A DNA stretch of 64,000 nt from an uncultured Chloroflexia bacterium (lineage in GTDB: Bacteria; Chloroflexota; Limnocylindria; Limnocylindrales; CSP1-4), in the NCBI GenBank assembly GCA_963825545.1, contig CAWGTR010000006.1:223475-287474 (forward strand), given 5' to 3'. Of this stretch, positions 1 to 64,000 are shown in pieces (positions within the stretch are counted from its first letter, which is position 1; every line of letters begins with the position of its first letter). The notes beneath the pieces are model-generated. The model was not told where the DNA came from. It did no database searches and saw only the letters and a program-made list of their open reading frames with translations. A program made the position numbers and the translations under genes.

Positions 1-225
1 CGGACCGAGGACCTGGCCTCGGGCGAGAACCTGGTCTTCGCGGCGACCGGGGTCACGAGCGGCGACCTGCTGCACGGCGTCCGCTTCTTCGGCGGCGGGG
101 CGCGGACGCACTCGCTCGTGATGGCCTACCAGTCGAAGCAGGTCCGCTTCGTCGACACCGTCCGCGATGTTCGACCGGGATCGGCCGCCGGCGGTTCGGC
201 TCTAGGAGGCGCGATCGATGGCTGA
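1..225 (+). CDS. glpX: fructose-1,6-bisphosphatase class II (GlpX), C-terminal fragment; 5' end lies outside the window
   Basis: Frame open from nt 1; translation ...[51 protein letters not shown] matches the conserved GlpX C-terminus; TGA at 223-225. Confidence 0.7.
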
Positions 226-418
226 ACGACCGCAGCGCGGGTGGCGTGACCGCCTCCGACGGTGGCTCGACGGCGTGCTTCCGACACCACCGGACATCGA
301 CGAAGCCCGCGCGGAGCAGGCACTCGAGGACGAAGGCCTGACACCGGCCGAAGCCGAGGAACGTCGAGCGCTCCGCATCAAGGCCCAGGAGAAGGAAGGG
401 AAGGGGTCCTACCGCTAG
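218..418 (+). CDS. small hypothetical protein (66 aa), possibly translationally coupled to glpX
   Basis: ATG overlaps the glpX stop (ATGGCTGA). Glu/Lys-rich C-terminus. GC3 (~74%) is lower than in neighbouring genes, so coding status is uncertain. Confidence 0.3.
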
Positions 419-457
419 GTTGCCGTGAGCCCGGCGGCCTCGGCTGCAGAACCGGCA

Positions 458-1081
458 TCAGTCGAGAGGCTGCCAGGTCCGAAGCGACCGGCCCCAGCGC
501 GCGATCGGGACGGCCGCGTCGGGGCCCTCGGCGATCGAGCGGCGGGCACGGGCAGTGGCGACGCTCTCGCCCCAGCCGGGCGGGACGAGACCCGACGCAA
601 GGTCGGCGAGCGGGGCCAGGACGAACAGCCGCTCGCGCGCCTCGGGGTGCGGCACGACGAGCAGCCGGGCGGCCTTCGCCGGGTCAGTTCGGGCTTCGAC
701 CGAGCGACCCTCGGGCGGCCGCTCGACGGCGAGGCGGGCGCGGCCGAACACGAGCAGGTCCAGGTCGAGCTCGCGCGGTCCCCAGCGCCGCCGCGGGCGC
801 CGCCCGAACGCCCGCTCGAGGCCCTTGAGCGCGATGAGCAGCGCGAGGGCGCCCGTCGAGGGGTGCGGACCGGCCGGTACGTCGAGCGCCACGGCGGCGT
901 TGCGGAACGGAGGCTGGTCGGTCACGCCGACGGGCGTCGTCGTGTACAGCCGGGATACGCCGACAAGACGCACGCCCGGCAACGCCGCGAGCGCACGGAT
1001 CGCCGCCGCCATGGTGGCCGGCGCGTCGCCGACGTTCGCGCCCAGACCGACGTAGGCGCGTGTCCGTCTCGGCCTGGCCAT
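458..1081 (-). CDS. folK: 2-amino-4-hydroxy-6-hydroxymethyldihydropteridine pyrophosphokinase (HPPK)
   Basis: Translation MARPRRTRAYVGLGANVGD...RLYTTTPVG...PPFRNAAVALD...LDLDLL carries the HPPK signature motifs. Confidence 0.8.
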   Translation of the reverse strand: MARPRRTRAYVGLGANVGDAPATMAAAIRALAALPGVRLVGVSRLYTTTPVGVTDQPPFRNAAVALDVPAGPHPSTGALALLIALKGLERAFGRRPRRRWGPRELDLDLLVFGRARLAVERPPEGRSVEARTDPAKAARLLVVPHPEARERLFVLAPLADLASGLVPPGWGESVATARARRSIAEGPDAAVPIARWGRSLRTWQPLD

Positions 1082-1128
1082 CCGCCGCTGCCCTCCGTCG
1101 GCGCCCGCACCGTCGCTAGACTCGCCCG

Positions 1129-2231
1129 ATGGGTGCCGTCGAGGTCATCATCCTCCACCCGCTGCCGGGCCCGGCGAGCGGACCGCTCGAACGCGCCCTG
1201 GCTGAGACACGCGCCGAGGTAGCCGAGCGGAACCGGGCCGGGTTCGAGCCGCCGGGGCCGCCCGGGTCACGATCGTCGGCGGCGCTCCCGACGGCCGCCC
1301 GTTCGGATCCCGCCTGCCCGAGCTGCTCGCCACGGTCCGCCGCGGCCACGGGCTCGTCCTCCTGGGGTCGGGGGCGCTGCCGCTGGCGACGACCACCGAT
1401 CGCCGGGCGTTCGTCGCCGCGGCGGCCGCGGCCGCGCCTCGGGCGCTCGCGAACAACCGCTACTCCGCCGACGTCGTTGCAGTCTCCGCGTCGACGCTTC
1501 CCATCCTCGCCCGTCTGCCGCGCGAGTTCCCGGCCGACAACGCGCTGCCGCGCTGGCTGGTGGAGATCGGCGCAGTGCCGGTCGAAGACCTGCGGCGGCG
1601 CTGGCGGCTGGCGGTCGACCTCGACTCGCCACTCGATGCGATCCTCGTCGCCGCCGCCCGACGCCCGGGTCGGTCGGACCCGTACGTGCCGGCTGAGCTG
1701 GGGGACCGCGGCGAGGCCGTCGTCGCGCGGATCGAACGGCTCCGGTCGATCCTCGCGGACGCGCGCGCCGAGCTCGTCGTGGCCGGCCGGACCTCCGCGG
1801 CCACGCTCGTCTGGCTGGAGCGCTCCGCGCGCTGCCGGATCCGGGCGGTCGTCGAGGAGCGTGGCCTCCGGGCGTCGAGCCGCCTGGCGCTCGGGCCGGC
1901 CAGCCGGGCGCCGGCCCGCCGCCCACGGTCGCTCCTGGCGATGGCGCTCGAGCACGACGGCCCGGCGGCGCTCGGAGCGCGGCTCGCCGAACTCGGTGAC
2001 GGCGCACTCGTCGACACCCGGGTCCTGCTGGCCGACCGGCTTGGTGCGGACGAGGCGGCCTGGCCGCGACCGGAAGCGCGCTACGCGTCGGACCTGCTCG
2101 ATGCGACGGCCGTCGGCGAGCCGTGGCTCGCGGCCCTGACCGCAGCGGCGGCCGGCGCGACGATCCCGATCCTCCTGGGCGGCCACTCGCTTGTCGGACC
2201 GGGCATCCGGTTGATCGGTTCGCGGCGCTGA
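1129..2231 (+). CDS. hypothetical protein with an apparent -1 frameshift near nt 1245-1262
   Basis: N-terminus MGAVEVIILHPLPGPASGPLERALAETRAEVAERNRAGFEPPGPPG is in frame 1. The protein-like sequence then continues in frame 0 (RVTIVGGAPDGRPFGSRLPELLATVRRGHGLVLLGS...IPILLGGHSLVGPGIRLIGSRR*). A frame-0 stop at 1203-1205 and no ATG/GTG/TTG before 1263 mean frame 0 cannot initiate by itself. No confident family assignment. Confidence 0.4.
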
Positions 2232-2233
2232 GG

Positions 2234-3451
2234 ATGGACGGGTTCGAGGCCGGCCTGCGGCGCGTCCCCGGGCCGGAGCCGCTGCCCGTCAAGGGCGAGC
2301 CACGGCTTGTCGAGCGGATCCGCGCCGAGATCGCTTCGACCGGGCCACTGACGTTCGACCGATTCATGGAGCTCGCGCTCTACGAGCCGGATCTCGGCTA
2401 CTACCGCTCGCCGGCCGAGCGACCCGGTCGGGGTGGCGACTTCCTCACCGCGCCCGAGACGCACCCGATCTTCGGGGCGACGCTCGCCCGTCAGCTCGAC
2501 GAGGTTTACCGGCGGCTCGGCTCGCCGGGCCGGTTCGTCGTCCGCGAGTACGGCGCCGGGTCGGGGACGCTCGGACTGACGATCCTCCAGGCGATCGCCG
2601 GCGAGGGCCGTCTCGGCGAGGTCGCCGCGTCCCCGGCGCTTGCCCGGGCGATCCGCTACGCCCCGGTCGAGATCAACCCCTACCGTCGGGCAGAGCTCAT
2701 CGATCGGCTCACGGGCGCCGGGTTCGGCGGCGCCCTCGAGCTCGACCTCACGCCCGGCGTCGCCGTGCCCGGGGCGGTCGTCGCCAACGAGTTCCTCGAC
2801 GCGCTGCCGGTCCATCGCGTCGTCGGCCGGGCGGGCGGTGTGCGCGAGCTCCGGGTCGACTGGGCGGGTGACGGGTTCGCCGAGGTCGAGGCGGACCCAT
2901 CGACCCCGGCGATCGAGGCGCGGCTCGCGGCGGAGGGGATCGTGCTCGAGGACGGCATCCGGGCGGAGGTCTGTCTCGCGATCGACGGCTGGGTGGACGA
3001 AGTCGCGGCCGGCCTGGAGGGCGGGATCGTCGTCGTAATCGACTACGGCCGGGTGGCGATCGAGCTGTACGGCAGGCAGCGCCCGGCGGGCACGCTGATG
3101 GCCTACGCCGGCCATCGCGCGCACGACGATTGGGCCGTCGCCGTGGGTCGCCAGGACCTGACCGCCCACGTCGACTTCAGCGCCGTCGAGCGGGCCGCCG
3201 GCGCGGTCGGGCTCGACCAGCTGGGGCTGACCACCCAGGCCGAGTTCCTCGTCGGGGCCGGGATCGAGGAGCTGCTCGAATCGATCCGCTCCGATCCGTC
3301 GACCACGATCGAGTCCTGGCTGGCCGTCCGCTCGGCCGTCCGGCGACTGCTCGATCCGCGCGCGACCGGTGGCTTCCGCGTGGCGTTGCTCGGTCGTGGG
3401 ATCCCGATCGAGCCAGCGCTGCACGGCCTCGCCTACCGCCTCGGGCGCTGA
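2234..3451 (+). CDS. class I SAM-dependent methyltransferase, MidA/NDUFAF7 (DUF185) family
   Basis: MDGFEAGLRRVPG...LTFDRFMELALYEPDLGYYRS...GDFLTAPETHPIFGATLARQL...VVREYGAGSGTLGL... matches the MidA family. An in-frame upstream ATG at 2123 overlaps the preceding gene, so 2234 is preferred. The gene ends ~330 bp upstream of nuoA. Confidence 0.7.
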   Translation: MDGFEAGLRRVPGPEPLPVKGEPRLVERIRAEIASTGPLTFDRFMELALYEPDLGYYRSPAERPGRGGDFLTAPETHPIFGATLARQLDEVYRRLGSPGRFVVREYGAGSGTLGLTILQAIAGEGRLGEVAASPALARAIRYAPVEINPYRRAELIDRLTGAGFGGALELDLTPGVAVPGAVVANEFLDALPVHRVVGRAGGVRELRVDWAGDGFAEVEADPSTPAIEARLAAEGIVLEDGIRAEVCLAIDGWVDEVAAGLEGGIVVVIDYGRVAIELYGRQRPAGTLMAYAGHRAHDDWAVAVGRQDLTAHVDFSAVERAAGAVGLDQLGLTTQAEFLVGAGIEELLESIRSDPSTTIESWLAVRSAVRRLLDPRATGGFRVALLGRGIPIEPALHGLAYRLGR

Positions 3452-3779
3452 TTCGGGGGCCCCGAAGTACGGCATTCGCCCTATTGTCGGCGGACCCGCG
3501 AGGGGCGCAGGCTGGACTCGCCGGGGGGCGGCTCGCATCCCTGCTACGCGCGCTCGGCGCGAGTCGTCCCCCGGTATCCCATACCCCCTCCGGACCGTTC
3601 GGCGAGTACGCCCGGCGGTGCCTCGCCCGGGCGCCCGCGAGGGCGACCGCTGCTAGAATTGAGCGGCGTGGACCGCCCGGTCCCGTATGTCGTCCCGTGC
3701 CCGCACGGTTCCACATTCGCCGCGTCATGGAAACGCCGCCCAGCCGCCACAGCAAGCGGGGCGTGTCCGCGAGGTTGGA

Positions 3780-4136
3780 TTGACCGCCATCTGGTACGTC
3801 GTCGGGTTCGCCTTCGCCGGCGTCTCGTTCGTCCTGCTGACGATCGGCGCGGCCTGGCTGATCTCGCATCGGAACCGCGGGGACGAGCACAAGGGCCTCC
3901 CCTACGAGTCGGGGATCGACACCTTCGGCGACACCCACGGGCGGTTCGGGCTGTCGTTCTACATCTACGCCTTGCTGTTCGTGGCGTTCGACATCGAGGT
4001 GGTCTTCATCTACCTCTGGGCGATCGTCTTCCGGGATCTCCTCATCGGCGGCTTCGTGAGCATGCTCGTGTTCGTGGCGGTCCTGCTGCTCGGGCTGGCC
4101 TACGCCTGGCGGAAGGGCGTCCTCACGTGGCGCTGA
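3780..4136 (+). CDS. nuoA: NADH-quinone oxidoreductase subunit A
   Basis: Three-TM protein ...TAIWYVVGFAFAGVSFVLLTIGAAWLISHRNRGDEHKGLPYESGIDTFGD...FYIYALLFVAFDIEVVFIYLWAIVF... Preferred start is TTG 3780 (118 aa, typical NuoA length). An upstream in-frame ATG at 3687 would add a non-conserved Arg/Pro-rich leader. Confidence 0.75.
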   Translation: MTAIWYVVGFAFAGVSFVLLTIGAAWLISHRNRGDEHKGLPYESGIDTFGDTHGRFGLSFYIYALLFVAFDIEVVFIYLWAIVFRDLLIGGFVSMLVFVAVLLLGLAYAWRKGVLTWR

Positions 4137-4858
4137 AGGGCAACCCCCCGGCGGCGGACCTTCCCGCGCCGGCAGCGCCCGACGCAGCGACGAACGCGGT
4201 CGTGGTCGCCGGCGGGCGCGACCTGATCGTGCCGATCGTGGTCCCGAACACGCTCTGGGAATCGCCCACCACGGCGGCGTACGGCGGCCAGCCCGTCGGC
4301 GACACCCACCTGCGCGAGTTCGGGGCGACCGAGCTGGGGCGCCACGACGACGCCCGCTGGGGCGCCCTCGAGGTGATCCCGACGAAGGCGGACATCGTCC
4401 TCGACCTGATCCGGGCCAACAGCCTCTGGCCGCTGCTGTCGGGGCTGGCCTGCTGCGCGATCGAGATGATGTCGGCGGCGACCTCGAAGAACGACATGGA
4501 CCGCTGGGGCATGTTCCCGTTCCGGGCCAGCCCGCGCCAGGCCGACGTGCTGATCGTCGCCGGCACGCTGACGACGAAGATGGCCGGTCCGCTCATCCGC
4601 CTGTGGGAGCAGATGCCCGAGCCGAAGTGGTGTGTCGCGATGGGCGACTGCACCTGCTCGGGCGGCCGCTACAAGCGCAGCTACTCGACGATCCAGGGGA
4701 TCGACCGGGTCCTCCCGGTCGACGTCTACGTGCCCGGCTGCCCGCCCCGCCCGGAAGGGCTGATCTACGGGATGATGCGGCTCCAGCAGCTCGTCCTGGA
4801 GCGGCGCGGCCACTGGCCGGAGCGAGCGATCGGCCCGACGGTCCCGGACGGGGTCTGA
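4127..4858 (+). CDS. nuoB: NADH-quinone oxidoreductase subunit B (N2 cluster subunit)
   Basis: GTG start overlaps the nuoA stop. ...ANSLWPLLSGLACCAIEMM...DMDRWGMFPFRASPRQADVLIVAGTLTTKMAGP...KWCVAMGDCTCSGGRY...VYVPGCPPRPEGL matches NuoB, including the CC/C/C ligands. Confidence 0.85.
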   Translation: MALKGNPPAADLPAPAAPDAATNAVVVAGGRDLIVPIVVPNTLWESPTTAAYGGQPVGDTHLREFGATELGRHDDARWGALEVIPTKADIVLDLIRANSLWPLLSGLACCAIEMMSAATSKNDMDRWGMFPFRASPRQADVLIVAGTLTTKMAGPLIRLWEQMPEPKWCVAMGDCTCSGGRYKRSYSTIQGIDRVLPVDVYVPGCPPRPEGLIYGMMRLQQLVLERRGHWPERAIGPTVPDGV

Positions 4859-4863
4859 GCGCG

Positions 4864-5416
4864 ATGGATCGAGCCCTCAAGCGCCGCCTCGAGGCCCGCT
4901 TCGGAGAGCGGCTGCTCGGACCCGTCCGGCAGCGCCACGACGAGACCGAGATCCGGGTCGCGCCGGGCGACCTGCCCGAGGTGATGCGCGCCCTCCACGA
5001 CGAGCCCGACCTGCGCTTCGAGTCGCTGATGGACCTGTGCGGCGTCGACACCGGGACCGCGATGCAGACGGTCTACCACCTGTGGAGCGCGCACCACCTC
5101 GGACTGGCTCCGGGTGATCGCCGACGGCCTGTCCCGCGACGAGCCTCGGGTCCCGTCGGTCACCTTCCTGTGGAAGGGCGCCGAGTGGCAGGAGCGCGAG
5201 GCGTACGACATGTTCGGGATCGCGTTCGAGGGGAACCGCGACCTGCGCCGGATCTATATGCCGCCGGACTACACGAGCTTCCCGCTGCGCAAGGACTTCT
5301 ACCTGCCCGATGACGCCGCCCGCTCGCCCGGCGGCGGTGTCCGCCAGATGGAGCAGACCCACGCCCCGACGAACGCCACGGCCGAGGCGGCCGTGCGCCG
5401 CGCCAAGGTGAGCTGA
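4864..5416 (+). CDS. nuoC: NADH-quinone oxidoreductase subunit C, with an apparent +1 frameshift near nt 5098
   Basis: N-part (frame 1): [79 protein letters not shown]-part (frame 2): [70 protein letters not shown]. Both halves are NuoC-like; the frame changes between 5097 and 5099. Confidence 0.75.
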
Positions 5417-5426
5417 GGTCGATCGG

Positions 5427-6644
5427 ATGACCGTCGTTCGCCATCCGTCCGCCGACGACCCGCGGGTCATGCTCGACGAGGAGGTCGGGGTCTTCGAGCC
5501 CGTCCCGCCGTATCCCCCGCGGACCGAGCGTGAGGCCGAGTTCTACTCGCTCGGCGCGGGCGAGATGTTCATCAACATGGGGCCCCAGCACCCATCGACC
5601 CACGGCGTCCTGCGGGTCGTCCTCAAGATCGAGGGCGAGCGGGTCGTGGACCTCGACCCGGTCCTCGGCTACCTCCACCGCGGGGTCGAGAAGCTGTGCG
5701 AGAACGCCGACTACCACCACACGATCGCCTACACCGACCCGCTCGAGTACGTCAGCGCGCTGTTCAACGAATGGGCGCCGGTGATGGCCTTCGAGAAGCT
5801 GCTCGACGTCGAGGTGCCCCGCCGGGCCGAATACATCCGGGTCCTGTCCGGGGAGCTCAACCGGGTCGCCAGCCACGCCCTGTTCATGGGCTGGATGGCG
5901 CTCGACCTGGGCGGCCTCACCCCGATCCTGTGGAGCTTCATCGAGCGCGACGACATCGTCGACATGCTCGCCTCGCTGACCGGCCAGCGGATGCTCTTCA
6001 ACTACTTCCGGATCGGCGGCGTCAACGGCGACCTGAACCACGAGTTCATGAGCCGGCTCGGGACGTGGATGAGCAAGGCGACCGAGCAGATCGAGGCGAA
6101 CATCACGCTGCTCAACGAGAACGAGATCTTCGTCCGGCGGATGCGCGGCCTGGGAATCCTCGACCGTGAGACGGCCTTCCGGATGTGCATGACCGGCCCG
6201 AACATCCGCGCCTCGGGCGTGCCGCTCGACATGCGCCGCTCGCACCCGTACAGCGTTTACCCGGAGCTCGAGTTCGACATCCCGACCCGCCAGGAGGGCG
6301 ACTGCCTGGCGCGCTACCTCCTCCGCCTCGAGGAGATCAAGCAGAGCCTCCGGATCATCGACCAGTGCCTGAACCAGATGCCCGACGGGCCGATCATGGC
6401 CAAGCTGCCGCGGCTCATGCGACCCCGACCCGGGCGGGCCTACGCGGCCGTCGAGGGTCCGCGCGGCCAGTACGCGACCTATGCGATCAGTGACGGGACG
6501 GACCAGCCGTACCGGATGCGGATCCACGACCCGAGCTTCGTCCACCTCCAGGCCGTCGGGCTGCTGACGCCCGGCAACCTGATCGCCGACACGATGGCGA
6601 TCATGGCCTCGCTCGATCCGATCATGGGCGGCGTCGACAAGTAG
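5427..6644 (+). CDS. nuoD: NADH-quinone oxidoreductase subunit D
   Basis: 405 aa; ...FINMGPQHPSTHGVLRVVLKIEGERVVDLDPVLGYLHRGVEKLCE... is canonical 49-kDa subunit sequence. Confidence 0.9.
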   Translation: MTVVRHPSADDPRVMLDEEVGVFEPVPPYPPRTEREAEFYSLGAGEMFINMGPQHPSTHGVLRVVLKIEGERVVDLDPVLGYLHRGVEKLCENADYHHTIAYTDPLEYVSALFNEWAPVMAFEKLLDVEVPRRAEYIRVLSGELNRVASHALFMGWMALDLGGLTPILWSFIERDDIVDMLASLTGQRMLFNYFRIGGVNGDLNHEFMSRLGTWMSKATEQIEANITLLNENEIFVRRMRGLGILDRETAFRMCMTGPNIRASGVPLDMRRSHPYSVYPELEFDIPTRQEGDCLARYLLRLEEIKQSLRIIDQCLNQMPDGPIMAKLPRLMRPRPGRAYAAVEGPRGQYATYAISDGTDQPYRMRIHDPSFVHLQAVGLLTPGNLIADTMAIMASLDPIMGGVDK

Positions 6645-7991
6645 ATGACGATGCTCAGCCGCTCGTTCGGCCGCCTGACCCTGCCGGGCAAGATCATCTT
6701 CACGGTCGTCCCCCTCGTCCTCATCGTCGGCGGGGTGGCCACGGCGGCCGCGATCATCGCCGCGCCGCTCGTCATCGACTTCGTCGGGGCGAACCTGCCG
6801 CTCTTCCGGTTCGTGCTGGCGGCGACGGTCGTGCTGCTGATGACCGTCCCGACGGCGTTCCTGATCATCTACATGGAGATGAAGGTCATCGCCCTGATGA
6901 ACCTTCGCTACGGGCCGGACCGGGTGGGCCCGTTCGGCTCGCTCCTGTCGGTCGTGCACGGGCTCAAGGTCCTGATGAAGGAGGACTTCACCCCGACCGG
7001 TGCCGACTCGGTGGTCTTCACCTGGGCGCCGGTGGTCGTCTACATGGCCAGCGTGATGACCCTGCTGGTGCTGCCGTTCGCCCCGGGCCTGTTCGGGCAG
7101 GACCTCAACATCGGGCTGCTGTACTTCTTCGCGATGGGCGGGCTGGGCGTCGTCGGGCTGCTCATGGCCGGCTGGTCGAGCTTCAACAAGTACTCGCTGC
7201 TCGGCGGGCTGCGCTCGGCGGCGCAGGTCGTCAGCTACGAGATTCCGCTGACCCTGTCGGTCGTCGGGATCATCCTCCTTGCCGGGACCCTGAGCCTCAA
7301 CAAGATCACGCTCGACCAGTCCGGCAGCCTGTTCGACTGGTTCGTGTTCAAGCAGCCGCTGGCGTTCCTCATCTTCTTCATCGCCGCTACGGCCGAGGCC
7401 AACCGGACGCCGTTCGACCTGACCGAGGCCGACTCGGAGATCGTGGCCGGGTTCGCCACCGAGTACTCGGGGATGCGCTTCGGGTTCTTCTTCTTCGCCG
7501 AGTACGTGAACGTGTTCATCATCTCGGGGCTCACCGTCGCGCTCTTCTTCGGCGGCTGGAACGCCCCGTTCGACTGGCCCTGGCCGATCACGCCGCACCC
7601 GGATCCGGGCGGCATGGGGGTCGGCCTGCTCGTCGCCATCGGGCTCGTGCCGCCGATCCTGATCCTCGTCCTCGGGCTGCCGTTCTATCTCGTCAACAGC
7701 CGGACGAAGCTGTGGCAGGCCCTGGTGATCGGGTTCGTCCTGTTCAACGTCCTCGCGGTCGCCGCGCTCATCGGGCTTGCCTTCCTCAGCTTCGACTGGG
7801 TCGTCGGCCTGTTCTGGTTCCTGATGAAGACGTACGCCTTCGTGTTCATGTTCGTCTGGATGCGCGGCACGCTGCCGCGGGTCCGGATCGACCAGCTCAT
7901 GGGCTTCGCCTGGAAGTGGCTGCTGCCCGCCTCGCTGCTCAACCTGTTCGTGACCGCCCTGGCGATCGTGCTCGTCGAGGGCGTTCGATGA
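6645..7991 (+). CDS. nuoH: NADH-quinone oxidoreductase subunit H
   Basis: 448 aa polytopic membrane protein; ATG immediately follows the nuoD TAG. NuoH/ND1 motifs ...MNLRYGPDRVGPFGSLLSVVHGLKVLMKEDF...GWSSFNKYSLLGGLRSAAQVVSYEIP... Confidence 0.9.
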   Translation: MTMLSRSFGRLTLPGKIIFTVVPLVLIVGGVATAAAIIAAPLVIDFVGANLPLFRFVLAATVVLLMTVPTAFLIIYMEMKVIALMNLRYGPDRVGPFGSLLSVVHGLKVLMKEDFTPTGADSVVFTWAPVVVYMASVMTLLVLPFAPGLFGQDLNIGLLYFFAMGGLGVVGLLMAGWSSFNKYSLLGGLRSAAQVVSYEIPLTLSVVGIILLAGTLSLNKITLDQSGSLFDWFVFKQPLAFLIFFIAATAEANRTPFDLTEADSEIVAGFATEYSGMRFGFFFFAEYVNVFIISGLTVALFFGGWNAPFDWPWPITPHPDPGGMGVGLLVAIGLVPPILILVLGLPFYLVNSRTKLWQALVIGFVLFNVLAVAALIGLAFLSFDWVVGLFWFLMKTYAFVFMFVWMRGTLPRVRIDQLMGFAWKWLLPASLLNLFVTALAIVLVEGVR

Positions 7992-8001
7992 GCGCCGGGC
8001 G

Positions 8002-8664
8002 ATGACGTTCGTCCCGGGCCTTGGCCTCGTCAAGGGGATGGCGCTGACCCTGCGCCGCTTCTTCGAGCCGAAGGTGACGAACCTGTACCCGGAGGTCCCC
8101 GCCCAGATCCCGCCCAAGTTCCGCGGCCGGCTGCAGCTCCTGTACGACGAGTGGGGCACGCTCAAGTGCGAGACCTGCTTCCAGTGCGCCCAGGCCTGCC
8201 CGATCGAGTGCATCGACATGGGCGGTACCGACACCAAGGGCCGTTACGCCGTCCACTGGGGGGCGCCCGAGACGTACGGCGAACGGCGCGAGGAGTCGGC
8301 CCTCCGGCGGTCGGGCCGGACCGTGCCCGACCCCGCTTACGAGCACTTCCACGGGATCGATCTGGCGGCCGTGGATGCCGTTCTCGACGAGGTCGACCAC
8401 GATCCGCGCGAGATGCTCCGGATCCTGGCCGCGATCCAGGACGCGTACGGCTACGTACCCGTGGCCGCGCTCAAGCGGGTCAGCGAGGCGACCGGCGCGT
8501 GGTACGCGATGCTGTATGGCACGGCGACCTACTACGACCACCTCGCGGTCGGGGCACGGGAGACGGCGCCGAGCGCCGACGACGCCTACGTCGGAGCGCT
8601 CGAGGGGGCCCTCCACGGTGGCATCGACGACGGGGCGGCGAGCCGGGACGCGGGCGCCCGATGA
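8002..8664 (+). CDS. fusion protein: NuoI N-terminal half (single CxxCxxCxxxCP motif) joined to a NuoE-like N-terminal helical domain lacking the [2Fe-2S] cysteines
   Basis: Residues 1-75: LYPEVPAQIPPKFRGRLQLLYDEWGTLKCETCFQCAQACPIECIDM is the NuoI N-terminus plus first ferredoxin motif; no second CxxCxxCxxxCP follows in any frame. Residues ~120-175: REMLRILAAIQDAYGYVPVAALKRVSEATGAWYAMLYGTATYYDHL resemble the NuoE N-domain. The protein ends 40 aa later with no Cys. The stop overlaps the next ATG (ATGA). Confidence 0.65.
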   Translation: MTFVPGLGLVKGMALTLRRFFEPKVTNLYPEVPAQIPPKFRGRLQLLYDEWGTLKCETCFQCAQACPIECIDMGGTDTKGRYAVHWGAPETYGERREESALRRSGRTVPDPAYEHFHGIDLAAVDAVLDEVDHDPREMLRILAAIQDAYGYVPVAALKRVSEATGAWYAMLYGTATYYDHLAVGARETAPSADDAYVGALEGALHGGIDDGAASRDAGAR

Positions 8665-10004
8665 CCGGCCTCCTGAAGACTCCGACCGGCTGGCCGAAGG
8701 TCCTCATCGAGTCGCCCCAGGCCGTCGACCCGACCGACCTCGATCGAGCCGTCCGCGATGGCGCCTTCGAGGCGCTCCGGACCGCGGTCCGGGCGATGAC
8801 CCCGAGCCAGGTCATCGGGGCGGTGGTCGGCTCCGGCCTGCGCGGTCGCGGCGGCAGCGGCTTCCCGACCGGGGCGAAGTGGCGGGTCGCGGCGAGCGCC
8901 CCCGGACCCACCCGCTACGTCGTCGCCAACGGCTACGGCGCCGACCCGGCGGTCCAGACCGACCGGACGCTCATGGAGCTGGCCCCGTATGCCGTGGTCG
9001 AGGGGGTCGCCCTGGCGGCCTATGCGATCGGGGCCGGCGAGGCGATCATTGCCGTCCGGGCCGATGCCGCCGAGGCGATCCGCCGGCTTGACGCGGCGAT
9101 CGGCGCCGCCGAGGAGGCCGGCTTCGCGGGGCCCGACGTCCTGGAGTCCGGCTGGGACCTGTCGATCCAGGTCCGCCCCGTCCAGGGTGCCTACATGCTC
9201 GGCGAGGAGACCGTCCTGCTCAAGGCGCTCGAGGGCAAGCGGGGCCAGCCCGAGCAGCGGCCGCCGCACCCGGCGGAGCGCGGGCTGTTCGGCCGCCCGA
9301 CGGTCGTCGACAACGTCCAGACCCTGGCGAGCGTGCCCTGGATCGTCCGCAACGGACCCGAGGCATACGCCGCGATCGGCTCGACGGCGAGCCCAGGGAC
9401 GATCCTCGTCCAGCTCCGCGCGCCGGCCGGCGGTGGGATCGCCGAGGTGCCGCTCGGGACCCCGCTCCGGGAGCTCATCGCGCTCGCCGGCCCGCGGGCC
9501 GGCCGATCGGACGGCGGCCGGCCGGTCAAGGCGGTCCTCGTCGGCGGACCCGCGGGTGGGTTCCTGCCGGCGGACCTGCTCGACACGCCGTTCGACTTCG
9601 AGTCGCTCCGCGACGTCGGGGCGCACGTCGGATCCGGCTCCATCGTCGTCGCCGACGACCGGGCCTGCGTCGTCGACCTGGCCCGGCTGCTCAGCCGCTT
9701 CTGCGCCGATCAGGCCTGTGGCAAGTCGATCCCCTGCCGGATCGGCACCCGTCGCCTGTCCGAGATCGCCGACCGGATCGCGGTCGGCACGCCGCGCCCG
9801 ACCGATGCCGGGCTGGCCGCCGACCTGGCCGCCGACATCCAGGGTTCCGGCCTGTGCGACCACGAGCGGCTGGCGACGCTGCCGATGACCAGCGCGATGC
9901 GATACTTCCGTGCCGAGCTCGACGACCATCTCCTCCGCAGCACCTGCCCCGCCGGCGTCTGCCACCCGATCAAGGTGGCCGTCGGGGCCGACCGAGGCGC
10001 TTGA
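8661..10004 (+). CDS. NuoF-like (51-kDa) subunit homolog with divergent FMN/NADH and N3-cluster motifs
   Basis: 447 aa. SGLRGRGGSGFPTGAKW and GAYMLGEETVLLKALEGKRGQPEQRPPHPAERGLFGRPTVVDNVQT align to NuoF. The YLVCNADEGEPGT motif is replaced by YVVANGYGADPAV. The Cys region reads FCADQACGKSIPCRIGT...GLCDH instead of ESCGKCTPCREG...C. Confidence 0.75.
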   Translation: MTGLLKTPTGWPKVLIESPQAVDPTDLDRAVRDGAFEALRTAVRAMTPSQVIGAVVGSGLRGRGGSGFPTGAKWRVAASAPGPTRYVVANGYGADPAVQTDRTLMELAPYAVVEGVALAAYAIGAGEAIIAVRADAAEAIRRLDAAIGAAEEAGFAGPDVLESGWDLSIQVRPVQGAYMLGEETVLLKALEGKRGQPEQRPPHPAERGLFGRPTVVDNVQTLASVPWIVRNGPEAYAAIGSTASPGTILVQLRAPAGGGIAEVPLGTPLRELIALAGPRAGRSDGGRPVKAVLVGGPAGGFLPADLLDTPFDFESLRDVGAHVGSGSIVVADDRACVVDLARLLSRFCADQACGKSIPCRIGTRRLSEIADRIAVGTPRPTDAGLAADLAADIQGSGLCDHERLATLPMTSAMRYFRAELDDHLLRSTCPAGVCHPIKVAVGADRGA

Positions 10005-12640
10005 TGACCGACCTGATCGTCCGACCCGAAGGCGCCCCGCCCGCCGAGCCGGGCGTCGCCGAGACCCTCGCGGAGCGACTGCTCGACGTGTCGGCGCCGC
10101 AGCGCCCGATGAGCGCCCCGGTGATCCGGATCGAGGTCGACGGGCGGGTCGTCGAGGGTCGCGACGGCCAGACGATCCTCGAGGTCTGCCGCGACAACGG
10201 GATCGAGGTCCCGACGCTGTGCTACGAGCCGAAGCTGCCCGGCTTCGGCGCCTGCCGGATGTGCGTCGTCGAGGTCGAGGGCGAAGAGCACCCGCCGATC
10301 AGCTGCTCGCGCGCGGCAGAGGCCGGCATGAAGGTCCAGACCCAGACCGACGAGGTGCGCCGCCTGCGGGCCACGAACCTCGAGCTGATCTTCAGCGACC
10401 ACAACGCCTACTGCCTGCCGCCCTGCCAGAACAAGTGCCCGAGCCACATCGACATTCCCGGCTTCCTCAAGCAGAACGCCGAGGGCGAGTGGCGCGAGTC
10501 GACCCGGATCTTCAAGCGGACGATCCCCTTCCCGAGCGTGCTCGGACGGGTCTGCCCGGCGCCGTGCGAGGAGCACTGCCGGCGCGACGAGGTCGATGAG
10601 GCGATCGCCATCCGTGACAGCCACCGCTACGCCGGGGACCAGGTCATCAAGGCGATGCTCGACGACGGGATCGACCCGCCGCTGCCATTCGAGCCCCAGC
10701 CGAAGACGGGTCGCCGGGCGGCCGTCATCGGGTCCGGCCCGGCCGGGATGAGCGCCGCCTACTACCTCCTCCTGGCCGGTCACGACGTGACCGTCTTCGA
10801 GCGCGACCCGGCGCCCGGCGGGATGCTCCGCTACGGGATCCCGCAGTACCGGCTCCCGAAGATCGAGGTCCTCGAGGCGGAGTACGAGTCGGTCAGCCGG
10901 CTGGGCGGGAAGATCGTATGCAACCAGGCCCTCGGGCGCGACTTCACCCTCGACGACCTCCAGGGCCAGGGCTACGACGCCGTCCTGGTGGCGATCGGCT
11001 GCTACGACACGAACAAGCTGGGCATCCCGAACGAGGACGCCGACGGCGTCATCGACGGCCTCGAATACCTCCAGACGGCCACCCTCGGCCTGCCCTACCC
11101 CGGGCACCGCGGGAAGCGCGTCGTCGTGATCGGCGGGGGGTTCACCTCGATGGACTGCTCGCGGACGTCGATCCGCCAGGGTGCCGCCGAGGTGACCCTC
11201 GTCTATCGCCGGGACATGAAGGACATGCCCGCCTCGAACGAGGTCCACGAGGCGATCGAGGAAGGCGTCCAGGCGATCTTCCAGGCCGCCCCGACGCGGG
11301 TCATCGTCGACGAGAAGACCGGCCGGGTGAGCGGCGTCGAGTTCATCCGCAACAAGCTCGGCGAGCCCGACGCGTCGGGCCGGCGGCGGCCCGAGCCGTC
11401 GCCCGGCACGGAGTTCACAATCGATTGCGACCGGGTCCTCCTGGCGATCGGCCAGGGCCCCGACCTGACCTGGATCGGGCCGGGCTCGGAGGGTCCCGAG
11501 GCGACGAAGCAGCGCCGGCTGAAGGCCGACCCGGTGACGTTCGAGACCGGACGGCCCGGCGTGTTCGGGACCGGCGACGTGCGGGTCGGCGCGGCCACCG
11601 TCGTCCAGGCGATCGCCGAGGGCCGCCGGGCGTCGTACGCCGCGGACGCCTACCTGCGTGGGATGGACCTCGGGACGATCCGGGCCCGCCAGACGCTCGC
11701 CGAGCCGCAGCCCGAGTTCCTGTCGATCGTGCCATTTACGAGCGAGGTCAAGGAACCCCGCTACCGGCTCAAGGCGATGGACGCCGAGGTCCGCAACAAG
11801 AGCTACCTCGAGTACGAGATCCCGTACACCCCCGCGGAGGCGGTCGCGGAGTCGACCCGCTGCCTGCAGTGCACCTGCGAGGCGATTGGGTTCTGCGACC
11901 TGCGCCGGCTCGGAATCGAGTACGGGACGACACTGCGCACGCTCGAGCCGCAGTTCCACCAGGGCGCGGGCTACCGGAGCGTCACCGAGAACCGCTTCAC
12001 CGGGATCAACCACGACTACGTGCGCGACGACAGCCACGCCTTCATCCTCCGCGAGCCGTCGCGCTGCATCGACTGCGGCCGCTGCGCCCAGGTCTGCTCC
12101 GAGGTCGTCGGGGCCGCCTGCTACGACTTCATGCGGATCGGCTTCGACACGCTCGTGACGACCCCGCTCGACATGAGCCTCAACGACACCCCGTGCGTGT
12201 CCTGTGGGCGCTGCGCCGAGACCTGCCCGACCGGGGCGCTGATGCCGAAGCCACGGGTGCTCGAGAAGTACGAGGTCGACGAGAGCCGCTGCATCCTGTG
12301 CGGGATCTGCGTCGATGCCTGTCCGTACGACGCCCTCCGCGACGGCGCCGACTTCGAGCTCAGCCACGTCGATCGCTCCGAGCCGATGGTCGACCTGATC
12401 GCCCTGGCGGCCATCGACCGGGAGACGGAGGCGACCTACATCCGCCGCGAGCGCGACTGGGTCGCCCGCGCCACCGCCGCCGGGCGTCCACCGGATCCGT
12501 CGCGCCTCCTGCCGGTCCTGCCGCCATCCGTCACCGGGGGCGGGGCGGGCCTGGCCGCCGCGCGCCACGGAGAGCGAACGGGCGGCAACGGCGCCTCCGG
12601 CAACGGCGCGGCCGGCGCCGGCCACGCCCATCACGAGTAG
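10004..12640 (+). CDS. multidomain Fe-S flavoprotein: NuoG-like N-terminal [2Fe-2S] domain, inserted GltD-like NAD(P)H:FAD oxidoreductase (glutamate synthase small-subunit fold), NuoG-like N5/N4 cluster region, and a C-terminal 2x[4Fe-4S] NuoI-like ferredoxin domain; no molybdopterin domain
   Basis: 878 aa. ATG overlaps the preceding stop (TGATG). 2Fe-2S pattern CYEPKLPGFGACRMCVVEVEGEEHPPISC (C-x10-C-x2-C-x13-C). The GltD block CLPPCQNKCPSHIDIPGF...GRVCPAPCEEHC...AAVIGSGPAGMSAAYYL...GIPNEDADGV...GKRVVVIGGGFTSMDCSRTSIRQGA...GEPDASGRRRPE...FGTGDVRVGAATVVQAIAEGRRAS aligns closely to E. coli GltD. Then LRRLGIEYG...SRCIDCGRCAQVCSEVVG...TCPTGAL (NuoG N4-like), then CVSCGRCAETCP and CILCGICVDACPYDAL...DFE (NuoI-like). 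Confidence 0.8.
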   Translation: MTDLIVRPEGAPPAEPGVAETLAERLLDVSAPQRPMSAPVIRIEVDGRVVEGRDGQTILEVCRDNGIEVPTLCYEPKLPGFGACRMCVVEVEGEEHPPISCSRAAEAGMKVQTQTDEVRRLRATNLELIFSDHNAYCLPPCQNKCPSHIDIPGFLKQNAEGEWRESTRIFKRTIPFPSVLGRVCPAPCEEHCRRDEVDEAIAIRDSHRYAGDQVIKAMLDDGIDPPLPFEPQPKTGRRAAVIGSGPAGMSAAYYLLLAGHDVTVFERDPAPGGMLRYGIPQYRLPKIEVLEAEYESVSRLGGKIVCNQALGRDFTLDDLQGQGYDAVLVAIGCYDTNKLGIPNEDADGVIDGLEYLQTATLGLPYPGHRGKRVVVIGGGFTSMDCSRTSIRQGAAEVTLVYRRDMKDMPASNEVHEAIEEGVQAIFQAAPTRVIVDEKTGRVSGVEFIRNKLGEPDASGRRRPEPSPGTEFTIDCDRVLLAIGQGPDLTWIGPGSEGPEATKQRRLKADPVTFETGRPGVFGTGDVRVGAATVVQAIAEGRRASYAADAYLRGMDLGTIRARQTLAEPQPEFLSIVPFTSEVKEPRYRLKAMDAEVRNKSYLEYEIPYTPAEAVAESTRCLQCTCEAIGFCDLRRLGIEYGTTLRTLEPQFHQGAGYRSVTENRFTGINHDYVRDDSHAFILREPSRCIDCGRCAQVCSEVVGAACYDFMRIGFDTLVTTPLDMSLNDTPCVSCGRCAETCPTGALMPKPRVLEKYEVDESRCILCGICVDACPYDALRDGADFELSHVDRSEPMVDLIALAAIDRETEATYIRRERDWVARATAAGRPPDPSRLLPVLPPSVTGGGAGLAAARHGERTGGNGASGNGAAGAGHAHHE

Positions 12641-12652
12641 GGAGGAGCGCGG

Positions 12653-13204
12653 GTGCCGATCCCGGACACGATCCCGGTCATCGGGGCGACTTGGAACGAC
12701 GCCCTGTTCGTGATCTTCGCCGGGATCCTCCTCGGATCCGGGCTGCTCGTCGTCACCCTCCGCGACATCATCCGCTGCGGGCTGGCGATGATCGTCTGCT
12801 TCGGCGCCCTGGCCGGCATCTACGTCATCCTCGGCGCACCGCTCATCGCCGGGGCCCAGGTGCTCGTCTACATCGGCGCGATCAGCGTGCTCATCCTGTT
12901 CGCCATCATGCTCACCCAGACGAAGGCCGCCCCGGCCCGCCTCGTGTTCCAGACCCAGGCGGTCCCGGCGGCGATCGCCGCGCTCGTCCTGGCAGTGATC
13001 CTCGCGCTCGTGGTCGTGTCGACGGACTGGGGTGCCGCGGCGGCGGTCGCGCGGACGGCGACGGACGACATGGCCCGCCTCCTGTTCCACGACTATGTCC
13101 TGCCGTTCGAGGTCGTGAGCGTCCTGCTCCTCGCGGCGGTCGTCGGCGGGGTCTACCTTGCCAAGCGCGAGGTCGACGCGACCGAGGAGCGCGGCCCGCG
13201 ATGA
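12653..13204 (+). CDS. nuoJ: NADH-quinone oxidoreductase subunit J
   Basis: GTG start 9 nt after a GGAGG Shine-Dalgarno. 183-aa membrane protein ...FVIFAGILLGSGLLVVTLRDIIRCGLAMIVCFGALAGIYVILGAPLIAGAQVLVYIGAISVLILFAIM... Confidence 0.85.
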   Translation: MPIPDTIPVIGATWNDALFVIFAGILLGSGLLVVTLRDIIRCGLAMIVCFGALAGIYVILGAPLIAGAQVLVYIGAISVLILFAIMLTQTKAAPARLVFQTQAVPAAIAALVLAVILALVVVSTDWGAAAAVARTATDDMARLLFHDYVLPFEVVSVLLLAAVVGGVYLAKREVDATEERGPR

Positions 13205-13512
13205 CGAACTCCCTCGATGCCTACCTGATCCTGTCCGGCCTGCTGTTCTGCCTCGGGACCTTCGGCTTCCTTGCCCGCCGCAACGCGATCAGCATGCTCA
13301 TGTCGATCGAGCTGATGCTCAACGCCGTCAACCTCTCGATCGTCGCCTTCGGGGCGTTCGTGCCCAAGCTCCAGGGCCAGGGCTCGATCATCGCCCTGGT
13401 GGTGATGGCCGTGGCGGCGGGTGAGGCGACGGTCGGGCTGGCCATCGTCATGGCGATCTTCCGCAACCGGCGGACGCCGCTCGTCGACGAGTACGACTCG
13501 ATGCGGCAGTAA
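13201..13512 (+). CDS. nuoK: NADH-quinone oxidoreductase subunit K
   Basis: ATGA overlap with nuoJ. MTNSLDAYLILSGLLFCLGTFGFLARRNAISMLMSIELMLNAVNLSIVAFGAF...GEATVGLAIVMAIFRNRRT is canonical NuoK. Confidence 0.9.
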   Translation: MTNSLDAYLILSGLLFCLGTFGFLARRNAISMLMSIELMLNAVNLSIVAFGAFVPKLQGQGSIIALVVMAVAAGEATVGLAIVMAIFRNRRTPLVDEYDSMRQ

Positions 13513-13516
13513 GCCG

Positions 13517-15487
13517 ATGCCGTACGACGCGCTGATCGTCGCCATCCCGGCGCTGCCGATCGCCGGCTTCGCCTTCACCGCCCTGTTCGGCCGGCGCATC
13601 CAGGCGCGGCTCGGCCGGAACGCGGCCAGCGCCGTCCCGCTCGCCGTGGTGATCCTGAGCTGGCTGGCGGCGATGATCGTCGTGGTCCCCGCGCTCGGGC
13701 ATGCCGAGCCATTCGGCGAGCGCGGTCTCGACTTCACGCTGTACACCTGGATCCCGGCCGGGAACTTCGTCGTCGACGTCGGGTTCCACGTCGACGCCCT
13801 GACGGCCTGCCTCCTGATCGTGGTGACGACGATCGGGATGCTCGTCCACGTCTACTCGGTCGGGTACATGGCCCACGACCCCGGGACGTGGCGGTTCTTC
13901 GCCTACCTCAACCTGTTCATGTTCTCGATGCTGCTGCTCGTGCTGGCCGACAGCTTCCTCGTGATCTTCGTGGCCTGGGAGCTGGTCGGGCTGTCGAGCT
14001 ACCTGCTGATCGGGTTCTGGTACCGCAAGCCGACCGCGGCGCTCGCCGCGAAGAAGGCGTTCATCGTCAACCGTGTCGGGGACGTCGGCTTCGCGCTCGG
14101 GATCATGCTCATCTTCGTGAGCCTCGGGACGCTCAACGTCCAGGCGGTGCTCGGGTCGATCGGGACGCTCGACCAGTTCACGATCGTGGCCATCGCGCTG
14201 CTCGTGTTCTGTGGCGCAGTCGGCAAGAGCGCCCAGTTCCCGCTCCACGTCTGGCTGCCCGACGCGATGGAGGGCCCGACCCCCGTCTCGGCGCTGATCC
14301 ATGCCGCGACGATGGTCAACGCCGGGGTCTACCTGATCGCGCGGGTCAACCCGATCTTCGGCCACGCCCAGGGCGCGATGGTCGTGGTGGCGGCGATCGG
14401 GATCTTCACCGCGCTGCTCGCCGCGTCGATCGCGTTCACCCAGACCGACATCAAGCGCGTCCTCGCCTACTCGACGTTGTCCCAGCTCGGCTACATGTTC
14501 GCCGCGCTCGGCGTCGGCGCCTGGATCGGCGCCATCTTCCACCTCATGGCCCACGGTTTCTTCAAGGGCCTCCTGTTCCTCGATTCGGGGTCGGTGATCC
14601 ACGCCGTCCACGAGGAGCAGGACATGCGCCGGATGGGCGGGCTGTGGCGCAAGATCCCGATCACGTACTGGACGATGCTCATCGGCGCGCTGGCGATCTC
14701 GGGGATCCCGCCGCTGGCCGGCTTCTTCAGCAAGGACGAGATCCTCGGCGAGGCGTTCAAGAACGGCTTCCTCGTCGTCTGGGCGATCGGCTTCGCGGTC
14801 GCCGGGATGACCGCCTTCTACATGTTCCGGCTGATGGGGATGACCTTCTGGGGCCCGAGCCACGTCGACCCGAAGGTGGAGCCCACGATCCATGAGTCGC
14901 CCCGCTCGATGACCGTGCCGCTCATCCTGCTGGCGATCGCGTCGATCTTCCTCGGGCTCGTGATCGGCGTGCCGCTCGGTGCCGGCCTGATCAACACCTG
15001 GCTCGAGCCGGTGTTCGCCGAGACGATCGCGCTGACTGGCGGCGAGGCGGCTCCGTTCGGCCCGCTTGACGTAGCCCTGATCCTGGCCAGCGTGTCGATC
15101 GCGACGATCGGGATCATCGTCGCCTGGCGCTTCTTCGGGGTCGAGCTCGGCGCCCTCCGCCGCGCTCCGCGGCCGAAGGAGGTCACGGCGATCGCCACGG
15201 CCAGCCCCCTGACCCGGTTCCTCTACCGCGCTTCGCTCAACAAGTGGTGGTTCGACGACCTCAACGACCTGTTGTTCATCCGGATCGGCGGGCGGATCGC
15301 GGCCGCGGCCTGGTGGTTCGACCGGACGATCATCGACGGCACGGTCAACGAGATCGGCACAATCGCTGTCGGCGTCGGCCGGGAGCTGCGCCGGGTCCAG
15401 ACCGGTCGGGTCCAGAACTACGCCCTCGGGATCGCCATCGGGCTGATCGTGATGGCCGGCTCGTACCTCGTGATCGTGGGGCGCTGA
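13517..15487 (+). CDS. nuoL: NADH-quinone oxidoreductase subunit L
   Basis: 656-aa antiporter-like subunit, MPYDALIVAIPALPIAGF...WELVGLSSYLLIGFWYRKP...HAATMVNAGVYLIARV...; the long C-terminal region is typical of NuoL. Confidence 0.9.
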   Translation: MPYDALIVAIPALPIAGFAFTALFGRRIQARLGRNAASAVPLAVVILSWLAAMIVVVPALGHAEPFGERGLDFTLYTWIPAGNFVVDVGFHVDALTACLLIVVTTIGMLVHVYSVGYMAHDPGTWRFFAYLNLFMFSMLLLVLADSFLVIFVAWELVGLSSYLLIGFWYRKPTAALAAKKAFIVNRVGDVGFALGIMLIFVSLGTLNVQAVLGSIGTLDQFTIVAIALLVFCGAVGKSAQFPLHVWLPDAMEGPTPVSALIHAATMVNAGVYLIARVNPIFGHAQGAMVVVAAIGIFTALLAASIAFTQTDIKRVLAYSTLSQLGYMFAALGVGAWIGAIFHLMAHGFFKGLLFLDSGSVIHAVHEEQDMRRMGGLWRKIPITYWTMLIGALAISGIPPLAGFFSKDEILGEAFKNGFLVVWAIGFAVAGMTAFYMFRLMGMTFWGPSHVDPKVEPTIHESPRSMTVPLILLAIASIFLGLVIGVPLGAGLINTWLEPVFAETIALTGGEAAPFGPLDVALILASVSIATIGIIVAWRFFGVELGALRRAPRPKEVTAIATASPLTRFLYRASLNKWWFDDLNDLLFIRIGGRIAAAAWWFDRTIIDGTVNEIGTIAVGVGRELRRVQTGRVQNYALGIAIGLIVMAGSYLVIVGR

Positions 15488-15491
15488 GCCG

Positions 15492-17039
15492 ATGGGCGAC
15501 CTGACCATCCCGCTGCTCAGCGCGATCACCTTCACGCCGCTCGTCGGGGCGCTGGTCATCGCGGTCGTCCCGCGCACCGCCGAACGGGCGATCCGCTGGA
15601 TCGCGCTGGCGACGTCGCTGATCGCGTTCGGGCTGTCGCTCGTGCTGCTGGCGGCGTTCGACCCGCTCAAGCCGGGCTTCTCGTTCGTCGAGCAGGTGGA
15701 CTGGATCCCCGTCTTCGGGATCCAGTACAAGGTCGGGGTCGACGGCCTGTCGGCCGTGCTCGTGGTGCTCACGACGACGCTGTCGTGGATCAGCATCCTC
15801 GCCTCGTTCGGGCCGATCCACGAGCGGATCAAGGAGTACATGATCTCGTTCCTGATCCTCGAGGTCGGCCTGATCGGCGTGTTCGTGGCGCTCGACCTGT
15901 TCCTGTTCTACGTGTTCTGGGAGGTCGTCCTCGTCCCGATGTACCTGATCATCGGGATCTGGGGCGGCTCAAACCGGGTGTACGCGACGATCAAGTTCGT
16001 GCTGTACACGCTCGTCGGGTCGCTGCTGATGCTGGTCGCGATCCTGGCCACGGCCTTCACCTACCAGTCGGCGACCGGCAGCTGGGACCACGCCTTCGAC
16101 TTCGAGTACCTGCGCAGCTTCGCCGCGACAGTCGGGTTCGCGAATGGGCTCCAGGTGTTCGCGTTCCTGGCCTTCTTCCTCGCCTTCGCGATCAAGGTCC
16201 CCATGTTCCCGTTCCACACCTGGCTGCCGGATGCCCACGTCGAGGCCCCGACGGCCGGGTCGGTGATCCTCGCGGCGATCATGCTCAAGCTCGGCGCCTA
16301 CGGGTTCATCCGCTTCGCGGTGCCGCTGTTCCCCGATGCGGCCCACACGTTCGCGGTACCGATCATCGTGCTCAGCCTCATCGCGATCATCTATGGCGCG
16401 GTCGTCGCCCTCGTCCAGCCCGACCTCAAGAAGCTCATCGCCTACTCGTCGGTCAGCCACATGGGCTTCGTGACCCTCGGGATCTTCGTGTTCCAGCAGC
16501 AGGGCCTGCAGGGGGCGATCCTGCAGATGGTCAACCACGGGCTGATCACCGGGGCCCTGTTCCTCCTGGTCGGGGTGATCTACGAGCGGACCCACGACCG
16601 GACGATCGCCAGGATGGGCGGGCTGTCGGGCCGAACTCCGGTGTACGCCGCCGCATTCGGCTTCTTTGTCTTCGCCAGCGCCGGGCTGCCCGGGCTGTCC
16701 GGGTTCGTCGGCGAGTTCCTGGTGCTGGTCGGGACCTTCGCGGCCAGCCCGTACGCCGCGGCCATCGCCACGTTCTGCATGATCCTGGCGGCCGGCTACC
16801 TGCTCTGGATGTTCCAGCGCGTCTTCACGGGCGAGCTGTCCGACTTCCTGGCCGGCCTCGGCCAGCACCTGACCGACATCCGTCCGATCGAGATCGCGAC
16901 GCTCGCCCCGCTCGGGGCGATGATCGTCGTGTTCGGGCTCTTCCCCGGCCTCCTCCTGACGATCATCCAGGGCACCGTGGCGACCTTCACCGCGAGCGTC
17001 GGCGCCCACGACGTCGCCGTCCACCTGATGGTCCGGTAG
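15492..17039 (+). CDS. nuoM: NADH-quinone oxidoreductase subunit M
   Basis: 515 aa; ...FLFYVFWEVVLVPMYLIIGIWGG...FPFHTWLPDAHVEAPTAGSVILAAIMLKLGAYGFIRF... Confidence 0.9.
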   Translation: MGDLTIPLLSAITFTPLVGALVIAVVPRTAERAIRWIALATSLIAFGLSLVLLAAFDPLKPGFSFVEQVDWIPVFGIQYKVGVDGLSAVLVVLTTTLSWISILASFGPIHERIKEYMISFLILEVGLIGVFVALDLFLFYVFWEVVLVPMYLIIGIWGGSNRVYATIKFVLYTLVGSLLMLVAILATAFTYQSATGSWDHAFDFEYLRSFAATVGFANGLQVFAFLAFFLAFAIKVPMFPFHTWLPDAHVEAPTAGSVILAAIMLKLGAYGFIRFAVPLFPDAAHTFAVPIIVLSLIAIIYGAVVALVQPDLKKLIAYSSVSHMGFVTLGIFVFQQQGLQGAILQMVNHGLITGALFLLVGVIYERTHDRTIARMGGLSGRTPVYAAAFGFFVFASAGLPGLSGFVGEFLVLVGTFAASPYAAAIATFCMILAAGYLLWMFQRVFTGELSDFLAGLGQHLTDIRPIEIATLAPLGAMIVVFGLFPGLLLTIIQGTVATFTASVGAHDVAVHLMVR

Positions 17040-17046
17040 GCGGGCG

Positions 17047-18519
17047 ATGAGCTCGCAGGAACTCCTCACGATCGCCCCGCTCGTGACGGCCATCCTGGTA
17101 GCCGCGGCGGTCATCGTCGTCGACCTCGTACGGCCCGGCGCGCGCACCGAGCCACTCGTCGTCGCGCTGGTCGGGCTGGCGATCGTCGCCGCGGTCACGG
17201 TCGTGTCCGGGGCGAACCCGGGCGACGCCTTCGGCGGCGCCTACCGGGTGGACGCGCTGACGACGCTGCTCGACCTGCTGTTCGTCGCGATCATCGCCTT
17301 CACGCTGCTCTTCGCGCCCGACTACCTGGCGGCCCGGAACCTGCCGCTGGCCGAGTTCGCGGCCGTGCTCGTGTTCGCGATGACCGGGGCGATGCTCATC
17401 TCCGCGTCGATGGACCTGCTCGTGCTCTTCCTCGGGCTCGAGTTGATGGTCCTGCCAGGCTACCTGCTGGCCGGGTTCGCCAAGCGCGACTCGCTGTCGA
17501 CGGAAGGCGCGATCAAGTACTTCCTCCTCGGCTCGTTCAGCTCGGCGATCTTCCTGTTCGGGCTGTCGTTCGTCTGGGGCCTCACCGGGTCGACCCGGAT
17601 CGCCGCGGTCGCGTCGAGCCTCGGCGCGGTGGTCGCGGGCACCGCGCCGCTGTCCCCGGGGCTGGCAATGGGGCTCGCGTTCCTGACGACCGGCGTGGCG
17701 TTCAAGATCGCCGCGGTGCCGTTCCACTACTGGACGCCGGACGCCTACCAGGGCTCGCCCACGCCGGTCACCGGCTACCTGTCGGTCGGCCCCAAGATCG
17801 GCGCCTTCGCGCTGATCCTGCGCCTGTTCGTGGGCGCCCTCGGTCCGCTCCACGCCGACTGGCTGGTGGTGATCGTGATCCTGTCGACGATCACGATGAC
17901 GCTCGGCAACTTCGTGGCCATCACCCAGGACAACGTCAAGCGGATGCTCGCCTACTCGTCGATCGCGCACACGGGCTACATGCTCGTCGGGCTGGCCGCC
18001 TGGGCGAGCCCGAACTCGCGCATCGAGGGCATCGAGGGCCTGCTCTTCTACGCGGTCGCCTACAGCTTCATGAACCTCGGCGCGTTCGCCGTCGTGGCCG
18101 CGCTCCAGCGCCGGCGCGGGGTCACCAGCAGCATCGACACGTTCGCCGGCCTCGGCGCCCGCGAGCCCGCGCTGGCGATCCTGATGACCCTGTTCCTGCT
18201 GTCCCTGACCGGGATCCCGCCGACGGCCGGCTTCTTCGCCAAGGCGTTTGTGATCCTGGCCGGCGTCGAAGCCGGTGGGGCGGCGGCCGTGCTGGCGGTC
18301 ATCGCAGTGCTCAACGCCGCGGTCGCCGCGTTCTACTACCTGCGCGTCGTCGTCTACATGTTCATGCGCGACGCCAAGGGCGAGCCGGTGCCCCTCGAGA
18401 AGAGCGGCATCCTGCGGGTGGGCCTCGCCGGCACGGCGTTCCTGACGATCGTCCTCGGGCTGTTCCCCGGAGCGCTCGTCCAGGTCGTCGAGAACGCCGC
18501 GCGCGCCCTCGTCTCCTAG
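17047..18519 (+). CDS. nuoN: NADH-quinone oxidoreductase subunit N
   Basis: 490 aa; ...VPFHYWTPDAYQGSPTPVTGYLSVGPKIGAFALILRLF... matches the NuoN/ND2 family. It is the last gene of the operon; a convergent gene ends 34 bp downstream. Confidence 0.9.
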   Translation: MSSQELLTIAPLVTAILVAAAVIVVDLVRPGARTEPLVVALVGLAIVAAVTVVSGANPGDAFGGAYRVDALTTLLDLLFVAIIAFTLLFAPDYLAARNLPLAEFAAVLVFAMTGAMLISASMDLLVLFLGLELMVLPGYLLAGFAKRDSLSTEGAIKYFLLGSFSSAIFLFGLSFVWGLTGSTRIAAVASSLGAVVAGTAPLSPGLAMGLAFLTTGVAFKIAAVPFHYWTPDAYQGSPTPVTGYLSVGPKIGAFALILRLFVGALGPLHADWLVVIVILSTITMTLGNFVAITQDNVKRMLAYSSIAHTGYMLVGLAAWASPNSRIEGIEGLLFYAVAYSFMNLGAFAVVAALQRRRGVTSSIDTFAGLGAREPALAILMTLFLLSLTGIPPTAGFFAKAFVILAGVEAGGAAAVLAVIAVLNAAVAAFYYLRVVVYMFMRDAKGEPVPLEKSGILRVGLAGTAFLTIVLGLFPGALVQVVENAARALVS

Positions 18520-18552
18520 CCCGCGGTCTCCCCGCCCCGCGGCGGCGCGCCG

Positions 18553-19805
18553 TCAACCGGCCTCGGCTTCGATCGTACTGGCGACCAGCGACAGGACGCG
18601 TGCCGCGTCGTGCGGCGTGGCCAGGAAGCCGTCGGCGCGCTCCACGACCTCCGGCGGCGTCTCGTAGGCGCCGTGCACGGCGAGCGCGAGGCCCTGGGGC
18701 AGCCGGCCGGCGGCCCGCGCCTCGGCGATCGCGGCGAAGGCCTCGGCGTCGCTCCGGTCGTCGCCGAGGACGATCGCGGCACCGAACGGCCGGCTCGCCA
18801 GGAGCCGGGCGACCGCCGCTCCCTTCCCCCCGGCACCGGCCGGACGGAGCTCGACGATCCGGCGGCCGCGGAAGCGGGTGAGACGGTCGTGCCCGGTCTC
18901 GGGACCGAGCACCCGGTCCAGGGCGGCCTCGACCGACCGACCGGCGACGTCGGGATCCGGCGCGGCGCGGAAGTGGAACGCGACGGATGGGCCCTTGTCC
19001 TCGACGTACAGCCAGGCCGGCGAGCCAAGCTCACGGGCGACGGCCGTCCCGACCTCACGGGCGACGGCCGTCCCGACCTCGCGGGCGAGAGCCGTCGTCG
19101 CGTCGAGCGCCGGGTCCACGGCCAGCGACAGGCCGGCGATCCGGCCGCCCCTGGCCAGCCGCCCCTCCTGGAGCCCGTGGTCGCCGAGGTAGCCGACGCC
19201 ACCGACCCGGACCCGGGCGACGAGATCGGCCACCGTCCGTCCGCTCAGGACGACGACGCCCAGGCGCGCCGGTCGCGCGTCCGCGAGCCGGGCCAGCCGG
19301 CGCAGGGCGGTCCGCCCGAGCGGATCGATGGCCGCCGCCATCGGGTCGGGTGAGACCCGGGCGAGGGTCCCGTCGAAATCGGTCACGACCAGGAGCGGAC
19401 CGGGCGCCGCGGCGACGGCCCGGACAAGTCCGCGGATGTTCGGCCAGGGCTCTACCGGTGGGCCGGCCGCCGCGGCCGGGTTCAGGGCGACGCCGACGCT
19501 CCGCCGCTCGGGGCGGCCGAGCCGGACGGGGCGACGGACGGGAGCAGCGGGCTCGGGGAGGTCGACCCGGGGATCGCCGACGCGCCGCCCGACGGCAGCG
19601 CGGACGGGGAGGGCAGCGCCGATCCCGAGGCCGAGGGCATGGCCGACGGGCTCGGGGATGCCGAGCTGGACGGCGCGACGGTCGGCGTCGGGGTCGGGGT
19701 CGGGTGGACGGGCCCCGGAACGAAGGCCACGGCCGCCGCGATCAGCAGCGCCGCCGCCGCGGCGCCGGCGAGCAGCGCGAGGACAAGGGCAAGGCGCGGC
19801 GGCAT
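18553..19805 (-). CDS. HAD-superfamily trehalose-6-phosphate phosphatase-like protein (OtsB-like), apparently frameshifted and joined to an N-terminal signal-anchor plus Pro/Thr/Ser-rich linker
   Basis: HAD motifs LLVVTDFDGTLA, VVLSGRTV, GAGGKGAAV, AIVLGDDRSDAEAF lie in the frame ending at 18553. That frame has no ATG/GTG/TTG within ~110 codons upstream of motif I except a far ATG at 19827 with an Arg-rich, non-protein-like N-terminus. A different frame (19805->19482) encodes MPPRLALVLALLAGAAAAALLIAAAVAFVPGP... followed by a PT/S-rich tract. A frame switch near 19485-19500 would join them. Confidence 0.5.
19031..19078. repeat. perfect 24-bp tandem duplication (2 copies plus a degenerate third) inside the otsB-like gene
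   Basis: tcacgggcgacggccgtcccgacc occurs twice back to back, followed by the diverged copy tcgcgggcgagagccgtcg. It encodes the duplicated peptide REVGTAVA-REVGTAVA. Confidence 0.8.
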
Positions 19806-19872
19806 GGCGGGAGGGTACCAGTACCATGCGGCCGCGGCGCCCTCATCGGGGAACGGCTAGGATGACGGCCCC

Positions 19873-20583
19873 ATGCGCACCGTCTTCGACCGGGTCCAGC
19901 GCCGCCTGGTGCCCGCCCTCCTGGCAGCACTCGGCGTCTCGCTCATCGCGGCCGGTCTGCTCAGCTACACCGCCCCGGTCGACGCCACCCCGGCGCCGTC
20001 GGGGAGTCAGTCCGTCGCCGGCGCGAGCCCGACGGCGAGCGCGCTGTTGACGTTCCCGCCGCTCGTCAGCCCGAGCCCGTCGGCCAGCGCCGGCGCCTCG
20101 CCGGGCAAGGTCGCGGTGGCCTCCCGGGTGGTCGTCCCGGCGCTGGACATCGACCTGCCGATCATCCGCCAGCCCGGCGGCGCGAACGCGTTCCCGCCGT
20201 GCAACGTGGCGATGTACCTCCAGCAGCTCCACCAGCCGGGGCAGCCGGGTCCGACGTACATCTACGCTCACGCGCGGACGGGCATGTTCCTGCCGATCCT
20301 GACCGCGTCGAAGATCGACAACGGCCGGCGGATGATCGGGATGCTCGTCGAGGTCTACACGACCGACGACCAGCTCTACCTGTACGAGGTGATCCAGGTC
20401 CGGCGCCACGTCACGACGCTCGACGGCGCGATGGCGGAGAAGCGCGAGACGCTCTGGCTGCAGACCTCGGAGGGACCGGTCGGGACGATCGAGAAGACCC
20501 AGCTCGTGGCCCTCCCGCTCGGTCATGCCCCGGCCGACCACAAGGAGGCGAACCCGAAGCCGAACCCGGTCTTCTGCCACTGA
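19873..20583 (+). CDS. membrane-anchored sortase-like protein with Ser in place of the catalytic Cys
   Basis: N-terminal TM helix plus Pro/Ser-rich linker. The core VVVPALDIDLPIIRQPGG...TYIYAHARTGMF...VEVYTTDDQLYLYEV...ETLWLQTSEGP parallels class E/F sortases (IPSIDLDLPV..., AGHR, TLTLITC), but reads TLWLQTS where TLxTC is expected. Confidence 0.45.
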   Translation: MRTVFDRVQRRLVPALLAALGVSLIAAGLLSYTAPVDATPAPSGSQSVAGASPTASALLTFPPLVSPSPSASAGASPGKVAVASRVVVPALDIDLPIIRQPGGANAFPPCNVAMYLQQLHQPGQPGPTYIYAHARTGMFLPILTASKIDNGRRMIGMLVEVYTTDDQLYLYEVIQVRRHVTTLDGAMAEKRETLWLQTSEGPVGTIEKTQLVALPLGHAPADHKEANPKPNPVFCH

Positions 20584-20626
20584 GCCGTGCTGGGTGCGGG
20601 GTCGCCCGCGGGCCGCGATCGGGTCG

Positions 20627-21688
20627 CTAGATCCAGTTGATCCGGCGGAGGAGGTAGGCCATCAGGAACGCCAGCCCGATGATCGCGGCGGTCACCAGCC
20701 AGAAGCCGGCCGCCTCGGTGCCGGCGAATGCCGCGCCAGCCTCACTCATCCCGAAGATCCCGCCGAGCGCGCCAATCCCCGCCAGCACGACCGTCACCCC
20801 GGTCAGCCGCTTCATGATCAGCGACAGGTTGTTGTTGACCGTCGAGAGGTAGACGTCGAGGGTCCCGCTGACGAGTTCGCGGTAGGTGTCGAGCTCGTCG
20901 GTGAGGCGGATCAGGTGGTCATAGACGTCGCGGAAGTAGACGATCTCCGCGCTGTCGACGAGCGCGAGGTCGCGGTTCGTGAGCTGGTTGAAGATCTCGC
21001 GGACGGGCCCCGCCGCGCGACGGATCGCGACGAGCTCCCGCTTGAGCTCGAACAGCCGCTCGAGGGTCTGCGGGTCGCCCTTCTCGATCACGGCATCCTG
21101 GATCAGGTCGATCTCGTCGCCGAGCTTGTCCATGAGCGGGAAGTAGCCGTCGACGAGGTCGTCGCAGATCGCCCACAGCAGGTGGTCGGGGCCATGCGCC
21201 AGGACGAGCTCGAAGCCACCGGCCTTGAGGTGGTGGATCGCCCGGGGGTCCCAGTCTGAATCGTGGACCGTGAGCAGGAATCCTTCGCCGAGCACGACGT
21301 CGATCTCGCTCGGCACGATCGGGTCGCCGTACTCGAGCGCGAACAGCACGATGTGGATCAGGTCGTCGGTGACCTCGATCTTCGCCCGCTGGTTACCCTC
21401 GAGGATGTCCTCCGCGATGAGCTCGTGCAGCCCGAGCGCCTGGGTGATCGCAGCGACCTGGTCGGGCGACGGCCCGCTCGCGTCGATCCAGACGGAGCCG
21501 TCGGCCGGGATGGATGTCGGGATCGACGCGAGCCCTTCGGCCTCGCGGACCGCGGACCCGGCCCGCTCGAAGACGCGGATCCGCCCGTCGCCCGCGCCGA
21601 CGGCGTCGTGGTGGACACGATGAGCGAACCCGTCGAGCGGATCCGAGCGCGGCTCAGAGCGCGAGGGTCGGCTCCGTTTCCTCGCCAT
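20627..21688 (-). CDS. corA: magnesium/cobalt transporter CorA
   Basis: 353 aa from the internal Met (MARKRSRPS...). Cytoplasmic domain plus two C-terminal TM helices with the YGMNF-equivalent region (GIFGMSEAG); C-terminus LLRRINWI. The far-upstream ATG (21928) adds only an Arg-rich extension. Confidence 0.8.
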   Translation of the reverse strand: MARKRSRPSRSEPRSDPLDGFAHRVHHDAVGAGDGRIRVFERAGSAVREAEGLASIPTSIPADGSVWIDASGPSPDQVAAITQALGLHELIAEDILEGNQRAKIEVTDDLIHIVLFALEYGDPIVPSEIDVVLGEGFLLTVHDSDWDPRAIHHLKAGGFELVLAHGPDHLLWAICDDLVDGYFPLMDKLGDEIDLIQDAVIEKGDPQTLERLFELKRELVAIRRAAGPVREIFNQLTNRDLALVDSAEIVYFRDVYDHLIRLTDELDTYRELVSGTLDVYLSTVNNNLSLIMKRLTGVTVVLAGIGALGGIFGMSEAGAAFAGTEAAGFWLVTAAIIGLAFLMAYLLRRINWI

Positions 21689-23366
21689 CGATCGTCCGCG
21701 AGCCTCCCTCGTGGCGAGTGCCCTCGCCGACGTCGCCGGACCCGACCGCCGGCGAGTCGTCCGCCAGCATACGCGTCCGGCGGGTCCCGAGCGCGAGCGC
21801 CGGGAGGACCGCGGCGGCGACCACGATCGCCGCAGCGAGGAACAGCCCGACCATGATCCGGGACGCCTCGCCCGACGCCCAGCGCTCGAGGGCGGCCACC
21901 ACCAGCCCGTCGTCGAACGGCCGGCCAACGAGGTTGGGCGGGAGGAACTGCTGGTACGCGTCGGGCGTGGCGCTGATCGCCTGGCTCAGCCGATCGATCG
22001 TCGTCGAGCCATACGCCGTGAGCACGGCGAGCCCGACCGCCATCCCCATCATCCGGGCGACGGTCACGGTCGCCGAAGCCATCCCGAATGCCGCCCGGCC
22101 GGCGGCCTCGACCGCGGCCGTGGAGCGCGGCGTCACGGTCAGCCCGAACCCGGCCCCGAACAACGCCACCGCCAGGGCCGCGCTGGGGATCGTGGTCGCC
22201 GGCGTCCAGCCGGCCATGGCGACCAGACCGACCCCGCAGGCCAGCAGGCCGGCGAGGGTCACCAGCCGGAGCGACAGCCGGCGCACGGCGAAGCCGGCCA
22301 CGAGGGCCCCGATCGCGGTCGTGGCGGCCAGCGAGCCGAGCACGACCTGCTGCTCGGCCGGGCCGCCGTAGAGCACCCGATCGACGAACACAGCGGCCCC
22401 CACGATCGCCGTCGCGAACGCGTACCCGGTGAGGAGCGAGATCAGCGCGGCCGACGAGAACTCCACCGAGCGGAACAGCCGGACGTCGATGAACGGATCC
22501 CGCCGGACCAGTCCACCGGCGATCGCCAGCCCGAGGCCGGCGACCGCGACGACGAACAAGCCGGCGATCAGGACTGGCGTGGGCACGCCCAGCGTCGTGC
22601 CGTCCGCCGGACTGCCGAGCAGGGTCAGCCCGAGCAGCCCCGCTCCGAGCCCGAGCGTGAACGCGACGGCCCCGCCGATGTCGACCCGGCCGGCCCGGCG
22701 CGGCGTCTCCCAGCCGGTGTCGGCGGCCCAGGCGATCGCCAGGGCGACGATCCCGATCGGGACGTTGATGTAGAAGACCCAGCGCCACGCCGGCACGAGC
22801 AGCGAGCCGAGCGGCCCGCCGGCGACGCCGGCCGCCGCCAGGGCCGATTCGGCGTGGATCGTCCGGAGCAGGGCGGCGCCGAGGAATGGGCCGGCGGCCA
22901 TGCCCAGGAAGGTCAGGGCACCGATCGCGCCGAGCGCCCGCGGTCGCGCCGAGCCGCCGTACAGGTGCGCCGCGGCGGCGGTGGCCACGGGTACGAGCGC
23001 CCCGCCACCGACCGCCTGGATGAGCCGCGCCGCAATCAGCCAGTCGAGGCTCTGGGCCGCGCCGGCGAGGAGCGATCCGAAGGTGAACGCCACGAGGGCC
23101 CCGAGGAACAGCCGCCGGGTCCCCCAGATGTCGGCGAGCCGGCCGGCCAACGGCATCGTCGCGACGTACACGAGGAGGTAGCCGTTGACGATCCAGGATG
23201 CCCGGCGTAGCTGGGTCCAGGCATCGATCTCGGCGATCCCCTCCTTGTGCGCCATGTCGACGATGATCGACGGCAGGGCGACGGCGGTGATCATCAGCTC
23301 GAGGCCGGCGAGGAAGACCCCGACGCCGAGCACGCCGAGCAGCAGGAGATTCTCGCGGCGTCGCAT
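21654..23366 (-). CDS. MFS transporter, DHA2-like (14-TM drug:H+ antiporter family)
   Basis: Start MRRRENLLLLGVLGVGVFLAGLELMITAVALPSI...; motif A-like GRLADIWGTRR; ~570 aa with ~14 hydrophobic segments. Divergent from the arsR promoter. Confidence 0.8.
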   Translation of the reverse strand: MRRRENLLLLGVLGVGVFLAGLELMITAVALPSIIVDMAHKEGIAEIDAWTQLRRASWIVNGYLLVYVATMPLAGRLADIWGTRRLFLGALVAFTFGSLLAGAAQSLDWLIAARLIQAVGGGALVPVATAAAAHLYGGSARPRALGAIGALTFLGMAAGPFLGAALLRTIHAESALAAAGVAGGPLGSLLVPAWRWVFYINVPIGIVALAIAWAADTGWETPRRAGRVDIGGAVAFTLGLGAGLLGLTLLGSPADGTTLGVPTPVLIAGLFVVAVAGLGLAIAGGLVRRDPFIDVRLFRSVEFSSAALISLLTGYAFATAIVGAAVFVDRVLYGGPAEQQVVLGSLAATTAIGALVAGFAVRRLSLRLVTLAGLLACGVGLVAMAGWTPATTIPSAALAVALFGAGFGLTVTPRSTAAVEAAGRAAFGMASATVTVARMMGMAVGLAVLTAYGSTTIDRLSQAISATPDAYQQFLPPNLVGRPFDDGLVVAALERWASGEASRIMVGLFLAAAIVVAAAVLPALALGTRRTRMLADDSPAVGSGDVGEGTRHEGGSRTIDGEETEPTLAL

Positions 23367-23421
23367 CGGCCGAGTGTAGCCGGGCGACCCCGAAGCACCG
23401 TCCGCGGGGCGCCGGCGATGG

Positions 23422-23471
23422 TTGACACACGCGGTTCCCGGTCGTAGCATCAACAGCGATTTATATAAATC
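23422..23471 (+). promoter_or_regulatory. sigma70-like promoter (TTGACA-17 nt-TAGCAT) followed by a perfect AT-only palindrome GATTTATATAAATC (candidate ArsR-family operator), in the MFS/arsR divergent intergenic region
   Basis: TTGACA at 23422-27, TAGCAT at 23445-50 with a 17-nt spacer. The 14-bp palindrome at 23458-71 sits at the predicted +1, in a ~72% GC background. Confidence 0.5.
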
Positions 23472-23472
23472 C

Positions 23473-23898
23473 GTGTTGAGCCATCCGTCGCTCGACGCCC
23501 CTCGGAGCCGTCTCCTGAGCCCCTCCCCGGTCCGCATCCGCTCGACCATCGCGTCCGTCGTCGACCAGCCCGACGAGCTGCGCCAGGTGCGCCAGTTCCA
23601 CCGGGCGCTGGCCGACGTCAACCGGCTGCGGATCGTCCAGCGGCTGGCAGACGGCGCGGCGACCGTGACCGAGCTCATCGAGCACGTCGGACTGTCCCAG
23701 CCGCTCGTCAGCTGGCACCTCGGCAAGCTCCGCGCATCGGGCATCGTCACCACCCGCCGGAGCGGCCGCGAGACGCTGTGCAGCCTCCGCCGGGACGCCT
23801 TCGACGAGGCGCTCGCCCGGGAACGAGCCCTGCTCGGTCTCGGCCTCCCCGTGCTGCCCGGCCGAACCGCCGGCACGACGGACGAGCCGGCGTCATGA
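23473..23898 (+). CDS. ArsR/SmtB-family transcriptional regulator
   Basis: HTH region FHRALADVNRLRIVQRLADGAATVTELIEHVGLSQPLVSWHLGKLRASGIV. GTG 23473 is chosen because the track's TTG 23422 coincides with the -35 box. The stop overlaps the pgsA-like ATG (ATGA). Confidence 0.6.
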   Translation: MLSHPSLDAPRSRLLSPSPVRIRSTIASVVDQPDELRQVRQFHRALADVNRLRIVQRLADGAATVTELIEHVGLSQPLVSWHLGKLRASGIVTTRRSGRETLCSLRRDAFDEALARERALLGLGLPVLPGRTAGTTDEPAS

Positions 23899-24608
23899 CC
23901 GCCACGAAGCCGACGGGCGGCGGCTCGCTCGTCCGGCCCGAGACCCGGACGAGGGTCAAGAAGCTGGGCGAGCCCGTCGCTCTGTTCTTCGGCCGTCTCG
24001 GGCTCACCCCGAACGGGCTCACCCTGATCGGATTCGGCATCACCGTCCTTGGCGCGGTGCTGGTGGGCTTCCAGTACTGGCTGATCGGCGGGATCGTCGT
24101 CTTCCTCGGCGGGGTGTTCGACATGTTCGACGGGACACTGGCCCGGGCGACCGGCAAGGTCAGCCCGCTCGGCGCGTTCATGGACTCGGTCTTCGATCGC
24201 TGGGGCGAGGCCTTCGTCTATGTCGGCGTCATCGCCGGCCTGGCCGGGGCCGGCTGGGACGTCGGCGGACCGGTCCTGGCCGCCGCTGCCATGGGCTCGG
24301 CGTTCATGGTCAGCTACACCCGCGCCAAGTCCGAAGGGCTTGGGTTCACCGAGGGGACCGGGATGGCCGCGGTCGGATTGATGCCCCGCGAGGTGCGGCT
24401 CATTGTCCTGTCGGCTGGGCTCATCCTCGGTGGGATCGTTGGGACCGAGGTGATTGACCGCGGCTTCTCGATCGGCGGGACCACGGTTCCGGCGGGCATC
24501 GTCCTCATCGAGGTCGCGCTGGGCATCATCACCCTGGGCGCGACCATCACCGTCATCCAGCGCATCCTCCATGTCAGGCAGCAGGCCGTCGCGCGCGACG
24601 GGAAGTAG
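23895..24608 (+). CDS. pgsA: CDP-alcohol phosphatidyltransferase, phosphatidylinositol-phosphate synthase-like (PgsA1/PIPS)
   Basis: Membrane protein with the CDP-OH transferase motif FDMFDGTLARATGKVSPLGAFMDSVFDRWGE (D-x2-DG-x2-AR...G-x3-D-x3-D). Confidence 0.8.
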   Translation: MTATKPTGGGSLVRPETRTRVKKLGEPVALFFGRLGLTPNGLTLIGFGITVLGAVLVGFQYWLIGGIVVFLGGVFDMFDGTLARATGKVSPLGAFMDSVFDRWGEAFVYVGVIAGLAGAGWDVGGPVLAAAAMGSAFMVSYTRAKSEGLGFTEGTGMAAVGLMPREVRLIVLSAGLILGGIVGTEVIDRGFSIGGTTVPAGIVLIEVALGIITLGATITVIQRILHVRQQAVARDGK

Positions 24609-24620
24609 GGAGACAGTCAG

Positions 24621-25859
24621 GTGGCCAAGACCGGGAAGAACGGAACCAACGGCACGAACGGCGCGAAGCCGGCTGCCGGCGCGGCGCGCCGGACCGACGG
24701 CAAGATCCGGGTCGCGATCGTCGGGGTGGGGAACTGCGCCAGCAGCCTCGTCCAGGGTCGTTACTACTACGAGAACGCGAAGAAGGAGGACTTCGTCCCC
24801 GGCCTAATGCACGTCGAGCTCGGCGGGTACCACGTTCGCGACATCGAGTTCGTCGCCGCGTTCGACATCGACAAGAACAAGGTCGGCAAGGACCTCTCCG
24901 AGGCGATCTACCAGAAGCCGAACAACACCTACGTCTTCCAGCAGGTCCCGCACATCGGGGTGACCGTCGACCGCGGAATGACCCACGACGGGCTCGGCAA
25001 GTACCTCAGCCAGATCATCGAAAAGGCGCCCGGCCCGACGGCCGACGTCGTCGGGATCCTCCGCGAGCGCGAGGTCGACGTGATGGTCTCCTACCTGCCG
25101 GTCGGCAGCGAGGAGGCCACGAAGTGGTACGTCGAGCAGGCGCTCAAGGCGGGCGTCGGGTTCGTGAACGCCATCCCGGTGTTCATCGGCCGCGAGCCGT
25201 ACTGGCAGCGGCGCTTCGCCGAGGAGGGCCTGCCGGTCATCGGTGACGACATCAAGAGCCAGGTCGGGGCCACGATCAGCCACCGCGTCCTGACCCGCCT
25301 GTTCATGGACCGCGGCGTCCGCCTCGACCGGACCTACCAGCTCAACTTCGGCGGCAACACCGACTTCCTCAACATGCTCGAGCGCGAGCGTCTCGAGTCG
25401 AAGAAGATCTCGAAGACGAACGCGGTCACGAGCATGCTCGACTACGAGGTCGACCCCGATGACGTCCACGTCGGCCCGAGCGACCACGTTCCGTGGCTGC
25501 TCGACCGGAAGTGGTGCTACATCCGGATGGAGGGCACGACCTACGGCGACGTGCCGCTCAACGCCGAGCTCAAGCTCGAGGTCTGGGACAGCCCGAACAG
25601 CGCCGGCGTGATCACCGACGCGATCCGCTGCCTCAAGCTCGGCCTCGACCGCGGGCTCACCGGAACCCTGGTCGCGCCGTCGAGCTACTTCATGAAGAGC
25701 CCGCCAATCCAGATCCACGACGACATCGCGTTCAACCGGGTCGAGGCGTTCATCCGGGGCGAGGACAACGAGACCCTCGTCGGCACGGAGGCTCCGCAGA
25801 AGCGGACGCTCAGGCGGCTGGCCGGGCCGAAGGCGAAGGTGGCGGCCGGAGCCCGGTGA
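24621..25859 (+). CDS. ino1: myo-inositol-1-phosphate synthase
   Basis: 412 aa; ...[18 protein letters not shown]...[33 protein letters not shown]...[26 protein letters not shown]... are bacterial/archaeal MIPS signatures. Confidence 0.9.
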
Positions 25860-26872
25860 CCTCGGTCCCGGATCGGCCCGTGGCCGGCGGGCCGATCGAC
25901 CCTGGACCGCGACCCGCACTCGAGAGGCCCAACCGGCGCGTCGCGAGCGCGCCACGGGTCGTCGAGAAGACGGCGGTGCTCGCCTACCGGCTGGCCGAAT
26001 GGCTCGTCGCCCGGCTGCCGACCGGGCCGACGGCGCGTGTCGTCGGCTGGTTCGTCCAGGGGTCCTACCTGCTCTGGCCGACGAAGCGGCGCTGGTCCAA
26101 CCGCAACTTCGGCCATGTCCTCGGGCTGCCGCCCGACGACCCGGCGGTGCGGCGGATGGCGCTCCGGGCGTACCGGAGCTACGCCCGCTACCTCGTCGAG
26201 CTCCTTCAGCTCCCGTCGCTGAGCCAGGAGCGGGCGATCGGCCTGATCGACCAGGCCGCCGTCGACGACGTCGAGCGGCTGTGGCGGGGCTCGAACGGGC
26301 TGATCTTCGCGGCCTGCCACGTCGGGAACAACGAGATCATCGCCGCGGCCATCGGGTGGCGCGGCTGGCCGTTGGCGGGGCTGGCCGACGACTCGACGTT
26401 CCCCGAGCTGTTCGAGCATCTCCGCGCGGAGCGAGCCCGCTGGAACGCCCGGGTGATCCCGTGGCGCAACCTGCGCGAGGTCTACGCGGTCCTCCGACGG
26501 CGCGAGATGCTCGCCCTGCTGGTCGACTGGGGCTATCGGGCGGATGACGTCCCGGTCCGCCTGTTCGGCGCCTGGACGACCCTGCCGGCCGGACCGGCGA
26601 CGCTCGCCGGAAAGACCGGAGCGCTCATCGTGCCGGTCGCCATCCGGCGGCTGCCCGACGGCCGGTTCCACGCCTCGACCGAGCCACCGATCCAGGTGGC
26701 GTCGACCGAGCCGGCCGAGGTCCTGCGCGCTACGCAGGCCATCGCCGACGCGATCGAAGGGGTGATCGCGGCCGCTCCCGAGCAGTGGTACAGCTTCAAG
26801 CCGATATGGCCCGAGACCGCGGCCGAGGCCGCCGAGCTGGAGCGGCGTGCCGCCCGGATGGCCGCCGGATGA
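25856..26872 (+). CDS. LpxL/HtrB-family lysophospholipid acyltransferase (PIM acyltransferase PatA-like), copy 1
   Basis: GTG start overlapping the ino1 stop. ...WLVARLP...[30 protein letters not shown]...[13 protein letters not shown]... is the lipid-A-acyltransferase fold with the HxxxxN region. Confidence 0.7.
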
Positions 26873-27870
26873 GCCGCGCAACGGCCGCCCCGGCCGCCGG
26901 GATCCCGGCGAGCGAGCGATCCACCGCCCGGCAGCGGATCGTCGCCGACGCCGTGACCGCCGCGTCGTGGCTCGCCTGCCATCTGCCCGAGCGACCGCTC
27001 GTCGGGCTGGCCGAGCTCGTCGGCGAGCTGTGGTACCTGGTCGACCGGCGGCGTGCCGAGCAGGCTCGCCGCAACCTGCGCCGGGTGACCGGCTGGATGG
27101 TGGCCGAGGGTCTTGCCGACGCACGGATCCGCGCGGCGTCCCGCGGCGGGCGGGCGCTCGACCGGTTGGTCCGGGCGGCGTTCCGCCACTACGCCACCTA
27201 TTACCTCGACGTTGCCCGGGCACCCGCGCTGACGCCCGCCTATCTCGCCGAGCGGCTGACGATCGAGACGCCGGAAGCGTTCGACGACGCCTTTGGCGAG
27301 CCCGGGCCGCGGATCTTCCTCGGGCTCCACTTCGGAGCGATCGAGCTGCAGGCGTACGTCGCCGCCGTCCACGCCGCGCGGCCGCTGACCACGCCGATGG
27401 AGACGGTCGACGATCCGGCTCTCCAGCGCTACTTCGTCCGGACGCGCGGCGCGCTCGGGATCCGGATCGTCGGGCTGCGCGAGGCGCGCCGCGAGGTCCT
27501 CGCCGCCCTCGGCCGTGGCGAGCCCGTCGGGATCGTCGGGGACCGCGACCTGACCGGCGGCGGAATGCCGGTCACGCTGTTCGGATCGCGCGCGTCGCTG
27601 CCCCTCGGCCCGGCGCTCGTGGCCATCGAGAGCGGCGCGCCGACGTTCGCGGTGACGGCGCGCCGGCTGCCGGGCGGGCGCTACGTCGGCCGGCTCGACC
27701 GGCTGGCCATCCCGGCCGCCGGCTCGCGGCGCGAGCGCGTGTCGGCCTTCCTCGACGAGGAGGCGCGCTGGTTCGAGCGCCAGGTCAGCGCCGCCCCGGA
27801 GCAGTGGTGGGCGGTCTTCTTCCCGATCTGGCCCGATCTCGAGGCCGCTCCGGCCGGGATCCGGCGATGA
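26869..27870 (+). CDS. LpxL/HtrB-family acyltransferase, copy 2 (tandem paralog)
   Basis: ATGA overlap with copy 1. ...LVDRRRAEQARRNLRRVTGW...IFLGLHFGAIEL...VGIVGDRDLTGGGMPVTLFGSRASLPLGPALVA... shares the same family. Confidence 0.7.
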   Translation: MSRATAAPAAGIPASERSTARQRIVADAVTAASWLACHLPERPLVGLAELVGELWYLVDRRRAEQARRNLRRVTGWMVAEGLADARIRAASRGGRALDRLVRAAFRHYATYYLDVARAPALTPAYLAERLTIETPEAFDDAFGEPGPRIFLGLHFGAIELQAYVAAVHAARPLTTPMETVDDPALQRYFVRTRGALGIRIVGLREARREVLAALGRGEPVGIVGDRDLTGGGMPVTLFGSRASLPLGPALVAIESGAPTFAVTARRLPGGRYVGRLDRLAIPAAGSRRERVSAFLDEEARWFERQVSAAPEQWWAVFFPIWPDLEAAPAGIRR

Positions 27871-28688
27871 CCGATCGGCTGGGTCGCGCCGACCTGCACA
27901 TCCACACGCTGGCATCGGACGGGATCTCCGGGATCGACGAGATCCTCGACCGGGTCGAGACGGTCGGCGAGCTCGACGTGATCGCCATTACCGACCACGA
28001 GCGGATCGACGCGGCGCTGGCCGCCCGGACGATCGCCCGCGATCGCGGCGCCCCGTTCGAGGTCGTCATCGGCGAGGAGGTCACCACCCGCGGCGGCCAT
28101 CTCCTCGCCCTGTTCATCGAGTCCCCGGTCCGCTCGCTGCGCTCGCTGCGCTCGACGATCGCCGAGATCCACGACCAGGGCGGCCTGGCCATCCCGGCGC
28201 ACCCGCTCGTTCCGTACCCGCTGTGCGCCCAGGGGTTCGTGCTGCGGCGGCTGCTCGGCGAGTCGGACCCGCGCTACCACCCGGACGGGCTCGAGACATT
28301 CAACCCGACGACCCTCGGTCGGCCGCTCCACGCCCGGGTCGTGCGCTTCGCCGTCGACCACGACCTGGCCCAGATCGGCGACAGCGATGCCCATGCGGCG
28401 GTGTCGATCGGTACGGGCTGGACGACCTTCCCGGGCCGTGGCGCCGACGATCTCCGGGCCGCGATCCTCGCGCGCGAGACGCACGCGCACGGGAGCTTCC
28501 ACGGCACCGGCAACCAGGTGTCGACGTTCGGGCGGCAGCTCCGCAAGTACGGCCGCGACGTGCGCGACGAGGTGCGCGGCCGGGTCCGTCGGGACGGCAC
28601 CGGGCGGGACCACGGCTACCCGGGCGGCCGGGCCCGACCGCCACGCTACGAGCCGGGAGCCGTGGCCGGTCCGGAGCACGGACGATGA
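27867..28688 (+). CDS. PHP-domain metal-dependent phosphoesterase (histidinol-phosphatase family)
   Basis: MTDRLGRADLHIHTLASDGISGIDEILD...DVIAITDHERID...EVTTRGGHLLALF...IPAHPL...IGDSDAH; the HxH...H/D PHP ligand pattern is present. ATGA overlaps on both sides. Confidence 0.7.
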   Translation: MTDRLGRADLHIHTLASDGISGIDEILDRVETVGELDVIAITDHERIDAALAARTIARDRGAPFEVVIGEEVTTRGGHLLALFIESPVRSLRSLRSTIAEIHDQGGLAIPAHPLVPYPLCAQGFVLRRLLGESDPRYHPDGLETFNPTTLGRPLHARVVRFAVDHDLAQIGDSDAHAAVSIGTGWTTFPGRGADDLRAAILARETHAHGSFHGTGNQVSTFGRQLRKYGRDVRDEVRGRVRRDGTGRDHGYPGGRARPPRYEPGAVAGPEHGR

Positions 28689-29917
28689 AGATCGGGCTGG
28701 TGACGCCGTACGTGTACCCGGTTCCGGGCGGCGTCAACGAACACGTCCGCTACCTCTACGAGAACCTGCGCCTGCACGGACACGACGTCCGGATCATCAG
28801 CAGCAGTCACGGCCTCCAGCGCGCCTCCGAGGGCGACATCATCCGGCTCGGGAAGGGCTTCAGCGTCCCGATGAACGGCTCCGTCGGAACGGTTACCCTC
28901 TCGCCGCGCTACGTGGGCCTGGTCGACGAGATGCTCGACCGCGAGCGGTTCGACGTCCTGCACTTCCACGAGCCGTTCGTGCCGTTCCTGTCGCTCATCC
29001 TGCTGCGCCGGTCGCGGAGCGTGAACGTCGCGACGTTCCACGCCTACGCCGGGTTCTCGCTGTCCTACGAGTTCGGGGCGCGCGTCATGCAGGGCCACGC
29101 CCGGCTGCTCCATGGCCGAATCGCCGTCAGCGCAGCGGCGCGGCACTTCATCGACCGCTACTTCCCGGGCGACTACAAGATCATCCCCAACGGCGTCGAC
29201 GTCGACCGCTACCGGAAGGCGGTCCCGATCGCGCGCTGGCAGGACGGCACGCGCAACCTCCTGTTCGTCAGCCGCCTCGAGCCGCGCAAGGGAGTGCTCG
29301 TCCTGCTCAAGGCGTACCGGATCCTGCGCAAGACCGGTTGCCCATGCCGGCTCCTCGTCGTCGGTTCCGGACCGCAGGAGCGCGAGGCTCGGCGCTACGT
29401 GATGACCCGCCGGCTGGCCGGGGTGGAGTTCCTCGGCCGGGTGAGCGACGCGGAGAAGGCCCAGCTGTTCCGCACGGCCGACGTGTTCGTGGCCCCGGCG
29501 ACCGGTCGCGAGTCGTTCGGGATCGTGCTCCTCGAGGCGATGGCCGCCGGCGCGCCGATCGTGGCCTCGGACATCCACGGCTACAAGGGCGTCGTCCGGC
29601 GCGGCGAGCAGGGCCTGCTCGTGCCACCGGGCGAGCCGCGCGAGCTCGCCGCGGCGATCGGGCGGCTCGTCGTCGACGACAGCCTGCGCGCTGACATGAG
29701 CGCGAGCGGGATGGCCCGGGCCGAGACGTTCAGCTGGGAGCGGATCACCGAGCGTGTCGAGAGCTACTACGGCTTCGTGATCCGCCGGCTCGCGGCCCAG
29801 GGCGCCTTGCCGGCGGACTTCCGGGCCGAGATCCCGCCCTCGCCGCGCGTCCAGCCCGCGATCGCAGACTCCGACGGAACGGTCGAGGAACCCTCGGTCA
29901 TCGCCCGCCGCGGCTAA
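28685..29917 (+). CDS. pimA: GT4 glycosyltransferase, phosphatidylinositol alpha-mannosyltransferase PimA-like
   Basis: MKIGLVTPYVYPVPGGVNEHVRYLYENLRLHGHDVRII...FHEPFVPF...LLFVSRLEPRKG...ESFGIVLLEAMAAGAPIVASDIHGY; the GT-B EX7E region is present. It is the last gene of the pgsA-ino1 operon. Confidence 0.8.
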   Translation: MKIGLVTPYVYPVPGGVNEHVRYLYENLRLHGHDVRIISSSHGLQRASEGDIIRLGKGFSVPMNGSVGTVTLSPRYVGLVDEMLDRERFDVLHFHEPFVPFLSLILLRRSRSVNVATFHAYAGFSLSYEFGARVMQGHARLLHGRIAVSAAARHFIDRYFPGDYKIIPNGVDVDRYRKAVPIARWQDGTRNLLFVSRLEPRKGVLVLLKAYRILRKTGCPCRLLVVGSGPQEREARRYVMTRRLAGVEFLGRVSDAEKAQLFRTADVFVAPATGRESFGIVLLEAMAAGAPIVASDIHGYKGVVRRGEQGLLVPPGEPRELAAAIGRLVVDDSLRADMSASGMARAETFSWERITERVESYYGFVIRRLAAQGALPADFRAEIPPSPRVQPAIADSDGTVEEPSVIARRG

Positions 29918-29951
29918 CGCTCGCGGCCCGACCCGGACCGGGCAAGGAGCC

Positions 29952-32900
29952 TCAGCCGGCCTGGCCGGTTGTCACGATCGAGCCAGGGTCGCGGCGCGCC
30001 GCCTCGCGCTCGGCCGCGGCGATCCGCCAGGCCCACGCGGCGTAGCCCACGATCACGCTCGTAACGAGCAGCGCGGCCAGGAGCAGGAGCACGTCGGCGA
30101 GGTGAGCCGTGATCGAGAACGGAACGACCTTGTCGGTGTTGACGGGGAACTGGAACGCGTACAGGTAGGTCGGCAGGAGGCCCTGGTACGCGTTCACGAT
30201 CGCGGCCGGCAGCGGGAGCCCCGAGATGTTCGGATACCACGTGACGAACCAGACGACGCAGGCGAGCATGATCCCTGCCGCGAACCGGCGGCTGTCGCGC
30301 GCGGTAGCCACGACCCAGGCGATCGGCGACAGGGCGATGAGGACGACGAGGGCGATCGGCTCGATTCGGAAGCCGTCCTGGCTCAGGATCGCGGTGTCCG
30401 GCAGGAACCCGCCAACGAGGATGAGCCCGATCGCCCCGCCGACGGCGGTCGCGGCGATCTGGAGGAACCGCCGATTCGCCTCCTCGGCCGATCGGTTGCC
30501 CGAACCGAGCCGGAGGATCTGGACGACAAGCAGCGCGCCGGCGACGAGCAGGATCGCGGCCAGCCCGGCGGTCCGCCAGGTCAGGACGATCTGCCCCGGG
30601 GCCGTCGCGACGCAGGCCTCCGAGCCCGGGTTGACCGCCGTGACCCGCACGAACGTGCACAGCGGGCCCTTGAACAGCCACATGAGAGCCGGGCCGAGGA
30701 CCGCGATCGCCGCGCTCACCCGGGCCAGCGCCCAGGTCCGTGCCGACGGCCCGTTCCGGAGCTCCGCGACGAAGTAGGCGAGGGCGATCAGCAGGAACGG
30801 CACCGCCGCGTAGTAGTGGTACTGGAAGGTGGCCCGGTCGATCCGCGCCCAGGGCAGCCACTGGAAGGCAAACGCGACGAAGACGAGCCCGAGGGCCAGG
30901 CTCCGGCGCTTGAACGCCTGCCAGGCCACGAACAACATCGCCGGGATCGACAGCCACCAGGCGACGAGGTTCCCCGCGTCGTAGATCGCCGCGGACGTGT
31001 TGGCCGCGAACGAGTCCTGGTAGAACCAGACCGGCTTGAGGTCGAGCGGCCAGGCCCAGTACGGCGACGACGCCGCATGGGTCGCCCGGAGCCCGTTGTG
31101 GTAGTCGTACATCTGGCGGGTCAGCGCGAGCAGCGTCTGGCCCGTGTTGCCGGGCGGCCACGTATCGGTGAGCCGGTTGCCCAGCGCCACCCAGGGCAGG
31201 TATGAGATCACGTAGACGACGATCGGGACCACCGCCAGGCAGATCACGCCCCATACGATCGGGAGGCCGAGGAGCGTCCCTGGTCGGAGCCAGCCCTCGG
31301 GCGGCGGGGACCCGGGCTCGGTGAGCCGGACCGGGTCGTCCGGGTCGGGCGGCAGCGCCAGCGGCCCGAGCCCCCAGATGCCGGCGAATCGCAGGATCGC
31401 CCAGACCACGCCCGAGCCGAGGATGAGCAGGAGCGAGATCACCGTCGGCGTCAGGGCCGCCGGGCCCGCGCCGATCGGCTTCACGGCGATGCCGAGCGGG
31501 ACCGCGATGAGGAACACCAGGATCCCGATCGCAGCCGGACCCACGATCGCGAGACGGGTCTCCTCGGCCGACCAGGCGATCGGACGGAAGACGGTCACGA
31601 GGACGGCCCCGAGCGTCAGGGCGATCATCAGCGCGACGAAGAGGAAGTTGCCGGCGCTCGTCGAGGCGTCCGGGGCGATGTCGATCGCCATGTAGCCTAG
31701 CACGGCCGTCCCGAGCGCCAGCCCGAGGATGAGCAGGATCCGGCCGAGCGCGGAGCGGCCCAGGATGAGCACGACGACGCCGGCCATGGCGTACAGCCCG
31801 ACCCATTTCGAGGCGAGCGCGAACCCAAGCAGCACGCCCACCGCGGGCAGCACGACCCAGAACGCCCACGGCCGTTTCCAGCGTCCGAGCCAGAGCGGTG
31901 CGAACAGGGTGTAGGCGGCCACGATGAAGAGGCCGACGTAGACGTCGTTCATCGCGATCCGGCTCTGCACGAAGAGCATTCCGTCGACCAGGACGAGAAT
32001 GGCGGCGATGACCGCGATCTCGCGACGCCGGAACAGGATCCGCACGAGCAGGAAGATGAGCCCGGCCGTGAGCGCCCCGGCGAGCATTCCCGGCAGGCGC
32101 CAGGCGAACGCGTGGTTGCCTGAGTCGACCGTGGCGAGCATCCCGTCGGCGGACGTGGCCAGGATCGCCTGGCGGTCGCCGCTCGGGTTCTCCGGGTTGG
32201 CGTCGAGCGCCCAGGCCTGCGCGTCGAACGGCAACCGGGCATCCGCATAGACCGCATTGCCGTGCGGCTCGACGACGTAGATCGTGTCGCTCGTCCCGTC
32301 CGGGGTCCGACCCAACACGTGGACCATCTGGGTCGGCTGGTCGTACACGAGGTCCCGGACGTCACCCGGCATCGGGAACGTCGTCGTCAGGTGCGGCCCC
32401 TCCTTGCCGTCGCCCTGCCCGAGCTGGATGACGGCCACGTTCTTGCCTTCGAGGGCCGCGTACAGGGTGGGCTGGTCGATCCCCGTCACGACGGTCAGGC
32501 CGCGGGCGGCGCCGTCGAGCGTCACGGTGTCCACGATCTGGCCCGTGGCCGGCGAGATGAACGTCACGCCGCCCTCGTCCGCGACCGCGATCCGCGGCAG
32601 CGGCGCGACCGTCAGCCCGGTCAGGCGGCCGTCCGAGATCGCGGTCGAGATGTCCTTCTGTTGCTGGTCGTCGGTGAACCCGCCGAGCAGGACCACCGCG
32701 GCCTCCCCCGCCGACGTGGCGGCCGTCAGTCGAGCCTGGTAGTCGGCGGCGTTCCCGCCGGTGATCGTGGCCAGGGCCGCGGACACGGCGGCCGGGTCGG
32801 TGACGGCCGTCGGGTCTGCCGTCAGCCCGTCGCCCAGTCCGCCGTCGGCGAGATCCGAGACGCCGCCGAGCCGCTGCCGGCCCGTCTCGGCGCCCGTGCT

Positions 32901-35396
32901 CGGGTCGACGAGGACGACCTCGCCACCACTCGTGGCGACCGCCATCCCGGAGGCGTCGGTGGTCAGCCCGAGATGCGTCACCGGCGCCTTCACGTCGGCC
33001 AGCGGCGCCGGCCCGTCGACGCTGGTGATCGGCGTTTCGGCGCTGTACCCGCCTGACGCCCGGGCGTCGTCGAGCACCGTCGTGTCGAGCGCGAGCACCT
33101 GGCCGCTGTCCGTGCCGACGAGGACGCGGTGACCGACGGGATCGAGCGTGAGGGCCGACGCCCCCGGCACCGACCAGGTCGTGATCAGGCCGCGGGTCAC
33201 CAGGTCGTAGGCCCGCAGCTCGTCGCCGCCGGCGACGTAGAAGCGGTCCCCGGACGGCGGGGACGGCCGGCTCGAGTCGACCCACTGCGGCTCGACGAGC
33301 ACGTCGCGGACCGTCGTGCCCAGCGAGCGCTGCGCGGTCACCCGGTCGTCCCCGGCGACGATCAGCCCGGCGGCCATCGCGTACTTGGCGATGTGGGGGT
33401 GGGTCCACTCGTAGATGTCGTGTGGCATCCCGTAGCGCCAGTCCTGGAGGAACTCCGTGGCGGTCCGCGCGTGGTAGACCTCGTCGAAGTGCATGCGGTA
33501 CGGCTCCGACAGCCGGAACGTCCGCGATACCAGGGCGACGAGCACGATCACCACGAGCAGCCACAGGTCGAGCCGGTCGAGCCGCCCGCCGCCCTCGCCG
33601 TGGAGTCGACGCGACCGATCGGGCAGGAGGGTCCGGATCCGGGCCAGCCCGAACGGCAGCGGCAGCCAGCCCGGGTCACGCTCGGCCGCGAACGAGGCTT
33701 CGTCCCACGCGATCGCCGGGCCGGCGCTTGGAGGGGCCGCCACCACCCGTCCGGCGACGGCACCGCCGGCCGCGGTCGTGGCCGCCACCGCCTCGCCGGC
33801 GGTCCCGGGGCCGCCCGAAGGGGCGCTCGTGTCGCCGCCGATCCACCCTCCGTCGGTCGCGTCGGCAGCGACGGCGTCCTCGTCCGCCTCCCAGAGCGCG
33901 GCGTCGATCGCCTCGCGATCCAGCCGTCGGAGCGCGGCGGGACGCAGCTCGGTGACCGCGAACACGAAGGCCGCGAAATGGATCGCCGCGACGGTCGCCA
34001 CCCCGACCGGGGATCGGATCGCGTCGGCCATGCCCAGCCAGTCCTTGATCCCGGGGTTCTGGAAGTACGGGATCAGGAGGACCGCGTACAGGTTCGCGAA
34101 GTTGGCCAGCGAGAGCAGGACGTAGGCCACGCGCCAGCGAACCGACGTGGCGGCGAGGATGGCGCCGAGGATGGCGAACGGGAAGAGGTACCGCTCGTGG
34201 ACCCGGGTGGGCACGACGAAGAACGCGATCGCCATCACCGTCAGCGCGACGAGGAGCAGCCGCCGGTCGTCGACGATGGCCCGGATCCGCTCGCCGCCCG
34301 AGCCTTCGTCGATGGTCACGATCGACGGCCGGTCCAGCCAGCCGACGACGAGGCAGACCGCCGCGATGACGATCAGCAGCAGCGCGGTCCCGACGTACAG
34401 CGCAGGGACGCCGGCGATGAGCGTCGCGACCTCGGCGGCGGTCGCCCCGGCGACGTCGCGCAGCCATTGGCCGTTCTCCGCCAACCCGTTGCCGCCGCGG
34501 CTGATCAGCGCCCACGGGTTATAGGCGTTGACGGTGATGTACGGGTAGCCGCCGGCCGTCTTGCCGACCTGCTCGACGAGCCCCACGATCGACAGGCCGA
34601 ACGGGAGGCACAGGAGGACCGCCGTCGCGAGCCCGACGCCGGCGCTCGTGACCAGCCGCAGCGGACCTTCGCCGAAGCGGTCGAGCCACGGCTCGCCGCG
34701 CGGTCCCGGCTGGGCGTCGGCCAGCGGGACGTCCCCTCCGGCTCCCGCCGGCGCAGGCGGCGCGGGCGGTCGCAGGCGATCCCACACGTGGCGCCGCAGC
34801 AGGACGATCGCCAGGATCGGCAGGAGGATCCCGAGCTGCGGCTTGATGACCGCGGCGAGCACGGCGAAGAACGTCGCCCGCTCGGGCCGGCGCCGCCACA
34901 GGTCGCGCAGGCCGAGCAGCAGGAAGATCACCCCGAAGGCGTCGACCTGGCCCCAGATCGCACTGTCGAACCAGGTGACCGGGTTGACGAGCACGAACGC
35001 GGCGCCGAGCAGGGCGGCCCGGCGCGATCCACCGAGCTCGCGGACCAGGGAGTGGACCAGCCATGCGAGGACGACGTCGGCGAGGATCGGGGGCAGCTTG
35101 ATCAGGTCGCCGATGCCCCCGATCGCGTTCCCGACGATCCCCACGAGCCACAGCACGTAGAGGTAGCCGGGCGTGTAGTCGACGAAGAAGCCCCGGTTGT
35201 AGAAGCCCCCCGGACCGTGCGTCGCGAGCTCGTTCGCCCAGGCCTGGAAGGAGCCGCGGTCCGCTCCGAACCCGGAGCCGGGGAGCAGGACGTATGCGAT
35301 GATGAGGCGGAGGGCGAGGCCGACGATCAGGATCGCGATGAGCGCCAGGGCGGCCTCGAACGACCGCCTCGGCGCCGCGGTGCCTCGGTCGGGCAC
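29952..35396 (-). CDS. giant (1814 aa) polytopic membrane glycosyltransferase: N-terminal GT-C module, then a Pmt-like (GT39) module with a ~500-aa beta-propeller-like insertion and a C-terminal 4-TM domain
   Basis: Single uninterrupted frame with a GTG start. Module 1 (aa 1-470): ...YYNRGFFVDYTPGYLYVLWLVGIVG... with ~10 TM helices. Module 2 opens with a TM helix and the loop-1 motif HFDEVYHARTATEFL (PMT DE motif). A long soluble repeat-rich insert follows (YDLVTRGLITTWSVPGASALTLDPVGHRVLVGTDSGQVLALD...), then many TM helices and a PMT_4TMC-like tail. Confidence 0.65.
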   Translation of the reverse strand: MPDRGTAAPRRSFEAALALIAILIVGLALRLIIAYVLLPGSGFGADRGSFQAWANELATHGPGGFYNRGFFVDYTPGYLYVLWLVGIVGNAIGGIGDLIKLPPILADVVLAWLVHSLVRELGGSRRAALLGAAFVLVNPVTWFDSAIWGQVDAFGVIFLLLGLRDLWRRRPERATFFAVLAAVIKPQLGILLPILAIVLLRRHVWDRLRPPAPPAPAGAGGDVPLADAQPGPRGEPWLDRFGEGPLRLVTSAGVGLATAVLLCLPFGLSIVGLVEQVGKTAGGYPYITVNAYNPWALISRGGNGLAENGQWLRDVAGATAAEVATLIAGVPALYVGTALLLIVIAAVCLVVGWLDRPSIVTIDEGSGGERIRAIVDDRRLLLVALTVMAIAFFVVPTRVHERYLFPFAILGAILAATSVRWRVAYVLLSLANFANLYAVLLIPYFQNPGIKDWLGMADAIRSPVGVATVAAIHFAAFVFAVTELRPAALRRLDREAIDAALWEADEDAVAADATDGGWIGGDTSAPSGGPGTAGEAVAATTAAGGAVAGRVVAAPPSAGPAIAWDEASFAAERDPGWLPLPFGLARIRTLLPDRSRRLHGEGGGRLDRLDLWLLVVIVLVALVSRTFRLSEPYRMHFDEVYHARTATEFLQDWRYGMPHDIYEWTHPHIAKYAMAAGLIVAGDDRVTAQRSLGTTVRDVLVEPQWVDSSRPSPPSGDRFYVAGGDELRAYDLVTRGLITTWSVPGASALTLDPVGHRVLVGTDSGQVLALDTTVLDDARASGGYSAETPITSVDGPAPLADVKAPVTHLGLTTDASGMAVATSGGEVVLVDPSTGAETGRQRLGGVSDLADGGLGDGLTADPTAVTDPAAVSAALATITGGNAADYQARLTAATSAGEAAVVLLGGFTDDQQQKDISTAISDGRLTGLTVAPLPRIAVADEGGVTFISPATGQIVDTVTLDGAARGLTVVTGIDQPTLYAALEGKNVAVIQLGQGDGKEGPHLTTTFPMPGDVRDLVYDQPTQMVHVLGRTPDGTSDTIYVVEPHGNAVYADARLPFDAQAWALDANPENPSGDRQAILATSADGMLATVDSGNHAFAWRLPGMLAGALTAGLIFLLVRILFRRREIAVIAAILVLVDGMLFVQSRIAMNDVYVGLFIVAAYTLFAPLWLGRWKRPWAFWVVLPAVGVLLGFALASKWVGLYAMAGVVVLILGRSALGRILLILGLALGTAVLGYMAIDIAPDASTSAGNFLFVALMIALTLGAVLVTVFRPIAWSAEETRLAIVGPAAIGILVFLIAVPLGIAVKPIGAGPAALTPTVISLLLILGSGVVWAILRFAGIWGLGPLALPPDPDDPVRLTEPGSPPPEGWLRPGTLLGLPIVWGVICLAVVPIVVYVISYLPWVALGNRLTDTWPPGNTGQTLLALTRQMYDYHNGLRATHAASSPYWAWPLDLKPVWFYQDSFAANTSAAIYDAGNLVAWWLSIPAMLFVAWQAFKRRSLALGLVFVAFAFQWLPWARIDRATFQYHYYAAVPFLLIALAYFVAELRNGPSARTWALARVSAAIAVLGPALMWLFKGPLCTFVRVTAVNPGSEACVATAPGQIVLTWRTAGLAAILLVAGALLVVQILRLGSGNRSAEEANRRFLQIAATAVGGAIGLILVGGFLPDTAILSQDGFRIEPIALVVLIALSPIAWVVATARDSRRFAAGIMLACVVWFVTWYPNISGLPLPAAIVNAYQGLLPTYLYAFQFPVNTDKVVPFSITAHLADVLLLLAALLVTSVIVGYAAWAWRIAAAEREAARRDPGSIVTTGQAG

Positions 35397-35398
35397 GG

Positions 35399-36847
35399 AT
35401 GTGGGGGAAGCCAGGGAGGTCCGCCTCCTGCACGGGCGCTGAGGTGGAGCGGAGTATAGCGCAGGGTCCCGCGACGGACGCCCGAGCGAGCCGCCTCCCC
35501 GACCTCCGATCCGGGACCGCCAGGACGGTCGCGGTCGGCCTCGCGATCACCGCGTTGATGCTCGCGGTGTATGTCGTCAGCAACCCCACCCGGGACAGCT
35601 ACTACAACCATTTCGTGTGGCAGGCCGAGGCGTTCCTCGACGGCCGCGCCACCATCCGCTACCCGGTCGCGGACCAGCCCGGGATCCACGGCGACAACCT
35701 GTTCCAGGACGTCCTCCTTGCGCCGGGGCCGCACGGCGAGCCAACCGGCTACGCGCTGCTGCCGTTCCCGCCCCTGCCGGCTGTGATCCTCATGCCGTTC
35801 GTCGCGATCTGGGGCCTGGCCACGGACGCCCAGCTGATCGCAGCGATCCTCGGCGCGCTGGTCGTTGGCATCGCCTTCTGGGTCCTCGGACGCCTGCCGA
35901 TCGCTCCGCGGGTCCGGGTCGCCAGCACGCTCTTCCTCGGCCTGGGCACCGTCTTCTGGTACACGTCCGAGCTGGGGACGACGTGGTACCTCGCGCACGT
36001 CGTCGCCGTCGGGTTCACCCTTCTCGCGATCGGGGTCGCGTTGCGCGGCGATCCGCTCGCGGCGGCAGGAGAACCCGATCCCGAGCCCGATTCGACCCGC
36101 CGCCGGCTCGTGCTCGACCCGGGTCAGGTGTTCGCCGGGTTCCTGTTCGGGCTCGCCTGCACCGCCCGGCTGACCGTGGTCTTCGGCCTGCCGTTCTTCG
36201 TGTTCGTCGGCGGGGGCGGCGACCGCCTTCGGCGTGGCGTGTCGGCCGTCGTCGGCATGGCTGTCCCGATCGGTGCCCTGATCGCCTACACCTACGCCAC
36301 GACCGGGCAGCTGATGAACCCGGGCTACGACGTGCTGTACCACCTCGAGACGGTCTTCTATCCCCAGCTCGGCTACCACAGCGGCTGGGGAATCGAGGAT
36401 CCACGTTACCTCGCCCAGAACGTGCCGCTCATGCTCGCCGGGCTTCCGTCGATCCTGCCTGCCTGCCCGCCGGATGCCGTGCGCGGCTGGTTCGATCCGG
36501 CCTGCCCCGTGATCGCGCCGCGCGACGTGGGGATGGGGCTGTTCCTGACCAGCCCGGCCTGGCTGGTGTCGTTCGCGTCGCTGCGCTGGTTCGGCCGGGA
36601 TCGCCTGGTCACCGGGGCGGTCATCGCCGTCGCGCTGATCGCCCTCGTCGACGTGATGCACTTCAGCCAGGGCTGGGTCCAGTTCGGCTACCGGTTCAGC
36701 AACGACTACGCGCCGTTCGCCCTCCTCCTTTTCGCCTTGGCGCTCGAGGCTGGACGCCGGACCCGGCGGCTCGGCTACGTGCTCATCGCGATCTCGATCG
36801 CGATCGTCACCTGGGGCGTGGCCTGGGGCCACCTCTTGGGATGGTGA
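35399..36847 (+). CDS. GT-C fold membrane glycosyltransferase (ArnT/PMT_2-like), start uncertain
   Basis: 482 aa at most. ...YYNHFVWQAEAFLDGRATIRYPVAD... opens a ~12-TM GT-C-like protein. The ATG at 35399 abuts the divergent giant gene start (35396), so the real start is probably downstream (e.g. GTG 35444). The stop overlaps the next gene (ATGGTGA). Confidence 0.55.
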   Translation: MWGKPGRSASCTGAEVERSIAQGPATDARASRLPDLRSGTARTVAVGLAITALMLAVYVVSNPTRDSYYNHFVWQAEAFLDGRATIRYPVADQPGIHGDNLFQDVLLAPGPHGEPTGYALLPFPPLPAVILMPFVAIWGLATDAQLIAAILGALVVGIAFWVLGRLPIAPRVRVASTLFLGLGTVFWYTSELGTTWYLAHVVAVGFTLLAIGVALRGDPLAAAGEPDPEPDSTRRRLVLDPGQVFAGFLFGLACTARLTVVFGLPFFVFVGGGGDRLRRGVSAVVGMAVPIGALIAYTYATTGQLMNPGYDVLYHLETVFYPQLGYHSGWGIEDPRYLAQNVPLMLAGLPSILPACPPDAVRGWFDPACPVIAPRDVGMGLFLTSPAWLVSFASLRWFGRDRLVTGAVIAVALIALVDVMHFSQGWVQFGYRFSNDYAPFALLLFALALEAGRRTRRLGYVLIAISIAIVTWGVAWGHLLGW

Positions 36848-38403
36848 TCGCCGCGCGCCCCGCAGGGCCGACGACCGGGCTCGTCCTCGCCGCGCTGGGG
36901 TCGGCCGTCTTCGCCCTGGCGATCGCCGTCCCGACGCTCCTGCCCGGCGTGTCGTTCTGGGACACGGCCGAGCTGCAGACGGTCGGGCCGCTGCTCGGGA
37001 CGGCGCACCCGACCGGCTTCCCGACCTGGGTGATCCTCGGCTGGCTCGCATCGATCGTGTTCCAGCCGCTCGGCGACCCGGCGTTCCGGATGAACCTGCT
37101 CAACGCCGTCTGCCTGGCCGTGGCCGCCGCCCTGATGGCCGTGCTCGTCCATCGGCTGACCGCGCGCGCCTGGCTCGCCTTCGCCTTCGGCGTGGTCCTG
37201 GCGGCGACACCGATCGCCTGGTCGATCGGGACCCATGCCGACGTTCACGGGCTTCATCTCGTCCTGTGCGCCCTCCTGCTCATCCTGCTCGTCGACTGGG
37301 AACGGCTCGAGCGGTCGGGGGCTGCCGGCGCGGACCGCCGCCTGGTGGCCGCGACGATCGTCTTCGCCCTCGCGCTCGGGAACCACAGCCTCGTGCTCCT
37401 GTTCGTGCCCGGGATCGTCCTGTTCGTGTTCGCGGTCGCGCCGTCGATCCTCGGCCGTCGCCGGCTGGTCGGGGCCTGCGTGGCGGCCCTTGCCGGGACG
37501 CTCGTCGTCGTGTACCTCGAGCTGCCGGTCCGCGCCGGGCTCATGCCGGCGCCGCTGGTGTACGGCCATCCCGACACCTGGGCGGGGTTCTGGTACATCG
37601 TCCTGGCAGAGCAGTTCCAGGGCAGCCTCATCGACCCGCTGGGCGAGCTCCCCCAGAAGGCGGCGACGCTCGTTCGCTTCAGCGGCGACCAGCTCGGACC
37701 ACTCGCCTTGCTGGTCCCGCTCGGGTTCGCGGCGACGATCGTCCGCCGGCCGCGCTACGCGGTGCTGACCGGCCTGACTCTGGCGATCACCTGCTTCTTC
37801 GCGGTGTCCTACGACAACGCCCAGATCGACCGCTACTACCTCGTACCGGCGCTCATCGCGCTGAGCTGGGTGGCGGTCCTCTTGGCGACGGTCGTCGACT
37901 GGCTCGAGCGGCGGATCGTGCCGGGCGGGCTCGATCGCCATGGGGACCGGGCGCCGCGGCCGGTCGTCGGGCTCCTCCTCGCCGCGCTCGTCGTCGTTCC
38001 GACAGCGGTGCTCCTGCCGGCGCGCTGGCAGGCAGTCGACCAGAGCGCGAACCGATCGGGCGACGCATGGCTCGACGCGCTGCTCGACGAGCGGGTCGCC
38101 GGCCCCGGGGCGGTGATCGTCTCGTGGTGGAGCTACTCGACCCCGCTATGGTACGCGCAGCACATCGACGACCGGCGACCGGACATCCGGGTCGTCGACG
38201 ACCGGACCCGCCTCGACGAGAACCTCGGAGCCATCAGCGACGTGATCGACAGCAACCTCGGACGCCACCCCGTCCTCGTCATCCAGGTCGACCCGGCTAT
38301 CGTCGGCTCGCTCATGGAGCGCTACCGGCTGACGCCCCTGCCCGTTCCGGGCTCGCAGGTCGTGTACCGGGTCGACGGGGTCCTCGCCGCGGCCAATCGA
38401 TGA
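36841..38403 (+). CDS. DUF2723/TMEM260-like GT-C membrane glycosyltransferase
   Basis: 520 aa. N-terminal signature VSFWDTAELQTVGPLLGTAHPTGFPTWVILGW is DUF2723-like, followed by ~10 TM helices and a soluble C-terminal domain. Confidence 0.6.
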   Translation: MVIAARPAGPTTGLVLAALGSAVFALAIAVPTLLPGVSFWDTAELQTVGPLLGTAHPTGFPTWVILGWLASIVFQPLGDPAFRMNLLNAVCLAVAAALMAVLVHRLTARAWLAFAFGVVLAATPIAWSIGTHADVHGLHLVLCALLLILLVDWERLERSGAAGADRRLVAATIVFALALGNHSLVLLFVPGIVLFVFAVAPSILGRRRLVGACVAALAGTLVVVYLELPVRAGLMPAPLVYGHPDTWAGFWYIVLAEQFQGSLIDPLGELPQKAATLVRFSGDQLGPLALLVPLGFAATIVRRPRYAVLTGLTLAITCFFAVSYDNAQIDRYYLVPALIALSWVAVLLATVVDWLERRIVPGGLDRHGDRAPRPVVGLLLAALVVVPTAVLLPARWQAVDQSANRSGDAWLDALLDERVAGPGAVIVSWWSYSTPLWYAQHIDDRRPDIRVVDDRTRLDENLGAISDVIDSNLGRHPVLVIQVDPAIVGSLMERYRLTPLPVPGSQVVYRVDGVLAAANR

Positions 38404-39176
38404 CCGACCCGGCGGCGAACCCGGATCGCCTCGCGGAGCTGTCGTACTTCTTCCCGGCCCACAACGAGGAGGCCAACCTCGAGCCGCTCGTGACGGAGGC
38501 GCTGGCGACCCTGCCCGAGCTCGCCGGCCGTTTCGAGGTCGTGATCGTCGACGACGGCTCGCGCGATGCCACTGCCGAGATCGCCGATCGACTTGCCGCC
38601 GCCCATCCTGACCTCGTCCGTGTGGTCCACCACGAGACGAACCGCGGCTACGGAGCCGCGTTGCGGTCCGGCTTTCGGGCCGCGAGATTCGGCTACGTCG
38701 CCTTCACCGACGGCGACCGGCAGTTCAAGATCGCCGACCTGGCCCGGCTGACGGCCCGGATGGGCGCCCCCGACCGACCCGACGTCGTGATCGGTTTCCG
38801 CATCCGACGGGCGGACCCGATCATCCGGACGATCTACGCCCGGTCCTACCGGCTGGCGAACCGGGTCTTCTTCGGGCTGCGGGCGACCGACGTCGACTGC
38901 GCCTGCAAGCTCTACCGGCGCGAGGCGCTCGACGGGATCCGGGTCGAGTCCGGCGGCGCCTTCCTGTCCGCCGAGCTGCTGATCAAGCTCCGGGCACGCG
39001 GCCGATCCGTCGTCGAGGTCGGCGTCCCGCACTACCCACGCACGGCCGGCTCACCGACCGGGGCCCGGCCGCAGGTGATCGTCCGGGCCGTTCGCGACTT
39101 CTGGATGCTCCGGCTGCGGATGTGGGCGTCGCGGGACCGGGCGCTGTCGCGCGGGGCATCGATCCTGGGCGACTGA
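38400..39176 (+). CDS. GT2 polyprenol-monophosphomannose synthase-like (Ppm1/Dpm1 catalytic domain)
   Basis: ATGA overlap with the DUF2723 gene. LSYFFPAHNEEANLEPLV...EVVIVDDGSRDATAEIADRL...VRVVHHETNRGYGAALRSGF...YVAFTDGDRQF... is the GT2 DxD/Dpm1 pattern. Confidence 0.8.
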   Translation: MTDPAANPDRLAELSYFFPAHNEEANLEPLVTEALATLPELAGRFEVVIVDDGSRDATAEIADRLAAAHPDLVRVVHHETNRGYGAALRSGFRAARFGYVAFTDGDRQFKIADLARLTARMGAPDRPDVVIGFRIRRADPIIRTIYARSYRLANRVFFGLRATDVDCACKLYRREALDGIRVESGGAFLSAELLIKLRARGRSVVEVGVPHYPRTAGSPTGARPQVIVRAVRDFWMLRLRMWASRDRALSRGASILGD

Positions 39177-39231
39177 CCGGTGGCCGGAGGGCCGTGGTCC
39201 CTTCGAGGAGCGATCCGGGCCGGCTCGCCGG

Positions 39232-39789
39232 TCAGTCCGGCCGCGGGCCCTCGCGGGTCCCGGCGTCGCCGCCGAGGTCGAGCGAGTTGATGAAGTCGCG
39301 GAAGACATCGAGCCGCGGGTCGGCCGGCGAGGCCGCCTCACTCGTCGACTCGAGGTCCTCGATCGAGCTGGCCTCGCCGTCGTCCGGCCGCACCCCGGCC
39401 CGGTCCAGGACCTCGTCGGCGGCGAAGATCTGCACCCCGGCCCGGACCGCCAGCGCGAGCGCGTCCGAGGGGCGCGAGTCGACCTCGAGCTCGCGCTCAC
39501 CCGACTGGAGGAAGAGCCGGGCGTGGAACGTCTCCTCGGCCAGCGAGGAGATGACGACGCGCCGGATCGAGACCCCCAGCTCGTCGAGCGTCGAGGAGAA
39601 CAGGTCGTGGGTCAGCGGTCGCTCGGACGACACACCCTGCAGCTTCATGGCGATCGCGTTCGCCTCCCACGGCCCGATCCAGATCGGGAGGTAGCGCTCG
39701 CGGTCGAGCTCCTTGAGGATCACCACGTGCTGGCTCGACGGCATGTGGACCCGCACGCTCTCGACGACCATCTCCACGAGCTGCGCCAT
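39232..39789 (-). CDS. bifunctional nuclease family protein (BFN/DUF151)
   Basis: MAQLVEMVVESVRVHMPSSQHVVILKELDRERYLPIWIGPWEANAIAMKLQG... is the DUF151 signature. Confidence 0.7.
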   Translation of the reverse strand: MAQLVEMVVESVRVHMPSSQHVVILKELDRERYLPIWIGPWEANAIAMKLQGVSSERPLTHDLFSSTLDELGVSIRRVVISSLAEETFHARLFLQSGERELEVDSRPSDALALAVRAGVQIFAADEVLDRAGVRPDDGEASSIEDLESTSEAASPADPRLDVFRDFINSLDLGGDAGTREGPRPD

Positions 39790-39850
39790 GGGCGGATTAT
39801 CCCACGCTCACCGGACGACCGGCCTTCGGGTCGGGCCGCGCCGGCGCTGC

Positions 39851-40555
39851 TCAACCCGAGCCGACCGGGCGCGGCCGGGCGCGACGGACGAGCAGGCCGA
39901 CGAGCATCCCCGTCACGAACCCGCCGATGTGGGCGAAGATCGCGACGCCGCCGACCACGTCCTCGACGCCGAGCGATGCCAGCCCGTCGATGACCTGCAG
40001 GACGAACCACAGGCCGAGCACCAGGATCGACGGGACCTCGGTGAGCTGGAAGAACACGACGAGAAACACGATCGCCAGGACACGTGCCCGCGGGAACAGC
40101 ACGGCGTACGCGCCGAGGACGGCGGCGATCGCCCCCGAGGCACCCACGAGCGGCGTGTCGGAGCGCGGGTCGATCGCAACCTGGGCGAGGCCGGCCACGA
40201 CCCCGCCGGCGAGGAAGAAGGCCAGGTAGGCCGGCCGGCCGAGACGGTCCTCGACGTTGTTGCCGAAGATCCACAGGTAGAGCAGGTTCGCCCCGATGTG
40301 CAGCCAGCCGCCGTGCAGGAACTGGTACGTGATCAGGGTGACGAGCGACCAGTCGAGCAGGTGTCCGGACTGGAGCGCATCGACCAGGTTGCTCGGGACG
40401 AGCCCGAACGTCTCGAAAAGCTTCGTGAGGGCATCCTCGCCACCGGTCGCCTGGACGGCCAGCTCGACCGCGAAGACCACGAAGCAGGCGATGATGATCG
40501 CGGCCGTCACCACCGGGGTCCGGCGGGTCGGGTTCGCGTCCCGGAGGGGGATCAC
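39851..40555 (-). CDS. rhomboid-family intramembrane serine protease
   Basis: 6-TM protein with the catalytic Ser in GASGAIAAVLGAY and His in FAHIGGFVTG; also the LHGGWLHIGANL motif. Confidence 0.8.
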   Translation of the reverse strand: MIPLRDANPTRRTPVVTAAIIIACFVVFAVELAVQATGGEDALTKLFETFGLVPSNLVDALQSGHLLDWSLVTLITYQFLHGGWLHIGANLLYLWIFGNNVEDRLGRPAYLAFFLAGGVVAGLAQVAIDPRSDTPLVGASGAIAAVLGAYAVLFPRARVLAIVFLVVFFQLTEVPSILVLGLWFVLQVIDGLASLGVEDVVGGVAIFAHIGGFVTGMLVGLLVRRARPRPVGSG

Positions 40556-40559
40556 GCGA

Positions 40560-42842
40560 TCACGGCTTTGGCGTCCTCTTCGGCTTCTTCGTCGCCTTGG
40601 GCGTCGGCTTCGGCGTCGCCGCCGGGCTCGCCCCGGCGCTCGGGCTGGGGGACGCGGTGGGCGCCTTGACCGCCTCGAGGAGCGAGCTCATGAGCCGGTT
40701 CTTGTCGATCCAGACGACCGAGTCGGGGATGTCGCCCGTCCCCGGCAGGACGTAGAACCCGCGCAGGTCGGACCAGCCGGCGTCGTCGCTCGCGAGACGG
40801 TACTGGGCCTGGACCGCACCGCTGTCCTTCGACAGGGCGATGATCCGGCGGTTCGCCTTGTCGTAGCCGTAGATCGACCCGGTGTCCTTGATCGAGCCGG
40901 TCGCGATGTCGCTGTAGGCGGGCGGCGTGCGCAGGAGACCGTCGCCGGGATCGGCCGGCTTCCAGCCGGTCGTGCCGCCGCGGACGAAGCGGGCGATCGT
41001 GCCCGACCGCGACAGGTAGATGTCGCCGTCGATGACCATCGCGTCGACCGCCGAGACGTCCTGCGGCGCGGCCAGCCAGTTCGTCGGGTCGGCCGGGAAG
41101 CCGGAGCCGTCGAAGGCGGGCGAATAGGCCAGGATCTGCTTGGACGACGGGTCGACGACGTACAGGTTGTAGAGGCCCTGCTCGACGTTCCGGATGAACG
41201 CCCCGATCGCCCGGACGTCGTCGCCCCAGCTCGACGACTGGGTGACGTTGACCCGCCCGAGAGTGCCCCGGCCGGAGGTCTTGTCGGCCGGCCGCCAGCG
41301 CCACAGCACGTTCTTGGCGTCGAGGATCAGGAGATCCGGGCCGGCGAGGGTGATGAACTTCGGGTTGCCGACCTTGGCCGTTGTTCCACGCACGACCTGG
41401 CCGGCGCGCGCGACCGGGACGGCCTTGCCGCCCTTCACGTCGACGCGGTAGACGGAGTTCGTCGCGGCGTCGAGGACGTACGGCGCGCCGTCCGGACCCA
41501 GCGACACCGCCTGGAGGTCGACCGGCGGCTTGGCGTCGGCGAACGAGAACAGCGCCGTCTCGCCGACCGACTGCATCCCGTACAGCTGGTCGAGCCCGTC
41601 GCGGGTCTTGGCCCGCAACGGATCGATCGCGCTGGCCGGGATCCCGGCCTGGGCCGCGGCGTCGAGCTGCTGCCAGGCCGTGGTCAGCAGGTCGGTCGCC
41701 CGAGGCGGGTCGTCCTTGACCAGGTCGACTCCCGGTGCGTACACCTGGTCGATCGCCGTCTTCGCCGACATCAGCGCCTTCTGCCCGGCCGTGAGCGAGC
41801 CCAGGTTGGCGTTCGAGCCGCTGCGGCCGCCGACGTACCAGATCCCGAGCCCCAGGATGGCCACGAAGACGATCAGGGCGAGCGCGGCGACGGCCGCCCG
41901 GCGCTGCGTCTCGCGCCTGGACGACTGGGTTGTCACCCGCCGGTCGGACGGCCCGGATCGCCGCGGCAGGCGGTCCTGGACGCCGCCGAGCAACCGCCCG
42001 GCTGCGCCCCCGGCTGCCGTCCTGGCCTGGCGGGCCGACTGCTGGACCACCGCTGCACCCGCTGTGACGCTGTCGGCAAGCGGGATCGGCGACTTGTCCG
42101 GGGTGCCCGCCAGCGGCTCCGGCGGCTTGACCGGGACGAGCTTGCGCTGCTTCGTCGTCGCCGAGACCTCGGTCGCCTCGAAGGCGATCGCCCCGTCGCT
42201 GCCGGTCCCGTCGGCGGCGATGAAGCGATGGTGGAGGTGCTCCATCGCCGACTGCGGATGGAGCGTGACCATCGCGTCCTTGAGCTCGTCGGGTCCCAGC
42301 CGGCCGACGAGGTTCGGCGAGGCGAGCACGACCGAGTCGCCGACGGAGATCTCGCCGCGCCAGACGTCCGGCTCGATGTCCGTCGTGGGCAGGCCGCGCT
42401 CGCGGTGGGGGTCCGGCAGCGTCGACAGCCGTGCCTGCCGGATCAGGTAGGCCTCGGCCGGCCCGACCGTCACGACGTACAGCTCGTTGCCGCGGACCAC
42501 GGCGGCGGCCACCCCGATCGGGCCGTTCGTCTCGTCGCCGGCCAGCCGCTCGCGCTGGTGGCCGAGCTTCTTGTTTGCCGCCTTGATCGCCTTCTCGAGG
42601 CAGACGACGATCCCGGCCGACTCGTCGTAGTAGTACTCGCGCCGGACCGTCTCGGCGACCTGGCGGGTGACCTCGCGCAGCCGCCCGCCGGGCGTGCGGC
42701 CCGTGACGAGCAGGTAGAGGTTGCCCTTCGAGCGAACGATCGAGCCGATCGTGGGCTCCTCGGGGACGACCGTGTCCGGCGAGTCGGGGAGGCGGTCTTG
42801 CTCGGCCACGAAGCCGAGCTTCATCTGGAGCCGTGCGGCCAA
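40560..42842 (-). CDS. bitopic membrane protein: cytoplasmic PP2C-like (catalytically degenerate) domain, single TM, extracellular beta-rich domain, Pro/Lys-rich basic tail
   Basis: N-domain ...NLYLLVTGRTPGG...REYYYDES...GPIGVAAAVVRGNELYVVTVGPAEAYLIRQ...GDSVVLASPNL parallels PP2C blocks but lacks the metal-binding Asp residues. TM helix AAVAALALIVFVAILGLGIWYV. C-terminal tail PTASPSPSAGASPAATPKPTPKATKKPKRTPKP. Confidence 0.5.
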   Translation of the reverse strand: MAARLQMKLGFVAEQDRLPDSPDTVVPEEPTIGSIVRSKGNLYLLVTGRTPGGRLREVTRQVAETVRREYYYDESAGIVVCLEKAIKAANKKLGHQRERLAGDETNGPIGVAAAVVRGNELYVVTVGPAEAYLIRQARLSTLPDPHRERGLPTTDIEPDVWRGEISVGDSVVLASPNLVGRLGPDELKDAMVTLHPQSAMEHLHHRFIAADGTGSDGAIAFEATEVSATTKQRKLVPVKPPEPLAGTPDKSPIPLADSVTAGAAVVQQSARQARTAAGGAAGRLLGGVQDRLPRRSGPSDRRVTTQSSRRETQRRAAVAALALIVFVAILGLGIWYVGGRSGSNANLGSLTAGQKALMSAKTAIDQVYAPGVDLVKDDPPRATDLLTTAWQQLDAAAQAGIPASAIDPLRAKTRDGLDQLYGMQSVGETALFSFADAKPPVDLQAVSLGPDGAPYVLDAATNSVYRVDVKGGKAVPVARAGQVVRGTTAKVGNPKFITLAGPDLLILDAKNVLWRWRPADKTSGRGTLGRVNVTQSSSWGDDVRAIGAFIRNVEQGLYNLYVVDPSSKQILAYSPAFDGSGFPADPTNWLAAPQDVSAVDAMVIDGDIYLSRSGTIARFVRGGTTGWKPADPGDGLLRTPPAYSDIATGSIKDTGSIYGYDKANRRIIALSKDSGAVQAQYRLASDDAGWSDLRGFYVLPGTGDIPDSVVWIDKNRLMSSLLEAVKAPTASPSPSAGASPAATPKPTPKATKKPKRTPKP

Positions 42843-42953
42843 TGGGGGCCTCGTCTCGGATCTGGCGGGCTGGGCGGGTCCGGGCGCCCGGCTGGCTGGT
42901 CGAGGTCTCGAGGACGGGCTCCCGACCCCCGAGCGGCTGGCAGGCCTGCCGGA

Positions 42954-43271
42954 TTATACCCGCCGCACCCGGACGCGAAGCCCGCTCGCCCCGAACCCGC
43001 CAGGGGCGTTCCGGAAGGCCCCGAGGAGCTCGGGGCCTCGCATCCGCAGCTCCTGGGCCACGATCGGCGCGTCGGTCTCCACGAGCAGCGCATCGCCCTC
43101 CAGGCCGACCAGGCGGCAGGCACCCGTGGCGGCCGGGACGCGCTCCGCCACGAGGGCGTCCCAGGTCGTCGTCGCGCGTGCCAGGCGGAGTTCGGCCTCG
43201 AGCCCGAGCGCTCGGGCGGCGGCCGGGAGGAGGTCGCCGATCCGCTCCATCGGCCGTCGGCGGGAGGTCAT
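42954..43271 (-). CDS. DUF721 (DciA-like) protein
   Basis: 105 aa; LGLEAELRLARATTTWDALVAERVPAATGACRLVGLEGDALLVETDAPIVAQELRMR is the DUF721 pattern, in the position immediately after recF that is conserved in Actinobacteria. Confidence 0.6.
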   Translation of the reverse strand: MTSRRRPMERIGDLLPAAARALGLEAELRLARATTTWDALVAERVPAATGACRLVGLEGDALLVETDAPIVAQELRMRGPELLGAFRNAPGGFGASGLRVRVRRV

Positions 43272-44452
43272 CGCACGCCCGCGATCGTGCCCGGGCCACC
43301 GAGCGTCGCGCCATCCGGCCCGGCCTCGACGGCCCAGCTGGAGCCGGCGGCGCGGAGGGCCGGATCGAGGTCGTCGAGCGTTGTCGTCGTCACGAACGCC
43401 TGGGGCAGGTCCGCGATCCGACGGACCAGATGGGCCCGTCGCTCCGGATCGAGCTCACTGAAGACGTCGTCGAGCAGGAGCAGTGGCGGGCGTCCGTCGA
43501 CCGTGGTCAGCACGTCGAGCTCGGCGAGCTTGAAGGCGAGGATCGCCGTTCGCTGCTGGCCGCGCGAGGCGAAGCCGGCCAGGTCCCGACCCTCCAGCTC
43601 GAACACGAGGTCGTCGCGGTGGGGCCCGACCAGCGTCGTCCCGTTCCAGACCTCCTTCTCGGCCGTCTCCGTCAGGCGCCGGGTCAGCGCCGCCCGCACC
43701 GACTCACCCGGCCGCGCAGGAGCGTTCGTCTCGTAGCGCACGGCAAGCCGCCCCTCGTCCGGCGCGATCTCCGCATGGGCGCGGGCAAGCGGCTCGGCGA
43801 CCGCGGCGAGCGTCTCGAGACGGCCCTCGACGACCGCGCTGCCGGACTCGAGGAGGGCACCGTCCCAGAAGCGGAGCTCGCCCGGGTCGGCGGTCCCCTC
43901 GCGGATCGCCCGCAACAGGCCGTTGCGCTGCTGGAGCGCTCGCCCATACGTCGCGAGATCCGCCCCGAACCGGGCTGCCCGGCTGGCGGCCAGCGCGTCG
44001 ATCGTGGTGCGGCGGAGACCCGGCGAGCCCGCCACGAGGAGCATGTCCTCGGGCGCGAAGATCACGACCCGCAGCGAGGCCGAGAGCGCCGTCACGCGGC
44101 GGGCCACGCCGTTGACCCGGATCCGCTTGCGCTGGCCGCCGGCGCCTTCCCGCGCGAGCGCGACCTCGACAACCGTCGGATCGGCTGCCGTCGCGCCCGT
44201 CGCCGGCTCGGCTACGAACCGACCCTCAACCCGTGCCAGGTCGCTCCCCCAGCGGATCAGCTCGACGTCGGTGCTGGTTCGGTGGGAGCGGCCCCAGGCC
44301 AGCAGGACGATCGCCTCCAGCAGGCTCGTCTTGCCCGCCGCGTTCGGGCCCCAGACGAGCTGAGGACCAGGGCCGAACTCGGCCTCGAGCGCTCCGTAGC
44401 CGCGCAGGTCGCGCAGGCTGATCGACGCGAGCAGGACGCTCCGGGTGCGGAC
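43268..44452 (-). CDS. recF: DNA replication/repair protein RecF (start codon non-canonical or unresolved)
   Basis: N-terminus ...VRTRSVLLASISLRDLRGYGALEAEFGPGPQLVWGPNAAGKTSLLEAIVLLAWGRSHRT (Walker A) continues into the tracked 43268..44107 ORF. There is no in-frame ATG/GTG/TTG upstream of Met-44107. A perfect AGGAGG overlapping the dnaN stop is followed 4 nt later by GTC (44452-44450). Confidence 0.75.
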   Translation of the reverse strand, partial: VRTRSVLLASISLRDLRGYGALEAEFGPGPQLVWGPNAAGKTSLLEAIVLLAWGRSHRTSTDVELIRWGSDLARVEGRFVAEPATGATAADPTVVEVALAREGAGGQRKRIRVNGVARRVTALSASLRVVIFAPEDMLLVAGSPGLRRTTIDALAASRAARFGADLATYGRALQQRNGLLRAIREGTADPGELRFWDGALLESGSAVVEGRLETLAAVAEPLARAHAEIAPDEGRLAVRYETNAPARPGESVRAALTRRLTETAEKEVWNGTTLVGPHRDDLVFELEGRDLAGFASRGQQRTAILAFKLAELDVLTTVDGRPPLLLLDDVFSELDPERRAHLVRRIADLPQAFVTTTTLDDLDPALRAAGSSWAVEAGPDGATLGGPGTIAGVR

Positions 44453-44460
44453 CCGGCCTC

Positions 44461-45579
44461 CTAGGACGTCGTCCGGACGGGCATGACGACGTGGGTGTAG
44501 GTGTCGTCGCCGACCGGCCGGAACACCCCGGGCGACAGCGGCCCGTTGAGCTCGAGTGCGAACTGGTCGACGGTCACGTTCTGGAGCACGTCGACGAGAT
44601 AGCGCGCGTTGAACGCGATCGTGGTCCCGTCGCCCTCGACGGTCGCTTCGACCCGACCCTCGTTGTCGCCCACCTCGGCCGCGGCGGTCACGATCACGCC
44701 GGCCTCGCCGTCAACCCCGACCCCGAGCTTGACGATGTTCGCCGCCGCGCTGGCGATCAGGGCGGCCAGGCGGACGGCCTTCAGCAGCTCCTCACGATCG
44801 AGCACCGACCGGGTGGTATGGCTCTTCGGCAGGACCTGCTCGTAGTTCGGGAACTGGCCGTCGATGAGCCGGCTGACGAGGTCGATGCCCTCGAGATGGA
44901 ACAGGATCTGGTTCTTGCTCGGCGCGAGGACGATGTCGACCGGGTCGTCGACGTCCGCGAGCACCCGGCTCAGCTCGTTGAGCGACCGGGCCGGAACGAC
45001 GATGCTCGTCTCCTCGACCGGATCGAGCGTCTGGACCGTCTTGACCGCGATCCGGTAGTTGTCCGCCGCGGCAAGAGTCAGCACGTCGCCCTCGAACCGG
45101 CAGAGGACCCCGGTCAGGATCGGCCGCGCCTCGTCGCTCGCGGCGGCGAATGTCGTCTCGTTGAGGGCGTCGCGGAGCAGCTTCTGGGGGATCCGCGTCG
45201 TCGGCCGCTCACCGGCGGTCGGGATCGCCGGGAACTCCTCCGCATCGATCCCCTTGACGTGAGTCTCGAACCGGCCCGAGCGGATCCGGAGCGTGTCGCC
45301 GGCCTGGAGCTCGAGATCGACCTTCTCCCCCGCCGGCAGCCCGGCGACGATGTCGGCGAGGAGCTTGGCCGGGACGGTGATCGCGCCGTCGACGTCAATC
45401 TTGCCGGGCACCCAGTAGGTGATCCCGATCTCGAGGTTCGTCGCGGTCAGCTTGAGACCTCCGTCCTCGGTCCGGATGAGGACATTTCCGAGGACCGGCA
45501 GGGTGCTGCGGGATGAGACGGCCCGGCTGACGATCGACAGGCCGCGGGCCAGGTTCTCCTGCATGACCGAGACGTTCAC
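44461..45579 (-). CDS. dnaN: DNA polymerase III beta sliding clamp
   Basis: 372 aa, GTG start; MNVSVMQENLARGLSIVSRAVSSRSTLPVLGNVLI... shows the three-domain DnaN pattern. Confidence 0.9.
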   Translation of the reverse strand: MNVSVMQENLARGLSIVSRAVSSRSTLPVLGNVLIRTEDGGLKLTATNLEIGITYWVPGKIDVDGAITVPAKLLADIVAGLPAGEKVDLELQAGDTLRIRSGRFETHVKGIDAEEFPAIPTAGERPTTRIPQKLLRDALNETTFAAASDEARPILTGVLCRFEGDVLTLAAADNYRIAVKTVQTLDPVEETSIVVPARSLNELSRVLADVDDPVDIVLAPSKNQILFHLEGIDLVSRLIDGQFPNYEQVLPKSHTTRSVLDREELLKAVRLAALIASAAANIVKLGVGVDGEAGVIVTAAAEVGDNEGRVEATVEGDGTTIAFNARYLVDVLQNVTVDQFALELNGPLSPGVFRPVGDDTYTHVVMPVRTTS

Positions 45580-46086
45580 GGGCGGTTCACTCCAGGGAGG
45601 CGAAGCTGGTCTCCGGCGGTACGGGCCGCGTCCCGGCGACCCGGCCGGTTCGGCCCTCGGGCCCGATCGATCGGTCCGTGGATCCTCGTTGGGAGATCCT
45701 TCCGTATCTTAGAACGTCATCATCACCATCATGCGGTGGACCGTGTGGATCGTCGTGCATGGCCGAGCGCGACGGAACGGTGCACACGCCCGCCCGATCG
45801 GTGGACGGCAGACTGTCCCGCGGTGGACGGGTCCGGGACGGCCGGTGGGCAAATCGGCGGGACGGCCGGTGGGCAAATCGGGGGCCGGCCGATCCGTCCA
45901 CCGCGACCGGCCGGACGTGCCCAACAACCGACGGGATTCGGCGGCGGCTTGTCCACAACGGCCGGTGCTTTTCCACCGAATCGCAGCCGTTATCCACAGG
46001 ATCGGGCCGAATGGTGCCTCGCCGCACCGGACCGCACCGCTCCCCACCAGCCCGAGACCGGCGTCCGCGATGCCCCGGCTGGGCCG
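45580..46086. other. probable chromosomal replication origin (oriC) in the dnaA-dnaN intergenic region
   Basis: 507-bp non-coding gap. Perfect DnaA boxes TTGTCCACA (~45949-57) and TTATCCACA (~45990-98), plus several degenerate boxes (CGGTGGACG x2, GTGGACC, TGTGGATCG, CCGTCCACC, TTTTCCACC). A relatively AT-rich stretch lies at ~45700-45740 (tatcttagaacgtcatcatcaccatcat). The dnaA-dnaN position is typical of actinobacterial oriC. Confidence 0.7.
45835..45881. repeat. tandem 23/24-bp direct repeat inside oriC
   Basis: GGGACGGCCGGTGGGCAAATCGG occurs twice with a 24-bp period. It is not a canonical DnaA box. Confidence 0.8.
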
Positions 46087-47448
46087 TCAGTCGGCGTAGA
46101 TCAGCTCGCGCACGGCGGCGATCTCGCGGCGCAGCTCGTCGTTGACGGCCGACTCGCGGTTGATCTTGTCGCAGGCGTGGAGCACGGTCGAATGGTCGCG
46201 CCCGCCGAGCTCGGCGCCGATCCGCAGGAGCGAGACGTCGGTCTCCTCTCGCATCAGGAACATCGCGATCTGGCGGGGCATGACGATCGCCTTGTCGCGC
46301 TTCTGGCCCTGCAGCGCGTCCATCGGCACCCCGTAGTAGTCGGCCACGACGCGGGCGATCCGCTCCGGCGTCACCTGGCGCTTCTTTGGGTTGTAGATCA
46401 CGTTCGCGAGCACCGCCTGGGCGAGCTCGATGCTGATCGGCACCGCGCTCATGCTCGCGTAGGCCACGATCCGGTTGAGCGCACCCTCGAGCTCGCGGAT
46501 GTTGCTGACCACTTTGCGGGCGATGAACTCGATCACGTCGGACGTGATCGGGACGGCTCCCTCCTCGGCCTTGGCCCGGAGGATCGCGATCCGCGTCTCG
46601 AGATCCGGTGCCGTCAGGTCCGCGATGAGGCCCCACTCGAACCGGCTGCGCAGCCGCTCCTCGAGGGTGACGATCTGCTTCGGCGGCCGGTCGCTCGACA
46701 GGACGATCTGCTTGCCGTCCTCGTGGATCGCATTGAAGGTGTGGAAGAACTCTTCCTGCGTCCGCTCCTTGTCGGCGATGAACTGGATGTCGTCGATGAG
46801 GAGCAGGTCGATCCGCCGGTAGCGCGATCGGAACTCGTCGATCTTGCCCTGCTGGATCGAGGTGATGAACTCGTTGGTGAACTTCTCCGACGTCGCGTAC
46901 ACGACCTTCTTGCGCGGGAACTTGGCGATCACCTGGTTGCCGATCGCATGCATCAGGTGGGTCTTGCCGAGACCGACCCCGCCGTACAGGAAGAGCGGGT
47001 TGTAGGCGTGCCCCGGACGCTCCGCGACCGACAGGCTCGCGGCGTGGGCGAGCCGGTTGGCCGACCCGACGATGAAGTTCGCGAACGTGTACCGGGGATT
47101 GAGGTTCGATGCGCCGCCCTCGCCGCCGACGCGGGTCGGCTCGAGGCGAACCTGCTGGCCGGCCGCGGCGCCGGGATCGACCGCCTTGACGGCCTCCGGC
47201 GGGCTCGAGCGGACGACGAACTCGACCTGGACGCTGTAGCCCACGATCCGGGCGAGCGTCTGCGAGATCAGGGAGCGGTAGCGAGTGTCAAGCCAGTCCT
47301 TGGCGAACCCGTTGGGGACCGAGATCCGAAAGCGATTGTCATCGACGTCGACCAGCTGGGTCTCGCGAAGCCAGGTCTCGAAGTTCGCCGGCGAGAGGGC
47401 GACCTGCAACTCGCCGAGGGCGGCACGCCAGACTTGCTTCGCGTCCAT
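46087..47448 (-). CDS. dnaA: chromosomal replication initiator DnaA
   Basis: 453 aa from MDAKQVWRAALGELQ...; AAA+ motifs LFLYGGVGLGKTHLMHAIGN, IDLLLIDDIQF; the C-terminal DNA-binding helix-turn-helix is present. The track's upstream ATG (47847) adds an Arg/Pro-rich non-coding extension. Confidence 0.9.
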   Translation of the reverse strand: MDAKQVWRAALGELQVALSPANFETWLRETQLVDVDDNRFRISVPNGFAKDWLDTRYRSLISQTLARIVGYSVQVEFVVRSSPPEAVKAVDPGAAAGQQVRLEPTRVGGEGGASNLNPRYTFANFIVGSANRLAHAASLSVAERPGHAYNPLFLYGGVGLGKTHLMHAIGNQVIAKFPRKKVVYATSEKFTNEFITSIQQGKIDEFRSRYRRIDLLLIDDIQFIADKERTQEEFFHTFNAIHEDGKQIVLSSDRPPKQIVTLEERLRSRFEWGLIADLTAPDLETRIAILRAKAEEGAVPITSDVIEFIARKVVSNIRELEGALNRIVAYASMSAVPISIELAQAVLANVIYNPKKRQVTPERIARVVADYYGVPMDALQGQKRDKAIVMPRQIAMFLMREETDVSLLRIGAELGGRDHSTVLHACDKINRESAVNDELRREIAAVRELIYAD

Positions 47449-47820
47449 CGATCGGGTCTGACCTGTTGGCTGTCGGGGTGGCGATGGGTAATGGTCGGCC
47501 AGGGGCGCGGGCTCGGGGGAACCGTGGCGTGGGCTCGTTCGGCGCGCTCTGCAGGCCGGCGGCGGTCCGCTCCAGGGGCTCCTCGGAGGGTCTTCCAGAG
47601 GCTGCCACCGACCTTCCCGGCGCCGGGGGCCCGCGAAGGATAGCACCGGCCGGAGGAGGCTCGCAAGGCGTTCCGGCGCGATTCGCCAGATACTCCCCAG
47701 GGGTATCCGTGCGTGGCCGCCCCGACGGCCCCGACGGGTCCGACCGGGGTCGCCTCGCCGGTCGACGCCAGTCTCGCCGAAACGCGGCACGCAGGCCGGC
47801 GCCGGCGCATCCGACCTCGT

Positions 47821-47850
47821 TTGACACCCCCTTCGCGACCGCCCCATAAT
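47821..47850 (+). promoter_or_regulatory. sigma70-like promoter upstream of rpmH (TTGACA-18 nt-CATAAT)
   Basis: TTGACA at 47821-26; CATAAT at 47845-50; about 110 nt upstream of the rpmH ATG. Confidence 0.45.
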
Positions 47851-47964
47851 CGCGGGAACGTCGACGCGCCCTGCGCTCTCGAGCGCCAGGCGCGTTTACG
47901 TGCCTTTCGGGGGTCGAGAACGGTCGCCCCAGAGGCCGGATGGAGAGGATCGCGCACAGCCCCG

Positions 47965-48099
47965 ATGAAGCAGACCTACCAGCCCAAGAAGCGCCATCGC
48001 GCCAAGGAGCACGGCTTTCGCGCCCGGATGAAGACCACCGGGGGCCGGCGCATCCTGGCCGCTCGCCGCGCGCGCGGTCGCAAACGGCTGACGGTCTGA
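47965..48099 (+). CDS. rpmH: 50S ribosomal protein L34
   Basis: [44 protein letters not shown] is a near-consensus L34. Confidence 0.9.
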
Positions 48100-48131
48100 C
48101 GAGCGAACGCGGGGCCCCGGCGCCGCGGCTC

Positions 48132-48470
48132 GTGATGCTCTCTCGCCCGAAGGATTTCCGAGCCGTCCAGGGGGACGGGACCCCACGGTCCCATCCGCTC
48201 CTCGCAGCCCGGTTCCTGAGGACCGACCTCGAGACGACCAGGATCGGCCTGTCGACCGGTCGGAAGCTCGGCGGCGCCGTCGTGCGCAACCGGGTCCGCC
48301 GCCGACTCCGGGAGGTGCTCAGGGCGATGGCGCCCTCGTTCCGGCCCGGCTGGGACGTCCTGATCATCGCCCGCCCGGCGGTCGTGGAGGCGAGCCACGA
48401 CGAGATGGCCGAGGCGGTTCGGCGGCTCCTCCTCCGCGGGGGAGTGCTGGGAGGACCGACGACCGCGTGA
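48132..48470 (+). CDS. rnpA: ribonuclease P protein component
   Basis: (V)[28 protein letters not shown]...[26 protein letters not shown] is the RnpA RNR motif region. Start is GTG 48132 or ATG 48135. Confidence 0.75.
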
Positions 48471-48673
48471 AGACGCTCGGGATCGGCTTGATCAAGCTCT
48501 ATCGGATCGTCTTCTTCTGGCTGCCCTCGAGCTGTCGCTTCGAGCCCACCTGCTCGCGCTACACCGAGCAGGCGATCGCGAAGTACGGCCTGTTCCGTGG
48601 GAGCTGGATGGGCGCCCGCCGGATCGCCCGGTGTCATCCATGGAACCCGGGCGGCTATGACCCGGTCCGCTAG
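48467..48673 (+). CDS. yidD: membrane protein insertion efficiency factor YidD
   Basis: [60 protein letters not shown] is canonical YidD. The GTG overlaps the rnpA stop. Confidence 0.8.
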
Positions 48674-49910
48674 CGCGGAGACCGCGCCACGGCACCGCGG
48701 GCGGGTCCGGCCGTGGGTCGTCCCGCTGTTCCTGCTCGGCCTGCTCCTGGCCGCCCTGTCGGCCTGTGCCCCGATCACGGTCACGCCGCCGGCGGCGACC
48801 GCGCCAGCGGCGTCGGCAGCGGCCTCCGGCGCGGCGGCTCCGAGCGCCTCCCCGTCGGTCAAGGCGAGCCCGACGCTCAACCCGGCGGCGGTCCCGTTGG
48901 AGCCGGCGAAGCCCGGCACGGACCCGTTCTCGACGATCGCCTGGCTGTTCACCCCGGTCTTCCAGACCCTCTTCATCACCCTCGTGTTCTTCGAGCAGGC
49001 AACCGGCAGCATCATCCTTGGGATCGTCATCACGACCCTGCTGGTCCGGATCCTGCTGATCCCGCTCTACCGCCGCCAGATCGTGTCCCAGAAGCGGATG
49101 CAGCTGCTGGCGCCCGAGCTCAAGGAGATCCAGCGCCGCTACAAGGGCGACCGGGTCAAGGTCCAGCAGGCCACCGCGGACTTCTACAAGGAGCGGGGAG
49201 TCAACCCGGCGTCCGGCTGTCTGCCGCTGATCCTCCAGTTCGTCCTGCTCATCCCGATGTACACGGTCTTCCGGGACGGACTCCAGAACTTCAACCCGAA
49301 CGCGATGCTCAACGTGTTCGGGGTCCAGCTGATCACCCTGCCGTGCTCCCCCGTGCCGCTCTACACGGCCGCCGGCCAGGTGATCCCGTGCATCAACTCG
49401 ACGGTCTTCGGGATCGACCTCAGCCAGCCGAGCGTTCTGTTCACGACGCCGATCATCGGCATCGGGATCTCGGTCCTGGCGATCTTCTCGGCCCTCCTCC
49501 AGCTCGTCCAGTCGCGGATGACCCTGCCGCCGGCCGGGGCGGTCAGCGACGACCAGAACACCCGGATCCAGCGCCAGACGATGCTGTTCGTCCCGCTCAT
49601 CTCGATCTTCTACGGGGGCTTCCTGCCCGCCGGCCTGTTCGTCTACTGGATCACCTCGACGATCTTCTCGATCGTCCAGCAGTACTTGATCCTCGGCTGG
49701 GGCGGCATGTTCCCCATCTTCGGCTGGTACCCGTCGTTTGCCCGGGACCACACCCCGCGCTTCCCGGTCGCCGTCCCGGCGCCCGATCCAACGAAGCGAG
49801 CACCCACCTCGGTGCTCACCAATACCGACGAGCGAGCCGCCCGAGCGGCCTCGACCGTCCGACCCCGCGAGCGCAGCGGCCGCACGAGCCGCCGAGGGAG
49901 ACGACGCTGA
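48657..49910 (+). CDS. yidC: membrane protein insertase YidC/Oxa1 family
   Basis: Signal-anchor, then ...[66 protein letters not shown]... is the YidC core. Confidence 0.85.
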
Positions 49911-49911
49911 C

Positions 49912-50882
49912 ATGAGTGCCTATCAGGAATTCACCGGCAAGACCGTCGAGGAGGCTCTTCGCAACGCCCGCGAGGCGTTCTCGGTCGGGCTCGACGATCT
50001 CGACTTCGAGATCATGACCCCGGGCAGCCGGGGCGTCCTCGGCATGGGCGCGGAGCCTGCCCGCATCGTGGCCGCGCCGCGCAACGCGCTCGGCGGCGCC
50101 GCGCCGAAGCGCGAGGCGGCCGCCTCCGCACCGCTGCCACCGCCGACCCACGAGGACCGGCCACCGCGCCAGGACGACCGGCCGCCCCGGCGTGACGACC
50201 GGCCACCGCGTCGGGACGCCGAGCGGAGCCAGGCCCCGGCCGACCGGCCACCGCGGCCCGACGACCGGCCACCCCGGCGTGACGATCGGCCACCCCGGCG
50301 TGACGACCGACCGCGTCGTCCGAGCTCCGGCGACCTGACCGAGCGCGACCGGGCCGAGCTGGCCGCCGCCCGCGGCTCGGTCGCCTCCGAGCGCGCGGAG
50401 CTCGATGCGGCCGAGGCTTCCCCGAGGCGCTCGCGGCCGGGAAGGAGATCCTCGAGAAGCTGATGGAGCTGCTCGAGTTCGACGTCCGGGTCGAGGTCCA
50501 GACCGGCGAGACGAGCCGGCTGAACGTCGTCGGCGATGAGAGCGAGAAGGAGGCGCTCGGCGCCCTGATCGGTCGCAAGGGGGAGCGCCTGTCAGCGCTC
50601 CAGCACCTCGTCAACCTGATGCTGTCACGGCGGATGGGCGACTGGACCCGCGTCCTGGTCGACGTCGAGGACTACCGCGGCCGGCGGGAGCGCCAGCTGG
50701 TCGAGATCGCTCGGCGCGCCGCCGAGCGCGTCGTCGAGACCGGCAAGATGCTCCAGCTGGAGCCGATGTCGGCGCTCGAGCGCCGCTGGATCCACATCGC
50801 CCTGCGCGACCATCCCGATGTCGTGACCCAGTCGATCGGCGAGGAGCCAAACCGCCGCATCGTCGTCCTCCCGCGCGCCTGA
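49912..50882 (+). CDS. jag: Jag/KhpB (R3H RNA-binding protein) with an apparent -1 frameshift near nt 50425-50435
   Basis: Jag-N domain MSAYQEFTGKTVEEALRNAREAFSVGLDDLDFEIMTPGSRGVLGMGAEPARIV plus a DRPPRRDD repeat linker in frame 1. The KH/R3H part ...FPEALAAGKEILEKLMELLEFDVRVEV...ERRWIHIALRDHPDVVTQSIGEEPNRRIVV is in frame 0. The switch occurs at a C4 run (gcttccccgagg). Confidence 0.7.
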
Positions 50883-50982
50883 CACACCCGCCCATGCTCG
50901 CGCGTCTTGCCACCGTCCCAGCGACTGGGAGAACCGTACCGCTGGAATTGGCGAAACTTGCTGGTAGGATGACGCACGCATC

Positions 50983-52827
50983 ATGACCACGACGACCGAG
51001 ACCCAGCTCGTTGAAAGTGGAGTCAGCGTCGCATCGCGCCGCTGGCGGTTCGGCCGCGTCCTGATCGCGTTCGTGATCGGGTTCCTCCTGGTCGCGGTCG
51101 CGGCCGGCGGCTCCATCCTCGCGTACGAGCAGAACTACACGGGCAAGGTGGCCGCCGGGGTGTCGATCGGGGGGGTCGACGTCTCCGGGCTGACCCGCCA
51201 GGACGCGGCGGCCAAGCTCCAGGCGGCCTTCGCATCGGTCGGTACCGGCACCGTCACGCTCGACACGCCGATCGGAGCGAAGACCCTGACCTATGCCCAG
51301 CTCGGACGCCGCCCGGACATCGACGGGATGCTCGACGAGGCGTTCGCGGTCGGCCGGACGGGCAACCCGGTCGAGCGCGTGGTGGAGGAAGCGCGAACGG
51401 CCGTCAACCGGTCGACCGTCGCGCCGCGCGTCGCGATCGACACCGATGTGCTCCAGGCGGCCATCGCCGGGCTCGCGACCTCGATCGACCGCGCGCCAAC
51501 GTCCGCCATCGTGACCCCGAGCCCGACCGGCCTGGCCGACACGGCGGCGGTCTGGGGTCGGACGGTCGACGTGACGGCGATGACGAGCTCGATCTCGGCG
51601 GCGCTCGCCGCCCCGGATGCGCCGAGCACGCTGTCGATCCCGCTGGCCGTCGAACCCGTGGCACCGGCCGTCACCGACGTCGACGCGATGATCGCCCAGT
51701 CGCGGGCCAACCGGATGGTCGCCCCGATCGTCCTCAACCACGGCAAGGACAAGTGGACCATCGCCGACAAGACCGTCCGCACATGGCTGACCTTCGGGAG
51801 CTGGCCCGACGGGAGCTACGGGCCGCTCGTCGATCCGACCAAGGTCCAGGCCGCGGTCGCCGCACTGTCGACGAAGATCGACCAAAAGGCCGTCTCGGCG
51901 ACGTTCTACACGAGCAAGGGCGGATCGGTGGTCGGGGTGAAGCCCGCCAAGACCGGCCGCAAGCTCGACGTCCCCGGCACGGTGACTGCGATCCAGGCAC
52001 TGCTGAACGATCGCGCTGGAGCCGGCAAGGAACCGTCCGCGCCGATCGTTCCCGCGCTGGCCGTACTCCAGCCGCAGCTGACCACCGACCAGGCGGCCAA
52101 GGCCGCACCGCTCATGAGGGCGATCTCCTCGTGGACCACGTACTACGCGGTCGGCGCCCACAACGGCTTCGCCGCGAACATCACGATCCCGTCGATGGCC
52201 ATCAACGGCACGGTCGTCGCCCCCGGCCAGTGGTTCAGCTACTGGAAGACCGTCGGTGAGGTCAGCCTTGCCAAGGGCTACAAGCTCGGCGGCGCGATCA
52301 TCGACGGCCACTCGGTGGAGGGCAAGTCGATCGGCGGCGGGATCTGCTCCTCGTCGACCACGCTGTTCAACGCGGCCCTGCGGGCCGGCCTCCAGATGGG
52401 CGCCCGGAAGAACCACTACTACTACATCTCGCGCTATCCGAAGGGCCTCGACGCCACGGTCTTCAAGAGCGACGGCGGCGGCGCCCAGGACATGACGTTC
52501 CGCAACGACACGAAGTACCCGATCCTCATCCGGACCTACGCCCGGCCGGGCATCGTCCGGTTCACGGTCTTCAGCGTTCCGACGGGCCGGCGGGTCACGT
52601 TCAGCCGGCCGATCGTGAAGAACTACAAGCCGGGCTACACGGTCACGAAGTACGTCACCTCGCTCAGGCCGGGCGTGCACGAGCAGGTCGAGTACCAGGC
52701 GGACGGCCAGGATGTGTGGGTGACCCGCTTCGTCAAGGACAGGACGGGCAAGCTCATCCACAAGGAGACGTTCTACAGCCACTACGCCCAGATGATCGGC
52801 GTCGTCCTGATCGGGCGGAGGAACTGA
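50983..52827 (+). CDS. VanW-family protein (membrane-anchored, with N-terminal PG-binding-like repeats)
   Basis: N-terminal TM. C-terminal VanW core ...GQWFSYWKTVGEVSLAKGYKLGGAIIDGHSVEGKSIGGGICSSSTTLFNAALRAGL... Confidence 0.65.
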   Translation: MTTTTETQLVESGVSVASRRWRFGRVLIAFVIGFLLVAVAAGGSILAYEQNYTGKVAAGVSIGGVDVSGLTRQDAAAKLQAAFASVGTGTVTLDTPIGAKTLTYAQLGRRPDIDGMLDEAFAVGRTGNPVERVVEEARTAVNRSTVAPRVAIDTDVLQAAIAGLATSIDRAPTSAIVTPSPTGLADTAAVWGRTVDVTAMTSSISAALAAPDAPSTLSIPLAVEPVAPAVTDVDAMIAQSRANRMVAPIVLNHGKDKWTIADKTVRTWLTFGSWPDGSYGPLVDPTKVQAAVAALSTKIDQKAVSATFYTSKGGSVVGVKPAKTGRKLDVPGTVTAIQALLNDRAGAGKEPSAPIVPALAVLQPQLTTDQAAKAAPLMRAISSWTTYYAVGAHNGFAANITIPSMAINGTVVAPGQWFSYWKTVGEVSLAKGYKLGGAIIDGHSVEGKSIGGGICSSSTTLFNAALRAGLQMGARKNHYYYISRYPKGLDATVFKSDGGGAQDMTFRNDTKYPILIRTYARPGIVRFTVFSVPTGRRVTFSRPIVKNYKPGYTVTKYVTSLRPGVHEQVEYQADGQDVWVTRFVKDRTGKLIHKETFYSHYAQMIGVVLIGRRN

Positions 52828-53047
52828 GCCCCGGCCGGCCACCCGCCGGCCCGCCTGTCGTCGACGCCCTCCCATCCGCGCCCGCATTCGGATGCCTGCG
52901 ACCCGCATCGCCTGCGCGGTCGGTCCCTGCCGGGACGGTCCGATCGGCTCTGGTGGGCCCAGGTCGGTCCGGGCATCGTGACCTCGTCGACGCCAGCGGC
53001 GGATTCGAGCCGGGTCGATCGGCTGCTCGCGGGAAGGAAGGTCGCAG

Positions 53048-53545
53048 ATGAAGGTGCTGGTCAGCGCCGCCTCGAAGCACGGTGCCACCCTCGGGATCGC
53101 CGACGCGATCAGCCGCGGTCTCGCCAGGGGGGACATCGAGGCCGAGATCGTGGCACCCGACGACGTACGCAGCCTCAAGGGCTACGACGCCGTGGTCATC
53201 GGGAGTGCCGTGTACGCGGGTCGCTGGATGGATGACGCCAAGCGGCTGGTCGACCGCGAGGCCGCGGCGCTGAAGGAGCTCCCGGTCTGGATCTTCTCGA
53301 GCGGGCCGATCGGGGATCCGCCCAAGCCCGAGGAGGAGCCGGTCGACGTCGAAGCGATCCGGGTGGCGATCCGTCCGCGTGACCACCGCATGTTCGCGGG
53401 GCTGCTCGACAAGAGCCGGCTCGGCTTCGGCGAGCGCGCGATCGTGAAGGTCGTGCGGGCCGAGGAGGGCGACTACCGCCCCTGGGCGGACGTCGAGGCG
53501 TGGGTCGCCGGGATCGCCGAGGCGCTCAAGGCGCCGGTCGCCTAG
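53048..53545 (+). CDS. flavodoxin-like fold protein
   Basis: MKVLVSAASKHGATLGIADAISRGL...YDAVVIGSAVYAGRW...LPVWIFSSGPIG is the flavodoxin/NQR-type FMN-binding pattern. Confidence 0.6.
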   Translation: MKVLVSAASKHGATLGIADAISRGLARGDIEAEIVAPDDVRSLKGYDAVVIGSAVYAGRWMDDAKRLVDREAAALKELPVWIFSSGPIGDPPKPEEEPVDVEAIRVAIRPRDHRMFAGLLDKSRLGFGERAIVKVVRAEEGDYRPWADVEAWVAGIAEALKAPVA

Positions 53546-53606
53546 CCCGCGCCCGGTCTGAGCCGGCAACCCGGGGCGGCGCTACGCGAGCGCACGCCGG
53601 ATCGGT

Positions 53607-53980
53607 TGGTGGAGATGGGGGAGAGTCGAACTCCCCGTCCAGAACCCGTCGCCCGGGACCACTACGAGCGTGTCCGATGGTTTGTCGTCGACCGCCCGAG
53701 CGCCCATCGGCAGGCTACCGGACGGTCCAGTCACGTGTCCCTAGATCGGGCTTGGTCCGACGTTACGCGACGCTTGCGCCGGCTGCATCCTCGCTGAATG
53801 ACGCTTCCACAGCCCGCGAGGAGGAGGCTGCTTCCACGCTCACCTTACCGCCTAAGCGGCGAGGGCGAGAGTCGACTGGCGGTTGCCAGGTACTTCGTTT
53901 TGCCGCCTGTTTAACGAGGCCTGACGGCACCTCGGCTCGCACTCCCGGGTAGCTGGACCCTGTCGAATCCACGCATCCCC
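53607..53980 (-). ncRNA. ssrA: tmRNA (SsrA)
   Basis: RNA 5' end GGGGATGCGTGGATTCGACAGGG... and 3' end ...GGACGGGGAGTTCGACTCTCCCCCATCTCCACCA (T-arm plus CCA; acceptor stem GGGGATG/CATCTCC pairs). Internal tag ORF ...CAA AAC GAA GTA CCT GGC AAC CGC CAG TCG ACT CTC GCC CTC GCC GCT TAG encodes ...NEVPGNRQSTLALAA*. smpB lies immediately upstream on the same strand. End coordinates +/-2 nt. Confidence 0.85.
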
Positions 53981-53988
53981 GTTCCCCC

Positions 53989-54017
53989 AGTGTAGCGTGG
54001 CCGCCTCGTTCGGCCAA
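53989..54017 (-). promoter_or_regulatory. sigma70-like promoter for ssrA (TTGGCC-17 nt-TACACT, +1 ~7 nt downstream at the tmRNA 5' G)
   Basis: Reverse complement of 53981-54020 reads ...aTTGGCCgaacgaggcggccacgcTACACTgggggaac|GGGG. Confidence 0.45.
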
Positions 54018-54048
54018 TCTGCCCGCCCGTGGACGCCGCCGCGGTGCG

Positions 54049-54516
54049 TCAGGATCGGCCGCGCTGGACGTCGGCGAGCTCGCGGGCGACGTCGCGTCGC
54101 GAGTCGCGATCGGCGATATCGCGCCGGCGATCGTGGAGCTGCTTGCCACGGGCGAGCCCGATCTCGAGCTTGGCCCGGCCGCGCTCGGTCAGGTAGAGCT
54201 TGAGCGGGACCATGGTCTGGCCCTTCTGCTTCGTCCGGGACAGCAGCTGGGTGATCTGCGCCCGGTGGAGGAGCAGCTTGCGCTGGCGCTTGGCCTCGTG
54301 GTTGTAGCGGTTGCCCGTCTCCCACGGCGCGATGTGCATGCCGAAGACCCAGGCCTCGCCGCGGTCGATCCGGACGTAGGCGTCGGCCAGGTTCACCTTC
54401 CGCGCACGGATCGACTTGATCTCGGTGCCGGTCAGGACGAGACCGGCCTCGAACGTGTCGTCGATCGTGAACTCGTGGCGTGCTCTTCGGTTGTGGGCGA
54501 TCGTCTCCTCGCCCAT
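54049..54516 (-). CDS. smpB: SsrA-binding protein SmpB
   Basis: 155 aa from MGEETIAHNRRARHEFTIDDTFEAGLVLTGTEIKSIRA...; AAGGAG lies 6 nt upstream of the ATG. The track's longer ORF (to 54738) adds a non-conserved extension. Confidence 0.85.
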   Translation of the reverse strand: MGEETIAHNRRARHEFTIDDTFEAGLVLTGTEIKSIRARKVNLADAYVRIDRGEAWVFGMHIAPWETGNRYNHEAKRQRKLLLHRAQITQLLSRTKQKGQTMVPLKLYLTERGRAKLEIGLARGKQLHDRRRDIADRDSRRDVARELADVQRGRS

Positions 54517-54787
54517 GCGGGACTCCTTGATGTGAGGCGCCGTGCCGGGCCGCGGCCCGACCGGATCGCGCCGGCCGATCGCGAGAACGGACAGTGTGCG
54601 CCGGATGCCGGCCGCCGGGGCCGCGATCCGGACCGCGAACTGCCCGGCGCCGATGGGAGCCGGATCGGGCTGGACCCGACTCCCGGCGGACGCACGAACG
54701 CCGGCCCTCTCGGACCGGCGTTCGAAAGCTTCATCCACCCGCAGGGGTGTCCGCTTAGACGGCCATCTCCTGCGAGGTGGTGCAGCT

Positions 54788-54831
54788 ACGTGGTTCGATC
54801 ACTGCACATCACCTCCTTTCGTTCGCGGCAA
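54788..54831 (-). terminator. GC-rich hairpin ~45 nt downstream of the ctpA stop (candidate factor-independent terminator or regulatory stem sequestering an SD-like GGAGGTG)
   Basis: Minus-strand sequence GGAGGTGATGTGCAG-tgatcgaaccacgtag-CTGCACCACCTC: inverted arms GTGCAG/CTGCAC and GGAGGTG/CACCTC; no U-tract. Confidence 0.3.
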
Positions 54832-54872
54832 CCCTACTGGAACCGGCCGCGGAGCGCAACCGGTAGCCGAGC

Positions 54873-56255
54873 TCAGGCCGCGGGGTCCAGGGCCATCACT
54901 CCCGTCGGTGGCTCGCCGAGCACGCTGAGGGCGCGGTCAAGCACCGGATCGGTGCCCGGCGCGGCCCCGCTGCCGTCGACCGGAACGTCGGGGGTGAGCC
55001 CGACGTGGTGGATCCAGCGACCCTTGGGCGTCAGCCACTTCGCGATCGTCAGCCGATAGCCGCCGTTGTCGTCGGCCAGCTGCTGCCAGACCTGGATCGT
55101 GCCCTTGCCGTACGACTTCGCCCCGACGAGCGTGGCCCGTCCGAGGTCCTGCAGGGCACCCGCCACGATCTCGCTCGCCGAGGCGCTGCCGCCGTCGATC
55201 AGGACCGCGACCCTGATGGCCGGGTCGGTTGCGGCGCCGCCCGCCTGGGCCAGGGTCGGCGTGCGCGTCCCGGCGGCGTCCTCCTCCGAGAAGATCGTGG
55301 TCCCCGCCGGGACGAACTGGCTGATGACCTGCTGCGCGTCGGTGACGAAGCCGCCGGGGTTGCCGCGCAGGTCGACGACGATCCGCTTCTGGCCGGCCGC
55401 CACGTCCGCCGCGACGTCGGCCGCGAAGTCCCTGGCCGCCTGGTCGCTGAACCCGGCGAGCTTGATGTAGCCAACGGCGCCCCCGGCCAGCGAGCGCGTG
55501 GACACCTCGGGCTGGACGACGACGTCGCGCACGATCGCGAGGTCGAACGGCGCCGCCGAGCCGCGCACGATCGCCAGGGTGACGGTGGTCCCCTTGGGGC
55601 CGCGAACCTTCGCCAGGGCGGCGTCGGCGGTCAGACCGTCGACGGTGACCCCGTCGATCGCCGTGATCTGGTCGCCGGCCCGCAGGCCCGCCTTCTCGGC
55701 CGGGGCCCCGGGAATCGGCTGCGTGACGACGAGGGCGCAGCCACGGCCGAGCGTCGGGCAGTCGCCCGCGCCGCTGACCCGGCGCGTCTCGACCTGGGCG
55801 CCGATCCCTTCGAATTGACCCGACAGTCCCTGCAGTGACTGGCGGTACTCGTCCGGGCTCAGGTAGGCGCTGAACGGGTCGCCCAGGGCGGCGATCATGC
55901 CCCGGATCGCGCCGTCAATCAGCGTCTTCCGATCGACCGGCCCGCCCGCATAGTCCTCGGTCACGGACCGGTAGGCGTCCCAGAACGGCTGGAACGCCGC
56001 TTCCTCGCCGGCCGGCGTGCCCGGGGTCGTCGCCTTGAGCGAGCCGAGCGCAAAGCCGGACAGGAACAGCGTGGATCCGGCGACGATCGCGACAAGCCCG
56101 ATGGCGATCCAGCGCGGGGCCGATCGCGACCGCGGGATCGGCGGTGCAGCACGGGCCGCGGAGTCTGGTGGAGCGCCGGCCTCGGCGGCAGGCGGCCGGT
56201 CGGTCTCGACGATGCCGGCAGCCCCCGCGGGCTGGTCGGCGTCGGGTTCGGTCAT
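54873..56255 (-). CDS. ctpA: S41-family carboxyl-terminal processing peptidase
   Basis: 461 aa from MTEPDADQ...; N-terminal TM; PDZ (GLRAGDQITAIDGV) and S41 catalytic region (...GNPGG..., ...ASASEI...). The long upstream extension in the track is Arg-rich and non-coding. Confidence 0.75.
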   Translation of the reverse strand: MTEPDADQPAGAAGIVETDRPPAAEAGAPPDSAARAAPPIPRSRSAPRWIAIGLVAIVAGSTLFLSGFALGSLKATTPGTPAGEEAAFQPFWDAYRSVTEDYAGGPVDRKTLIDGAIRGMIAALGDPFSAYLSPDEYRQSLQGLSGQFEGIGAQVETRRVSGAGDCPTLGRGCALVVTQPIPGAPAEKAGLRAGDQITAIDGVTVDGLTADAALAKVRGPKGTTVTLAIVRGSAAPFDLAIVRDVVVQPEVSTRSLAGGAVGYIKLAGFSDQAARDFAADVAADVAAGQKRIVVDLRGNPGGFVTDAQQVISQFVPAGTTIFSEEDAAGTRTPTLAQAGGAATDPAIRVAVLIDGGSASASEIVAGALQDLGRATLVGAKSYGKGTIQVWQQLADDNGGYRLTIAKWLTPKGRWIHHVGLTPDVPVDGSGAAPGTDPVLDRALSVLGEPPTGVMALDPAA

Positions 56256-56407
56256 GGTGGTCGTCCTGGTGTGGAGATTCGGGAATGGGGGCGCCAGCGT
56301 ACGACGAGCCCGCGAAACCGTCCGGCGTTGGGTCGGATGGGGGCTCGACGCTCCGAAGGGGGTCGACGGGTCCGGCGGGGCCGACCCGCGCCCGGATCGG
56401 CCGGCGG

Positions 56408-57292
56408 CTACTTGAGCAGGTAGCTCCGGACCGACACCCACGAGCCGAGGACCCCGAGCCCGACCCCGGTCACGAGGACGATGAGCGTCAGGTCGCGACC
56501 GAGCGACCCGAGCTGGAGCGGCAGGACCTGGAAGAAGCCGGTCATGAACCGCCCGAGCGGCTCGGCGCCGAGCGCCAGCAGCGCCAGCGTCGCCACCGCC
56601 CCGATGAGGCCCACGAGCGCCCCTTCGAAGATGAACGGCCAGCGGATGAACGCGTCCGACGCCCCGACGAGACGCATGATCTCGATCTCCTCGGCGCGGG
56701 CCACGACCGCCAGGCGGATCGTGTTCACGATGATGAACAGCACGACGACCCCGACCAGGATGAGCACGATCAGGCCGCCCGTCCGCAGGAGGTTGGTCAC
56801 GGTCAGGACCCGGTCGATCAGGCTCTGGACCTCGATCACCCGGTCGACCGACGGATCCGCGCGCAGGAACTCGACGACGTTGCCGAAGACCTTGGGGTCC
56901 TTGAGCTTGACCTCGATCGACCCGGGCAGCGGGTTCGCGTCGAGGTACTGGGTAAGGTCGCTGCGACCCTGCTCGCGGAGTCGTTCCTGGAAGCGTCGCA
57001 GCGCCTCGCCGGAGGTGACGTACTCGACGCTGGCGACCTCGGGCAGGGCGGCGGTCCGCCGGGTGAGGTCGTCGATCGCCGGGGTCGTGGCCTCGGTCTT
57101 GACGTCGGCCACGATCTGGACCTTCTGCTCGACGAACTCGAGCCCCGCATTCAGCCCGGTGAGGACGACGAAGAACCCGGACAGCAGCAGGAGCATGAAG
57201 ATCATCGTCGCGGTCGCCGCCAGGCTCATCACCGCGTTCCGCCAGAAGCCCTGCCACGCCCGCCGGAGGCTGAAGCCGACGAACGAGATCAT
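56408..57292 (-). CDS. ftsX: cell division ABC transporter permease FtsX
   Basis: 294 aa, 4 TM with a large periplasmic loop; the FtsX signature ...IMRLVGASDAFIRWPFIFEG... is present. Confidence 0.9.
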   Translation of the reverse strand: MISFVGFSLRRAWQGFWRNAVMSLAATATMIFMLLLLSGFFVVLTGLNAGLEFVEQKVQIVADVKTEATTPAIDDLTRRTAALPEVASVEYVTSGEALRRFQERLREQGRSDLTQYLDANPLPGSIEVKLKDPKVFGNVVEFLRADPSVDRVIEVQSLIDRVLTVTNLLRTGGLIVLILVGVVVLFIIVNTIRLAVVARAEEIEIMRLVGASDAFIRWPFIFEGALVGLIGAVATLALLALGAEPLGRFMTGFFQVLPLQLGSLGRDLTLIVLVTGVGLGVLGSWVSVRSYLLK

Positions 57293-57298
57293 CGTTCG

Positions 57299-58138
57299 CT
57301 AGTCCTCACGGTGGTAGGCCGCGGCCTCCTCGTCGCGGATCACGCGGCCCTCCTCGAGGGCCACGACCCGCTTTCGGAGGGCGGTGACGATCTCGGCGTT
57401 GTGGGTGGCCATGAGGACCGTCACGCCGAGCTCGTTGATCCGCAGCAGCAGCTGGAGGATCTCCCAGCTGATGAGCGGGTCGAGGTTGCCGGTCGGTTCG
57501 TCGGCGATGATCAGCCGGGGATCGTGAACGAGCGCGCGGGCGATCGCCGTCCGCTGCTGCTCGCCACCCGACAGCGTGCTCGGCAGCTGGCGGGCCTGGG
57601 CGGTCAGCCCGACGAGAGCAAGGACCCGGTCGACGGCGGGCCCAATCTCCCGGCTTGGCGTGCCGGTCACCTCGAGCGCGAACGCGACGTTCTCCCAGAC
57701 CGTCTTCGTCGGGAGGAGCTTGAAGTCCTGGAAGATGATCCCGATCTTGCGCCGGATGCGCGGGACCTCGCGGCGGGCGAGCCGGGCAAGGTCCAGGCCG
57801 TCGAGGATGACCACGCCCTCGGTCGCGATCTCGTCGCGGATGAGCAGCTTGATCAGGGTCGACTTGCCGGCTCCGGACGGTCCGACGAGGAACACGAAGT
57901 CGCCCTCGGGGACGACGAGGTCGACGTCGCGCAGGGCGACGTTGCCGTTCGGGAAGGTCTTGGTGACGTCGTGCAGAACGACGACGGCCCCATCGACGGG
58001 GGCCTCGGTCGGGGCGAGACCGACGGGGCGTCCACGGTGGGAGCGAGCGGCGGCTCGGAGGGGGGCCAGGGTCACGATCAGCTCCGCGGCGGCGGTCCGG
58101 ACCGGCGCGGATCGCCGATCACCGGGTCCCGGCTCCAA
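57299..58138 (-). CDS. ftsE: cell division ATP-binding protein FtsE (N-terminal boundary uncertain)
   Basis: Walker A GPSGAGKST, ABC signature LSGGEQQRTAIARAL, Walker B LIIADEPTGNLD. The first ~48 residues from the ATG at 58138 are Arg/Ala/Pro-rich with no canonical alternative start near VVVLHDVTKTF. Confidence 0.8.
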   Translation of the reverse strand: MEPGPGDRRSAPVRTAAAELIVTLAPLRAAARSHRGRPVGLAPTEAPVDGAVVVLHDVTKTFPNGNVALRDVDLVVPEGDFVFLVGPSGAGKSTLIKLLIRDEIATEGVVILDGLDLARLARREVPRIRRKIGIIFQDFKLLPTKTVWENVAFALEVTGTPSREIGPAVDRVLALVGLTAQARQLPSTLSGGEQQRTAIARALVHDPRLIIADEPTGNLDPLISWEILQLLLRINELGVTVLMATHNAEIVTALRKRVVALEEGRVIRDEEAAAYHRED

Positions 58139-58204
58139 CCCTGGGCACGAACGAGGGAGCCACGTCCTGCGGAGGCTACCACGCTCGGCCGGGATCGGTG
58201 CTCG

Positions 58205-59209
58205 TCAGAGCAGCCCGGGCGAGATCGGGACGTACCGGGAGAAGTCGGCGAATGGGCGGTCCCAGCACAGCATGACGGGATGGCCGTCCACCCGGAGGCC
58301 GGCCGCCAGGAGCGTCGGGATCAGCTTCGGGGCGCCCCCGAGACCCCAGACGGCCTGCGCCCCGCGCGCCGGGACGGCGGCCGCGAGATGGCCGACCACC
58401 GCCTCGAGGAGCGCTCCGTCGCGGACCGCGATCGGGCCGATCCGGCCGATGGCGCCCGCGTAGCCGTAGCCGAGCGGGGTGCCGTCCGGGCCGCGGTACA
58501 GGAATCCCTGGCGGCTTTCCGCGCGCAGGAAGCCGTGATCGACCGGGTGTGCGACCCCGAGCAGCTCGCGATCGAGCGCGTCGACGGTGTCCGCGAGCTC
58601 GCGGTGGCCGGCGCCGCCGGGCGGGCCCGCAGCGATCGTCTCGAACGGGATCGACACGATCCCCGACGGAAGGGCCGGGAACGCCTCCGGCCGGCTGATC
58701 ACCCCGCGGAGGTCGAGGACGGGCATCCGCGGCGCGATCCCGTAGCTCGCGTACAGCGCCGTCGAGATCGGCTGAAGGGTGTCGACCGCGGTCGCCAGCG
58801 AGCCGACCCGCTCCGGCGGCGGGAGCAGGCGCTCGAGCAGCGCGCGGCCGAGCCCCTGGCCCTGCGCCTCGGGGCGGACGAACAGCATCGACAGGAACCA
58901 GAGCGACCCGCGCTCGACGGCCGAGCCGAAGCCGACGATCCGCTCCTTGCCGTCGCCGGGCACGGTCGCGACCACGAAACGGTCGGGGTCACTCGCCAGG
59001 GTGTGGGCGTGCAGCCGGCCGATTGGGCCGAGCTCGTCGGGCACCTCCTCGAGGTGGAGCGGACGCAGGTAGTCGTTGATCGACTCGCGCCAGATGACCG
59101 CGCAGGCGGGAAGGTCGTCCGTGCGGGCGGAACGGAACGCCGTCCCGATCAGCGCCGCCGGCAGCCCCGCGCGACGCCCGATCCGCCGATCCGGTGCGGG
59201 CTCAGCCAC
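58205..59209 (-). CDS. GNAT-family N-acetyltransferase
   Basis: Acetyl-CoA binding motif RPEAQGQGLGRALLERLL within a ~330-aa two-domain protein. Confidence 0.55.
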   Translation of the reverse strand: MAEPAPDRRIGRRAGLPAALIGTAFRSARTDDLPACAVIWRESINDYLRPLHLEEVPDELGPIGRLHAHTLASDPDRFVVATVPGDGKERIVGFGSAVERGSLWFLSMLFVRPEAQGQGLGRALLERLLPPPERVGSLATAVDTLQPISTALYASYGIAPRMPVLDLRGVISRPEAFPALPSGIVSIPFETIAAGPPGGAGHRELADTVDALDRELLGVAHPVDHGFLRAESRQGFLYRGPDGTPLGYGYAGAIGRIGPIAVRDGALLEAVVGHLAAAVPARGAQAVWGLGGAPKLIPTLLAAGLRVDGHPVMLCWDRPFADFSRYVPISPGLL

Positions 59210-60342
59210 CGGCGCCCGCCGCCGGCCCGTCCGACGGCTCGTCCCCGACGTCCTCGGTCGCGACCCGCTCGAGCTCGGCCAGCATGAACGTGTCGAGGTC
59301 GCCGTCGAGCACCGCCGTGGTGTTGCTCGTCTCGACGTCCGTCCGGAGGTCCTTGACCATCTGGTAGGGGTGGAGCACGTAGCTCCGGATCTGGTTGCCC
59401 CAGCCGGCCTCGACGTGCTCGCCCTTGAGCGCCCGTAGCTCGGCCTCCTTCTCCTCGAGCGCGCGCTCGAGGAGGCGGGCCTTGAGGACCTTGATCGCCG
59501 TCTCCTTGTTCTGGGTCTGCGACCGCTCGTTCTGGCTCTGGGCGACGATGCCGGTCGGGAGATGGGTCAGCCGGACCGCCGAGTCGGTCTTGTTGACGTG
59601 CTGGCCGCCGGCGCCCTGGCTCCGGTACGTGTCGACCCGGATCTCGTCCCAGTCGAGCTCGATCTCGACGTCGTCGTCGACCTCCGGCAGGACCTCGACG
59701 AGGGCGAACGTCGTCTGGCGCCGGTTCTGGGCGTCGAACGGGCTGATCCGGACGAGGCGATGGACGCCTCGCTCGGCGCGCAGGAAGCCGTACGCGCGAC
59801 GGCCGTTGATCTCGATCGTGGCGCTCTTGATCCCGGCCTGCTCGCCCTCCTGGCGGTCGACGATCTCGGTCTTGAAGCGATGCCGGTCCGCCCAGCGGAG
59901 GTACATCCGCAGCAGCATGTCGGCCCAGTCGGTGGCCTCGGTCCCGCCAGCGCCGGCGCTGATCGACAGGATCGCCGACCGGTCGTCGTAGGCGCCCGAG
60001 AAGAGGAGCTGCGCCCGGGCCGTGACCAGATCGCGGTCGAGCTGGCGCGACTTCGACTCGAGCTCGGCCTCGAGCTCCGGATCGGCGGACTCCTCGATGA
60101 GCTCGATGAGGGTGGGCAGCTCGTCGGCGCGCGACTCGAGGTCGCGCCAAAGGCCGATCTCCTCGCGCAGCCCGTCGGCTTCGCGGAGGACGGCCTGCGC
60201 CGTCTGCGGGTCGTCCCAGAACCCCGGTTCCTGGGTCAGCGCCTCGAGCTGAGCGACCCGCGACGCCTTGGCGTCGAGGTCAAAGACGCCCCGAGGTCGA
60301 CCGGATCCGCTCGGCCAGGTCCCGAACGGCTGAGGCGTCCAC
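59202..60342 (-). CDS. prfB: peptide chain release factor 2, with the canonical programmed +1 ribosomal frameshift
   Basis: Frame 0: GTG-DASAVRDLAERIRSTSGRL then TGA (codon 21, 60282-60280) within ...GGGGCGT CTT TGA C... The +1 frame continues DLDAKASRVAQLEALTQEPGFWDDPQ...SPFDAQNRRQTTFALVEV...GAGGQHVNKTDSAVRLTHLPTGIVAQSQNERSQ (GGQ and SPF motifs). Confidence 0.9.
60277..60292 (-). other. programmed +1 frameshift site of prfB (SD-like GGGG, 3 nt, CTT TGA C)
   Basis: Minus-strand sequence cctcGGGGcgtCTTTGACctc; the spacing and CUU-UGA-C context are identical in principle to the E. coli RF2 autoregulatory site. Confidence 0.85.
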
Positions 60343-60570
60343 CTAGGACCGGCTCGCCTGGGCTTCCTGGAGCAGGATCGGGCGGAGCTCGATGAGCCGC
60401 AGGGCGGTCTTGCTCCGGGCGACGACGGGGTTCACGCAGGGGCAGTAGCTGTTGTGGGGGCAGATGCCGCAGTTGCCATCACAGTCCAGGGCGGCGGCGT
60501 AGCTGCAGTTCCGACAATCGCGCTCGCAGGCGATGAGATCGATGAAGGACGCTTCCTCGGCCTGCTTCAC
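60343..60570 (-). CDS. small cysteine-rich protein (8 Cys: C-x3-C-x2-C-x7-C-x3-C-x2-C-x5-C-x-C), putative metal/Fe-S binding
   Basis: (V/M)KQAEEASFIDLIACERDCRNCSYAAALDCDGNCGICPHNSYCPCVNPVVARSKTALRLIELRPILLQEAQASRS. The TAG stop abuts the prfB GTG. Codons upstream of GTG 60570 are AT-rich in third positions (AAA, TTT, TTG, ATA, AGA), so the track's longer ORF (to 60711) is probably not translated. Confidence 0.4.
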   Translation of the reverse strand: MKQAEEASFIDLIACERDCRNCSYAAALDCDGNCGICPHNSYCPCVNPVVARSKTALRLIELRPILLQEAQASRS

Positions 60571-60719
60571 GAGTCCCTCTCTAAGTGGGCGGGGAACATC
60601 GGCGCGGTGTCTCGGGGAGTGATCGGAACCGGCCCCCTCCGGGCGGTCCGACGCAACTTGGCCCAGTATACCGGCGCAATCCCGCCACGCCAAGAGGGGA
60701 AACGATTTCACGCGCCGAT

Positions 60720-61340
60720 TCAGCGCGGTTCGTTGAGCTCTCCTGCGGGTGACCCGCCGACGGTGAAATAGAGCGCGAGTGCGCCGAGCTCGTGGACGTA
60801 GGCGGCCGCCAGGCGCCCCGGGTTCGCGGCGACCGGGCTCGTCGGAGTCGCTGAGCCCCAGCCCTGGATGCCGAGGTCCGCGGCCATCCGCAGGACGCGC
60901 AGCATGTGCGGCGGGTCGGACACGAAGACCGCGTCGTCGACCGACTTCTGGCGCAGGATCGCGGCCACCGACTGGAGCGACTCGAGCGTGCTCCGTCCGT
61001 GGTCCTCGACGAGGATTCGATCCTCGGGCACGCCCCGCTCGAGGGCGTACTTGCGGGCGACCGCGGCCTCGGTCGTCCGGTCGCCGTCGGCCTTGCCGCC
61101 GGTGACCACGAACCAGCGGTAGTTGCCGGTCAGGAACAGGGCGACGGCATGGTCGAGCCGGGCCGCAAGGACCGGCGACGGGCGCCCGTCGTACTGCGCC
61201 GCGCCCAGGACGACGATCGCGTCGGCCGGACGGCGCTCGTCGATCTGCCCCTGGTCCCAGATCCGGTATGCCCCGAACGCGCCCGCGGCGGCGACAATCG
61301 CGAGGCCGACGAAGCAGATGCGGCCGAGATCGCGGATCAC
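60720..61340 (-). CDS. DUF218/YdcF-like (ElyC/SanA family) membrane-anchored protein
   Basis: N-terminal TM, then ADAIVVLGAAQYDGRPSPVLAARLDHAVALFLTGNYRWFVVTGGK... is the DUF218 pattern. Confidence 0.65.
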   Translation of the reverse strand: MIRDLGRICFVGLAIVAAAGAFGAYRIWDQGQIDERRPADAIVVLGAAQYDGRPSPVLAARLDHAVALFLTGNYRWFVVTGGKADGDRTTEAAVARKYALERGVPEDRILVEDHGRSTLESLQSVAAILRQKSVDDAVFVSDPPHMLRVLRMAADLGIQGWGSATPTSPVAANPGRLAAAYVHELGALALYFTVGGSPAGELNEPR

Positions 61341-61368
61341 GCGATCGGTCGGTGCGGCGAGCCCTCGC

Positions 61369-64000
<2,632 letters not shown>

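What the first reader, a model, noticed from the sequence alone, without database searches (positions are those of the whole stretch)
29952..35396. 1814-aa tandem GT-C glycosyltransferase: N-terminal GT-C module fused to a Pmt-like protein O-mannosyltransferase carrying a ~500-aa beta-propeller-like insert
This is one continuous frame with ~25 predicted TM helices. The second half has Pmt hallmarks: the loop-1 DE motif in HFDEVYHARTATEFL and a C-terminal 4-TM block. It also carries a long soluble repeat-rich insertion (VLVGTDSGQVLALD..., GGEVVLVDPSTG...) where eukaryotic PMTs have MIR domains, and is preceded by a complete additional GT-C module. Bacterial Pmts are ~500 aa, so this fusion and insertion is atypical. 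It could couple two sequential polyprenol-P-sugar-dependent transfers.
Basis: partly seen in the sequence, partly recalled or inferred. Interest (0 to 1): 0.6.

Follow-up and report, generated by a model that had tools for sequence, protein, structure and literature searches.

The report
Two-in-one membrane glycosyltransferase with propeller
This is a real 1,814-residue membrane enzyme, conserved in hundreds of uncultured Chloroflexota (Limnocylindria) species, that fuses two lipid-sugar-dependent glycosyltransferase modules, one of them a protein-O-mannosyltransferase-type core with a seven-bladed propeller next to its active site; the parts are known kinds but I found no paper describing this combination.

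Summary
The ORF (29952-35396, minus strand) is real and is not a misjoin. Codon bias is uniform along its length. The full-length architecture recurs in all 80 best genome hits, out of at least 592 species genomes with a relative, at 46-94% identity, all Chloroflexota / Ca. Limnocylindrales.

- **aa 1-515:** a 12-TM GT-C module. Its fold resembles ALG6, PIG-M and ALG3, and Pfam gives borderline GT87/ALG6 hits.
- **aa 609-1575:** a divergent GT39/PMT core. All four catalytic positions are invariant and align to yeast Pmt1.
- **aa ~684-1092:** a WD40-like, roughly seven-bladed beta-propeller inserted in external loop 1. The propeller carries a small subdomain resembling the N-terminal module of class-B penicillin-binding proteins.
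- **aa 1576-1814:** a 5-TM extension with no family match.

A polyprenyl-phosphate-sugar synthase (GT2) is its most persistent neighbour. A PimA/PatA/inositol-lipid operon adjoins it within the class, but not in one more distant relative.

Most likely it is a bifunctional enzyme acting on the outer face of the membrane: O-mannosylation of proteins held by the propeller, plus a second sugar transfer. A lipomannan-like glycolipid synthase is the main rival. It is a new variant of a known kind, and its function is untested.

The parts
29952..35396 (-). Whole gene, 1814 aa plus stop: tandem GT-C enzyme
   Evidence: Continuous ORF. GC3 is 0.88-0.98 throughout. The full-length architecture is conserved in 80/80 best genome hits and in more than 120 protein clusters.
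33852..35396 (-). N-terminal GT-C module, aa 1-515, about 12 TM helices. Invariant outward-facing motifs: D46, D73-Y-T-P-G-Y78, W142/D144/D152, K185-P-Q187, P396-TRVHERY403.
   Evidence: AlphaFold model pLDDT 85.8, pTM 0.87. Foldseek vs PDB: ALG6 E 1e-5, GPI-MT-I, ALG3, PIG-U, STT3, Emb, PglB. Pfam GT87 21.7 bits in the window protein, below the cutoff of 25. Among 9 relatives GT87 hits 5 (2 above cutoff) and Alg6_Alg8 hits 3 (1 above cutoff). Invariant residues.
33573..33851 (-). Low-complexity Ala/Gly/Pro-rich linker, aa 516-608, predicted cytoplasmic and partly disordered
   Evidence: pLDDT below 50 for aa 519-560 and poorly conserved. In one divergent relative (L084) the gene is split exactly here.
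33348..33572 (-). PMT TM1 plus the two EL1 helices, aa 609-683, with the catalytic D638-E639 (codons 33480-33485)
   Evidence: DE is invariant, lies at the start of the first EL1 helix, and aligns to ScPmt1 D77-E78.
32121..33347 (-). WD40-like beta-propeller (about 7 blades, 28-30 strands), aa 684-1092, inserted in external loop 1
   Evidence: All-beta at pLDDT about 90-96. The Foldseek top 50 are all WD40/BamB propellers, TM-score by target 0.65-0.75 for single propellers such as G-beta, TLE1 and ATG16L1. WDR18 hit by PDB profile, E 1e-4. Excising it restores a contiguous PMT match.
32553..32855 (-). Alpha/beta subdomain looped out of the propeller (aa ~848-948; helices and strand at aa ~861-927), similar to the N-terminal non-catalytic module of class-B penicillin-binding proteins
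   Evidence: A profile of this stretch from 24 relatives hits PBP 4ovd residues 77-161 (E 3.9e-7) and PBP3 4ye5 (E 0.009), and weakly SpoVD and PBP1 (first seen). Pfam finds nothing consistent. The stretch is absent from relatives P0149 and P0161.
30672..32120 (-). PMT/GT39 membrane core after the insert, aa 1093-1575 (about 14 TM), including the PMT_4TMC block. Catalytic R1146...D1151 (EL2) and R1521-x-x-F1524.
   Evidence: Pfam PMT and PMT_4TMC. D1151 aligns to ScPmt1 D189, and R1521/F1524 to R649/F652. These are the residues shown essential in MtPMT (PMC12331936). All are invariant.
29955..30671 (-). C-terminal extension, aa 1576-1814: 5 TM helices, a conserved outward Cys pair (C1580, C1595) and the motif YPN...LPxP...QG..P....FQF. 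No family match.
   Evidence: Model helices, invariant residues, no Pfam hit. Missing in the minimal relative P0237.
38400..39176 (+). Associated gene (inferred donor supply): GT2 polyprenyl-phosphate-sugar synthase
   Evidence: Pfam Glycos_transf_2. The three best-scoring solved relatives are ArnC, followed among others by Dol-P-Man synthase and GtrB. It lies within ~3 kb of the giant gene in every locus that reaches far enough except two (L026, L044), and it stays adjacent in distant relatives that have lost the other neighbours.

Best explanation
One polypeptide carries two polyprenol-phosphate-sugar-dependent (GT-C) glycosyltransferase modules, and both active sites face the outside of the cytoplasmic membrane.

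Shown:
- The gene is real and conserved.
- The N-module has a GT-C fold with invariant acidic and basic motifs in its outward loops.
- The C-module is a divergent GT39/PMT with all four catalytic positions intact.
- A ~7-bladed propeller is spliced into external loop 1 about 45 residues after the catalytic Asp-Glu.
- A GT2 lipid-phosphate-sugar synthase is the constant neighbour.

Inferred:
- The GT2 loads a sugar, probably mannose, onto polyprenyl phosphate. The lipid-sugar flips to the outer face.
- The PMT module transfers the sugar, with inversion, to Ser/Thr hydroxyls of exported or membrane proteins. The propeller and its PBP-like subdomain hold these proteins over the active site, a role analogous to MIR domains in eukaryotic PMTs and TPRs in TMTCs.
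- The tethered N-module (GT87/ALG6-like) uses the same donor pool for a second transfer, either extending the O-linked sugar or decorating a nearby glycolipid.
- The fusion keeps the two sites side by side, as a covalent version of the dimers that PMTs form.
For: - **Real gene:**
- **PMT membership:** Pfam PMT and PMT_4TMC are above their cutoffs. The match becomes contiguous when the propeller is removed. phmmer against PDB finds Pmt4 (E 5e-9) and Pmt1 (E 7e-4), with D638E639 = D77E78, D1151 = D189 and R1521/F1524 = R649/F652. These positions are functionally validated in MtPMT and invariant in 70 relatives.
- **N-module:**. D46 is invariant and sits at the start of the first EL1 helix, the canonical place for the GT-C catalytic Asp (compare PimE D58).
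- **Topology:** a 12-TM N-module places the linker in the cytoplasm and the PMT DE motif outside. Arg-rich loops fall on the inner side throughout.
- **Propeller:**
- **Protein-type acceptor:** as far as I know, every characterised GT39 is a protein O-mannosyltransferase (established knowledge). Propellers and the PBP pedestal-like subdomain are typical protein-binding modules.
- **GT2 partnership:** the GT2 persists as a neighbour where the PIM operon does not. GT2 + GT-C pairs glycosylate Ser/Thr-rich regions of envelope proteins in other monoderms (PMC12041528).
Against: - No biochemical data exist for any member.
- The sugar is not identified. The GT2's best-scoring solved relatives are ArnC, with DPMS and GtrB lower, so it could carry something other than mannose.
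- The acceptor is inferred only by family precedent.
- The protein scores far below the NCBIfam Pmt equivalog cutoff. Its core has more TM helices than the canonical 11, so specificity may have shifted.
- In every Limnocylindria locus the gene abuts a PimA/PatA/inositol-lipid operon, and the N-module's nearest sequence family acts on PIM/lipomannan. Both points favour a glycolipid acceptor.
Confidence: 0.5

Rival explanations
1. Lipoglycan synthase. Both modules act on a phosphatidylinositol-anchored glycolipid made by the adjacent PimA/PatA/PIP-synthase/Ino1 operon. They extend it at the outer face into a lipomannan-like polymer, as PimE, MptA/B/C and Emb do in Actinobacteria. The propeller would be a glycan-binding or processivity domain, like the carbohydrate-binding domains of EmbC and AftD.
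For: - The neighbour GT4 is a full-length PimA homologue (E 6e-62; the next unrelated hit scores 79 bits).
- The acyltransferases hit only PatA in the PDB.
- A PIP-synthase-like gene and Ino1 are present.
- This operon abuts the giant gene in every Limnocylindria locus long enough to show it (also L001, L002 and L084).
- N-modules hit Pfam GT87, the PimE/Mpt family, and share PimE's list of structural neighbours, ALG6 and PIG-U.
Against: - The giant gene and the PIM operon are convergent, so they are separate transcription units.
- The entire ~25-kb block, including dnaN and recF, is syntenic, so adjacency may reflect ancestry rather than function.
- In the minimal relative (L086) the PIM operon is gone while the GT2 remains. 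In L087/L088 six unrelated genes separate them.
- I know of no GT39/PMT_4TMC enzyme that uses a lipid acceptor (established knowledge).
- I found no paper reporting PIMs or lipomannan in Chloroflexota.
Confidence: 0.3
2. Only the PMT module is catalytic. The N-module would be a non-enzymatic GT-C-fold partner, as PIG-U is in GPI transamidase. It would bind the lipid donor or a lipid-anchored substrate, or simply replace the second protomer of a PMT dimer.
For: PIG-U ranks 2nd, 3rd and 5th among fold matches, and PF06728 PIG-U is hit at sequence level. The window protein's GT87 score is below the cutoff. No PDB enzyme is detectable by sequence for this module. PMTs are obligate dimers (abstracts listed).
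Against: The N-module keeps a dense set of invariant charged and aromatic residues in every outward loop (D46, D73, D144, D152, K185, H400, E401, R402). D46 is in the canonical catalytic position. K185 and H400 resemble PimE's phosphate-binding K195 and H322, although that alignment was not tested. Conservation is as strong as in the PMT module.
Confidence: 0.12
3. Artefact: two adjacent genes merged by a sequencing error, a missed stop or a misassembly.
For: In one divergent relative (L084) the N-module and the PMT part are separate ORFs that overlap by 11 nt within the linker.
Against: The same continuous frame occurs in 80/80 best species genomes from independent assemblies and in more than 120 protein clusters. 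GC3 is uniform. Apparent N-module-less proteins such as P0123 are cut by contig ends.
Confidence: 0.01

Closest known systems
Protein O-mannosyltransferases, GT39 (yeast Pmt1/2/4, human POMT1/2, M. tuberculosis Rv1002c)
   Same: It has the Pfam PMT and PMT_4TMC domains. The DE motif sits at the start of the first EL1 helix. The EL2 Asp (= ScPmt1 D189 / MtPMT D176) and the R-x-x-F of the loop after the 4TMC start (= R649/F652) are present. The active site faces outward, and a lipid-phosphate-sugar donor is expected.
   Different: It is about 3.5 times longer than bacterial Pmts. It has no MIR domain. A propeller sits in EL1 instead of a beta-trefoil in the TM7-TM8 loop. The core has about 4 extra TM helices, followed by a 5-TM C-terminal extension. 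A second GT-C module is fused upstream. It scores about 10% of the NCBIfam Pmt equivalog cutoff.
PimE / GT87 and ALG6-type GT-C enzymes
   Same: The N-module has the GT-C fold with ALG6 as best match, and it shares PimE's list of structural neighbours (ALG6, PIG-U). Pfam gives borderline GT87 and Alg6_Alg8 hits. An invariant Asp sits at the first EL1 helix, and a Lys and a His lie in outward loops.
   Different: The window protein is below the Pfam cutoffs. It shows no sequence-level match to any solved structure. It is never free-standing in this clade but fused to a PMT. The acceptor is unknown.
GT-C enzymes with appended soluble acceptor-binding domains (PMT-MIR, TMTC1-4 TPRs, TMEM260, EmbA/B/C and AftD carbohydrate-binding domains)
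   Same: The logic is the same: a membrane GT-C core plus an extracytoplasmic domain that presumably selects or holds the acceptor.
   Different: Here the domain is a WD40-like propeller. It is inserted inside EL1 rather than appended at the C-terminus or placed in the TM7-TM8 loop, and it carries a PBP-pedestal-like subdomain.
GT2 + GT-C two-component glycosylation systems (GtrB/PgtC2, PgfS/PgfM1, GtrB/GtrA/Gtr*, ArnC/ArnT, Ppm1/Pmt)
   Same: A polyprenyl-phosphate-sugar synthase gene is the persistent neighbour. The GT-C partner acts outside the membrane.
   Different: The GT-C partner is a tandem of two different GT-C modules in one chain. I found no published example of this.

Membership tests
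GT39 / PMT | Pfam PMT (PF02366) and PMT_4TMC (PF16192) above their gathering scores | tested here: met
   53.7 bits (cutoff 22.7) and 50.8 bits (cutoff 32.4). With the propeller excised: 70.8 bits and 53.0 bits.
GT39 / PMT | Catalytic Asp-Glu at the start of the first helix of external loop 1 | tested here: met
   D638-E639 are invariant in 70 relatives. The helix starts there in the model. They align to ScPmt1 D77-E78.
GT39 / PMT | Second essential Asp in external loop 2 (MtPMT D176 / ScPmt1 D189) and the R-x-x-Y/F pair (MtPMT R441/Y444; ScPmt1 R649/F652) | tested here: met
   D1151 aligns to D189 in a significant alignment. R1521/F1524 align to R649/F652 in a sub-threshold alignment that lies inside the significant PMT_4TMC Pfam match. 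All are invariant. Their functional role is taken from PMC12331936.
GT39 / PMT | Canonical 11-TM core (7 + 4) | tested here: not met
   The model shows about 11 TM before the EL4-equivalent loop, then 4 (4TMC), then 5 more. This count comes from DSSP helices, not from a dedicated topology predictor.
GT39 / PMT | Orthology to bacterial Pmt (NCBIfam NF058602 equivalog, cutoff 800 bits) | tested here: not met
   54 bits for the whole protein and 85 bits with the propeller excised.
GT39 / PMT | Transfers mannose from polyprenyl-P-mannose to protein Ser/Thr | not testable with these tools
   Needs biochemistry. This is only family precedent.
Eukaryotic-type PMT | MIR beta-trefoil domain in the loop between TM7 and TM8 | tested here: not met
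   No MIR hit. The equivalent loop (aa ~1398-1476) holds only the conserved PMT_4TMC lead-in. The large insert is in EL1.
GT-C superfamily (N-module) | GT-C membrane fold | tested here: met
   Foldseek: ALG6 E 1e-5 (TM-score by target 0.62), GPI-MT-I 0.61, ALG3 0.67. STT3, Emb and PglB also match with probability 0.9-1.0.
GT87 (PimE/Mpt) (N-module) | Pfam GT87 (PF09594) above its gathering score of 25 bits | tested here: inconclusive
   The window protein scores 21.7 bits. Of 9 relatives, 5 hit GT87 and 2 of those are above the cutoff (32.8 and 28.5 bits). Others hit Alg6_Alg8 or PIG-U instead.
GT87 (PimE/Mpt) (N-module) | Catalytic Asp at the first juxtamembrane helix of EL1, and Lys/His that bind the donor phosphate | tested here: inconclusive
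   Invariant D46 is at the start of helix 44-60, and K185 and H400 lie in outward loops. No residue-level alignment to PimE D58/K195/H322 could be made.
WD40-like beta-propeller (insert) | Seven-bladed propeller fold | tested here: met
   28-30 strands at high pLDDT. The top 50 PDB matches are all propellers. Pfam WD40/PQQ sequence models are not reached; only weak Beta-prop_EML_2 and PQQ_2 hits appear.
Class-B PBP N-terminal (pedestal) module (subdomain) | Sequence similarity to the non-penicillin-binding module | tested here: inconclusive
   The profile hits 4ovd at E 3.9e-7, 4ye5 at E 0.009 and two more PBPs near E 1, all at the same N-terminal place. Pfam PBP_dimer is not detected. The fold was not compared separately.
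GT2 + GT-C two-component system | Adjacent polyprenyl-phosphate-sugar synthase gene | tested here: met
   GT2 at 38400-39176. It is present in 64 of 82 loci, and most of the rest are too short to reach it. It is retained next to the divergent relatives in L084, L086 and L087.

The most novel reading that the evidence does not exclude
The enzyme is a single-chain lipoglycan synthase in which a GT39-type module has switched from protein to a phosphatidylinositol-mannoside acceptor. Together with the adjacent PimA/PatA/Ino1/PIP-synthase operon it would build a lipomannan-like polymer. PIM/LM-type envelope glycolipids, regarded as an actinobacterial hallmark, would then also exist in Chloroflexota, made by a different and fused machinery.
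Probability: 0.25. Interest if true: 0.75.

Novelty: new variant of a known kind. Interest (0 to 1): 0.55.

Why it matters
GT-C enzymes build many of the extracytoplasmic glycoconjugates of cell envelopes, and they are normally single catalytic modules that work with separate partners. This gene offers three things:

- A natural covalent tandem of two different GT-C modules.
- A new way of attaching an acceptor-binding domain: a propeller spliced into the catalytic loop.
- A near-universal marker gene of a widespread uncultured class, in at least 592 species genomes.

If the two modules act in sequence, the protein would be a compact model for how lipid-linked-sugar transferases hand substrates to each other. 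It would also be a tractable cryo-EM target.

The linked PimA/PatA/inositol-lipid operon raises the testable possibility that Chloroflexota make PIM-like glycolipids. The protein sequences are already public but annotated only generically.

Tried and rejected
- **Frame error:** one Pfam scan of the C-terminal part (third query) was out of frame by one base and is void. It was repeated in frame.
- **PBP-like subdomain:** Pfam scans of this stretch from 8 relatives gave no consistent family.
- **N-module against the neighbouring 482-aa membrane protein:** no similarity by BLASTP. That protein has no Pfam, NCBIfam or PDB match.
- **N-module against NCBIfam:** nothing found.
- **Relatives lacking the N-module:** P0123 turned out to be truncated by a contig end. 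P0137 has the module as a separate upstream ORF. P0126, P0128, P0136 and P0152 were not checked.
- **Representative-library search:** the top 150 were all family members or fragments, so it did not reach free-standing relatives of either module.
- **Literature:** searches for tandem GT-C enzymes, Limnocylindria envelope glycosylation, PIMs in Chloroflexi and the NCBI product name found nothing relevant.
- **Rejected ideas:** a misjoin or missed stop, and a MIR-equivalent position for the insert.
Full report
**1.
An ORF of 1814 codons occupies 35396-29952 on the minus strand. In that frame third-position GC is 0.88-0.98 in every block of 100 codons, including the low-complexity linker. An identical protein lies on a 127-kb public contig. 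More than 120 protein clusters of 1700-1860 aa share the whole architecture at 49-73% identity. A scan of one genome per species found at least 592 genomes with a relative. The best 80 all match query residues ~1-1800 at 46-94% identity, and all are Chloroflexota / Ca. Limnocylindrales MAGs. Three short contigs carry other phylum labels and are probably mis-binned. A misjoin or a missed stop is excluded.

**2. Anatomy: the N-terminal module.**
- An AlphaFold model of aa 1-560, built on a 70-sequence alignment, has pLDDT 85.8 and pTM 0.87.
- Foldseek against the PDB returns ALG6 (E 1e-5), PIG-U, GPI mannosyltransferase I and ALG3, then STT3, Emb and PglB. This is a GT-C fold.
- At sequence level the window protein is just under the Pfam GT87 cutoff (21.7 bits against 25).
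- Among nine relatives, five hit GT87 (two above the cutoff), three hit Alg6_Alg8 (one above) and one hits PIG-U above its cutoff.
- No solved structure is detectable by sequence for this module.
- Reading the model helices with the positive-inside rule gives 12 TM helices with both ends in the cytoplasm. Every invariant polar motif then lies in an outward loop: D46 at the start of the first EL1 helix, D73-YTPGY, W142/D144/D152, K185-PQ and PTRVHERY (aa 396-403). D46 is where GT-C enzymes carry their catalytic Asp (PimE D58; PMC12041525).

**3. Anatomy: the linker and the PMT core.**
- aa 516-608 are a poorly conserved, partly disordered linker.
- From aa 609 the protein is a PMT. Pfam PMT and PMT_4TMC are above their cutoffs.
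- The model of aa 615-1814 has pLDDT 85.6 and pTM 0.87. It shows TM1, a helix starting at D638-E639, a second EL1 helix, about 410 residues of beta structure, and then the membrane bundle.
- Removing aa 685-1091 in silico turns the Pfam PMT hit into one contiguous match to profile positions 2-196 (70.8 bits). phmmer then finds Pmt4 (E 5e-9) and ScPmt1 (E 7e-4) in the PDB.
- In those alignments D638-E639 = ScPmt1 D77-E78, D1151 = D189 and R1521/F1524 = R649/F652. The last pair lies in a sub-threshold stretch.
- These are the positions shown by mutagenesis to be essential in M. tuberculosis PMT (D74, D176, R441, Y444; PMC12331936). All are invariant here.
- The protein is nonetheless far from the bacterial Pmt equivalog: 54-85 bits against a cutoff of 800. 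By helix count it has about 4 more TM helices in the core and a 5-TM C-terminal extension with a conserved outward Cys pair and no family match.

**4. Anatomy: the insert.**
- The insert is a WD40-like propeller of about seven blades. It has 28-30 strands at pLDDT ~90-96.
- The 50 best PDB matches are all propellers. TM-scores normalised by target are 0.65-0.75 for single propellers such as G-beta, TLE1 and ATG16L1.
- It sits in external loop 1, so it is extracytoplasmic and adjacent to the catalytic Asp.
- A small alpha/beta subdomain is looped out of the propeller (aa ~861-927). A profile of it hits the N-terminal non-catalytic module of class-B PBPs: 4ovd E 3.9e-7, 4ye5 E 0.009, and SpoVD and PBP1 weakly, all at the equivalent place. 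Pfam sees nothing there. Some relatives lack this subdomain.

**5. Context.**
- The flanks on one side encode a CDP-alcohol phosphatidyltransferase resembling PIP synthase, myo-inositol-1-phosphate synthase, two acyltransferases, a PHP-domain protein and a GT4.
- The GT4 is a full-length homologue of mycobacterial PimA (E 6e-62). The tested acyltransferase (26953-27870) hits only PatA among solved structures.
- On the other side lie, divergently, a 482-aa membrane protein of no known family, a TMEM260-like GT-C and a GT2. The GT2's best-scoring solved relatives are ArnC, with Dol-P-Man synthase and GtrB among the weaker matches.
- The order dnaN-recF-...-GT2-TMEM260-482aa | giant | PimA-PHP-PatA-PatA-Ino1-PIPsynthase recurs in essentially every one of 82 loci that is long enough. 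The 482-aa and TMEM260-like genes are occasionally lost.
- Because the whole origin-proximal block is syntenic, adjacency within the class is weak evidence for function. More distant relatives are more telling.
  - In L086 a minimal 1215-aa tandem GT-C keeps the GT2 next door but has no PIM operon nearby. It has a small insert and no C-terminal extension.
  - In L087/L088 the GT2 is adjacent while six unrelated genes separate the PIM operon.
  - In L084 the two modules are separate ORFs, in the same order, overlapping by 11 nt within the linker.
- The GT2 is therefore the persistent partner, and the two GT-C modules stay together whether fused or not.

**6. Mechanism.**
- Shown: two GT-C modules whose conserved polar motifs face outward, an intact GT39 catalytic set, a propeller beside that active site, and a lipid-phosphate-sugar synthase as the constant neighbour.
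- Inferred: the GT2 charges polyprenyl phosphate, probably with mannose. The PMT module transfers the sugar to Ser/Thr of exported proteins held by the propeller. The N-module performs a second transfer from the same donor pool. I put this at about 0.5.
- Main rival, about 0.3: both modules extend a PI-anchored glycolipid made by the neighbouring PimA/PatA operon. The GT87-like signature and the class-wide adjacency support it. The loss of that adjacency in distant relatives and the absence of any known lipid-acceptor GT39 weaken it.
- A non-catalytic, PIG-U-like N-module is possible, about 0.12, but it fits poorly with the dense invariant charged residues.

**7. Novelty.**
Searches of the literature found no description of tandem GT-C enzymes, of a PMT with a propeller, or of this family. 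Public annotations are generic, for example 'phospholipid carrier-dependent glycosyltransferase' and 'Gpi18-like mannosyltransferase'. Every part belongs to a known kind. The combination and the insertion site are new, so I rate it a new variant of a known kind with moderate interest (0.55).

Noticed in passing
window 23778-29917 (+): A complete early phosphatidylinositol-mannoside-type operon in a Chloroflexota genome. It holds a PIP-synthase-like CDP-alcohol transferase, Ino1, two acyltransferases of the PatA (Lip_A_acyltrans) family, a PHP-domain protein and a full-length PimA homologue (E 6e-62 to 2gej/4n9w). I found no paper reporting PIMs in Chloroflexi.
   Followed up: partly
window 27867-28688 (+): A PHP/PHP_C phosphoesterase sits between the PimA and PatA homologues in every related locus. 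It is a candidate for the phosphatidylinositol-phosphate phosphatase step, whose gene, to my knowledge, is not assigned in mycobacteria (my inference).
   Followed up: no
window 35399-36847 (+) and 36844-38403 (+): The divergent neighbours are a 482-aa polytopic protein with no Pfam, NCBIfam or PDB match and a TMEM260-like (DUF2723) GT-C. One or both are missing in about 10 of the related loci while the giant gene stays. The longest-ORF start of the 482-aa gene lies 2 nt from the giant gene's start, so at least one of the two starts is probably further in.
   Followed up: partly
window 40560-42842 (-): A conserved 760-aa protein with a weak PP2C-like N-terminus, one TM segment, a large C-terminal region of unknown fold and a Pro/Thr/Lys-rich tail (...PSPSAGASPAATPKPTPKATKKPKRTPKP). 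It is present in the same block in 61 of 82 loci and is a conceivable O-glycosylation substrate.
   Followed up: no
L084 7903-14320: In a relative at 37-40% identity, the N-module (702 aa, with extra sequence) and the propeller-PMT part (1439 aa) are separate ORFs that overlap by 11 nt inside the linker. This is either a natural split or a frameshift in that assembly.
   Followed up: partly
L085 1333-8505 (P0188) and L086 7336-10983 (P0237): The family varies in size. A 2390-aa form has about 900 extra residues between the two modules. A 1215-aa minimal form has a small insert, no extra core helices and no C-terminal extension.
   Followed up: partly
window 43268-47847 (-): recF, dnaN and dnaA lie 8-12 kb from the giant gene, so the locus is next to the replication origin. 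The ~25-kb block is syntenic across the class, which limits what gene neighbourhood can prove here.
   Followed up: yes
L029, L038, L039: Three short contigs (7.6-8.3 kb) carry full-length relatives but belong to MAGs labelled Verrucomicrobiia, Patescibacteria and Methylomirabilota. They keep the Limnocylindria gene order and are probably mis-binned.
   Followed up: no
window 5427-18519 (+), 48597-49910 (+), 50983-52827 (+), 61369-63981 (-): The rest of the window is ordinary chromosome: complex I (nuo) genes, YidC, a VanW/PG_binding_4 protein and SecA.
   Followed up: yes
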